From a virus (Duplodnaviria; Caudoviricetes): DNA of 41,434 nucleotides. The position numbers and the translations under genes are program-made. The stretch spans positions 1 through 41,434 of the IMG/VR virus record IMGVR_UViG_3300025018_000049. One strand, 5' to 3'. Positions 1 through 41,434 of this stretch are shown here, one piece after another. Below the pieces are notes generated by a model. That model was not told the origin of the DNA. It did not search any database and saw only the letters and a list, made by a program, of their open reading frames with translations. Every line of letters starts with the position of its first letter. Within the stretch, counting starts at the first letter, position 1.

Positions 1-127
1 ATAATCCCCTTCTTAAACGCCAGGATGCAGGGATCACTGAAACTTATAGACTCTGCCAGAAAAAGACCAGTTCAAACTCTCGCCATTGGTGGGGCCATCG
101 CTGGAGCGCCGGCACTTGCCCTCTATG
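1..127. repeat. Terminal direct repeat, copy 1 (assembly overlap of a circular contig)
   Basis: Identical to 41308-41434; 127 bp; lies inside a reading frame that continues across the junction. Confidence 0.95.
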
Positions 128-993
128 CTCACAACTCTCGATTCCCAGAATACGATGAGATCCCATCATATATAAAGAATACCAACTTTATTATCATGAC
201 CGGTAATAAAGACGTGCCTTTTATCAAGATCCCCAAAGGTGAGATCGGCCAGATATTTGGCAACCCAATCGAATCATTCCTAGACTATGTTCGTGGAAAA
301 GAAGGAGACGGTTTCGCCGACACCATGATCAACATAATGAGTAACTTCTCTCCTCTAAACGGCCCTGGAGATCTTATCCCTACCGCCTTTAAGGGGCCAC
401 TTGAAGTAGCCGCCAACTATGATACCTTCCGAGACCAAAACATTGTCTCTCAGTATAAAAAGGATCTACCACCAGAACAGCAGTATGACTCGACTACCTC
501 CGAAACAGCTAAGGCGATCGGAAAGGTTGTTAAATATTCTCCAGCCAAAATAGAACATCTATTTAAGGGGTATACGGCCGGAGTAGGTAAACAGGCCCTC
601 CAACTAAGTGATGCGATAGGGTTTGGGAAAAAGCCAAAGACTTCCGATCTTCCGGTTATTGATCGGTTCATGGGGGAAAAGAAAGATCTCTCTAAGACCG
701 CCAATGACGTATATAACATGATAGACAAGGCAAACACCGCTACCGCCAAGAGAAATAACGACATAAAAGACATTTTGCGCAAGGGCGGAACCCCAGACTA
801 CACCGGCCTATCTAAACAACAGATCAGTTCTCTGAAAAACACCGTTGAGGATGAGAAGAAAAAAGGAGAACTAAGTCCGACTCAAAAAGCGCTATATAGT
901 CTATCAGAGGCCAAACTGAAAATAATGTTGCAACAAAATCCCGATCTTCGAGACGATATTAACAAAGTAATCGAACTAAAGAAAAGGAAATAA
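1..993 (+). CDS. C-terminal part (LPD38-like domain) of the large polyvalent protein starting at 37576
   Basis: Frame-1 IIPFLNARMQG continues from the window end; LPD38-type motifs (IKIPKGEIG, PLEVAANYDTFRDQNIV, YSPAKIEHLFKGYTAGVG). Confidence 0.85.
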   Translation: MIPFLNARMQGSLKLIDSARKRPVQTLAIGGAIAGAPALALYAHNSRFPEYDEIPSYIKNTNFIIMTGNKDVPFIKIPKGEIGQIFGNPIESFLDYVRGKEGDGFADTMINIMSNFSPLNGPGDLIPTAFKGPLEVAANYDTFRDQNIVSQYKKDLPPEQQYDSTTSETAKAIGKVVKYSPAKIEHLFKGYTAGVGKQALQLSDAIGFGKKPKTSDLPVIDRFMGEKKDLSKTANDVYNMIDKANTATAKRNNDIKDILRKGGTPDYTGLSKQQISSLKNTVEDEKKKGELSPTQKALYSLSEAKLKIMLQQNPDLRDDINKVIELKKRK

Positions 994-997
994 GCAA

Positions 998-1306
998 ATG
1001 GAGGATCTATTCGTGAAAAAATCCGACTTTGAGAAGTTTGCCGCTGATCAGACAAGCCAACACACCGCAATAGACGCGCAGATGAGACTGAACAGTGATA
1101 TCCTAGTCAAACTAGAACCACTGGCCGATCTTGTCCCTTACCTTATAGAATCGGCTGAACTAAAAAGATCTACCGAGAGGTTTGTGGGAAATTGGAAGGG
1201 CCGGGCCAAAACCGCCACGATATTTATTGGCCTGATCGCTGTAATAATAACCGTAGTAGTCTCATTAAGGCAATTAATAATTGACCTGTTTTATGGTCAA
1301 AAGTAA
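998..1306 (+). CDS. Putative holin/membrane protein
   Basis: Single C-terminal TM helix; directly upstream of the endolysin. Confidence 0.55.
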   Translation: MEDLFVKKSDFEKFAADQTSQHTAIDAQMRLNSDILVKLEPLADLVPYLIESAELKRSTERFVGNWKGRAKTATIFIGLIAVIITVVVSLRQLIIDLFYGQK

Positions 1307-1321
1307 TAGAAAGGAGAAAGT

Positions 1322-2170
1322 ATGACATTCCAACAGTTCCTAGATAAGTATGACAGAAAGCCACTAAATCCAGACGGGATTTACGGACAACAATGCGTGG
1401 ACGTTATCAAGCAATATTTTGTAGATTGTCTTGGTATACCAGCCATCCGTAACAACGCCGTAGACTACTGGACAAACTACCCTACGGCTCACCTTACTAA
1501 AATAGTGAACACGCCCTCATTCGTGCCTCAAAAAGGGGATATAGTCGTTTGGGGAACCTCAGTAGGCCAGTATGGTCATATCGCCATCATTATAGATGCC
1601 AACGTAAACTCATTCACTTCTTTTGATCAGAACTGGCCCTTTGATAACGGAACAGGTGTGGCTCACTTTCAATGGCATAACTATACGGGAGTCTTGGGAG
1701 TTCTAAGGCCCAAGAAGAACGTGAACTTTGATCAGGCCGCCTTTGATGCTGATGTTGCTGAGAAGGCAAGGATAGCCTCAGATAGAATGCAAAAAGAAGA
1801 AGCAGCCAGAGTTGCAGCCGAACAGAAGAAACTCGCCGAGGAACAAAAAAGACTAGACGCAGAACTAGCCGCAAAAATAGCAGCCGAAGAATCTGCAAGA
1901 CAGTTAGCCGAACTAAAAGCCCAAGAAGAAGCCGTAGCGAAGGCTCTGGCGGAAGAAAATGCCAAAAAGGCAGAAGGAGAGGAGGTGAAAGACATGAATA
2001 TTTTAGCTGGATACAAAACTTACTCAGGAATACTAATCACGGTTTTAGGTGGACTCGGAGCAGCATCATATTTTGGCGGGGTCGATCAGTTGACCGTTTT
2101 CCTAGATGCTTTGATGGTTGTTGTTGGTGGACTTATCGCACTATACGGAAGATATAAAGCAAGACCGTAG
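1322..2170 (+). CDS. CHAP-domain endolysin with coiled-coil linker and C-terminal TM (holin-like) segment
   Basis: QCVD...GDIVVW...YGHIAI...FDQNW CHAP motifs; Ala/Glu/Lys helical linker; two C-terminal hydrophobic helices; SD AAGGAG. Confidence 0.85.
   Translation: MTFQQFLDKYDRKPLNPDGIYGQQCVDVIKQYFVDCLGIPAIRNNAVDYWTNYPTAHLTKIVNTPSFVPQKGDIVVWGTSVGQYGHIAIIIDANVNSFTSFDQNWPFDNGTGVAHFQWHNYTGVLGVLRPKKNVNFDQAAFDADVAEKARIASDRMQKEEAARVAAEQKKLAEEQKRLDAELAAKIAAEESARQLAELKAQEEAVAKALAEENAKKAEGEEVKDMNILAGYKTYSGILITVLGGLGAASYFGGVDQLTVFLDALMVVVGGLIALYGRYKARP
1994..2170 (+). CDS. Nested in-frame holin-like protein (58 aa)
   Basis: Perfect SD GGAGGTGA at 1981-1988, 5 nt before in-frame ATG; MNILAGYKTY start and two TM helices are typical of small holins. 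Confidence 0.6.
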   Translation: MNILAGYKTYSGILITVLGGLGAASYFGGVDQLTVFLDALMVVVGGLIALYGRYKARP

Positions 2171-2230
2171 CTTTCAGATAGAGGGGTGTAAAATCCCTCT
2201 TTGTCTGTAAACTACACGCACCTTGAAAAC
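2167..2230 (+). promoter_or_regulatory. Stem-loop followed by boxA-like GCACCTTGAAAAC (possible antitermination site)
   Basis: Hairpin 2167-2215 (CAGATAGAGGG/CCCTCTTTGTCTG); 2218-2230 resembles rRNA-operon boxA. Confidence 0.45.
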
Positions 2231-2255
2231 CAAATAGTTTGAGGAAAGGAGAGAG

Positions 2256-2492
2256 ATGTATCGCTGTGCGGTCTGCAATAAGCGAGGATTCCTCACCCGC
2301 CACCACTTTTGGTGGCCTAAGAAGAAGTATCATCGAAGCAAGGCTCTCCGTAAGCAGGTCATTCTGGTCTGCAACGAATGTCACCAGGACTACCATGGAA
2401 AGTGTGCTCACGATAAGTGCATCCTCGGATGTGCTGAACTGACCGCTTGTAGGTATTTCGGTATTTGCCTCTACGCAAGATTGGAGATGTAA
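2256..2492 (+). CDS. Small HNH-like zinc-binding protein
   Basis: CxxC...HH...CxxCH pattern; SD AGGAG. Confidence 0.55.
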   Translation: MYRCAVCNKRGFLTRHHFWWPKKKYHRSKALRKQVILVCNECHQDYHGKCAHDKCILGCAELTACRYFGICLYARLEM

Positions 2493-2713
2493 TGAACGGA
2501 TACGAAGATGGTGCTCTCATCAAGCACGTCAAGACCAAAGGGGGCTTCACCTGTTCGGCCAAGCTGTTCGAGGGTGTGGTCTACTTCATCGCCTACTCCA
2601 AAGGAAAACACGAATGGGAGGAACGGGCCTACGACCCCAACACCTGGGATCAGCACTTCATCGACTTCTGCGACAGGATGGACTCCCTCAACGACACCAT
2701 ATTCTTCTCATGA
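2492..2713 (+). CDS. Hypothetical protein
   Basis: TAATG coupling with the upstream gene; SD GGAG. Confidence 0.55.
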   Translation: MNGYEDGALIKHVKTKGGFTCSAKLFEGVVYFIAYSKGKHEWEERAYDPNTWDQHFIDFCDRMDSLNDTIFFS

Positions 2714-2889
2714 AAGTCACCTGCACAAAACCAGGTATCACCTTCAACGCCTACCACCACACCGCTATCAGCCACTACTTCGTGGCTGAATACTGGAGCG
2801 GTCGGAGGATCGAAGCTCACCACGAAGGCGAGGAATGGGAAAGCGCCTACCTGACATTCATCCAGAATGTCATCACCTACGGAGGGTGA
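2710..2889 (+). CDS. Hypothetical protein
   Basis: ATGA overlap; same codon style as neighbours. Confidence 0.5.
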   Translation: MKVTCTKPGITFNAYHHTAISHYFVAEYWSGRRIEAHHEGEEWESAYLTFIQNVITYGG

Positions 2890-2890
2890 G

Positions 2891-3121
2891 ATGTGGGAAA
2901 CAATCTACACCGAGACCTTCAACTACTTCACCATCGTGGTGAGGCACCTAGTTGGAACGGAAATCTACAAGCTCTACGCTCGTAGGTTGGGGACGGCCTA
3001 CTGCCCCTTTTTCATCCTTTCCCACGAGAACCGTCAGGTTGTCCCAGGGAACTGGATGGTCGGTCTTGACGAGTTCCGCAAGGAACTGAGCGAGTTCAAC
3101 CCACCACTACGAAGGAGGTGA
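2891..3121 (+). CDS. Hypothetical protein
   Basis: SD GGAGGG before ATG. Confidence 0.55.
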   Translation: MWETIYTETFNYFTIVVRHLVGTEIYKLYARRLGTAYCPFFILSHENRQVVPGNWMVGLDEFRKELSEFNPPLRRR

Positions 3122-3124
3122 ATC

Positions 3125-4462
3125 ATGCTCGCTATGGATTACAGAGAGGTCGTTCAACACCTGAAGAACCGCATCATCGGACAAGAGACAGCTCTTGAGC
3201 AAATCGAACAGGCTCTCATGCTCGCACAAGCGGGTATTGGAGACCCCGAGAAGCCGTTGTGCGTCTTGTTTTTCGCCGGCCCCACTGGTGTCGGTAAGTC
3301 CGAAGCCGTTGTGGCTCTGGCTGAGGCTCTGGGATCTGAGATCTGCCGTATAGACGGAAACCAGCTCACTCAATCCCACACCATCGCTTCCCTTACTGGC
3401 TCTCCTCCTGGATATGTCGGTTCTGCGGAAGGCAACACCACTCTGGACAAGAAGGTCATCGAGGGAACGCCTGGACATCCTGGGATACTGGTCATCGAAG
3501 AAATCGAGAAGGCTCACCCTTCTATATGGGACGCACTTCTCTCGGTTTTCGACAAGGCCACCCTGAAAATGACCAACGGCAAAGGACACATCAACTTCGT
3601 CAACTGCTTCATTATCATCACTTCCAATATCGGCTCTCGTGAGTTGAAGGACGAAGTGAGCAAGACCCCTCTGGGGTTCTGTGAAGCTCGTGAGGACAAG
3701 GAAGACCTCAACCTCGATGGGGACACTCGCAAGGGTATCGTCCACAAGGCCATGGGTAAGGCGTTTCGTCCTGAATTCTTAGGACGGATCGACTACATCG
3801 TGACCTTCCGTTGGCTGACCCAACCCGAGCTGCTTCTCATCGTGGACAGGTTCATTCGTCAACTCAACGACCGCCTGATGGGACGGCAACTGTATCTGGA
3901 GGTCACTGACCCCGCCCGGAACTATCTGGTTTCGGAAGGGTTCGACATCAAGTATGGCGCCCGCCCTCTCAAGTCGGCTGTCCGCAAACACCTCGAAGTG
4001 CCTCTCTCGAAGGACATCTGCCTCTTCTACAAGGAAGGGACAAAGTATATCGCGAGGCTCAAGAAGGGTGAAGTGGTCTTCGACAAGACCCAACTGCCTA
4101 TCTTAAGGCCCAAGGTGGAACTCGTTCAAGGCAAGAAGACCGTCCACCGAGAGGTCTCGATGAAGCTGGGTGGCGATGTCAACACCGTTCACTGCTCACT
4201 CTACCCCGAAGAAGCGGAAGTCTTTGACCGCTGGGTCGAGTGCTTTGTCGGCACAAACATCACCCTCTACCTGATGAACATCACTTCTAAGGAAATGGTG
4301 GCTCTGGTTCGTCTTTTGACTAAGGTCGAGGGACGGCTACACGCCTCCAAATCCAACCCCGAACCGGAGGACATTGTCCAGCTGGTAACGGCCGCAATCC
4401 TTCGGGCTAAGGGAGTGTTCACCGACAGTATCTTCTGGAAGATAGCCAACAATCATATCTAG
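3125..4462 (+). CDS. ClpA/ClpB-family AAA+ ATPase with only the second (D2) module plus a C-terminal extension
   Basis: IIGQ, Walker A GPTGVGKS, GSPPGYVG pore loop, Walker B LVIEEIEKAHP, TSNIG, FRPEFLGRID, YGARPL. Confidence 0.9.
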   Translation: MLAMDYREVVQHLKNRIIGQETALEQIEQALMLAQAGIGDPEKPLCVLFFAGPTGVGKSEAVVALAEALGSEICRIDGNQLTQSHTIASLTGSPPGYVGSAEGNTTLDKKVIEGTPGHPGILVIEEIEKAHPSIWDALLSVFDKATLKMTNGKGHINFVNCFIIITSNIGSRELKDEVSKTPLGFCEAREDKEDLNLDGDTRKGIVHKAMGKAFRPEFLGRIDYIVTFRWLTQPELLLIVDRFIRQLNDRLMGRQLYLEVTDPARNYLVSEGFDIKYGARPLKSAVRKHLEVPLSKDICLFYKEGTKYIARLKKGEVVFDKTQLPILRPKVELVQGKKTVHREVSMKLGGDVNTVHCSLYPEEAEVFDRWVECFVGTNITLYLMNITSKEMVALVRLLTKVEGRLHASKSNPEPEDIVQLVTAAILRAKGVFTDSIFWKIANNHI

Positions 4463-4476
4463 TATCAGGGGGAATC

Positions 4477-4623
4477 ATGTGTTGCGATGACTGCAAAAAG
4501 AAGGAGTGGTGTGACCACCCTTGCCCGAAGTTCCTGGAGGAATACTTGGAGGAGGTGGAAGATGACAGACGTGAGGAGGACAGCCGGCCGACCGGTCAAA
4601 CTCAACTCCGTTTCGACATCTGA
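4477..4623 (+). CDS. Small Cys-rich protein (48 aa)
   Basis: MCCDDCKKKEWCDHPCPKF...; SD GGGGGA; below the ORF-track cutoff. Confidence 0.4.
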   Translation: MCCDDCKKKEWCDHPCPKFLEEYLEEVEDDRREEDSRPTGQTQLRFDI

Positions 4624-4750
4624 GACGAAGAAGCTCCTGGTTCCCATCGGTGACATCCACTACGGAGCACCGAATTGCGACATCGACAAGGTTCAGAGAA
4701 CTCTGGACTTCTGCCGGGAGCGTAACGCCTGGATCATCTTAATGGGTGAT
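4562..4750 (+). CDS. Calcineurin-like metallophosphoesterase, exon 1
   Basis: GDIHYG motif I; ends at MGD of motif II at the intron 5' splice site; SD GGAGG. Confidence 0.85.
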
Positions 4751-4905
4751 TAACAATCAGGTCACCCCAAGTCTGTGAGGACTTGTAAAAAAACTTCTTA
4801 AATTGCTGGAATAACCCAAGAGGCGAAAACCGAAAGGTTTAGCACTAACGGTCAATCAGCAGCCAAGCCCGAAAGGGAAGGTTCAGAGACTAAAGAGGAA
4901 GCACC

Positions 4906-4934
4906 TTGTATTTATGTTAGTTATATGCTAATAT
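4906..4934 (+). promoter_or_regulatory. Intron-internal sigma70 promoter for the HNH gene (leaderless)
   Basis: TTGTAT-17-TAATAT with extended TG; ATG 6 nt after the -10; no SD. Confidence 0.55.
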
Positions 4935-4940
4935 TAGAAT

Positions 4941-5351
4941 ATGACTAACAAAGAACAGCCCTTTAAAGGTCGTGAAAAAGAGTATAAACACGAATGGTAT
5001 CTTAAAAATTTGGAGAGGTGTAAAAAACTCCAAAAGGAAAGATATGAACGGAACAAAACTCAGTGGTTACTGCTAAGCAAACTGTATCAGGCAGAACACC
5101 CAGAAGCGACTCGAAGAAACAAAAGGAAGAACAAAGACAAAATAAGGTTTGATGGGAATCGTCAAAGCATTTTGGAAAGAGATAGGTTTGTATGTCGACT
5201 ATGTGGAGAAAACAGTCAACTGATTATCCACCACATAGACGGAACAACAAACAGAAAAGAAGAAAAAAATGCAAACAATGACCCTACAAACCTGATAACA
5301 TTATGTCGGAGTTGTCACCTAAAAGTTCACAAATACAAGATGAAGATATAG
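4941..5351 (+). CDS. Intron-encoded HNH homing endonuclease
   Basis: ILERDRFVCRLCG...IHHID...NLITLCRSCHLKVH; lies between intron R and S elements. Confidence 0.9.
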   Translation: MTNKEQPFKGREKEYKHEWYLKNLERCKKLQKERYERNKTQWLLLSKLYQAEHPEATRRNKRKNKDKIRFDGNRQSILERDRFVCRLCGENSQLIIHHIDGTTNRKEEKNANNDPTNLITLCRSCHLKVHKYKMKI

Positions 5352-5410
5352 TCCGAACTTATAGGAAACTATAAGAAGCCAGCACATAAAAACTGGCGGT
5401 AACAAAATTA

Positions 5411-5995
5411 CTGATGGATGCCTCAACCCGCTACTCAGTGGGGGCTGGTGTCTACGAACAGATCTGTAACCCCCAGGAGCAACTGGACTTCCTGGTGGAG
5501 ATGTTTCGGCCCTACGCCGATCTGATCATCGGATCCCACGCCGGGAACCATGAATTTCGGATCACCAAAGAAACCGGCATCAATATCATGCGGCTATTCT
5601 GCCAACTGGTAGGTGTCCGGAACCTGGAATACTCCATCAACCACTGTCTCCGGGTAGGATCCCAGCGCTACATTGTCTACTCGACTCATGGATCCTCCGG
5701 GGCAACCCTGCGCCATACCAAAATCAAGCGTGTCCTGGACATCGCTTCCTGGAACAAAGCTGATCTATACTTGTATGCTCATGTTCATACGCTCGACACC
5801 AAGACCGATGAATACCGAGAGTATGATGCGCGCAACAAGTGCATGGTCACCAAACAGCGATCGTTCGCCCTGACCGGATCCTTCCTCAACTATGACGGTT
5901 CGTATGCTGATATGAAAAACTATCAGCCAGAGCGGACTGGATGTGTGAACGTGCATCTCAACGGTGTCAAGTTTGACATTCACCTCACAATATAG
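5411..5995 (+). CDS. Calcineurin-like metallophosphoesterase, exon 2 (spliced product ~257 aa)
   Basis: LMD completes GDxxD; GNHE, THG, AHVH, TGSFL motifs. Confidence 0.85.
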   Translation: MMDASTRYSVGAGVYEQICNPQEQLDFLVEMFRPYADLIIGSHAGNHEFRITKETGINIMRLFCQLVGVRNLEYSINHCLRVGSQRYIVYSTHGSSGATLRHTKIKRVLDIASWNKADLYLYAHVHTLDTKTDEYREYDARNKCMVTKQRSFALTGSFLNYDGSYADMKNYQPERTGCVNVHLNGVKFDIHLTI

Positions 5996-6004
5996 TCCCC
6001 TCAC

Positions 6005-6052
6005 CAGGACTCCAGATAAGCCTCCCAAAAGGAGAAACTGTCTGGAGTCCTG
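6005..6052 (+). terminator. Strong stem-loop closing the GC-rich operon (terminator or stabiliser)
   Basis: CAGGACTCCAGATA/TGTCTGGAGTCCTG 14-bp stem; no clear U tract. Confidence 0.5.
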
Positions 6053-6106
6053 ACCAACCTACAAAGATTATCTCAAATTAAATATAAATTTTAATATGCA
6101 AAATGT

Positions 6107-6150
6107 AGAAAACAAAAGTGTTGACAAGTGGTTATCCACTTTACTATAAT
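6107..6150 (+). promoter_or_regulatory. Sigma70 promoter, repeated-motif family copy 1
   Basis: TTGACA 6121, TATAAT 6145; palindrome AAGTGG-TTAT-CCACTT in the spacer; 25 bp identical to 8601-8625. Confidence 0.75.
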
Positions 6151-6308
6151 ATCGATAGCACTTTGTCATGAGTAGAGATGACGCGAGAATGTTCGATCGC
6201 CTTCTGCCGACATATCAAAAAGATTATAAATCTATTATTTGATTGCAGATTGGAGGCCGGCATTTTGGCACTACATCTCTATAATACCAACCTAAAAGAA
6301 AGGCGCTT

Positions 6309-6845
6309 ATTCTAAGTTTCAAAGATAAGATCCTAGTCTATTGCCTACCCTTTGTTATCCTGGCATGCCTGTTACTTATCGCGGGAACCGCAAATAGTGA
6401 ACCAATCGAACCAAACGGAAAAGTTGCTAGAGCCGTAATAGAGAACCTTCAAATAAAAACAAAAAAACCAGAGTTTACTGCACCAGTATATAGAACAGCA
6501 CCGCCGGTAGTAGTTGCACCAGTTGTTAAAAAACCCTCCCGGTCGATCCCGATCTCCATCCCCACCAATGAGGTGACAGTCCTTGCGCACGCTATGGTGG
6601 TAGCAAAATTCGGAGAATCGGGATGGAACGCCCTATATATACTTATTAACAGAGAATCGGGATGGAAACATTATGCAATCAACCAAAGTTCTGGGGCATG
6701 TGGCCTTTTTCAGGCGCTCCCCTGTTCAAAAATGGGTGGCATGGAAATAACCAATCAAATAACCTGGGGCCTAAATTATATCGCCTCAAGGTATGGCTCA
6801 CCGAGCCGAGCATTGGCCTTTCATAATGTCCATAACTGGTATTAA
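6309..6845 (+). CDS. Secreted/membrane-anchored lytic transglycosylase (SLT, Apf/Rpf-like); probable ATT start
   Basis: RESGW...AINQSSGACGLFQALP...YIASRYGS...NWY; frame open from 6285 and encodes an N-terminal TM; SD AAAGG 5 nt before ATT. Confidence 0.75.
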   Translation: MLSFKDKILVYCLPFVILACLLLIAGTANSEPIEPNGKVARAVIENLQIKTKKPEFTAPVYRTAPPVVVAPVVKKPSRSIPISIPTNEVTVLAHAMVVAKFGESGWNALYILINRESGWKHYAINQSSGACGLFQALPCSKMGGMEITNQITWGLNYIASRYGSPSRALAFHNVHNWY

Positions 6846-7034
6846 ATGTTTACCATTCTTATGTGGGTAGGTGTATTCTGGTTCGTGTTTAAAATAATCC
6901 GCTAGTCTTTTGACGGTAGGCTAAAGCCGTTGAAGGTAGGACAAATGATCCAGGATTTTCACTTCCCAAGATCCAAAACCTACCATCGTTTCTCCTATTA
7001 TAGTCGCCATCGGTATAAGGAAAATGAATGTTCT

Positions 7035-7460
7035 ATGACAAATTTTAAAGAACACAACAAAATAAAAGTTAAATATGGGGTTAGTCCCTTCTGGTATCAG
7101 AAAAGAAACAAATACAACAACCAGAAAAAAGATGGGTATGATAGTCTCATGGAAAGAGATGATGGCCTATTTTTAAAATCTCTAGTTCAACAAAAGAAAA
7201 TAAAATCTTGTGAAGAACAAAAACAGTTTGATCTATATGCTTGGGACAAAACTGGTGATAAATGTGTTTTATTACATCGTCACAAACCGGACTTTTTAGT
7301 TACTCTGAATGATGGTAGGCAAAAAGTAGTAGAAACGAAGGGGTTTTTAAGCGAAAGATGGAAAGACAACGTCAAGCTATGGGCCATAAACTATCCCGAA
7401 ATAGAGTATTTAGTTAGCACAAAATCAAGCCCTATTGACATTCCAAAACTACTCATGTAA
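7035..7460 (+). CDS. DUF1064-like PD-(D/E)xK nuclease (start uncertain)
   Basis: NKYNN...YDSLME...KPDFLV...VVETKG. Confidence 0.7.
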   Translation: MTNFKEHNKIKVKYGVSPFWYQKRNKYNNQKKDGYDSLMERDDGLFLKSLVQQKKIKSCEEQKQFDLYAWDKTGDKCVLLHRHKPDFLVTLNDGRQKVVETKGFLSERWKDNVKLWAINYPEIEYLVSTKSSPIDIPKLLM

Positions 7461-7469
7461 TATCAAGTT

Positions 7470-8051
7470 ATGGAATGTAAAAATTGTGGGACTAAAGTAA
7501 AAAAAGCCAATCGTAAATTTTGTAGCCATAAGTGTGCAAATATTTTTACTGGCCCGGTTCGTAGAAAAAGAGTTGCCCTAACTTGTGAATACTGCCTGAA
7601 AAAGTTTGAAGTTACTCCCGGAGATCTTAAATACCGGGTAAATATTAGATTTTGTTCTGTCGCCTGTCGTAACGTGGGGTCAAAAAACTTTAGCAAGTGG
7701 GTTAGAGTAAATTGTGACCATTGTGGTAAGAACTTTGGAAGGTTAACGTCTAAGCTATCGAACTTTAAACACCACTTTTGTGGGGATCCTTGTCGGCGAG
7801 AATTTAATAAAATCAACCCTCCTCACAAGGGGAGCGGAACATGGCTAGAAAATGGGTATAAGGTTAAATATACTGGTAATGGTAATGGTCGGAAAGAACA
7901 CCGTCTAGTTATGGAGAAACATCTTGGAAGAAAACTAGAAATTAAAGAATATATACACCATATAAATGGTGACAAAACTGATAATAGGATCGACAATCTA
8001 GTCATCATGACTGCTTCTGAACACACATCACTTCACAGGAATAGTGATTAA
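7470..8051 (+). CDS. Free-standing HNH endonuclease with N-terminal zinc-finger repeats
   Basis: Three CxxC...FCSxxC-type repeats; [12 protein letters not shown]...[15 protein letters not shown]. Confidence 0.9.
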
Positions 8052-8056
8052 AAGAG

Positions 8057-8085
8057 TTGACAAGTGGATAACATTCTGTTAGTAT
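8057..8085 (+). promoter_or_regulatory. Sigma70 promoter, repeated-motif copy 2
   Basis: TTGACAAGTGGATAA; TGnTAGTAT at 17 nt; ATG 6 nt downstream. Confidence 0.65.
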
Positions 8086-8091
8086 AAGGCT

Positions 8092-8253
8092 ATGGAAAAG
8101 ATGAAAACGTATACAATATATGAGACTCATGGTTTGCGACACCTGGCGCGAAAGATCCAGGCCATCCCTATTATGAAAAGATCCGGGGCCGTAGTCTTTA
8201 TAGATCAGATCCAGAAAAAAGATAATTTAAGCAGCGAGGAAATAACTGAATGA
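8092..8253 (+). CDS. Hypothetical protein (53 aa), likely leaderless
   Basis: Open frame directly after the promoter; ATGA overlap with the next gene. Confidence 0.45.
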   Translation: MEKMKTYTIYETHGLRHLARKIQAIPIMKRSGAVVFIDQIQKKDNLSSEEITE

Positions 8254-8435
8254 AATACTATACAGCGACAAGCCTGGCCAGGGCCGGTATTATACCAGTC
8301 AGCCAACGAAGCACCATAGTTCAGATGATAAAGCGCGGAGATCTCCGGGCGCATGCTTCTAATGGTAATGGCCGGGGTGTTCGATATACAATATCTAAAG
8401 AATCGGTGGAGGAATATCTAAAGAAGATTAACTAG
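8250..8435 (+). CDS. Excisionase/MerR-like HTH DNA-binding protein
   Basis: KYYTATSLA...TIVQMIKRGDLRA...YTISKESVEEYL. Confidence 0.7.
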   Translation: MKYYTATSLARAGIIPVSQRSTIVQMIKRGDLRAHASNGNGRGVRYTISKESVEEYLKKIN

Positions 8436-8446
8436 AGGACAACCTT

Positions 8447-8599
8447 GTGTGCGGGCCTGATGAAGATGAGATAGTCGAAGTGAGACAATGCCCCAGATGC
8501 GGAAACTGGTCGCTAGTGCCTTTGAAGAAAATTAAAAACAAGATTGAACACTATTGTCCTTATTGTTGTTATGACATAATTGAACATGACGGAGAGTAA
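8447..8599 (+). CDS. Small zinc-ribbon protein (50 aa)
   Basis: CPRCG...CPYC; SD GAGGA; GTG start. Confidence 0.45.
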   Translation: MCGPDEDEIVEVRQCPRCGNWSLVPLKKIKNKIEHYCPYCCYDIIEHDGE

Positions 8600-8600
8600 A

Positions 8601-8644
8601 AGAAAACAAAAGTGTTGACAAGTGGATAGCCTATGTGTTATCCT
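8601..8644 (+). promoter_or_regulatory. Sigma70 promoter, repeated-motif copy 3
   Basis: TTGACA 8615; TGnTATCCT; 25 bp identical to 6107-6131. Confidence 0.65.
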
Positions 8645-8681
8645 TGTTTTAGTATTAAGTAAAAAGAAAGGGAAGTGAAAA

Positions 8682-8993
8682 ATGACTCAGGAAGAATCAT
8701 TAAAAAAACTACTAGAAGGAGATGCTCCAAGCAATAAGCTGGTGTTTCTCTATAATTGGCTGGAGGACATCAACTGGCATCCGGAGGCCCGGATACTTTC
8801 GGAGTTGATCGAGGATGGTGTTTATGATGAATTGGATACACCATTTATGGGAGGTAAGGTCAGCGCGTTTAGTCACATATTCGGATGGGGCCTGAATACT
8901 AAGGAGTGGAACTACACCTCCGGCGTAAACTTTGTTTTAGAACTGCTAGAAACAGTTGATCTGAAACATATGGGAGTGAGGGTGGCAAGATGA
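8682..8993 (+). CDS. Hypothetical protein
   Basis: ORF with SD after the promoter. Confidence 0.6.
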   Translation: MTQEESLKKLLEGDAPSNKLVFLYNWLEDINWHPEARILSELIEDGVYDELDTPFMGGKVSAFSHIFGWGLNTKEWNYTSGVNFVLELLETVDLKHMGVRVAR

Positions 8994-9113
8994 AACATTA
9001 TATCGTCAAAGAAGAAGTAGAAGAATTTAAACCAAGAACGGAGCAAGAATGGCTGGAGTTTCTATATCATGGTTTACCAGAGATTGCAGAGAACCAGTTG
9101 AAGGAGAAAAAAA

Positions 9114-9548
9114 ATGAATAACACTGTTTATAAAAACTCCGATCCCCTATCCGACATCATCAGTTTCCATATCTACACCAAGAATAATTTCATAAAGTAT
9201 GTGGGAACTTTCAACAAAAAGGACAAGGTGTTCCGGAAGGACATAAACGAATCTCACAAGTTTCACAAAGCCGATAGTTTCGGCATTGATGCAGGGATAA
9301 TAGATCACCTAGATAAGTTGGATTGTATAAAGATAATACTCAAAAATACAACCAACGGAGACTACTATTCTATCCCCTATGAGCGGTTTCTAACTAAGGG
9401 GTGGGTGTATCCCCGGACTATAAATACGAAGGTTCAAGGAGAGTTTCAGCCATCATTCATCGCCAGCAGGAAGTGGTGGAGGATCAGAAATAGAATTGGA
9501 GATATAATACAAGAACCGCTGGAGGAAGGAGAACAAGATGAGCAATAA
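9114..9548 (+). CDS. Hypothetical protein
   Basis: SD AAGGAG; 144 aa. Confidence 0.6.
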   Translation: MNNTVYKNSDPLSDIISFHIYTKNNFIKYVGTFNKKDKVFRKDINESHKFHKADSFGIDAGIIDHLDKLDCIKIILKNTTNGDYYSIPYERFLTKGWVYPRTINTKVQGEFQPSFIASRKWWRIRNRIGDIIQEPLEEGEQDEQ

Positions 9549-9709
9549 ATTGTATCAAGGATACCATTGGGCCGAAGAAGAAAAAAGAGTTGATCGCTGG
9601 AATGTGATGATCGGCGCGCTCTTGGCCCTGGCATTGATCGGTTTCATGACTACGTTATGGATCGTGTCACTAGCAATTATTAAAATGTTAACAATCTAAA
9701 GGAGAAAAG

Positions 9710-10318
9710 ATGGAAACAACAAAAAAGAAAAATCTCTACCAGAAGATCCTGGAAGTTCAAACGGATCTGAAAGTAGAAAAAGGACAACTCAACAAGTTTG
9801 GTGGTTACTACTACCGATCATGTGAGGACATCCTGGAGGCAGTCAAACCGCTACTAAAGAAGGCGGGACTGATCATGACAATGGAGGATGAGATCGTGAA
9901 TATCGGAGATCGCTTTTATGTCAAAGCAAAGGTGATCGTCAACGATGGTGAGCAACTGATCGAAGCAGCGGCCTATGCCCGCGAAGAAGAAACAAAGAAG
10001 GGCATGGATGGATCTCAGATTACCGGGAGTGCTTCTAGTTATGCTAGAAAATATGCCCTGGCTGGTTTGTGGCTTGTCGATGATGGCAAGGATAGTGATT
10101 CTGACGATAATACAGCCCCCAGGACAGCCGTAAAACAAAAAGTAGTAGCAACGCCCACGCCAGAAAAAAACGAGGCTTCAGTGGCCCCAGAACAGTGGGA
10201 ATGTGAAGGTTGCGGGACTCCCATAAAACAAGCGGTGCATACTTTCTCAACCCACAACTTCGGGCGTGATTTGTGTTTTAGTTGCCAGGGTAAGGAAAAT
10301 GACAAAGGAGACGCGTAA
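9710..10318 (+). CDS. ERF-family ssDNA annealing protein with C-terminal zinc finger
   Basis: NKFGGYYYRSCEDILEAVKP, QITGSASSYARKYALAGL, DDGKDSD; CEGC...LCFSCQ. Confidence 0.9.
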   Translation: METTKKKNLYQKILEVQTDLKVEKGQLNKFGGYYYRSCEDILEAVKPLLKKAGLIMTMEDEIVNIGDRFYVKAKVIVNDGEQLIEAAAYAREEETKKGMDGSQITGSASSYARKYALAGLWLVDDGKDSDSDDNTAPRTAVKQKVVATPTPEKNEASVAPEQWECEGCGTPIKQAVHTFSTHNFGRDLCFSCQGKENDKGDA

Positions 10319-10803
10319 TGAGAATCTGGGTTGTAACGGACACCCATTTTCTCGATAAGAACTTAATCGGGAAGGGATACCGGCCGAAACACTACCAGAG
10401 CCGGATCCTCCTCCATTGGCGCGAGAAGGTGAGGCCGGAGGATATGATCATTCACTTGGGAGACTTCAGCATGGGGCCTAGTGATGAAACAAAAGAGATC
10501 TTGGGGGTTCTACCGGGCCGGATGGTGATCACTATTGGCAATCATGACCGATCGGCCCACTGGTTTATGGAAGCCAAAAAGGACATGTTCGCCTGTAAGA
10601 CCTTCACCTATAAGGGTGTTTTATTCTCACATCATCCCGCCCTAGAGTTACCAGAGAGGTGCTACCTGAACATTCATGGCCATACTCATGGAAACGGCCA
10701 TCGAGAGTATAACAAACAGCCCTGGCACTACGAACTGGCCTTAGAGAATACCGGATATGCGCCGGTGCTACTAAAAACAACATTAAAGGAGAAAACAAGA
10801 TGA
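10318..10803 (+). CDS. Calcineurin-like metallophosphoesterase
   Basis: TDTHF, HLGDF, GNHD, SHHP, HGHTH. Confidence 0.9.
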   Translation: MRIWVVTDTHFLDKNLIGKGYRPKHYQSRILLHWREKVRPEDMIIHLGDFSMGPSDETKEILGVLPGRMVITIGNHDRSAHWFMEAKKDMFACKTFTYKGVLFSHHPALELPERCYLNIHGHTHGNGHREYNKQPWHYELALENTGYAPVLLKTTLKEKTR

Positions 10804-11057
10804 CAAGCGAACAATGTTTTGGAAACGCCAGAGATGATAGCCTAGACTTCGATCCCAACTGGACAAGTTGTTGGGTAGAAAAGGATGAGTGTATCTGTTT
10901 TCACCCTACCCAGGGACATGAGAATGGCCCAACGGATGCAGTGAAAGAAGTTTTAATAGCGCCCACTTCCCTACCCCAGACTGGAGGAGGCGGGATCCTG
11001 TCTGTGGTGATCTTTGTGGCCCTGATGTATGTCCTGATAAGGGCATTAAGAAAATGA
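10800..11057 (+). CDS. Small protein with LPxTG-like sorting signal
   Basis: LPQTG + TM helix + basic tail RALRK. Confidence 0.6.
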   Translation: MTSEQCFGNARDDSLDFDPNWTSCWVEKDECICFHPTQGHENGPTDAVKEVLIAPTSLPQTGGGGILSVVIFVALMYVLIRALRK

Positions 11058-11178
11058 TTGACGGAAATTCTGGTAATGGTAAAATAGGGATGTTGGATTG
11101 CGCCAACTCCCAAGAGAATGACATACACTCTCCCCCAGGCGCGCAATCACCTGGGGGTTTTGTATGTAAAGGAGATCT

Positions 11179-11643
11179 ATGAACGGATGGATATTGATAT
11201 ACAAAAAAATATGGGAAAATAGAAGGTTTTATCGAAGGCCGACAACTCTGGCTGTTTGGATCTGGCTATTAACACATACTAACGACAAGGGGGTTGTTCT
11301 TTGTGGAACCCTACAAATAGGGGAAGCATTAAACATAAGCAGAAGCACTATCCGGGACATTATAAAACGACTTTCACAAAAAGAAGGCGAAGATGACAAA
11401 CTTATCGCCATCAAAACCACCAACAAATTCAGTATAATTACAATCTTAAATTGGGAGAAATACCAGAAGCCATACGCCAACAAATCCGACAACCAAGCGA
11501 CAACCAAGCGACAACCAATAGCCACTAATAATAAAGAAAGAATAAAGAATAAAGAAATAAAGAAGGGGACGGTCTCTAAAGAGACTGTGGATAAAATTAA
11601 GAAAGAGTTAGCTGAGAAGCTATCATGGAGAGGAAGTTTATGA
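11179..11643 (+). CDS. Phage replication initiator (replisome organiser, winged HTH)
   Basis: GWILIYKKIWE...WIWLL...TNKFSIITILNWEKYQ; internal iterons. Confidence 0.8.
   Translation: MNGWILIYKKIWENRRFYRRPTTLAVWIWLLTHTNDKGVVLCGTLQIGEALNISRSTIRDIIKRLSQKEGEDDKLIAIKTTNKFSIITILNWEKYQKPYANKSDNQATTKRQPIATNNKERIKNKEIKKGTVSKETVDKIKKELAEKLSWRGSL
11487..11594 (+). other. Putative replication origin
   Basis: 3x tandem 11-bp CGACAACCAA(G/T) at 11487-11519; A-rich tract; perfect DnaA box TGTGGATAA at 11586-11594. Confidence 0.7.
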
Positions 11644-11742
11644 AAACATTTTTAACCTATACCGGGATCTTTACCTTCACCCTGGTAGTTTTCTACTATG
11701 GCCAGTATCTTATTAAAGTAATTTTACCCTAAGGAGGACTTT

Positions 11743-12162
11743 ATGACACCAAAAAAACACATTTGCAGATTCAATGATGGAGACCAAGTTTGTGATTGCT
11801 ATGATGAGGGCTTTGCAAGGGGACAGAAGTCTGCACCCAAAAAAGGTGAATCTTACCGTCTCGGCTATCAGCAAGGAGTAAAGGAAGGAAGGGCTGAGAT
11901 GTTAGAGGGTCACACATTTAAGCCAAAGATGCACAATAAACTATTTCTTGTTCAGATAACAAACCCACAAAGTCCTCGATATGGAACATACAAAGGTAGT
12001 TGGTCGCTTGGGAAAAGAAAGGTTCATTATTCACTAGACGGGAAGAAGTCTCTTTGTAACCAAATTGTTGCAGGGAAGATTGAAGACAATTACGGACACT
12101 ACGAAAACTATGGAGTATGTAAAATTTGTGAAGGCAAGTCCCTCAAGGAGGAAAACAAATGA
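11743..12162 (+). CDS. Hypothetical protein
   Basis: SD AAGGAGG; contains the GYQQGVKEG repeat. Confidence 0.6.
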   Translation: MTPKKHICRFNDGDQVCDCYDEGFARGQKSAPKKGESYRLGYQQGVKEGRAEMLEGHTFKPKMHNKLFLVQITNPQSPRYGTYKGSWSLGKRKVHYSLDGKKSLCNQIVAGKIEDNYGHYENYGVCKICEGKSLKEENK

Positions 12163-12240
12163 CACCAGAAGAAGATAAAATACTAGAAAAGTATATAGAA
12201 GCATTTAATCTCGGCTATCAGCAAGGAGTAAAGGAAGGAA
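11859..12240 (+). repeat. 32-bp exact direct repeat (11859-11890 and 12209-12240)
   Basis: TCTCGGCTATCAGCAAGGAGTAAAGGAAGGAA; encodes LGYQQGVKEG in two adjacent ORFs. Confidence 0.9.
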
Positions 12241-12248
12241 AACAATAC

Positions 12249-12579
12249 AAAATAACCGCCCCAAATAATAACAAAAAGGAGATAAAAATGAACGGACAAC
12301 AACAGTCATTGACCTTTAAAGAAAAGGTTGACTATATTAGAAGAAATATTAAAGACATCGCACAGTATTTAGACCTTGAAAAAAAACGACACCAGAATGA
12401 GGAAACTAACGGAGTTGAGAATGTAGGTGAGGTGATGGCTAATTTAACACTAGCTTATCGTCACTTGGAAGATGCTTCAATGAGAATGGGTAAAGTATTA
12501 CAGGCTTATGATGGAGGAATCTCAGTTTACGATAAAGAAACAACAGTAGGAAGTTAAGAATAATCGGGGCGGTTATTTT
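12249..12579. repeat. 14-bp perfect inverted repeat flanking a gene cassette
   Basis: AAAATAACCGCCCC 12249-12262 / GGGGCGGTTATTTT 12566-12579. Confidence 0.85.
12288..12557 (+). CDS. Small helical protein, possible Acb2/Tad1-like sponge (also in frame with ATG 12159)
   Basis: Own SD AAAAGGAG; C-terminal LTLAYRHLEDASMRMGKV helix. Confidence 0.55.
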   Translation: MNGQQQSLTFKEKVDYIRRNIKDIAQYLDLEKKRHQNEETNGVENVGEVMANLTLAYRHLEDASMRMGKVLQAYDGGISVYDKETTVGS

Positions 12580-12768
12580 AAAATAAACTGGAGGAAGACA
12601 AATGAGCAAAGAACCATCCGTAGAGACAAAGTGCCAGAGAATGGGTGATGGTATGAAAAACAGTAGTGGTGGGACTACCTGCAACCTGTATACACCATTT
12701 TTAAGTGACGGGACTAATTGTAATGTATATCAAAATATGTGGTCAAAAAAAAGGAGGAAAACAAATAA

Positions 12769-12981
12769 ATGAAAATCTCATATAACAGATATGACGAAGA
12801 CGGATATACGACCATCTGGTCAAATAAGAAAAAGGGTAGACCAAGAGTGGCGGTAACCAAAGACAAAGACACAGGCGACTTATATGCTGGGTTTGAGGGA
12901 TTTATACCGAAGGAAAACTCGCTAAGAGAAATTCTGGCAAACACATCCCGCGTATTCAAAGAAGAAGTGGGGAGAGAATGA
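12769..12981 (+). CDS. Hypothetical protein
   Basis: SD AGGAGG upstream. Confidence 0.5.
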   Translation: MKISYNRYDEDGYTTIWSNKKKGRPRVAVTKDKDTGDLYAGFEGFIPKENSLREILANTSRVFKEEVGRE

Positions 12982-13149
12982 AAACATTACACGCTATAAG
13001 GAATTGGTTCTGGGCCGTAATATGTTTTGTGATCCTGATCACTGTCGATATTTACACCAATGGATCCGGGTGGGCGCTGCTTGTAGTGGGGCTTTTTCTG
13101 GCCCTGATCACTGTTTTATTCATGATTTTTGGGGATTTAAAGAAAACTT

Positions 13150-13180
13150 TTGACTGACCATAAACCGCCAGTGGTATAAT
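13150..13180 (+). promoter_or_regulatory. Promoter (extended -10) for the sugar-nucleotide genes
   Basis: TTGACT...TGGTATAAT. Confidence 0.6.
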
Positions 13181-13203
13181 GTAAACACTTAGAGGAGACA
13201 AAG

Positions 13204-14013
13204 GTGATTAAGTCCGCAGCCATAATTGGAATGGGCGTGTTAGGGTCAAACCTATTTGACTACCTGACCTTCAGATTTGACGAAGTGTGCGGTTATGATA
13301 TAGACGAGAAAAAGAGAGTTGATGAATGGGATAAGATCGAACAATGCGATCTTATTTTTGTTTGTGTCTCTACTCCCTACTCTACCGAGGGCTTTGATCT
13401 ATCCAATGTCGAGGAAGTGATTGATAAGCTTAAAGCTCCAAAGATCATTGTGATCCGCTCAACGGTGATCCCCGGATCAACCGAGTATCTCCAAGCCAAG
13501 TATCCTAGACATAAGATCCTATTCTCACCAGAGTTCTTGCGCGAAAACACTGCCTGGGAGGACATCTTGCACCCTAACACCTCAATAGTTGGCTATACCC
13601 AGTCCAGTAAATGCTTTGCGCCCCTAGTCATGCACATTTTACCCAAAGGTAAAACACAAGGGATGATCCCGGCCACTGATGCGGAGATGATAAAATATGC
13701 CCGCAACACCTACCTGGCCATGAAAGTAGTATTTGCTAACCAGCTTTATGATCTATGCAATATACGTGGTGTAGATTATGCGGTAGTAAGAGATGGCCTG
13801 GGGGCTGATCCCAGGATAGGCAAGTCTCACCTAGACGTTTGGCATGAGGGCGGAAGGGGAGCCGGCGGAGTTTGTTTCCCCAAAGATCTAGCCGCTTTTG
13901 ATGACTATGCTGGAAGTGATGCCGTCTTATTTGGGATGATCCGAAAGATAAACGACATGTATTTGGACATGACCAATAAGACCAGGGGCCGACAATACGA
14001 GGTGAAGAAGTGA
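13204..14013 (+). CDS. UDP-glucose/GDP-mannose 6-dehydrogenase family (lacks the C-terminal UDP-binding domain)
   Basis: IIGMGVLG, CVSTP, RSTVIPG, SPEFLRE, AEMIKYARN, GGVCFPKD. Confidence 0.9.
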   Translation: MIKSAAIIGMGVLGSNLFDYLTFRFDEVCGYDIDEKKRVDEWDKIEQCDLIFVCVSTPYSTEGFDLSNVEEVIDKLKAPKIIVIRSTVIPGSTEYLQAKYPRHKILFSPEFLRENTAWEDILHPNTSIVGYTQSSKCFAPLVMHILPKGKTQGMIPATDAEMIKYARNTYLAMKVVFANQLYDLCNIRGVDYAVVRDGLGADPRIGKSHLDVWHEGGRGAGGVCFPKDLAAFDDYAGSDAVLFGMIRKINDMYLDMTNKTRGRQYEVKK

Positions 14014-14171
14014 AGGGGCGTCTCAACGGTTTCCCCAGGAAAAAGATATGTATCGACTGTGGTGTCGAGTTTTTGGCTAGTAACCCCATAAACAATAGGG
14101 GTGGAACTGAGTTTATCGATAATATTCAACCATTATGTATAAGTTGTAACGCAAGCAAAGGAGCAAGATGA
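14010..14171 (+). pseudogene. Internally deleted HNH endonuclease remnant (53 aa)
   Basis: CIDCG directly joined to GGTEFIDNIQPLCISCNASKG; the DH catalytic segment is missing. Confidence 0.6.
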
Positions 14172-14572
14172 TGCAAAAAATTGGGTTTGTGGCAGGAAGC
14201 TTCGACCTTTACCACGCGGGCCATGCCGCCATGTTTCGAGAGTGCTGGGAAAACTGTGACTACCTAATTGTTGGCTTACAGGTTGATCCCAGTGTTGATC
14301 GCTCCGGGAAGAATAAGCCCATCGAATCAATGTTTGAGCGCTACCTAAAACTAGCCAGCGTGAAATACATCGATGAGATAATCCCCTATGATACCGAGGA
14401 TGATCTACTAAAGATTTTAAATACTCAAAAGATAGACGTGAGATTTATAGGAGAGGATCACAAAGACAAACCATTTACCGGCGACTACTTGCCAATGGAA
14501 ATATTTTGGAACAAGAGAACTCATGGGATGTCTACCACTAAAATCAGGAAAAGAATCAGTGGAGCAAAGTAA
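14168..14572 (+). CDS. Cytidylyltransferase (TagD/glycerol-3-phosphate CT-like)
   Basis: GSFDLYHAGH, RSGKNKP, MSTTKIR. Confidence 0.9.
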   Translation: MMQKIGFVAGSFDLYHAGHAAMFRECWENCDYLIVGLQVDPSVDRSGKNKPIESMFERYLKLASVKYIDEIIPYDTEDDLLKILNTQKIDVRFIGEDHKDKPFTGDYLPMEIFWNKRTHGMSTTKIRKRISGAK

Positions 14573-14834
14573 CTGTTTCTTAGACCATGACTGGGTGGAA
14601 TATGCCAGGGATGAGGACATGGTTTTTAAGGCATGTAGCAAGTGCGGCCAGAAAACAGATCTAAAGATTTACAAGGGATCAACCAAACTTTTGCAGTATA
14701 TGTCCGGTGGAAATTTAGCAAGGGTTCCGGGATACTCAGAGCCAGGATACAACGAAGGTTTGGGCCAAGTAGTAACCGACAAAAAAGACTATTACGATAA
14801 AGCCTCAAAGATAGGAGCAACACCAATAGAATGA
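14559..14834 (+). CDS. Small zinc-ribbon protein (FmdB-like)
   Basis: CFLDHDW...CSKCG...YNEGLGQVV. Confidence 0.5.
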   Translation: MEQSNCFLDHDWVEYARDEDMVFKACSKCGQKTDLKIYKGSTKLLQYMSGGNLARVPGYSEPGYNEGLGQVVTDKKDYYDKASKIGATPIE

Positions 14835-14998
14835 GAATTATACTTTACGAAGATAAGATGGATTTTAAAAGCAAACGAGTGTTTTTAAAGAAGGGAATTT
14901 ACAAAGTTATCCGCGAAGTTCCGAGGCTTGGATTTTTAGTAAAAGCGGGATCAGTGATGGCGATAATCGGCTATGGAAAAGGTGTAGAAACAGACTGA
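14831..14998 (+). CDS. Hypothetical protein (55 aa)
   Basis: ATGA overlap; open frame. Confidence 0.4.
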   Translation: MRIILYEDKMDFKSKRVFLKKGIYKVIREVPRLGFLVKAGSVMAIIGYGKGVETD

Positions 14999-15169
14999 AA
15001 ACTTGACACGCTGAAGCGGGGGAGTGTCATAATATAGTTTCCCTACGCCAAGCCAAAAAACAAGGGGTCTCCCCTCCCCTACCGAAAGAATTTTGAAAAT
15101 TTAAGAACGAATTAAAAAATATAGAGAAACCCCAAGAGAGTAGGGAAGTGGTAACAAAAGAGAAACAAT

Positions 15170-15334
15170 ATGATAACTTTTTTAGCAGAAATTAAGAGAA
15201 CATCACAAACAAAAAAAGCATCTTTGGATAATGAATTTCAAGTAGTTTTGGTGACCGACAATCCCATGATTTTAGATCTTGGAAAATTGCCTCCGGAAAC
15301 ATTGGTAAAAGTAACAGTGGAGTTAGAAAAATGA
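15170..15334 (+). CDS. Hypothetical protein (54 aa)
   Basis: MITFLAEIKRTSQ...; ATGA overlap with the epimerase. Confidence 0.5.
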   Translation: MITFLAEIKRTSQTKKASLDNEFQVVLVTDNPMILDLGKLPPETLVKVTVELEK

Positions 15335-16218
15335 AAAACAAAAAGAAAGTTTTGGTCACCGGGGCCGCCGGATTTATTGGAAGCAACCTCATCGAGAAGT
15401 TACTTCCCCACTACAATGTTTTTGGGATAGACAACTACTCCTCCGGATGTAACGAGGTAGACTGCGAAGTATACCCGGTCGATATTTTAGATGATAGAGT
15501 AGAAGGAATATTTCATGTCGAGGAGCCAGAGATAGTTATTCACCTGGCAGCAAAGGCGCGGATCCAACCATCTATAATGGATCCCCTATTTTACAATGAA
15601 ACAAATGTCTATGGCACTGCAAGACTGCTAGAACTATCCAGAAAATATGGAGTAAAGAAGTTTATCAATATCTCATCCTCCTCAGTCTACGGAGACAATG
15701 AGACACCCTTCAAAGAATCAATGAGAGCCAAACCCCTCAACCCCTATGCGGCCTCAAAGTATATGGCAGAAGTCTGGGCCAAGATGTATTATAAAACCTA
15801 CGGGCTAGAAACTATCTCCTTAAGACTATTTAATGTCTATGGCAAGAATATGACCGGCGGACAATATCAGCTGGTGATGACCGCATTTAAAGAACAACTA
15901 GAAAAGCACCGGCCATTTAATATCACCGGAGATGGAGAGCAGAAAAGGGACTTCACCCATGTCGATGATATATGCGCCGGGATAATAGCAGTGATGGAGA
16001 AGGAGGGAGATCTGGGAGGCAAAGTATTCAACCTGGGAGCAGGGGACTCAAGATCAGTGAATGAGATAGCGCGACTCATGGCTGGTGGCCCTTACCCCCA
16101 TAAAAGGATTGAGCGAGAAGGGGAGATGCGAGAAACCCTGGCCAGTATCAATAAAGCAAAGTATGTTCTAGGATGGGAACCGAAGATTAAACTAGAGAAG
16201 GGGATCAAGGATGTCTAA
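15331..16218 (+). CDS. NAD-dependent epimerase/dehydratase (UDP-Glc/GlcNAc 4-epimerase-like SDR)
   Basis: TGAAGFIG, HLAA, SSSSVYG, YAASK, RDFTHVDD. Confidence 0.92.
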   Translation: MKNKKKVLVTGAAGFIGSNLIEKLLPHYNVFGIDNYSSGCNEVDCEVYPVDILDDRVEGIFHVEEPEIVIHLAAKARIQPSIMDPLFYNETNVYGTARLLELSRKYGVKKFINISSSSVYGDNETPFKESMRAKPLNPYAASKYMAEVWAKMYYKTYGLETISLRLFNVYGKNMTGGQYQLVMTAFKEQLEKHRPFNITGDGEQKRDFTHVDDICAGIIAVMEKEGDLGGKVFNLGAGDSRSVNEIARLMAGGPYPHKRIEREGEMRETLASINKAKYVLGWEPKIKLEKGIKDV

Positions 16219-16405
16219 AAAAGAATTTACGTTTTACATAAGCATAAGATTTGAAAAGAATGGATATGTTGGTAAATATATTGGAGATGTTCATGGATAC
16301 CATGACGAGGATGGGAATAGGTTAGACGCATGTAAAATGCCATCAACGGTGGCGTTATTATCAGAAACATTGGCTGCATATACAAGAGGTGATCGCATTG
16401 AGTAA
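16211..16405 (+). CDS. Hypothetical protein
   Basis: Overlaps both neighbours in operon style. Confidence 0.45.
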   Translation: MSKKEFTFYISIRFEKNGYVGKYIGDVHGYHDEDGNRLDACKMPSTVALLSETLAAYTRGDRIE

Positions 16406-16790
16406 AGAGATACAAAAGAAGGTAAGACCACTAACTCTCAAGCAAACCAAATGGCTTAAGTTATATTTGGAAAGCGGTAATGCTACTCTTTCGGCTATGG
16501 AGTGCTATAATACCAAAGACTATTTTACGGCTTCACAAATAGGTCATGATAACCTTAAAAAAGCTAATATCAAAGCAACAATGGATGTTTATTTTGATAA
16601 GTATAACCTCACCCCGGATAGGATGGCGAAAGAACTGGATCGAAACTTACAAGAGAGAAACTGGAAGTCCAGGGATTCAGCAATCGATAAGGTTCTAAAG
16701 TTGAAAGGCGCATACCCCAAAGAATCTAAAGAGTCAGTCAACAACAACATTTTTATTGCAGTCAACGAAGATCACGAAAGGTTTAAATGA
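16398..16790 (+). CDS. terS: Terminase small subunit
   Basis: LTLKQ...YLESGNATLSA...ASQIGHDNLKK; SD GAGGTGA before TTG. Confidence 0.8.
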   Translation: MSKEIQKKVRPLTLKQTKWLKLYLESGNATLSAMECYNTKDYFTASQIGHDNLKKANIKATMDVYFDKYNLTPDRMAKELDRNLQERNWKSRDSAIDKVLKLKGAYPKESKESVNNNIFIAVNEDHERFK

Positions 16791-17674
16791 AATACAGAGA
16801 GTTTATAGAACTCTATTTCATGGTGGATAAGGCAGAAACCGGAGAGTTAGTCCCCTTCAAGTTCAATAAAGTTCAGAGCATGTATTATGATCTCTTGAAC
16901 AAAGACTACTTCGAGGAGGATAACTGGCCGGGCCTTCGTGAAGATATACTAAAAGCCAGAAGGGAGGGGATGACCACCTTCATCCTTGCTTTGTTTGCGG
17001 CTGAGATGATCTGGTCAAAACATCCGATCAGATCGCTGGAGATCTCCTATAAGGATGATGCAACCCTCCAGCATTTCAGAAGGTTCAAAACATTTTTAGA
17101 GAGTTACTGTAAAAAGAGAGGGCTAAACTTCAAAGAGTTTGTGGAAACCGATAACAAGCATGAGTTGATACTAAAGCACAACCGGGCCTCATTCTTCGTA
17201 GGAACTGCAAGCGCGCGCACTGGAGAGCGTGGTGGAACCGTTCAGAACATTCTATTCTCAGAAGCGGCTTTCTACCCAGACACCGAAGTTATGACCGCCA
17301 GAGAGATCATAGAGGCCTCTATGCGAATGGTAGACATCAATGCCGGTAAAGTATTCATCGAGTCAACCGCCAATGGAGTTGGTAACTACTACCATAGCCT
17401 GTGGATAAACGCCTCAAAGGGTGAGTCCAGGTTCAGGCCCCGGTTCTGGGGATGGCGTGATTTTTATACCGAGGATGAGTTTAAGCTGATAGCCAGTGAG
17501 TTCACTAGCGAGGCGATGTTGAAACAAGAATATCCAGAGACACCAGAGGAAGCCTTCATCGCGGCTGGTTCCCCATTCTTTGATCCAGATGCGCTCCTGA
17601 ACTATCGGAAAGAGGTCAGAGAGCCAGTTGTGAGGGGTGATCTAACCGGGGGAAGGCCAGTGGTGGTGGTTTAA
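16787..17674 (+). CDS. terL: Terminase large subunit, ATPase half
   Basis: LKARREGMTT (Walker A), ILFSEAAFY (Walker B), ESTANG, QEYP...EEAF. Confidence 0.85.
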   Translation: MKYREFIELYFMVDKAETGELVPFKFNKVQSMYYDLLNKDYFEEDNWPGLREDILKARREGMTTFILALFAAEMIWSKHPIRSLEISYKDDATLQHFRRFKTFLESYCKKRGLNFKEFVETDNKHELILKHNRASFFVGTASARTGERGGTVQNILFSEAAFYPDTEVMTAREIIEASMRMVDINAGKVFIESTANGVGNYYHSLWINASKGESRFRPRFWGWRDFYTEDEFKLIASEFTSEAMLKQEYPETPEEAFIAAGSPFFDPDALLNYRKEVREPVVRGDLTGGRPVVVV

Positions 17675-18327
17675 TGTTCAGGCAATTTAGAAAATTAAAA
17701 GAGGATGAAGAACTACTAATTGGGGCTGATCCATCAGAAGGTGGTGATCCTTGCGCGGCTATATGTCTATCCAGAAACTATGTTGATGTGCCAATCGTTT
17801 TCACCATGAACACTGAGTCATCCCAGTTCGGTTACGAACTAGACAAACTTGGTAGGTATATCTGGCAACAAACCCATGTCTATCCCATGATCGCCCCAGA
17901 GCGTAACACTGGGGCCGCCACAATCGCCAGACTAAAAGACTTAAACTACCCTTCCTTGTTTAGAATGAAGGATTTTACAAGCACCGATCCCAAAGCATCT
18001 TTAAATATAGGATGGGTCACCAGTTCCCTCACCCGCCCCAAAATGCTAGATGACTTGTCTCTAGCCGTAAGACAGCATATTATCGCTATATACGATGGGC
18101 CTATAATAGATGAAATGCAGACGTTCGTAAGAAACAAACAAGGTAGACCAGAGGCCCGGCAAGGATGTCATGATGACCAGGTGATGGCCCTGGCAATCGC
18201 CTGGCAGTTATACTTGCTAGGAACTAAAGAGGGGAGCGATCAATTCCCAGAAGCCCCCAGGGGATCAGTTCTGGATGTATTGGCTGGGATCCAAAGAGCA
18301 AAAGAAGATTATATAGGTAATAACTAA
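17674..18327 (+). CDS. terL: Terminase large subunit, nuclease half
   Basis: IGADPSEG.D, PERNTG, GCHDDQVMALAIA. Confidence 0.85.
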   Translation: MFRQFRKLKEDEELLIGADPSEGGDPCAAICLSRNYVDVPIVFTMNTESSQFGYELDKLGRYIWQQTHVYPMIAPERNTGAATIARLKDLNYPSLFRMKDFTSTDPKASLNIGWVTSSLTRPKMLDDLSLAVRQHIIAIYDGPIIDEMQTFVRNKQGRPEARQGCHDDQVMALAIAWQLYLLGTKEGSDQFPEAPRGSVLDVLAGIQRAKEDYIGNN

Positions 18328-18341
18328 CGAAAGGAGACACA

Positions 18342-18671
18342 ATGGAGTTTAAAAACGTAGCCTACCACAGAGTAGAGGCAGTGCTAGAGGATGGTAAAAC
18401 AGTAGTAGGATTTGAGCCGGGAGAGGTTCATGAGATACCAGATGATCAAAAAGAGAGGATGGAAGCGCGCTATCCTCACATGCTAGTAGAAGTGGGAACG
18501 ATGATAACGGCTGATCCAGTAGTGGTTGAACCAGAGAATAAGGTTCCGACATCCCTGGACTCTCAAGAACTACGGACACCGGATGAGATCATGTTCCCTT
18601 GCGATGAATGTGACTTTAAAGCTAAAAGCAAACTGGGCCTGATCGGACACAAGAGGAGCCATCTAAAATAA
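18342..18671 (+). CDS. Protein with C-terminal C2H2 zinc finger
   Basis: FPCDECDFKAKSKLGLIGHKRSH. Confidence 0.7.
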   Translation: MEFKNVAYHRVEAVLEDGKTVVGFEPGEVHEIPDDQKERMEARYPHMLVEVGTMITADPVVVEPENKVPTSLDSQELRTPDEIMFPCDECDFKAKSKLGLIGHKRSHLK

Positions 18672-18856
18672 TGCCAAGAACCATTTATCAACTAACCCCC
18701 GAAGAAGGCCGGCTGATAGAGATAGTTCGAAACATCAAATATGGCACGATTCAGGAGATAACAGTGAGAGATGGGAAATTAAAACTCTGTAAGGTGGCGA
18801 CACCCCCAGAGGTTTTTGGTATAGCAGTGGTAGAATCAATAACATTGGAGGCATAA
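18671..18856 (+). CDS. YezD/DUF2292-like small protein
   Basis: IVRNIKYGTIQEITVRDGKL. Confidence 0.55.
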   Translation: MPRTIYQLTPEEGRLIEIVRNIKYGTIQEITVRDGKLKLCKVATPPEVFGIAVVESITLEA

Positions 18857-18937
18857 TGGAACCATATTATTTTACAGAAGGATCATGGATCACTTGCACC
18901 AGCATGACCATCGACAAAATAAGCACAGCCGAAACAC

Positions 18938-18966
18938 TTGACAAATCCGAGTAAATAACTTATGCT
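18938..18966 (+). promoter_or_regulatory. Sigma70 promoter of the head-gene operon
   Basis: TTGACA-17-TATGCT. Confidence 0.7.
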
Positions 18967-18987
18967 GTTCTTAACAATTTAAAACTT

Positions 18988-19041
18988 TCAAAAAGACCAA
19001 AGGAAGAACCTACGCGTCCATCGTGTTCAGGTTCTTTTTGA
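18988..19041 (+). terminator. Leader hairpin/attenuator upstream of khpA
   Basis: AAGAACCT 19004-19011 / AGGTTCTT 19029-19036 followed by Ts. Confidence 0.5.
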
Positions 19042-19053
19042 TAAAGGAGACTT

Positions 19054-19320
19054 ATGGCTAAGATAGACGAAGATGTAGCGTTTTTGACCGCAGTAGTTGG
19101 CCCCCTTTGCACTAAACCAGAAGAAATAGAGATTGACAAGAAGATCGATGACATTGGCACGCTTTTGATACTTCAATGCGCGAAGGATGACATTGGGAGA
19201 CTGATTGGCAAGGAAGGGGAGACAGCCAAAGCCCTCCGAAGAATCTTGCATACTTACGGTTCTATCAGTGAACAAAAAGTCAACTTAAGGATCGGAGATC
19301 CTAAAAGGAGCGAAGTTTGA
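19054..19320 (+). CDS. khpA: KH-domain RNA-binding protein KhpA (YlqC/UPF0109-like)
   Basis: DDIGRLIGKEGETAKALRRIL (GxxG KH loop); 88 aa; KVNLRI end. Confidence 0.85.
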   Translation: MAKIDEDVAFLTAVVGPLCTKPEEIEIDKKIDDIGTLLILQCAKDDIGRLIGKEGETAKALRRILHTYGSISEQKVNLRIGDPKRSEV

Positions 19321-21062
19321 AAAAAACAGAGATCAATATTATAAAAAACCGTATTGATCGGGGATCTGAGTATTGGAAGAAAGAGAACAAAGACAAGTTT
19401 GATCGCTTCAGACGTTATTTGCAGATCAAACATTATGCTGATACTAAGGTTCAAAAGGACAGAATCACCGTCCCCTACATCCACGCTATTATAAGAACTA
19501 AACTCCCGGCTATTTTTATACGAAACCCAAAGTATTTAGTTAAACCAAAAGGCAAAACAGCCTTAAATGGGGATGGTCAAGATACCGTAGACACGATCAA
19601 CAACCAGCCGGTGATGCAAGCGCTGATGAACTATATGCCAGATGAGATTGGCATGGAGGATGAATGTAAACTAGCCGTCCTTGATTATCTCGGTTTCGGG
19701 ATGGGAATTGTCAAAGTAGCCTACGAATTTGAATGTGAGGGCGAGGATGACGATGAACTAAAGATCCTGGCTGATCGCTTTTATGTTAAGAGAATCGCCT
19801 ATCCAAAGGGTGATTTTATCTGGGATCCAGAATCAACCACCGGCCTTGCTGGGGCCAGATGGTGCGCTGAGAAGATGACTTCCCCACTCCAAGATCTTAA
19901 AGACTCAAAGTTCTTTAAGAATACGGCTGATCTGAAACCAAATGCCAAGATAGAGAAGGATCTAGCTTCCAACAACTCCAACAAACCAACGGCTGATGAG
20001 GAGCGGGTAGAATACTGGTTATACTGGGAAAAGAATAGATACGGCAAGGTTACCAAATACGCCTATGTAGTAGTTGATCAGAAGATCGAACTGGCCTCTG
20101 GGAATAATCCCTTCCAGCATGCTGACTGGCCCTACGAGGAAGCCAAAAACTATATGATCCCAGACTACACCTTCCCAGTAGGCGACATCGAACCGATTGA
20201 AACCCAACAAAACGAACTTGATAAGGCCGAAACGATCATGTTCAACCACATGAAGCGCTTTATCCAAAAGTATAAGATGAAGAAGGGCGCGCTCGACAGT
20301 AAGGGAATAAGCGCGATGGAATCTCCAGAATCAGTAGTAGTTGAAATGGCCGGGGATATGTCCGAGCTTATGGCTCTCGACAACCCATCAGTATCTAGCA
20401 CCGTTCCATTGGCCGTTGCCACTATCAAAAGCGATATGGACAACTCAAGCGGTATAAATGAGTTTAAGCGCGGAGCCGGCGCTCAAACCAAAAAAACAGC
20501 CACCGAGGTTAATGCAACCGAGGAAGGATCTAAACAGCGCTCTGATGATGCCCTCCGAGACGTTGAGAAGTTTATGAAGAACATTGGCCGTAAGTTGATG
20601 CAACTTATCCAGCAGTATGCTACTGAGGATATGGTCATAAAGATTGCCGGAGACACCGATGAGGTTAAGAACTTCCCCATTATCTCCCCAGAGGACATCC
20701 AGGGAGAGTATGATCTTGAGGTAGAGCCTCACTCCACCGCTCCAATCGACCTACAAATCCAAAAGAGACAAGCGATGGATCTATACAACATTATGGCCAA
20801 AGACCCGGATGTTATGGCCAGCTTTGATGCCAGAAACGAACTAAGAAGAATAGTCCTTACCGCCTTTGATGTAAAGAATATCGAACCATTTATAACCAAC
20901 CCCATAGAACAGACGCAAAACCAGATCGAGGCGATGGCTGGCGGGATGCCCGAAGAAGGTGGAGAGGGGATGCCCGGCGCTCCAATGGCCCCACAAGGCC
21001 CAGATATGGTCAACCCGAACATGCAACCCGCATCTCCAACACTAGCGAGGTTTAACCAATGA
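19317..21062 (+). CDS. Portal protein (P22-like)
   Basis: 581 aa; position after the terminase; GMGIVKV, TATEV, DIQGEYDLEV motifs; Pro/Met/Gly-rich tail. Confidence 0.85.
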   Translation: MKKTEINIIKNRIDRGSEYWKKENKDKFDRFRRYLQIKHYADTKVQKDRITVPYIHAIIRTKLPAIFIRNPKYLVKPKGKTALNGDGQDTVDTINNQPVMQALMNYMPDEIGMEDECKLAVLDYLGFGMGIVKVAYEFECEGEDDDELKILADRFYVKRIAYPKGDFIWDPESTTGLAGARWCAEKMTSPLQDLKDSKFFKNTADLKPNAKIEKDLASNNSNKPTADEERVEYWLYWEKNRYGKVTKYAYVVVDQKIELASGNNPFQHADWPYEEAKNYMIPDYTFPVGDIEPIETQQNELDKAETIMFNHMKRFIQKYKMKKGALDSKGISAMESPESVVVEMAGDMSELMALDNPSVSSTVPLAVATIKSDMDNSSGINEFKRGAGAQTKKTATEVNATEEGSKQRSDDALRDVEKFMKNIGRKLMQLIQQYATEDMVIKIAGDTDEVKNFPIISPEDIQGEYDLEVEPHSTAPIDLQIQKRQAMDLYNIMAKDPDVMASFDARNELRRIVLTAFDVKNIEPFITNPIEQTQNQIEAMAGGMPEEGGEGMPGAPMAPQGPDMVNPNMQPASPTLARFNQ

Positions 21063-21316
21063 AAGATTTAAAACAAATGATGACCAAGAGGAATGAGGTT
21101 TTTGGAGATATGTCTCCGAAGATCAGCATCAACCTCACCATCGATATGCCAGATCTTCACAAGAAAGCAGTGGAGAATAACACCAACCGGGCCGATAAGT
21201 TGAAGGCCGCCTTGAACTCTACCAACAAAAGTATGGTAGAGAATTTGATGACAAAAATGAGAGAGAATCCTATATATGTAAAGTCCGGATCGGATCATGT
21301 AGGAGGAGGGGCTTAA
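21059..21316 (+). CDS. Hypothetical protein
   Basis: ATGA overlap with the portal gene. Confidence 0.55.
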   Translation: MKDLKQMMTKRNEVFGDMSPKISINLTIDMPDLHKKAVENNTNRADKLKAALNSTNKSMVENLMTKMRENPIYVKSGSDHVGGGA

Positions 21317-21319
21317 AGC

Positions 21320-21368
21320 CTCTCATGAGGGCGCTTGAAGGATCACCTCCTTTCAGCCCTCATGAGAG
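21320..21368 (+). promoter_or_regulatory. Hairpin enclosing the 16S rRNA 3'-end sequence GGATCACCTCCTTT
   Basis: 13-bp stem CTCTCATGAGGGC/GCCCTCATGAGAG; anti-SD at 21340-21353. Confidence 0.7.
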
Positions 21369-21398
21369 TCAATAAGACTCACTAAAAAGGAGAACAAA

Positions 21399-22163
21399 AT
21401 GTCAGAACCTACCACTTCGCTCGCTGAACCTGCGGTCATAGGGCCAGAAGTTGCAGCAGATGAAACCCTAACCACAGAACCAGTAGAGACGAATAACGTA
21501 GAACCTGATCAAGAGGAATCCACAACGGATACTGATGATCAATCTACCGAATCAGACGAGAGTTTCATGGATCTTAAAACTGTCCCTAAGGAACTAGAGG
21601 GCGCGGCTAAAAAGATGCAAGCCGAATACACCAAGAAAATGCAAGCACTTGCAACCAGCCGGAGAGCCGAACAACTAGATCCCACCAAGACAGCCCCACC
21701 CCCGGAAGATGGGTCAACTGATCCAGACCGAGCTGAGATTCAACAGTTCCTAAAAACTCCCCAGGGATCGGCTCTAAAAAGCCTGCTCATGGAAGAAATG
21801 GCCTCTGAACTAGGTATAGGAGACATCAAGCAAAGAGTCTATACATCAGAAGCCGACAAGGAAGTGGCACAAGTAACACAAAAATATGGGGAAGAAGCGA
21901 TCCGCGATAACTACGATCAGATTATGGAGATGATGGAAAAGTATCCAACCGCACCTCTAGATATGATATGCTCCTCCGTTCTGTTTGACACCGTAAAGAC
22001 AAGCGCTGTGAATGAAGGTAAACAGATCGTGCGACAAAAGATCCAGGAAAAGAAACAAGGCTCGATGGCTAGTGGAAATTCTACTTCGCCAGTAACCACA
22101 ACCCAAACGAAAGCCAACAGTTTCGAGGAAGCGTTCAAACAGGCGATGTCCGATAATAAATAA
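21399..22163 (+). CDS. Capsid scaffolding protein
   Basis: Acidic N-terminus; MQAEYTKKMQALA; SFEEAF C-terminus; directly before the major capsid gene. Confidence 0.8.
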   Translation: MSEPTTSLAEPAVIGPEVAADETLTTEPVETNNVEPDQEESTTDTDDQSTESDESFMDLKTVPKELEGAAKKMQAEYTKKMQALATSRRAEQLDPTKTAPPPEDGSTDPDRAEIQQFLKTPQGSALKSLLMEEMASELGIGDIKQRVYTSEADKEVAQVTQKYGEEAIRDNYDQIMEMMEKYPTAPLDMICSSVLFDTVKTSAVNEGKQIVRQKIQEKKQGSMASGNSTSPVTTTQTKANSFEEAFKQAMSDNK

Positions 22164-22181
22164 AGAAAGGTAAACGAACAA

Positions 22182-23132
22182 ATGGCTTTGACATTTTCAG
22201 TCCCAGATTCAGTCCTCTCGACTACTCTGGCAAACTACAAAGAAAAACTAGAAGATAATATCTTCAAGACTATTCCTCTATACCACAAGCTATACTCTGA
22301 TGGTAAGAAAAGAACCCTCTCTGGTGGTGACTCAATCGTAGTTCCACTGATGTATGGTAAAAACACTACCGTTGCTGGTTACTCTGGATATGGGATCATA
22401 GATACTACTCCACAAGAAGGCATAACAGCTGCTAAATACAACTGGAAGCAAATCGGTGGTTCAGTATCTATCTCAGGTAAAGAAGCAAGACAGAACTCTG
22501 GAGCAGAACAAATCATCAACCTATTGAAATCTAAGACCATGCAGTTGGAAAACAGCATGCGAGAATATATGGGCGGTAAATTGTTCGCTGCATCCACAAC
22601 TGATGCCGGCACTGATCCTCATGGACTAGCTACAATCGTAGCCACTTCTGGAACAGTTGGCGGAATCGCTAAGGCTACTTATTCATGGTGGCAGTCTCAA
22701 ACCGGAACAGCTGCATCTTTTGCTGCTAACGGTTTAGATGAAATGAGAAACTTATTCAACGACTGTTCACAGTTCTCTGCTGCTGATCATCCAGACTTCA
22801 TCATCACTGATCAAACAAACTTTGAAAGGTATGAGAAGATCCTGCAACCTCAAGAGAGATTTAACGATAGCAAAACTGCTGATGGTGGTTTCCAGAATCT
22901 TTTGTTCAAGGCAGTTCCTTTGACTTGGGATCCTCAATGCACCGCTGGCAAAATGTATCTCTTAAACACTAAATATCTTGAGTTAGTAGTTCACTCAGAT
23001 GCCGATCTAAAGTTCGGTGAGTTCCAAGAACCAGAAAACCAAGATGCAAAGGTCGCAAAGATGATCTGGATGGGTGAATTGACAGTATCAAACTGCGCAA
23101 AACAGGGCGTATTAACGGTAACCGCTGCTTAA
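22182..23132 (+). CDS. Major capsid protein
   Basis: STTLANY..LEDNIF, GGDSIVVPL, YNWKQ, GFQNLLFK, YLLNTKYL, QGVL. Confidence 0.9.
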   Translation: MALTFSVPDSVLSTTLANYKEKLEDNIFKTIPLYHKLYSDGKKRTLSGGDSIVVPLMYGKNTTVAGYSGYGIIDTTPQEGITAAKYNWKQIGGSVSISGKEARQNSGAEQIINLLKSKTMQLENSMREYMGGKLFAASTTDAGTDPHGLATIVATSGTVGGIAKATYSWWQSQTGTAASFAANGLDEMRNLFNDCSQFSAADHPDFIITDQTNFERYEKILQPQERFNDSKTADGGFQNLLFKAVPLTWDPQCTAGKMYLLNTKYLELVVHSDADLKFGEFQEPENQDAKVAKMIWMGELTVSNCAKQGVLTVTAA

Positions 23133-23155
23133 TAGCAGTATAGAAAGGGGTTAAT

Positions 23156-23416
23156 ATGGCTTTCGCATCAACAGTCTCAGGCTCAACAGTATTCGGAGAT
23201 CTTCGTGTCACTTATGGGACATGGACAACCGATACCACGACCGGAGACATAAACACTGGACTAGGAACCGTTCTAAGTATGCAGATCACCGGGGCCGGAT
23301 CCTCAGTAGTAGCAGATGCTCCTACAATCAATGAGACTCTACCTTGCGCTGGATCTGCTGTAACAATCATCTGCACTACATCGACCGTAGGATATTGGAT
23401 CGCGTTCGGGAAGTGA
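23156..23416 (+). CDS. Small virion (decoration-like) protein
   Basis: Thr/Ser/Gly-rich beta protein after the capsid gene; ends YWIAFGK. Confidence 0.55.
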   Translation: MAFASTVSGSTVFGDLRVTYGTWTTDTTTGDINTGLGTVLSMQITGAGSSVVADAPTINETLPCAGSAVTIICTTSTVGYWIAFGK

Positions 23417-23423
23417 TTTTACC

Positions 23424-23828
23424 ATGACAGAGCCAATAATCAAAAAATGTTATCTATGTGGTTCATCTGAAAATGGTTTTTATAAGAATGAAAATCGTTG
23501 TAAGGTTTGTCGCAACAAGATAACTCGTAAATGGCATGAGGAACACCCTGAACGTTCGTATCTCCTACAAAGAGATTCATACGACAAGACTCTCTATGGT
23601 CTTCCAAAAGGTTCAAGAGAACGTATGTTGAAAGAACAGAATGGGGAATGTGCGATTTGCGGACAAGTCCCGACCACTAGGAGAGGTCTAGCGATAGACC
23701 ACGACCACGAAACAGGACAAGTAAGAGGATTATTGTGTCATGGCTGTAACATCGCAATAGGAAACTTCGGAGACGACATCGAGTTAATGCAAAAAGCAAT
23801 CGATTATCTATCCGCTTTCGGGAAATAG
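23424..23828 (+). CDS. Endonuclease VII-like homing endonuclease
   Basis: QNGECAICG...LAIDHDHETGQVRGLLCHGCNIAIG. Confidence 0.9.
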   Translation: MTEPIIKKCYLCGSSENGFYKNENRCKVCRNKITRKWHEEHPERSYLLQRDSYDKTLYGLPKGSRERMLKEQNGECAICGQVPTTRRGLAIDHDHETGQVRGLLCHGCNIAIGNFGDDIELMQKAIDYLSAFGK

Positions 23829-23843
23829 AAATTGAAATAAACG

Positions 23844-23863
23844 GGCGGGGGGAAACTCCCGCC
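23844..23863 (+). terminator. GC-rich hairpin with GAAA loop
   Basis: GGCGGGGG-GAAA-CTCCCGCC; no U tract. Confidence 0.45.
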
Positions 23864-23899
23864 GTCAGTGAATATAAATAACAAAGAAGGAGAATAACC

Positions 23900-24370
23900 A
23901 TGTTATTCCAAAGAATCAACAGAACCGATGCCGAAAAAGTATATATTATCGCTAAGAATACATCTGGAGCTTCACTTGCTGCTAACCTACCAGTTTACTT
24001 CGAAACTGACGAACAGTCAGACGGAGTAGCTGTCTCTCAGATGATCACTGGTGGTAACTTGCTTTTTGCTGGTATCAACCACTCTACACTTGCTGATGAC
24101 GGATATGGATTGGTTCAGGTATACGGCGCTCGAACAAGCGCAGTTGTCTCACCAGTTGTATCTACTTATTCCGCTACTCCTGGCACACGTCTAGTTGGCG
24201 TTGCTGGCGCTGCTTATCTAGCCTACGGATCTCAGTTGTCTGCTGGTATCACTACCGAGGCCACACTTGTTGCTGGGCTTGATAACTTCGTAGTTAGTAT
24301 GGAAACCATCGCTTCAGCTGATGGGAAATCCGCTACTGCAAACGCGTCCGTATTTATACGGGCTTTATAG
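23900..24370 (+). CDS. Capsid decoration/cement protein
   Basis: YGLVQVYG motif; Ala/Gly-rich; highly expressed codon style like the capsid gene. Confidence 0.6.
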   Translation: MLFQRINRTDAEKVYIIAKNTSGASLAANLPVYFETDEQSDGVAVSQMITGGNLLFAGINHSTLADDGYGLVQVYGARTSAVVSPVVSTYSATPGTRLVGVAGAAYLAYGSQLSAGITTEATLVAGLDNFVVSMETIASADGKSATANASVFIRAL

Positions 24371-24374
24371 CACT

Positions 24375-24403
24375 TTGCAAAACATTGTAATATGCTCTAT
24401 AAT
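24375..24403 (+). promoter_or_regulatory. Sigma70 promoter before the HNH gene
   Basis: TTGCAA-17-TATAAT. Confidence 0.6.
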
Positions 24404-24428
24404 ATAGTAACTGACAAAAGGAGTTACT

Positions 24429-24917
24429 ATGAATGGCAAACAAAGCCCGGAGCATATTACAAAAAGACTGGAATCCAGAAGGCGAAACAACCCGAACTAT
24501 ATGCCTTCTGGATATACGGTCTGGAATAAGGGGAAAACAAAAGAAACAGATGAAAGAGTAGCGAAACAGGCCAAGAGCGCAGTAATAGGCAGAAAGTATC
24601 AATCAAATGGTTACGTCTGGGTATATCAACCAGACCATCCCAGCGCAGACAGAAGCGGATATGTAGCAGAACATCGGTTAGTAGCCGAGAAAAAGATTGG
24701 AAGATACCTCTACCAGCATGAAATAGTCCACCATAAAAATGAGATAAAAGACGATAACAGTCAGGATAATGTAGAAGTTATGACACAGAAAGAACATGCA
24801 AAGTTACATGATTGGAGTAAGGGAGGATTTGAAAAGGGCAAAACCCCCTGGAATAAAGGGAAGACAAAGGTTGATTATCCGCAACTAAGTAATAGCGGAA
24901 GAAAGAAAAAGGTGTAA
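24429..24917 (+). CDS. Free-standing HNH endonuclease with NUMOD-type WNKGK repeats
   Basis: GYVAEHRLVAE...VHHKNEIKDDN; VWNKGKTK and PWNKGKTK. Confidence 0.9.
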   Translation: MNGKQSPEHITKRLESRRRNNPNYMPSGYTVWNKGKTKETDERVAKQAKSAVIGRKYQSNGYVWVYQPDHPSADRSGYVAEHRLVAEKKIGRYLYQHEIVHHKNEIKDDNSQDNVEVMTQKEHAKLHDWSKGGFEKGKTPWNKGKTKVDYPQLSNSGRKKKV

Positions 24918-24919
24918 AT

Positions 24920-25984
24920 GTGAAAAAACTAAAACTTCTATTCGTAGATGGGACGGCTGGTTTCTCACCAGATCGGATCAAAAACAAACCAACCGGCGGG
25001 ATCCTAAACTCTCTGACCATCATCCCGCAATACCTGGCCCAATCAGGCCATGAAGTATATGTCTCATGCACCATTGACAAGTTAAAAACTGTGAACGGTG
25101 TAACCTACCTCCCGCTATCTCACCAGGACAAAATCCCGAAGTGGGATATTATCGTATTCAACCGCAACTCTTTAAATGGGAGGATGGTATCTTATTCAAA
25201 AAGCATTGGAGCCAAGACAGTTTGGTGGCTCCATGACATCGTAGACTTTAGATATTTAGAGGATGGCTCCTATAAGCACGTTGACAAAATAATAGCCCTA
25301 TCACAATACTGCAAACGATCCTACTCCGAGTTTTATGATCTACCAGATGAGAAGTTCGTGGTCATACCAAACGGAGTAGACAAAGAGATATTCTACCCAG
25401 GAGACTATAAGAAGCGCAAGAAGTATAAAATGATCATGGCCAGCGCGCCGATCAAAGGATACATGCCTATCGAGTTCACCTGGCAGAATGTCAAAAGACA
25501 ATTCCCGGATGCTGAACTATATATTTACTCAAACCAATCACTACACAACAAAGAAAATTCAACCGCAACCGATCACTTCCTACATGAAATGGAAGATCAG
25601 GGCGCGATGGTGATGCAACCGGTCAAACAAGAGATCCTGGCTGAGATCATGAGAAGCGCCTGGATCCTACTGATGCCGAACTCCTATCCAGAGATCTGCT
25701 CCAACCTACTGCTCCAGGCCCGCGCGTGCGGACTACCAGTAGTGACAACAAATATCGGGGCCAATCCAGAGTTTATAGATGAGAAAACAGGCGTGATCAG
25801 CGGAGACTACCCCCATGACATCTGGTTGTGGGTTAAAAAGTATACTGAGGCGACTGTCAGCCTATGTAAAGACCAAAAACGTCACCAGGGTATATCAGAA
25901 CAAACGACAGAGGGTATCCCCGATTGGAATGAAATAGCAGAAAAATGGTTAATTGAACTGGAGGCATTATGCGACAAAAACTAA
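24920..25984 (+). CDS. Glycosyltransferase, GT4-like (GT-B)
   Basis: WWLHD, VIPNGVD, YPEICSNLLLQARACGLPVVTT. Confidence 0.88.
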   Translation: MKKLKLLFVDGTAGFSPDRIKNKPTGGILNSLTIIPQYLAQSGHEVYVSCTIDKLKTVNGVTYLPLSHQDKIPKWDIIVFNRNSLNGRMVSYSKSIGAKTVWWLHDIVDFRYLEDGSYKHVDKIIALSQYCKRSYSEFYDLPDEKFVVIPNGVDKEIFYPGDYKKRKKYKMIMASAPIKGYMPIEFTWQNVKRQFPDAELYIYSNQSLHNKENSTATDHFLHEMEDQGAMVMQPVKQEILAEIMRSAWILLMPNSYPEICSNLLLQARACGLPVVTTNIGANPEFIDEKTGVISGDYPHDIWLWVKKYTEATVSLCKDQKRHQGISEQTTEGIPDWNEIAEKWLIELEALCDKN

Positions 25985-26634
25985 AGTATATAAAAATGAG
26001 TATCAAACATCCCGGCGTTTCAAACTCCTCAACCTACATGAAGTATCCAAAAGAATTTAACTTTGAAGGCCAGCGGGTTTTAAACCTGGGTTGCGGATGC
26101 ACTACCTACCCGGTCAAAAATGTAGTGAACCTGGACTACCTACCCGGTGAAGGAATAGATCTGGTTTGGGATCTATCAGTTACTCCCCTCCCATTTAAGG
26201 ATGGAGAGTTCGACTTCATCATCGCCAATCACGTTTTGGAGCATGTGCCAAACTGGTGGGAATGTTTTAAGGAACTGGCCCGGATCACTAAAGTAGGTGG
26301 CAACATCCAGGTATTTTTGCCCGGCGATGGTGGATCAAGCCAATTAGGGTATCGAGATCACATCAATATTATCAATTCATATTCCTTCGGAGGGATCAGA
26401 ATGTCTCATCGAAACGAAGCAAACATCTGGGAAATTGAAGATCGGAAACACCTGGGCGCTGTTAAAGATCTGCTCATGACAGCCTATACCCTCACCCCGA
26501 CTAACTACTGGTGGTTACATATACTCCCAGCCCGGATCCAGATGGCGGCCATGAAGCACCTACGAAATGTAGTTCAAGAGCAACAATTTATATTTAAGAA
26601 ACTAGCACCAGAAGGAGTGATCAATGGAAAATGA
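25969..26634 (+). CDS. Class I SAM-dependent methyltransferase
   Basis: VLNLGCG, NLD, LPFKDGEFD, NHVLEHV. Confidence 0.88.
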   Translation: MRQKLKYIKMSIKHPGVSNSSTYMKYPKEFNFEGQRVLNLGCGCTTYPVKNVVNLDYLPGEGIDLVWDLSVTPLPFKDGEFDFIIANHVLEHVPNWWECFKELARITKVGGNIQVFLPGDGGSSQLGYRDHINIINSYSFGGIRMSHRNEANIWEIEDRKHLGAVKDLLMTAYTLTPTNYWWLHILPARIQMAAMKHLRNVVQEQQFIFKKLAPEGVINGK

Positions 26635-26821
26635 ACCGATATTTGAGTTTTATCGCTGTTACAACTGCAAGCGGGCCACTGAACTACAACAACTGCTGAA
26701 AAATCATGGCTGTATATGCGGCAGTAATAAGGTAGTTCCTAGCCGGCTCACTACTTTCCAACTGATCGCCTACCTTGCCTTTCACCCTAGCCTAGTAAGA
26801 AGAATCATAAGGAGAGGCTAG
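26624..26821 (+). CDS. Small zinc-binding protein
   Basis: CYNC...CICGS. Confidence 0.5.
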   Translation: MENEPIFEFYRCYNCKRATELQQLLKNHGCICGSNKVVPSRLTTFQLIAYLAFHPSLVRRIIRRG

Positions 26822-27570
26822 TGGATACAGTAGCGGTTCTCATCCCGATAGCTGAGTCCGTTCCGCCGTTGACTTTCCAAAGCGTTCTATCGGTAGTGGG
26901 GTATGCCTCATCAAAGAAGGTGAAGATCCAGCATATCGGCGTAACTGAACGAACTCTCGTAGATACCGCGCGCAACATCCTAGCCCGGCAGTTCTTAAAA
27001 ACAGACAACGAATGGTCACTATGGTTAGATAGCGACATGATCTTCCCTAAAGATACTCTCACCCAACTTTTGAAAACGGCCAAGAAACATAAGGCCAAGA
27101 TGGTGACCGGAGTCTACTACCAGCGCGGAGGTAAACACTTCCCGGTTCTCTGGGTTCGAGATCCAGAACTAGAGAGCGGATCAAAGGTATTACATGAGAG
27201 TCAGGAGAAGTATAACCAGAATGAATATATCGGCATGTATGCCCTCCCCGGCCCCGCTACTACGAAACCATTTTTGGCTGATACGGCTGGATTCGGGTGT
27301 GTCCTCATCCATCGAAGCGTATTTGAAATAACGGAATACCCCTGGTTCCAATTCCTACCAGGTAAATGTTCAGAAGATTTTTACTTTTTTGTTAATGCGA
27401 GAAACAAAGGATTTGAATTATGGGCCGATCCCTCCCTGGATCTGAAGCACCTGGGAGCGCCGGCCATCATCGGTAAAGAAAACTGTCACGCTTCCCTAGA
27501 GGAGAGCGAGACAATGGTTGAAGAAATAAAAAAAGATAAATTATATGGAAAGGAGAAGGAATGGCACTGA
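26821..27570 (+). CDS. Glycosyltransferase, GT2-like (GT-A)
   Basis: ARNILA, WLDSDM, GFGCVLIHRSVFE, SEDFYF. Confidence 0.85.
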   Translation: MDTVAVLIPIAESVPPLTFQSVLSVVGYASSKKVKIQHIGVTERTLVDTARNILARQFLKTDNEWSLWLDSDMIFPKDTLTQLLKTAKKHKAKMVTGVYYQRGGKHFPVLWVRDPELESGSKVLHESQEKYNQNEYIGMYALPGPATTKPFLADTAGFGCVLIHRSVFEITEYPWFQFLPGKCSEDFYFFVNARNKGFELWADPSLDLKHLGAPAIIGKENCHASLEESETMVEEIKKDKLYGKEKEWH

Positions 27571-27770
27571 AATATGTTACTAAAGACGGCTGGCATTTCC
27601 AGTATCTCCTAGATAATGCCAAACAGTTCTACCGCGCCCTAGTCACCTACCAGGGAGCAACAGCGTCAGCTACGGCAATAGTCGAGGAAACGGTTGGTGA
27701 TCCAATGGTCGGGACTGTTAAGACAATCTTTCCGGGTGGGGACATAACATCCGATGATGCTTTATATTAA
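27561..27770 (+). CDS. Hypothetical protein
   Basis: SD AGGAG; operon position. Confidence 0.55.
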   Translation: MALKYVTKDGWHFQYLLDNAKQFYRALVTYQGATASATAIVEETVGDPMVGTVKTIFPGGDITSDDALY

Positions 27771-27779
27771 GGAGCAACC

Positions 27780-28004
27780 ATGAGATCAATAGATAGAATA
27801 GATGTAGCCTTAAGACTAGACGACACCACTACCAGTAACGTGATATATATCGGCTATGCACCAACTGGGAGCGCCGAAACTGATCCGGTATGGCAGATCC
27901 AAAGGCTATCAACGGCTACCGGACTTTCAATGACTTGGGCTGATGGTAACCCGAACATGGATAATATCTGGGATAACCGGGCTACAACGGTGGTTTATGC
28001 TTAG
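27780..28004 (+). CDS. Small phage protein, possibly structural
   Basis: YIGYA...VWQIQRL...WADG...WDNR pattern; SD AAGGAG. Confidence 0.6.
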   Translation: MRSIDRIDVALRLDDTTTSNVIYIGYAPTGSAETDPVWQIQRLSTATGLSMTWADGNPNMDNIWDNRATTVVYA

Positions 28005-28836
28005 TGTTATAATCCCCTCTAAACATGAGAGGTTTTTAAATAACACCATAGAGGATGTCCTCTCTAATGCTACTGGGGAGATTGAAATATACGCCATGCT
28101 TGATGGGGAAGATGTCGAAGACAAGGTTATCGACCCCAGAGTTCAATACCACGTCTACCCTAAAGGAGAAGGCAACCAGAAACGACACATGATCAACTGG
28201 GTCATGGACAGAACCGACTCAGAATACATGATGGCCCTCGATGCTCACTGTATGTTGGGGCATGGGTTTGACGAGATTTTAATTGAAAATCACCAACCCA
28301 ACTGGGTTCAGATACCCCGAAGATTACGCTTGGACGCTGACAACTGGAGACCCCAGATAGAGACAGTTCGCCCTCCAATAGACTACGAATACCACAAATT
28401 CAGAGACTTCAAAAAAGGTGGTATACATGGTTACAAGTGGGACTCAAGGACACTAGAACGGATCCACATCCCAGTAGATGAAACGATGACATTCCAGGGT
28501 TCCTGCTACTTTATGACACGAGACTGGTTCCGCAAGATAGGTTTGATGCAAATAGAGGGTTTCGGAGGATTCACTCAAGAGGCAGAGGAAATTACTCTAA
28601 AAACCTGGATGGCTGGAGGGAAGGTGATGACCAACAAGAACACTTGGTATGCTCACCTACATAAGGGAAAGAAATACGGACGAATGTATAATTTAAATTG
28701 GGATGAGAAAAAAATAGGAGATGACTACGCCTTTGACTTTTTTGTTCGCAAGAACCCAGAGTTTTTCAAAGAACATATTAAAAGATTTTGGCCGATCCCC
28801 GGATGGCCTGAGAATTGGGAGGACTACCTTGGATAG
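27997..28836 (+). CDS. Glycosyltransferase, polypeptide GalNAc-transferase (GT27)-like, copy A
   Basis: LSVIIP, LDAHC, QGSCYFMTRDWF, EITLKTWMAGG, WYAHLHK. Confidence 0.8.
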   Translation: MLSVIIPSKHERFLNNTIEDVLSNATGEIEIYAMLDGEDVEDKVIDPRVQYHVYPKGEGNQKRHMINWVMDRTDSEYMMALDAHCMLGHGFDEILIENHQPNWVQIPRRLRLDADNWRPQIETVRPPIDYEYHKFRDFKKGGIHGYKWDSRTLERIHIPVDETMTFQGSCYFMTRDWFRKIGLMQIEGFGGFTQEAEEITLKTWMAGGKVMTNKNTWYAHLHKGKKYGRMYNLNWDEKKIGDDYAFDFFVRKNPEFFKEHIKRFWPIPGWPENWEDYLG

Positions 28837-29437
28837 AGAAAAATACATTATAGACAAATATAAATGCGTTGGGGAATCCCCACACGTTATCGAGCTTTGC
28901 AAGTGGAAACAACTTCCTTACCTATTAAAAGACATGGGCTGTAAGGTAGGGGCTGAAATTGGAGTGGAAAAAGGACAGTTCGCAGAAACACTCCTAAGAA
29001 AGATACCCGAACTTAAACTATACGCCGTAGATTGCTGGGAACCATACTCTGAATACCGAGAAGGCAAGAACTACGACATCAATCAATATTACCAGAGAGC
29101 ACTAGAGAAGCTGACTCCTTTCGGGGACAGGGTAGAGATAATTAAGAAATACTCTATGGATGCCCTCGCCGATGTCCCAGACGAATCTTTGGACTTTGTT
29201 TATATAGATGCTAACCATGAGTTCCAGCATGCAGTAAATGACATCGCTGAGTGGAGCAAGAAGGTCAAGAAGGGTGGAGTAATCAGCGGTCACGACTTCG
29301 TTCACACTGAAGTTCAATACGAAAAGATGGAAGTTGAGGATGCTGTGCGGGGATGGACTAGTGCGAAGAAGATAGACCCTTGGTTTATAGCGGTCAGAGG
29401 AGAAAGGATGCCAAATTGGCTCTACATCAAACACTAG
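28829..29437 (+). CDS. Methyltransf_24-like O-methyltransferase
   Basis: GAEIGVEKG, VDCW, DFVYIDANH, GGVISGHDF; SD GGAGG before TTG. Confidence 0.85.
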   Translation: MDREKYIIDKYKCVGESPHVIELCKWKQLPYLLKDMGCKVGAEIGVEKGQFAETLLRKIPELKLYAVDCWEPYSEYREGKNYDINQYYQRALEKLTPFGDRVEIIKKYSMDALADVPDESLDFVYIDANHEFQHAVNDIAEWSKKVKKGGVISGHDFVHTEVQYEKMEVEDAVRGWTSAKKIDPWFIAVRGERMPNWLYIKH

Positions 29438-30345
29438 ACATTATAATCCCCGCCAGAAATGAGATGTTCCTCGCCCGCACGGTTGAGGATATTTTGAAGA
29501 ACAAGCGAGGCTCTACAAAGGTCTTGGTGGGCTTAGATGGTGCGTGGGCCGATCCAGTCATAAAAGATCACCCAGATGTCACCATACTGCACTATACAGA
29601 ATCCATCGGCCAGAGAGCCATCAGCAACCAGCTAGTCAAACTTTCAAAGGCTAAATATGTGATGAAGGTAGATGCCCACTGCTCTTTTGACGAAGGCTTT
29701 GATGTCAAGATGATGGATCGGATGCAGGACGACTACACAATGGTGCCGGTGATGAGGAATCTCTGGGCTTTTGACTGGAAGTGCTACGATTGCGGATTGA
29801 GAACTTATCAGGGGCCTACTCCTGAAAAGTGTTCAAAATGCGGCGGTAGCAACATAAAGAAAAAGATGGTATGGAAGGGCAAAGAAAACCCTCAGTCAAC
29901 ATCCTATTGCTTCGACTCAGAACCCCATTTTCAATATTTCAAAGAATGGACAAAAACCCCTCAGTATCAAGAACAACTCAAGACTGGTCTAACGGAGACA
30001 ATGAGCCTTCAGGGAAGTTGTTTTATGATGACGAGAGATAAATACTGGGAACTGAATATCTGCGATGAGGAGTTCGGCTCTTGGGGGTCGCAAGGGATAG
30101 AGGTAGCAGTCAAGACTTGGCAATCAGGCGGGAAAGTCTTGGTAAACCACAACACTTGGTATGCTCACATGTTCAGAACCCAGGGCGGAGACTTCGGCTT
30201 TCCTTATCCTGGGCCAAACGCTACACCCCCTAAAAGGATGGCCAAAGAGAAGTTTTTAAATAAAGACATTGTTTGGTTATTGGAGAAGTTTTGGCCGGTA
30301 AATGGATGGAGCAAAGAAGATTTAAATAAGTTAAGGAATAGCTAA
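29416..30345 (+). CDS. Glycosyltransferase, GT27-like, copy B, with zinc-ribbon insertion
   Basis: IIIPARNE, VDAHC, QGSCFMMTRDKY, DEEFGSWGSQGIEVAVKTWQSGG, WYAHMFR; CYDC/CSKC insertion. Confidence 0.82.
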   Translation: MALHQTLDIIIPARNEMFLARTVEDILKNKRGSTKVLVGLDGAWADPVIKDHPDVTILHYTESIGQRAISNQLVKLSKAKYVMKVDAHCSFDEGFDVKMMDRMQDDYTMVPVMRNLWAFDWKCYDCGLRTYQGPTPEKCSKCGGSNIKKKMVWKGKENPQSTSYCFDSEPHFQYFKEWTKTPQYQEQLKTGLTETMSLQGSCFMMTRDKYWELNICDEEFGSWGSQGIEVAVKTWQSGGKVLVNHNTWYAHMFRTQGGDFGFPYPGPNATPPKRMAKEKFLNKDIVWLLEKFWPVNGWSKEDLNKLRNS

Positions 30346-30503
30346 TGGCATTTAATCATAACGCCACAACTAAACACTACTCACACACGCCGAAAGCCAA
30401 TCCCAAGGATTTGGTGGAAGTTGAAATTGGTGATGCCAAAGAACCTTTAATAGTCCTCCCTCAAGTTAAGATTTCTCGCAGGGTTTGGCAGGGAGGAATA
30501 TAA
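30345..30503 (+). CDS. Small ORF (52 aa), possibly a truncated remnant
   Basis: TAATG-coupled on both sides; PKDLVEVEIGDAKEP...PQVKISR. Confidence 0.45.
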   Translation: MAFNHNATTKHYSHTPKANPKDLVEVEIGDAKEPLIVLPQVKISRRVWQGGI

Positions 30504-32233
30504 TGGCAGTAATTTTCAATGATACATTTACAGAGGCATCGGATGTAACCCTCGCCTCCCACACACCAGATACGGGAACATCTTGGAGTTTATTGATAAC
30601 CAATAGCTCAGATATAGTGATTGATGCTACAAACGATGATCTAGACGCTACTATATCGAGTGGTGGGCTGGGCGATGGAGCATTATACACTGCCAATGCT
30701 ACCTACCCATCTGCTGACTATGAAGCTCAGGTTGTCGCTACTTCTCCCGATTTTTCCGATGACCCTTGTATTCTTGCAGTAAGGATTCAGGATGCCAATA
30801 ATATGTATGTTGTCAGGTTTAATAATGATTCTTGCCAATTATACAAACGAGTCGCTGGCACTTGGTCAACCGTTGGAACTGCTGGAGCAGGAGTAGCAGA
30901 TGGTTCGACTGTTATATTGAGAATTGTGGGGACTACCCTTTCATTCATAGACGATGGGGCAACTATAAAGAGTGAAACTGTTACTGACCATTCTGCTGCT
31001 GGAAAAGCGGGGGTGGGGATGGGTTCTGTGATTGTCTCTGGGGATGACATGAGCAATCAGGAGATGGACAATTTCTCGGTGAATGATTTGGGGTCTCCCA
31101 GTTCCCCATCAAGCTCAGCTAGTAGTTCTCCTAGCTCCTCACCTTCAACCTCTCCTTCAAGTTCAATTTCTGCTAGTAGTTCAATGTCTAGTAGTGCTTC
31201 TTCAAGTCCATCTAGCAGTATAAGCGCATCATCTTCGATGAGTAGTAGTCCATCTTCAAGCATGAGTTCTTCTCAAAGCTCATCCCCTAGCTCTAGTCCT
31301 TCTAGCAGCATATCCCAAAGCTCGTCTGCTTCTTCTAGTCCATCTAGTTCTCCTAGTAGCAGTATGAGTAGTAGTCAAAGTAGCTCTCCTAGTTCGAGTA
31401 TCTCGGCCAGTAGCAGTGAATCGACATCACCTTCTTCAAGTGAATCAGTAAGCCCTAGCTCTAGTCCTTCATCGTCAGAGAGTTCTTCTGTCTCTGCTAG
31501 TTCCAGTGAGAGTAGCTCAGCTTCGAGTTCACCATCGTCATCTCCTAGTAGCAGTCCATCGAGTTCGGAGAGTTCATCCATATCGGCATCTAGCTCAGAG
31601 TCATCCTCTGCTTCTTCTTCTCCTTCAAGTAGCCCATCGTCTAGCCCAAGTTCTAGTGAGAGTAGTTCTGTCTCTGCCTCAAGTTCCGAGTCAGCATCAG
31701 AATCGGTCTCTCCTAGTTCATCGCCTAGTAGCTCTGAATCTAGTAGTGAGAGTGCATCCATCTCGGCTTCATCTAGTGAGTCATCTAGCACAAGCTCCAG
31801 TCCTTCGAGTTCACCAAGCACTTCACCAAGTAGTTCTGAATCTTCGAGTATATCGGAATCATCCTCACCCAGCTCCTCTCCTTCGAGTTCAACCTCTAGC
31901 AGTGAATCGACCTCACCATCGAGTTCACCTAGTAGTTCCCCAAGTTCTAGTGAAAGCGCCTCAGTTAGTGCGAGTTCGAGTGAATCCAGTTCAGCCTCAG
32001 CATCCGAGAGTGCTTCTCCTAGTTCATCCCCATCTAGTAGTCCTTCAATCTCGCCATCATCCAGCCCCTCTAGCTCAGAATCGAGCAGTGTTTCGGCATC
32101 ATCCTCCCCTTCCTCGTCTCCCAGCACCTCACCTTCCCCGGCAGCAGATTATAAACTGATATACTTTCTTGATAATGGCCAGATTAGGGTCGCCAAATGG
32201 ATCGTTGGTAAAATTTATATAGCAATAACATAA
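30503..32233 (+). CDS. Serine-rich mucin/SRRP-like protein with N-terminal beta-sandwich (lectin/LamG-like) domain
   Basis: SD GGAGG; ~195-aa beta-rich domain, then ~350 aa of S-S-S-X/S-X repeats, then a short hydrophobic/basic C-terminus. Confidence 0.85.
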   Translation: MAVIFNDTFTEASDVTLASHTPDTGTSWSLLITNSSDIVIDATNDDLDATISSGGLGDGALYTANATYPSADYEAQVVATSPDFSDDPCILAVRIQDANNMYVVRFNNDSCQLYKRVAGTWSTVGTAGAGVADGSTVILRIVGTTLSFIDDGATIKSETVTDHSAAGKAGVGMGSVIVSGDDMSNQEMDNFSVNDLGSPSSPSSSASSSPSSSPSTSPSSSISASSSMSSSASSSPSSSISASSSMSSSPSSSMSSSQSSSPSSSPSSSISQSSSASSSPSSSPSSSMSSSQSSSPSSSISASSSESTSPSSSESVSPSSSPSSSESSSVSASSSESSSASSSPSSSPSSSPSSSESSSISASSSESSSASSSPSSSPSSSPSSSESSSVSASSSESASESVSPSSSPSSSESSSESASISASSSESSSTSSSPSSSPSTSPSSSESSSISESSSPSSSPSSSTSSSESTSPSSSPSSSPSSSESASVSASSSESSSASASESASPSSSPSSSPSISPSSSPSSSESSSVSASSSPSSSPSTSPSPAADYKLIYFLDNGQIRVAKWIVGKIYIAIT

Positions 32234-32245
32234 GAAAGGTAAAAA

Positions 32246-32926
32246 ATGGCTCAGTTTTCAGACACATATAATGCAGTAGCAGACCAGTTCGGGGACACAA
32301 CCACCCCCATGATCACCAGGATCAAGCGGTTCATCAACTGGACACAGCAAGACATAGCCGCCAGGCGCAACTGGGAGTTTCTATTAAAAACGGCCGATAT
32401 TACGACCGTAGCCTCCACCAGCACCTATTCTCTAGCCTCCGATGCCGATAAGGTGATCGACATTATCAACACCACCACCAGGGCCAAGCTAGGGTTCACC
32501 TCCAGGCAAGAATTTGATGCGCGCGTTCCCTACACCACCTCTACCGGATCACCATCGGTTTGGATCCCGGCCGGTCGAGATACCAACGGTTACCTCAAAG
32601 TTCAGCTATACTTGACCCCAGATGCGGAATACACCCTCCCATATTGGTATCGAAAAAGGCTCACCGATCTCTCCGCTGATGCTGATGTCTCTTTGATCCC
32701 GCTTAAATACCATAAACTGCTCTATCTAGGCGCAGTGGCCCAAGTTTACGAATATGATACCAACCCGATGGCGAATAACTATTGGGTTCAATACGAGAAC
32801 ATGATCAACGATATGATCGATGATTTAGAAAGCGGCTCTGAAGATAGCGTAATATCACTAAGATCAACGGATGAGGGTTCTGGTTACCGAACCGCCAGCT
32901 TACCACCAGATCACTTTTCTAACTAA
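32246..32926 (+). CDS. Head-tail adaptor (tail tubular protein A-like)
   Basis: WEFL, TYSLASD, LYLTPDAEYTL, IPLKYHKLLYLGA. Confidence 0.75.
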   Translation: MAQFSDTYNAVADQFGDTTTPMITRIKRFINWTQQDIAARRNWEFLLKTADITTVASTSTYSLASDADKVIDIINTTTRAKLGFTSRQEFDARVPYTTSTGSPSVWIPAGRDTNGYLKVQLYLTPDAEYTLPYWYRKRLTDLSADADVSLIPLKYHKLLYLGAVAQVYEYDTNPMANNYWVQYENMINDMIDDLESGSEDSVISLRSTDEGSGYRTASLPPDHFSN

Positions 32927-32935
32927 GGAGACAAA

Positions 32936-35900
32936 ATGGCCCGAAGAAATAAAGCTAAACTACCCCAGATCACGCCAGTCAAACTGTCTACCTTAACGAT
33001 CAGTGATTTTGAGGGTATGAATAATACTGATCACCCCACCTCGCTAAAAGATAATGTTCTTTCCAACCTCCAAAACTCCTACTTTAGAAATAATATGCTC
33101 TCCAGGAGGCTGGGAACGACCGCAGACTATGGTTATTTAACCGGTAAACACTCCGAACCGTTCACTGCTATTACCAAAAAAGATGCGGCTACTACTACTG
33201 GAGACTGGGGAACGGATGGAACGGCCAACCTGATCACGAATACTACCACTGCCGTTGATGCAGCAGTAAAAGAATATGGTAATGGGTCAATAAGTGGGAG
33301 AACATCTGCTATCGCTAGTAACGGAACGATAGTAGTCACTTATGCTGATACTGGAGGGATCAAAGCCCAAAAGTCAGCTGACAATGGCGCAACGTGGACA
33401 AACCTAGCCGGGTCTGCCGGAGAGACTACAATAAACTCAGATGCCACTTTTACGTCATGGTCTATTTGGATAGATAGTAGCGATCATATACACGTTGGAT
33501 ATACCTATTTAGCGGCAGGATATGGATCGGTTGGTTACCGGAAACTTACCTATTCTTCTGGATCATGGACAGTGGGTGACCAAAGCTCCATTGTGGCTGG
33601 GGGTGGTGGTGTCCATTACGGATTTTATGGGATAACAGCCACCGATGCCGGCGCTATTTATGTTGCAATTTGCTATGATGAAAAAGCATCAGTATTGGGG
33701 GTTTGCAAATCAACTAATGGAACAAGTTGGACTGGGACAGATGGAGCGGGTTGGACGACAGAAATCACTAGAGATTTCTACAACGATGCTGTCCTTCTTA
33801 TAAATAACTCCCAACCAATGGTTATATATAGCGAGAGTGTCGCCAATAGAGTTATGTCAAGAGAATTTGATGGAACAAATTGGGCCAGTGCGGTTTCTGT
33901 TTGTAGTGGAGAATCTCAGTTCAGGTCGCTATCTGTTACTAGAAAAAGCGATGATAATATATGGGCTGTGTTTTGTTCAACCATTTCAACAAACGTATAT
34001 ACTTTCAACGGAACTTCTTGGTCGCACAGTCTCCTTTTGGATTCATCTGGAGAACCAATCTCTCCAGTTATAACAACCGATGGAACAAATGTTTGGGTGA
34101 TTTGGTCTTTTGTGGAAGCATACAATCAAATTGAAGTTTACTCTACTGTCCATAACGGAACTTCGTGGGGAACAAATACCAACATAACAGATGATAATGG
34201 TAATAATCGCTATCAATCTGTTCCCCATCGTGTATCAACAGTATTCCCTTTATTCTGGATCACTGGAACCTCTACCTATGCGTTGAAGGCCCGATGTGTC
34301 CAGATCTCTGGAGTTATTCAGTCAGTAGGATATGATGCAGCTGCCGGCTCTCAAGTTTATAGCGCCGCCATCACCTCCACCTTAAACGGCGGAACCGTCA
34401 CTGCTAAATATGCCGATTCTGCCGACAACACCACCTTCGGAACCTTCTCAACCGACATAGCCACCATGAATAAGCGCTATATCAAGTTCCAACTCACCCT
34501 CACCACCACCTCCCTATCCACTTCCCCATCCGTTGATCTTATCGAGATCACCTATGGCGGACTAAATGTGGTGGGTGGACACTCCTTCACCCTATCTGGA
34601 ACCAACTACCAGATCATTATTGCGGGGGCCAGGGCCTTCGTGGTAGACACTGGGGCCTTGCTTCAGATAAAAAGCAACCTTACCGTTCCGGGATCCCTCC
34701 CTGGCGCTCCGACTACCGGCGCACCATTCCAAAACTTTGGGATCATCTGTAACGGTTCTGATGCTCCTATGAGGTTTAATGGTAAAACTACCACCGGCAC
34801 AATCGAAGTTCAAGCCGGGACACCAACCATCCTAAGAGGAACAGACACCCTATGGAATACAGCCTCAAACGCCAATCAATTATCAGTGGGTGGTCGAGTA
34901 AAGATTGGATCGACTTGGTATACCATCCAAACTCTAACCTCTGACACTCTAATGACCATGACCGAATCAATGCCAACTACGGCGGCCGGATCTTCTTATG
35001 AAGCCTATGGGCTACCAGCCCTAGCGGGATCCCCTCCAGTTGGTAAATATGTAGCCGTTCATAATAACTTTGTTTTTATCGCCGGAGTAGCCGCTTACCC
35101 CACCCGACTTTACAACTGTGCTAGTGGTGATGGGGTCACCTGGTCAGGATCCGGAACAGGGTTTATAGACATAAATACCAACGATGGTGAGGTGATCACT
35201 GGTATCGTTTCCTTCAAAGACGTTCTCGCCATTGGTAAATATGATGCTGCTGGATCGAAGAAATCCATTCTGGGTCTATACGGAAAGATATTTAATGACT
35301 TCACCTACCGTCAACTCACTAGCGACTTCGGGTTCACTGATCAGCGCGCCGTAGCCGTAGCCCCAAACGCCCTCTACTTTATAGACCGATCAGGGATTGT
35401 AGAAACTAACTTGATCACCTTCCGTAGGGTAGATCTTCCCATAAATGGAACAACCGACACCTGGAACCAAGCTACTCTAGCCCCGACTGCGACTGCGACT
35501 GGGGCCGTAGCGACATACTGGGATGACTACTGTTTCTTCGCAATACCGGCCGTTGGATCAAGCGTAAATAACAAAGTCTTAATGTTAGATCTCCAGACTG
35601 GGAGACAGTGGGGGATACATACCGGCCTAACTCCATCATGTTTCTATATCTCACCATACAGTTCAGTCCCCTCTCTATACTTCGGGGATCAGACAGCAGT
35701 ATCAGCCGTATTTAGATGGAACTCCGGCACAACCGACAATGGGGCATATATAGACTGGATTGTAGAAACTAAAGAATTTGACTGGAAATCCTACTTCACC
35801 AAGAAAACCATCAAATACCTCTATGCTTTCATGGATAATACAGATGCCTCTTATAATATCAGCGCCTACTATGCCCTCAACGGATCAACCACCTGGACTC

Positions 35901-36079
35901 AACTATCAGAACAGATGGCCGTCACCTCAACCAGCAGCGATAACTTCAAGCGCTGGACACTCCCCGGCCTCTCCGGATCATCGATAAAGTTCAAGTTTGA
36001 GGAAAATGTATCAACCAGCACTGTCAATCTAGTAAAAATCGCGATCGTTGCGATCGAAAAGAATTTGAGGACTAACTAA
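32936..36079 (+). CDS. Tail nozzle/stabilisation protein (P22 gp10-like) with an inserted beta-propeller
   Basis: 1047 aa; FEGMN start, GEVITGI, LYFID, ETKEFD...KKTIKYL end; Asp-box repeats at ~33300-34300. Confidence 0.7.
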   Translation: MARRNKAKLPQITPVKLSTLTISDFEGMNNTDHPTSLKDNVLSNLQNSYFRNNMLSRRLGTTADYGYLTGKHSEPFTAITKKDAATTTGDWGTDGTANLITNTTTAVDAAVKEYGNGSISGRTSAIASNGTIVVTYADTGGIKAQKSADNGATWTNLAGSAGETTINSDATFTSWSIWIDSSDHIHVGYTYLAAGYGSVGYRKLTYSSGSWTVGDQSSIVAGGGGVHYGFYGITATDAGAIYVAICYDEKASVLGVCKSTNGTSWTGTDGAGWTTEITRDFYNDAVLLINNSQPMVIYSESVANRVMSREFDGTNWASAVSVCSGESQFRSLSVTRKSDDNIWAVFCSTISTNVYTFNGTSWSHSLLLDSSGEPISPVITTDGTNVWVIWSFVEAYNQIEVYSTVHNGTSWGTNTNITDDNGNNRYQSVPHRVSTVFPLFWITGTSTYALKARCVQISGVIQSVGYDAAAGSQVYSAAITSTLNGGTVTAKYADSADNTTFGTFSTDIATMNKRYIKFQLTLTTTSLSTSPSVDLIEITYGGLNVVGGHSFTLSGTNYQIIIAGARAFVVDTGALLQIKSNLTVPGSLPGAPTTGAPFQNFGIICNGSDAPMRFNGKTTTGTIEVQAGTPTILRGTDTLWNTASNANQLSVGGRVKIGSTWYTIQTLTSDTLMTMTESMPTTAAGSSYEAYGLPALAGSPPVGKYVAVHNNFVFIAGVAAYPTRLYNCASGDGVTWSGSGTGFIDINTNDGEVITGIVSFKDVLAIGKYDAAGSKKSILGLYGKIFNDFTYRQLTSDFGFTDQRAVAVAPNALYFIDRSGIVETNLITFRRVDLPINGTTDTWNQATLAPTATATGAVATYWDDYCFFAIPAVGSSVNNKVLMLDLQTGRQWGIHTGLTPSCFYISPYSSVPSLYFGDQTAVSAVFRWNSGTTDNGAYIDWIVETKEFDWKSYFTKKTIKYLYAFMDNTDASYNISAYYALNGSTTWTQLSEQMAVTSTSSDNFKRWTLPGLSGSSIKFKFEENVSTSTVNLVKIAIVAIEKNLRTN

Positions 36080-36690
36080 TGCCTATAATGAGTTATGATC
36101 CAAGACTAGATGATGCGAAGTATGATGATGATCCGATAGTGAGGTCAATCAAAGACTTCTCGCAACTCTTAAACGTGGTGGGTTTAGATGACTCTAACCT
36201 TGCCATGAGAAGCGTGGGGATCTATAACCTGAAAAATCCGTATAAAGCTAGGGCCTACCTTGCATCCAACCAAGACACCGCCGATAGCGCTGGGACAGTC
36301 TTTAAAGTAACGCTTAATACTGAAAGTTATGACCTTAACTCAAATTTTGATTCGACCACTAATTATAGATATACTGCCCCGCTAAGCGGTTATTACCATG
36401 TAAGTTACTCTGTCTTAATGGGGAGTTCCGGTTGGGCGGCAAAGTCAGTTTATCAGACAATATCTTATGTCTATAAAAATGGTGGCGCCCTTATAACCAA
36501 TGATTGCTATGTTTACCCAAATACCACTGCCCTTTCCTTCAAGCAAGTTACCGGTTCTGACATTGTTTATCTAGTGGCCGGAGACTACCTGGAACTTTAT
36601 GGGCGGGTTGACACTGTGCTTGGGGAGAACGCGAGATTTGGAGGGGGAGCAAGCAATACCTTTTTATCAGTTCATTTACTAAGTTTATAA
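36079..36690 (+). CDS. C1q-like domain tail fibre/receptor-binding protein
   Basis: YDLNSNFD..YRYTAPLSGYY, IVYLVAGDYLEL, TFLSVHLL. Confidence 0.7.
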   Translation: MPIMSYDPRLDDAKYDDDPIVRSIKDFSQLLNVVGLDDSNLAMRSVGIYNLKNPYKARAYLASNQDTADSAGTVFKVTLNTESYDLNSNFDSTTNYRYTAPLSGYYHVSYSVLMGSSGWAAKSVYQTISYVYKNGGALITNDCYVYPNTTALSFKQVTGSDIVYLVAGDYLELYGRVDTVLGENARFGGGASNTFLSVHLLSL

Positions 36691-36708
36691 AAAAAGAAAG
36701 GAAGAATA

Positions 36709-37572
36709 ATGGCTACATATCAAGTGAAACCCGGCGATAATTTAAGCAGTATTGCCGCACGCCTGGGTGTCCCTATGTCTAGCATCACCGGATATAAATC
36801 AGGCAATCCGAATTTGATATACTCCGGGGAAAACTTAACTTACGGAGGGGCCGCACCTATGGCCGCCGCCGCTCCAGCACCAGCCGCTCCAGTAGCAGAT
36901 CCAAACGCGGGCGCACCTACCCTGGACACTTATCTGAATCAGGTAAAAGGAGAGGTAGATCCTCAGTATAAGGCGATCGAAGATCAGACCAGGTCATATT
37001 ACGATACTCTTAAGGCCGAACTAGCCCAAAAGATCAAGGACGAGTATGGTCGTAGGGGCATCATGGAATCTAGTTACTATGGAGATGCCTTTGCTAAGGG
37101 TGAATCAGACTCAAATCTTCAAAAAGCCTCTGCACTTTCTCAACTAGCCCTCAAAAAGGGTGAGTATATACAAGGACTTGCAGGTTCCAGATACAGTGAT
37201 GCGCTAAAGAGATGGCAACAGATCCAAGATGATGCGCGCGCCGAGAAGGAATATCAGAGACAGTTGGCCCTATCTCAGGCTCAAGCAACAGCATCGGCCG
37301 CTAAGTCATCAGCAAAGACAAGCGCGAAAACAACCGCTTATAAAAATACAGCTGAAAGTAGAAAACTCTCTTTAGACGCGGAAATAGAAAATGCGAGAAT
37401 CAATGCTGGGAAGTATGTTAACACAGGGAACAGCACCCCGATGTCTAGTCGAGAGGCGCTGATCAAGGCTCTATCCGCTAAATACGGCGACATTGTTGAT
37501 CCAGACCAAATTGCCTTTGAAGTTTATAGGCAAATCAGAGGATACAAAGAAGCAGAATTTAAGTGGAATTAG
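36709..37572 (+). CDS. LysM-domain protein, probable ejection/internal virion protein
   Basis: YQVKPGDNLSSIA...NPNLIYSGENL; helical remainder. Confidence 0.8.
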   Translation: MATYQVKPGDNLSSIAARLGVPMSSITGYKSGNPNLIYSGENLTYGGAAPMAAAAPAPAAPVADPNAGAPTLDTYLNQVKGEVDPQYKAIEDQTRSYYDTLKAELAQKIKDEYGRRGIMESSYYGDAFAKGESDSNLQKASALSQLALKKGEYIQGLAGSRYSDALKRWQQIQDDARAEKEYQRQLALSQAQATASAAKSSAKTSAKTTAYKNTAESRKLSLDAEIENARINAGKYVNTGNSTPMSSREALIKALSAKYGDIVDPDQIAFEVYRQIRGYKEAEFKWN

Positions 37573-37575
37573 ACA

Positions 37576-40500
37576 ATGGCTAATATATGGCATACACAAT
37601 CAACTAAGAATAACCAGCAAGAATCGGGTTCTAAATGGGCCTCCCCCGGACAATTCGTTGCTCCAGAAGAAACGAAGGCTGTTAATGTTCTCAAAAGAGA
37701 GAAGCAAAAACAAATATTGGCCCAAGTCCATCGAGAAAATGATGCCTATATCGCCAAGGCGGAGGCGGAGAGATCTAAAATTCTTAACAGTCCACTATAT
37801 AAGGTGAGACAGGCGGGAGAAAATGCCCTCAGAGTAGGTGGGGATGTCTTTGATATTCCGGGCAGGGTAGTCAAAACTGGCCGTAATTTGCTATATCCGA
37901 ATGATCCCAAATACTACTATGATGATGATCCGATCCAGCAGATTCTAAACCCTCAAGGCTTAAGTCAGGTAGACATCAAAAGGCAGAACGCGACAATCAG
38001 TTCCGCCAAACCTCAATCTATCATCGATAAGATCAGAAACGCTTGGAACGCTAGTCATAATCAGAGGATAGAACCTAACGAAGTTAATGGTAAACCCAAG
38101 GGGATACTCGACAATATTCCAGAGATGATCACCGATCCGGGTAACTTTATCCCAGCCGGAATAATCAGAGGAGGGGTTAAGATTGTCCGGGGGATTAAGG
38201 CAACAAAAAACCCAGCCATCAGAAGCACCATCAGAAATACTAGACTCAGTGATATTATAGAAAATGCCAGTAAAGACACTCCAGATGCCGTCAGAGCCGT
38301 TGAGGATGTCACCAGGACAGCTGAGAAGCCCGGCAATATCAACGAGGTGATCGACACCGCGCTAGGAAAGAAAAAGACCGCCAAGGATATTGTGAGCGAG
38401 AATGTGGCCCAAGAGGTGAAGGCTGGAGGTGCGGCGAGGAATCCACTGGTGTCTCCAGAAATAAAAGTTGGTGTAGATGGTGTAGATGACTTGCAGGGGA
38501 TACGTAACGCGAATCCTGTGTTATTCAGAGAAGCCACAAAAGCAGGGAGTGCCGAAGAATTTATCCAAAAAATGTCAAAAGGAAAACCCGAAACGGTTGA
38601 TAGCCAGGTTCTCACTGATTTTTATAATAAGGTAAATACTACCCCTTCCCAATCTACGGAGGTTACACAAGTCATGCAACCGATAGATTCGGCCATATTC
38701 AACACCCCCGAAACTGGACAAATGTTTGAGGAACTAGCCAATGCTCAAGCCGGACAGCGCTTCGCGACTCCGGATGGTGTTAATATGGGGATGAAATCAT
38801 CCTTCCCTGACTGGGTTCCTGAAGATCTTCGTTCGAGAAAAATGTTTGATCGTGTCCAGAATATACTACTTGAGGGTAAAGTCCCTACCGGTAAAAACAA
38901 AAAGGAAACGGAATTATTCAACGTAATTAAAGAAGAAATAATGGTTAGGAACCTAAGACCCCTCACTTCAGTGGACAATGATGAGATAATCCAACTACGG
39001 CTAGAGAACAGAATGAAACCAGAAACTTATCTTGATAACAGCCCAGAGCGTAATGCCAAAAGAATACAATGGGCCGATGATCTTTATAATAAGGGTGTCG
39101 AGAACGCTATTAAGAGATCCGGAGCAGTCAAGCAAGAGAAACAAATGTATGTTGTTATTGGGCCTCCTGGGGCTGGTAAATCGTCTGTTTTTGTTAATCC
39201 CATAGTCTCCGAACATGGCGCAATAGTGATCGACTCCGACCTCGTAAAAGAAATGGTCGATGAATTTGGGGGAGGAAAGTTTGCAAGGGCCGTTCATAAA
39301 GAATCAGATGGAGTTGCTGCCTACGCCCTAGAAAACGCCATAAATAAAGGTGATAATATTGTTTACCCGATTGTTGGTAAAAACACCGACAAGGTAGAGG
39401 AGTTAGTAAAATACTTTAATGAACGTGGTTACGATGTCCACCTTAAATTTAATGATCTTCCACCAGAAGAAGCCGCCAAAAGAGTAGTTACAAGGTTTAA
39501 CGAACCAGATGAAAATGGTATCCGTAGATTCGTAGATCCTAACTATGTTTTGAACATTGTGGGGTTGACACCAAAGAGAACTTATGATAAATTAAAGTCA
39601 CTATACAGTGACGATTTGAAAGGAGCAATTAAATCTTATGAAGCCTACTCAAACGATGTCCCCTTCGGAGAAAAACCAAGGTTTCTTGAATCTAGCCCAA
39701 ACACCCCAACTGATAGAGGCATTTTCAAAAACGAACGAAGCGGACAGCCAGGAATACATAGCGGTGGAAGTGCTGAGACAACTATCAGAACGCCGGAAGG
39801 CCAAGCAAAGCCAGAAATAATCGCCCAGGATATAGTTCCTGAATCTCCAACTCCAAAACCAGGTAAACCAGCCCCAGACACTTCCGGGGATATGGGCCTG
39901 AATGATCTCAAAATATCAAATAAAGAAACAAAGGCTCCAATCAAAGGTCGAGTTTCTGATTTTGTCGAAAAAGTAAAAACTGACTACCTAAATAGATTTA
40001 CCCCAATCGAAGATCTAGCTAAGGGTAAAAACCTAAAGCCCTCCGAAAATCCGGCAGTGCTTCTTAAACGATACTCCGGCGGAATGGGAATTGCCAACGA
40101 AAGAATCGACAATGAACTATCTCCAATCCTAAACAAAACGAAGAACCTAGAGGGTTTGCGCCAATTCCTAGTAGCTAAAAGATCTAACGAACTAGCCGAC
40201 AGAGGACTAAGTAAACGTGCTGATAAGGCCCTTCAGGAGTTAAAAGACAGCATGGGGCCAACGGAGTATAAGAACTTCGAGAATATCGCCGATGAACTCT
40301 ACGCTTACCAGAAGAAAAACCTCCAACAACTGCTAGATGTGGGCGTATTATCCCAAAAACAATTTAATGACATCACTAGCAAGAACCAAAAATATATTCC
40401 ATTTAATAGGGTGATGGATAATCTTGAGGGGGCCGGATACTTCACAAGTAACAAAAACATCAATGTTAAATCATCTGGGATCAAGGCGATCAAAGGATCA

Positions 40501-41434
40501 GACCGAGACATTGTTGATCCCCTAGAATCAGTGGTAGGCAATACCTACGAAATCACCAAGACAGTTGAAAAACAAAGAGTGTTGAGTGCTATGGTGGGAC
40601 TGGGAGAATTTAAGAAACTCAAAACACCAATGGCCCTTATAAACGTAGATGACGAAGTGGTGGGCGCGATAAAAACAGGATACGAACCAAAACAACCCCA
40701 CATCACCCTATTCCAAGACGGTAAGAAGGTTTATTACGAAACCTCAAAAGAAGTAGCGGATATAATCGGTGGGATGAACGAAGAAAACCTCAACGTGGCT
40801 GTTCGGATCATGTCAGTTCCGGCCAGAATAATGAGAGCGGGAGCCACTGGACTAAACGTAGGCTTCGCCGTTCCTAACATCGTTCGTGACCAATTATCTG
40901 CCGCCGTAAACTCTAAATATGGAGGAATCCCAATATACGACTTTATATCTGGGCTATCTTCGGTTATCAAAAAAGATAAAATGTTCCAAAGTTGGGTCAA
41001 ATCTGGGGCTGATCAGGCTAGTTTCTTTTCCCAAGACAGAACCACCCTCCAGAAGGGCTTAAAAGACATCACTGGAGGACTAGGACACAAGGCCGGAAAG
41101 TTTGTCAAAAACCCACTAGAGATGTTTAGAATCATGGGGGAATTTTCCGAGAAGGGATCTAGGGTTGGTGTATACAAGCGGGCCATGAAGGGAGCCAGTA
41201 AGGAAGGTCTAACTGGTTTTGATCAGGAACTAGCCGCGATGGAGCAAGCCAGAGAAGCCACTATCGACTTTGCTAGGCGCGGATCTAAAATGAAAGCCAT
41301 GAACTCAATAATCCCCTTCTTAAACGCCAGGATGCAGGGATCACTGAAACTTATAGACTCTGCCAGAAAAAGACCAGTTCAAACTCTCGCCATTGGTGGG
41401 GCCATCGCTGGAGCGCCGGCACTTGCCCTCTATG
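37576..41434 (+). CDS. Large polyvalent (ejected) protein with zeta-toxin-like P-loop kinase and LPD38 domains; continues to 993 (~1574 aa)
   Basis: Frame 1 is open from ATG 37576 to the window end (no stop, so absent from the ORF track); GPPGAGKS...IDSD..KE...VHKES at ~39160-39310; NIVRDQ, TIDFARRG, IPFLNA. Confidence 0.85.
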   Translation, partial: MANIWHTQSTKNNQQESGSKWASPGQFVAPEETKAVNVLKREKQKQILAQVHRENDAYIAKAEAERSKILNSPLYKVRQAGENALRVGGDVFDIPGRVVKTGRNLLYPNDPKYYYDDDPIQQILNPQGLSQVDIKRQNATISSAKPQSIIDKIRNAWNASHNQRIEPNEVNGKPKGILDNIPEMITDPGNFIPAGIIRGGVKIVRGIKATKNPAIRSTIRNTRLSDIIENASKDTPDAVRAVEDVTRTAEKPGNINEVIDTALGKKKTAKDIVSENVAQEVKAGGAARNPLVSPEIKVGVDGVDDLQGIRNANPVLFREATKAGSAEEFIQKMSKGKPETVDSQVLTDFYNKVNTTPSQSTEVTQVMQPIDSAIFNTPETGQMFEELANAQAGQRFATPDGVNMGMKSSFPDWVPEDLRSRKMFDRVQNILLEGKVPTGKNKKETELFNVIKEEIMVRNLRPLTSVDNDEIIQLRLENRMKPETYLDNSPERNAKRIQWADDLYNKGVENAIKRSGAVKQEKQMYVVIGPPGAGKSSVFVNPIVSEHGAIVIDSDLVKEMVDEFGGGKFARAVHKESDGVAAYALENAINKGDNIVYPIVGKNTDKVEELVKYFNERGYDVHLKFNDLPPEEAAKRVVTRFNEPDENGIRRFVDPNYVLNIVGLTPKRTYDKLKSLYSDDLKGAIKSYEAYSNDVPFGEKPRFLESSPNTPTDRGIFKNERSGQPGIHSGGSAETTIRTPEGQAKPEIIAQDIVPESPTPKPGKPAPDTSGDMGLNDLKISNKETKAPIKGRVSDFVEKVKTDYLNRFTPIEDLAKGKNLKPSENPAVLLKRYSGGMGIANERIDNELSPILNKTKNLEGLRQFLVAKRSNELADRGLSKRADKALQELKDSMGPTEYKNFENIADELYAYQKKNLQQLLDVGVLSQKQFNDITSKNQKYIPFNRVMDNLEGAGYFTSNKNINVKSSGIKAIKGSDRDIVDPLESVVGNTYEITKTVEKQRVLSAMVGLGEFKKLKTPMALINVDDEVVGAIKTGYEPKQPHITLFQDGKKVYYETSKEVADIIGGMNEENLNVAVRIMSVPARIMRAGATGLNVGFAVPNIVRDQLSAAVNSKYGGIPIYDFISGLSSVIKKDKMFQSWVKSGADQASFFSQDRTTLQKGLKDITGGLGHKAGKFVKNPLEMFRIMGEFSEKGSRVGVYKRAMKGASKEGLTGFDQELAAMEQAREATIDFARRGSKMKAMNSIIPFLNARMQGSLKLIDSARKRPVQTLAIGGAIAGAPALALY
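41308..41434. repeat. Terminal direct repeat, copy 2
   Basis: Identical to 1-127. Confidence 0.95.

Follow-up and report, generated by a model that had tools for sequence, protein, structure and literature searches.

Gene order and the serine-rich protein

The window analysed here (41,434 nt) is the complete 41-kb genome of an uncultured, podovirus-like groundwater phage. Between its head and tail genes lie a GT4, a GT2, two methyltransferases, two paralogous GT-A glycosyltransferases (copies A and B) and a gene for a Ser-rich protein, which confirms the order given in a preliminary description (Table 1). The DAHC motif placed there in both paralogues is encoded from 28240 and 29671, and the quoted copy-B peptide is present in the translation. 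An 18-nt identity between the paralogues, at 28639 and 30151, is also real. It has no special significance, because the 18-mer encodes the conserved NTWYAH motif and identities of at least 18 nt recur in 10 of 143 paralogue pairs (the window's pair included), mostly at this motif. It was ruled out as evidence of a duplication or conversion event in the recent past; copies A and B are 28% identical. Contigs of run X1, possibly the window's own source, tile the region with zero differences in long pieces, and two other studies hold short pieces that match parts of it, tract parts among them. Promoter and terminator scans gave matches at chance level, and no RNA holder for the sequence was among the matches listed.

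Table 1. Features of the phage locus and of the possible donor-supply genes.
Feature	Position	Strand	Remark
NDP-sugar 6-dehydrogenase-like gene	13204..14013	+	outside cassette; possible donor supply
NDP-sugar 4-epimerase-like gene (GalE/WbgU/WbpP-like)	15331..16218	+	outside cassette; possible donor supply
Major head gene	22182		
GT4, Methyltransf_11, 65-aa ORF and GT2	24920..27570	+	separate glyco-module without link to the Ser tract
GT4	24920		
Methyltransf_11 (first methyltransferase)	25969		
GT2	26821		
GT-A copy A, GT27/GT60-clade, 279 aa	27997..28836	+	assigned by profile and motif residues
SAM methyltransferase, Methyltransf_24	28829..29437	+	E 1e-17; core cassette member, predicted glycan O-methyltransferase
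GT-A copy B, GT27/GT60-clade, 309 aa	29416..30345	+	soluble; predicted peptide-priming enzyme
52-aa ORF between copy B and Ser gene	30345..30503	+	weak relative in 1/77 viral loci
Ser-rich protein gene, 576 aa	30503..32233	+	head, (X-Ser)n tract and C-terminal segment
N-terminal domain, residues 1-197	30503..31093	+	predicted ConA/CBM66-like beta-sandwich
(X-Ser)n tract, residues 198-546, 349 aa	31094..32140	+	predicted O-glycan acceptor stalk
C-terminal segment, 30 aa	32141..32233	+	possible virion anchor
SU10 adaptor	32246		after Ser gene

The Ser protein had been described as a Ser/Pro-rich protein of ~350 aa. This length is that of the tract and not of the protein, and the composition is indeed Ser-rich but goes further, with Ser in strict alternating phase: the tract contains 242 Ser, and one alternating phase is 99.4% Ser. 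Its codons are scrambled, with all six Ser codons in use, and TRF detected a single 36-nt patch and otherwise no array. Together with the matching contigs, these features rule out a tandem DNA repeat or an assembly artefact. The head domain matches a virion structural protein family (phrog_2804, E 8e-7) and was modelled with a pLDDT of 95; minor tail proteins and fibre proteins of phages share its predicted fold. These matches and the predicted fold make the proposed virion location likely, and the protein is a predicted particle fibre with a predicted lectin-fold head. The glycosyltransferase genes are situated among virion genes, as in phage virion glycosylation.

Relation of the GT-A pair to GT27 and GT60

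Both GT-A enzymes had been likened to eukaryotic polypeptide GalNAc-transferases (ppGalNAc-Ts, GT27) over generic GT2 enzymes. Profile searches bear this out for both copies, and structural comparison does so for copy B. The top 16 phmmer matches are ppGalNAc-Ts. In profile searches both copies are closest to GT27, with ppGalNAc-Ts as the best matches (E 2e-13 and 3e-14; for the copy-A family profile, E 3e-14 over positions 5-255), and GT27 is the sole match of the C-terminal half. Every Foldseek match of copy B listed through rank 49 is a ppGalNAc-T. The catalytic fold of copy B resembles that of GT27 enzymes (GalNAc-T1, 8v9q/1xhb; GalNAc-T2, 4d0t; Toxoplasma T3, 8uhv), and comparison with ppGalNAc-Ts gave Z scores of 25.7 (rmsd 2.6, 264 aligned) and 24.2. 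Sequence identity to GT27 is only 14-18%, and Pfam places both enzymes in the generic Glycos_transf_2 family. This call would suit generic GT2 enzymes that act on DNA, lipid or polysaccharide, with the tract as an unmodified flexible linker hitchhiking in the module; phage glycosyltransferases often modify DNA or host serotype (PMC12619734). However, the best GT2 structure, a chondroitin polymerase, reached a Z of 17.9, ~8 Z units below GT27, and the genes lie among virion genes and not replication genes.

Eight copy-B residues (D86, H88, G200, W223, G224, H251, F253 and R254) are invariant in 93/93 family members and align with GalNAc-T2 D224, H226, G308, W331, G332, H359, F361 and R362, whose roles (the metal triad, the Pro-pocket and others) follow PMC13071866 and PMC4432651. 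The metal triad, an Asp-x-His with a distal His, is kept in all 93 copy-B and all 71 copy-A members. The copy-B family carries W-G-x-Q-G-x-E, and an intact W-G-G-E-N-x-E is not present in it: the position of GalNAc-T2 Glu334 is Gln in 87/93 members, that of Asn335 in copy B is Gly, and Arg208 is without a counterpart by offset. Copy A retains the DxH and the C-terminal His, and has lost the W331/G332 and F361 equivalents; its family keeps E/D334 and E337, with an acid at the Glu334 position in 71/71. Compared with the Golgi enzymes, the phage and Patescibacteria enzymes are soluble, ~300 aa in length and without a membrane anchor. Neither copy has a ricin-type lectin domain; both end with the catalytic domain, with no ricin Pfam match. 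Copy B additionally contains a Cys4 zinc-ribbon-like insert.

The DxH motif is also found in GlcNAc-transferring GT60 (PMC7185993, PMC8724618). GT60 enzymes (Dictyostelium, Trypanosoma cruzi; Skp1 GlcNAc-T) resemble the phage copies in this motif and in lacking a lectin domain, and the same papers describe soluble cytosolic members and place the family in both prokaryotes and protists. In the Atlas, clusters of GT60 type come next as neighbours (score 0.93). The GT60 profile PF11397 is matched weakly, by 25/93 copy-B and 2/71 copy-A members (best E 0.0068), and no GT60 structure was among the structure-search matches. In one alternative, the enzymes are true ppGalNAc-Ts that transfer alpha-GalNAc from UDP-GalNAc, and one glycan on the Ser protein is the joint product of all neighbouring glycosyltransferases and methyltransferases. 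GT27 as the nearest solved family and the copy-A acid favour the first part; the Gln of copy B, the missing ricin domain and the GT60 affinities speak against it. The 4-epimerase-like gene of the genome can be read either way: WbgU and WbpP are among its matches, but the top ones are UDP-glucose 4-epimerases.

In a quick tree of 146 copy-B proteins, viral and genome rows are interleaved; the tree is unrooted and leaves 64 forks open, and therefore no direction of transfer is claimed. Copy B had no match in 50,697 GenBank phage records, and a copy-A relative had only two weak N-terminal matches there.

Linkage of the enzymes to alternating Ser tracts

The expected co-occurrence of DAHC-type glycosyltransferases with Ser-rich ORFs proved tight across loci. 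An (X-Ser)n tract of at least 40 aa is present in 66/77 viral loci, in all 46 of those with at least 5 kb downstream and, after dereplication at 90%, in 39/39 such loci; among genome loci with at least 5 kb downstream, 6/36 are without a tract inside the flank examined. A strict DNA pattern, drawn up after the tracts had been seen, occurs in 31/77 loci versus ~980 stretches in 2.9 million contigs. In the reverse test, the enzyme family accompanies 14/24 Ser-tract records versus 0/24 Thr-type records. Methyltransf_24 relatives are found in 56/77 viral and 62/80 genome loci, epimerase relatives in 11 and 6-dehydrogenase relatives in 22 of the 77 viral loci. A capsid control scan yielded only 7 loci, mostly short. 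The 115 tract carriers form 56 homology groups, with several virion proteins (phrog_3287, 26502, 10356, Prophage_tail) among them. Linkage across so many unrelated carrier groups and on bacterial chromosomes, and a phase that is 99.6% Ser over 173 tracts despite scrambled DNA, argue against an unmodified linker beside generic GT2 enzymes, a reading that we regard as very unlikely.

The GT4, the GT2 and the first methyltransferase had been proposed to extend the same glycan, which is not supported. Their relatives occur in 1, 2 and 1 of the 77 loci, respectively. A sister phage, L310, keeps these three genes at 61-72% identity, but neither GT27-like gene is present in it, nor are the second methyltransferase and the Ser gene. 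Scans returned no GT4 relatives and five GT2 loci, one of them with the cassette and already known. The locus counts and the sister phage rule out these genes as part of the conserved system. This missing linkage also weakens the reading of true ppGalNAc-Ts with one shared glycan, which we consider unlikely as a whole.

Tracts also occur apart from the enzymes. The complete phage G028 (100%) and the provirus G023 (96%) carry a Ser tract without the enzyme family, and the sequence of G028 reads as having other predicted sugar enzymes near the tract. Another host or phage glycosyltransferase might thus prime the tract, with the GT27-like pair only extending glycans or modifying another surface, for example host cell-surface glycoproteins; the lost peptide contacts of copy A, and the absence from the window of c3, the commonest partner family of the cassette (116 loci), would agree. 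However, copy B retains the Phe whose mutation nearly abolishes the peptide activity of GalNAc-T2 (PMC4432651), DxH is restricted to the two polypeptide-priming families GT27 and GT60 (PMC7185993), and in 36/53 loci no more than 500 nt separate copy B from the start of a Ser-tract gene. Priming by another enzyme appears quite unlikely.

Patescibacteria, proposed mechanism and significance

The cassette had been presented as the phage's own system. It does occur in phages, but is also chromosomal in some Patescibacteria, where it sometimes adjoins tatAC and the carriers are giant proteins, sometimes themselves beside tatAC; five genomes (G001-G005), chosen for a tatC adjoining the cassette, were left out of the Tat count. 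Prophage remnants were rejected on the basis of flanking housekeeping genes, as read from the sequence. The SU10 portal had no match in five genomes with chromosomal copies, but the control likewise matched nowhere, so that this negative carries no information. A SU10-type prophage (L295) carries the cassette within a 568-kb contig labelled Saccharibacteria. The phage capsid protein has a match in only 1/401 Patescibacteria genomes (26% identity), and portal homologues yielded no host names. The phage likely infects Patescibacteria.

Overall, the original observation is confirmed and its interpretation is partly supported. Because the nearest solved relatives start mucin glycosylation in animals and the Ser protein adjoins the enzymes, a sugar-coated predicted fibre is likely. 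Our preferred reading, with a probability of about three in four, is that two soluble GT27/GT60-clade enzymes and a methyltransferase O-glycosylate the adjoining (X-Ser)n protein, forming a stiff, likely methylated particle stalk. Genes, motifs, a predicted fold and genomic linkage were observed here, and from them we infer the glycosylation steps. Ser glycosylation would take place in the cytoplasm of the infected cell. Copy B has retained W331 and G332 as well as the metal triad and the Pro-pocket residues F361/R362, and it likely adds the first sugar to Ser; by clade precedent this would be an alpha-HexNAc (GalNAc, GlcNAc or another). Copy A, with the donor-binding acid kept and the peptide contacts lost, likely acts on the primed tract or another acceptor, as a partner or second-step enzyme. 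O-methylation of the glycan is the likely task of the Methyltransf_24 enzyme. Once coated, the tract, in which every second residue is Ser, would be an extended stalk that holds the ConA-like head off the virion and serves in shielding or in attachment to the host.

The Ser-rich repeat proteins (SRRPs) of streptococci and staphylococci also have an alternating Ser-X pattern. They resemble the predicted fibre in carrying a globular head for binding on a stalk of Ser repeats and in being encoded in a glycosylation island, and are glycosylated in the cytoplasm (PMC7661464). In contrast to the GtfA/GtfB and accessory Sec system, the candidate priming enzyme of the phage is a GT27-like GT-A enzyme, and the tracts are carried by particle proteins in phages and by giant proteins in Patescibacteria. 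No signal peptide, LPxTG, secA2/secY2/asp or GtfA/GtfB was found in the window's structural module, and the termini of related carriers, judged by eye and hydropathy, are nearly all without a signal or membrane segment. In mycobacteriophages of clusters O and F1, phage glycosyltransferases and an O-methyltransferase modify virion proteins, but the sugars are placed on capsid and tail-tube subunits, at their C-termini, and not on long Ser tracts (Freeman et al., 2023, as relayed in PMC11600133 and PMC12619734).

A literature search, with the CPR-phage supplement tables and most subscription journals outside it, returned no description of this pairing or cassette. Mucin-type initiation has been described for animals and apicomplexans (GT27) and for protists (GT60). 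To our knowledge, where glycosylation of phage virions has been demonstrated, the glycans are those at the C-termini of mycobacteriophage proteins.

More tentatively, and with less than even confidence, a prokaryotic lectin-less GT27/GT60 branch may start mucin-type alpha-HexNAc-Ser in the Patescibacteria cytoplasm. The enzyme pair, methyltransferase and (X-Ser)n tag would form a mobile kit, grafted by phages onto unrelated virion proteins and used by cells on giant fibres exported via the linked TatAC. Such a kit would parallel the SRRP/accessory-Sec system as a second solution built independently, and the branch would be a candidate sister lineage of the animal GalNAc-Ts. If the preferred reading is true, groundwater phages and some Patescibacteria would build mucin-like stalks via a 300-residue soluble GalNAc-T relative, which would allow a direct test of GT27/GT60 origin and give glycoengineering a set of small cytoplasmic enzymes together with the acceptor tag that matches them. 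The stalk would also be a candidate for a surface structure of Patescibacteria, which depend on attachment, and of their phages.

Genome layout and the extent of the cassette

The window, an entire virus record of 41,434 bases, carries direct terminal repeats and has a completeness rating of 100%, and its SU10/P22-type portal, major head protein and SU10 adaptor indicate a podovirus-like phage. The sequence is best represented in an aquifer metagenome run, possibly its source, with short pieces in two groundwater runs of other studies. The preliminary description was right on the order of the genes, on the DAHC codons and on the 18-mer shared by the two GT-A paralogues (copy A and copy B). The 18-nt identity, there singled out, encodes an NTWYAH motif, and as much is common to 10 of 143 paralogue pairs.

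The neighbouring glycosyltransferases and methyltransferases had been proposed to act as one system. Across the 77 viral loci at which a relative of copy B occurs, the Methyltransf_24 gene has relatives at 56, but the GT4, the first methyltransferase and the GT2 have them at one, one and two, respectively. The sister phage L310 keeps, in order, portal, capsid, GT4 (72%), methyltransferase (61%), GT2 (71%) and adaptor, and a beta-helix protein occupies the place of copy A, the second methyltransferase, copy B and the Ser gene; no enzyme-family member was found elsewhere in the L310 record (73% complete). The rarity of the three genes and the contrast with L310 delimit a predicted core cassette of copy A, Methyltransf_24, copy B and the Ser gene.

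Dehydrogenase-like and 4-epimerase-like genes lie far upstream of the cassette in the window, and their relatives sit within the cassette at other loci. The commonest cassette partner family, cluster c3 (116 loci, often in several copies), is absent from the window; it has no Pfam or PHROG match, and its automatic Atlas name is glycosyltransferase. The Endonuclease VII and HNH genes inserted into the head module are absent at the matching positions in the sister phages L001 and L310. A giant protein, predicted to be an internal or polyvalent component of the virion, seems to be cut in two where the record ends; it contains LPD38 in addition to a kinase domain. The major capsid gene is split in two relatives, and in L082 the interruption is a group I intron (RF00028), accompanied by ORFs that resemble homing endonucleases.

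Coordinates of the cassette and of other features in the window and in compared loci
Feature	Record	Position	Remark
Copy A	window	27997-28836	279 aa
Methyltransf_24	window	28829-29437	second methyltransferase
Copy B	window	29416-30345	309 aa
Ser gene	window	30503-32233	
NDP-sugar dehydrogenase-like	window	13204-14013	
4-epimerase-like	window	15331-16218	
Endonuclease VII	window	23424-23828	head module
HNH	window	24429-24917	head module
Giant virion protein	window	37576-41434, 1-993	
Zeta_toxin-type kinase domain	window, giant virion protein	aa 520-661	E 2e-14
Split capsid gene	L082	10001-12300	
Split capsid gene	L310	5852-7191	
Cluster c3 member	L234	4491-5138	
Region of the two (X-Ser)n proteins	L346 (G028)	6472-11726	
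Twin-arginine-like ORF	L268	729-959	
Twin-arginine-like ORF	L278	3846-4076	
Twin-arginine-like ORF	L287	5295-5528	
Twin-arginine-like ORF	L337		

Relationship of the two enzymes to GalNAc-transferases

In a single-sequence search of the PDB with copy B, the first 16 matches were all polypeptide GalNAc-transferases (best E 2e-7); copy A gave a weak match (E 0.15). The family profiles matched GalNAc-transferases at E 2e-13 (copy B, 93 sequences) and E 3e-14 (copy A, 71 sequences, positions 5-255), and GT2 structures aligned to their first ~100 positions only. With the copy-B structure model (mean pLDDT 93), every Foldseek match listed through rank 49 was a GalNAc-T (TM 0.58-0.69), and an independent wide structure search returned GalNAc-T1 (Z 25.7, rmsd 2.6, 264 aligned), Toxoplasma T3 (Z 24.2) and then chondroitin polymerase (Z 17.9). 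The proposed kinship with GT27 rather than generic GT2 was borne out by profile for both copies and by structure for copy B, the copy that was modelled; copy A was compared by sequence and profile.

The DxH motif is restricted to GT27 and GT60, the latter found in prokaryotes and protists (passages of PMC7185993), and GT60 enzymes transfer GlcNAc and have no lectin domain (passages of PMC8724618). A ricin domain is absent from both copies. The next-nearest Atlas clusters belong to PF11397, a family that 25 of the 93 copy-B members match weakly. The GT27-like match, the DxH motif, the GT60 neighbours and the absence of ricin suggest that both copies act as members of the GT27/GT60 clade do, yet they lack two features of GT27.

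In the pairwise PDB-search alignment, copy-B residues D86, H88, G200, W223, G224, H251, F253 and R254 correspond to GalNAc-T2 D224, H226, G308, W331, G332, H359, F361 and R362, and are invariant in 93/93 family members. In GalNAc-T2, D224, H226 and H359 are the metal ligands, W331 has a catalytic role, and Pro-x-Pro acceptors are recognised by F361 (passages of PMC13071866 and PMC4432651). The donor-contact Glu334 is replaced by Gln in 87/93 copy-B members and Asn335 by Gly, and by offset GalNAc-T2 Arg208 has no copy-B counterpart. The copy-A family carries an acid at 334 in 71/71 members and lacks W331 and F361. Judged by these residues, copy A is the mirror image of copy B at the putative active site, which suggests a division of labour in which copy B would prime the peptide.

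The Ser protein and its linkage to the enzymes

The (X-Ser)n tract spans residues 198-546 of the 576-aa Ser protein (242 Ser). One alternating phase is 99.4% Ser, all six Ser codons are in use, and a tandem-repeat scan found no DNA array accounting for the tract, as would be expected if selection acts on the pattern of the protein. Residues 1-197 have a match in the virion structural protein family phrog_2804 (E 8e-7) and are predicted to form a ConA-like sandwich (pLDDT 95). The nearest folds are those of CBM66, of the central fibre of Douge (TM 0.72) and of numerous minor tail proteins; the protein thus likely sits in the virion.

Two or three enzyme paralogues occur at 61 of the 77 viral loci, and a tract of at least 40 aa at 66. 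The 11 loci without a tract all have downstream flanks shorter than 5 kb; where this flank is at least 5 kb, the tract is present at 46/46 loci, and linkage persists after dereplication (39/39 at 90%, 22/22 at 70%). A strict DNA pattern, drawn up only once tracts had been seen, was found at 31/77 loci versus an estimated 980 stretches across 2.9 million contigs. The 115 tract carriers form 56 homology groups and capsid types differ among phages with the cassette, which is therefore not confined to one clone; some carriers are conserved virion proteins known with and without a tract.

For the reverse comparison, 25 Ser-type and 25 Thr-type long-tract records were picked from 132 pattern loci and 24 of each compared. 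The selection passed over records of the forward set, further copies of a contig, loci whose tract was short and some Thr-type loci in excess of the number needed. The enzyme family was found in 14/24 Ser-type versus 0/24 Thr-type records (p 8e-6), with weak N-terminal matches only in five of the latter. Eight of the ten Ser-type records without the family are fragments. The co-occurrence anticipated across phages is seen in both directions. Two records count against this reading: G028 (100% complete) and G023 (96%) both carry tracts, yet neither has a member of the enzyme family.

The complete phage G028 encodes two (X-Ser)n proteins but lacks a GT27-like gene; immediately upstream of these proteins, genes resembling a nucleotidyltransferase/APS kinase and a sulfotransferase were read from the sequence. 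Long Thr-type (T-P-x-V/I) tracts occur without the enzyme family in large viral contigs (L088, L099, L128, L143, L163 and others), which may have their own glycosylation system.

Cellular copies, host group and known systems

The species-genome collection yielded 135 enzyme relatives, of which 80 were kept, with titles mostly of Patescibacteria lineages. In the tree, 26 rows with a Gammaproteobacteria label are scattered among the Patescibacteria rows, and we infer that many of these labels are wrong. Ser tracts are present at 47/80 genome loci (30/36 where flanks are long). Five genomes were read beyond the cassette; in these, housekeeping genes surround it, and tatA and tatC come after it; tatC falls inside the flank at 15/80 loci. 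In an even sample of 400 Patescibacteria genomes, the enzyme occurs in six (five full-length, one of these on a phage contig) and TatC in 24. Two of the five full-length-enzyme genomes have TatC, both with an adjoining Ser tract (p 0.03), and the cassette is absent from 22 TatC genomes. Tat-cassette synteny is therefore real in a subset; export by Tat is conjecture. TatAC is recorded for three CPR classes (passages of PMC9166423). The best evidence on host group, though not on the window phage's own host, is L295, an SU10-type prophage with cassette and integrase, flanked on both sides by housekeeping genes in a Saccharibacteria-labelled 568-kb contig.

Near tatC, four Patescibacteria loci have an ORF of 77-83 aa whose N-terminus is twin-arginine-like; small ORFs of this sort also lie beside tatC where a genome lacks the cassette. 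Giant chromosomal (X-Ser)n proteins (L248, L254, L265, L266, L274, L280) have a common 40-residue C-terminal motif, which recurs in a small ORF that lies downstream. The phage carriers L001 and L012 end similarly. At other bacterial loci (L221, L224, L230, L232, L237, L241, L267), three tandem tail-fibre-like genes with phrog_8469 at the N-terminus separate the enzyme from the Ser giant, and the flank is otherwise without phage genes.

Mycobacteriophage capsid and tail-tube proteins are modified by phage glycosyltransferases and an O-methyltransferase (passages of PMC11600133, PMC12619734, PMC10877033 and PMC12582341, which cite Freeman et al. 2023), and serine-rich repeat proteins, on which GtfA/B place a priming GlcNAc, form stalks (passages of PMC7661464). 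Patescibacteria phages with ConA-like lectins and galE have been reported, there interpreted as host O-antigen genes (passages of PMC12911398). The enzyme/Ser-tract pairing is not mentioned in passages of PMC13738210, PMC12960796 and PMC3417536, and no published description of it was found in a search of texts without supplements; a search of 50,697 GenBank phages gave no match to copy B. The cassette is real and coherent, and is apparently without description in print. We put the chance that the window's tract is O-glycosylated at roughly three in four, and the cassette joins three known kinds of system.
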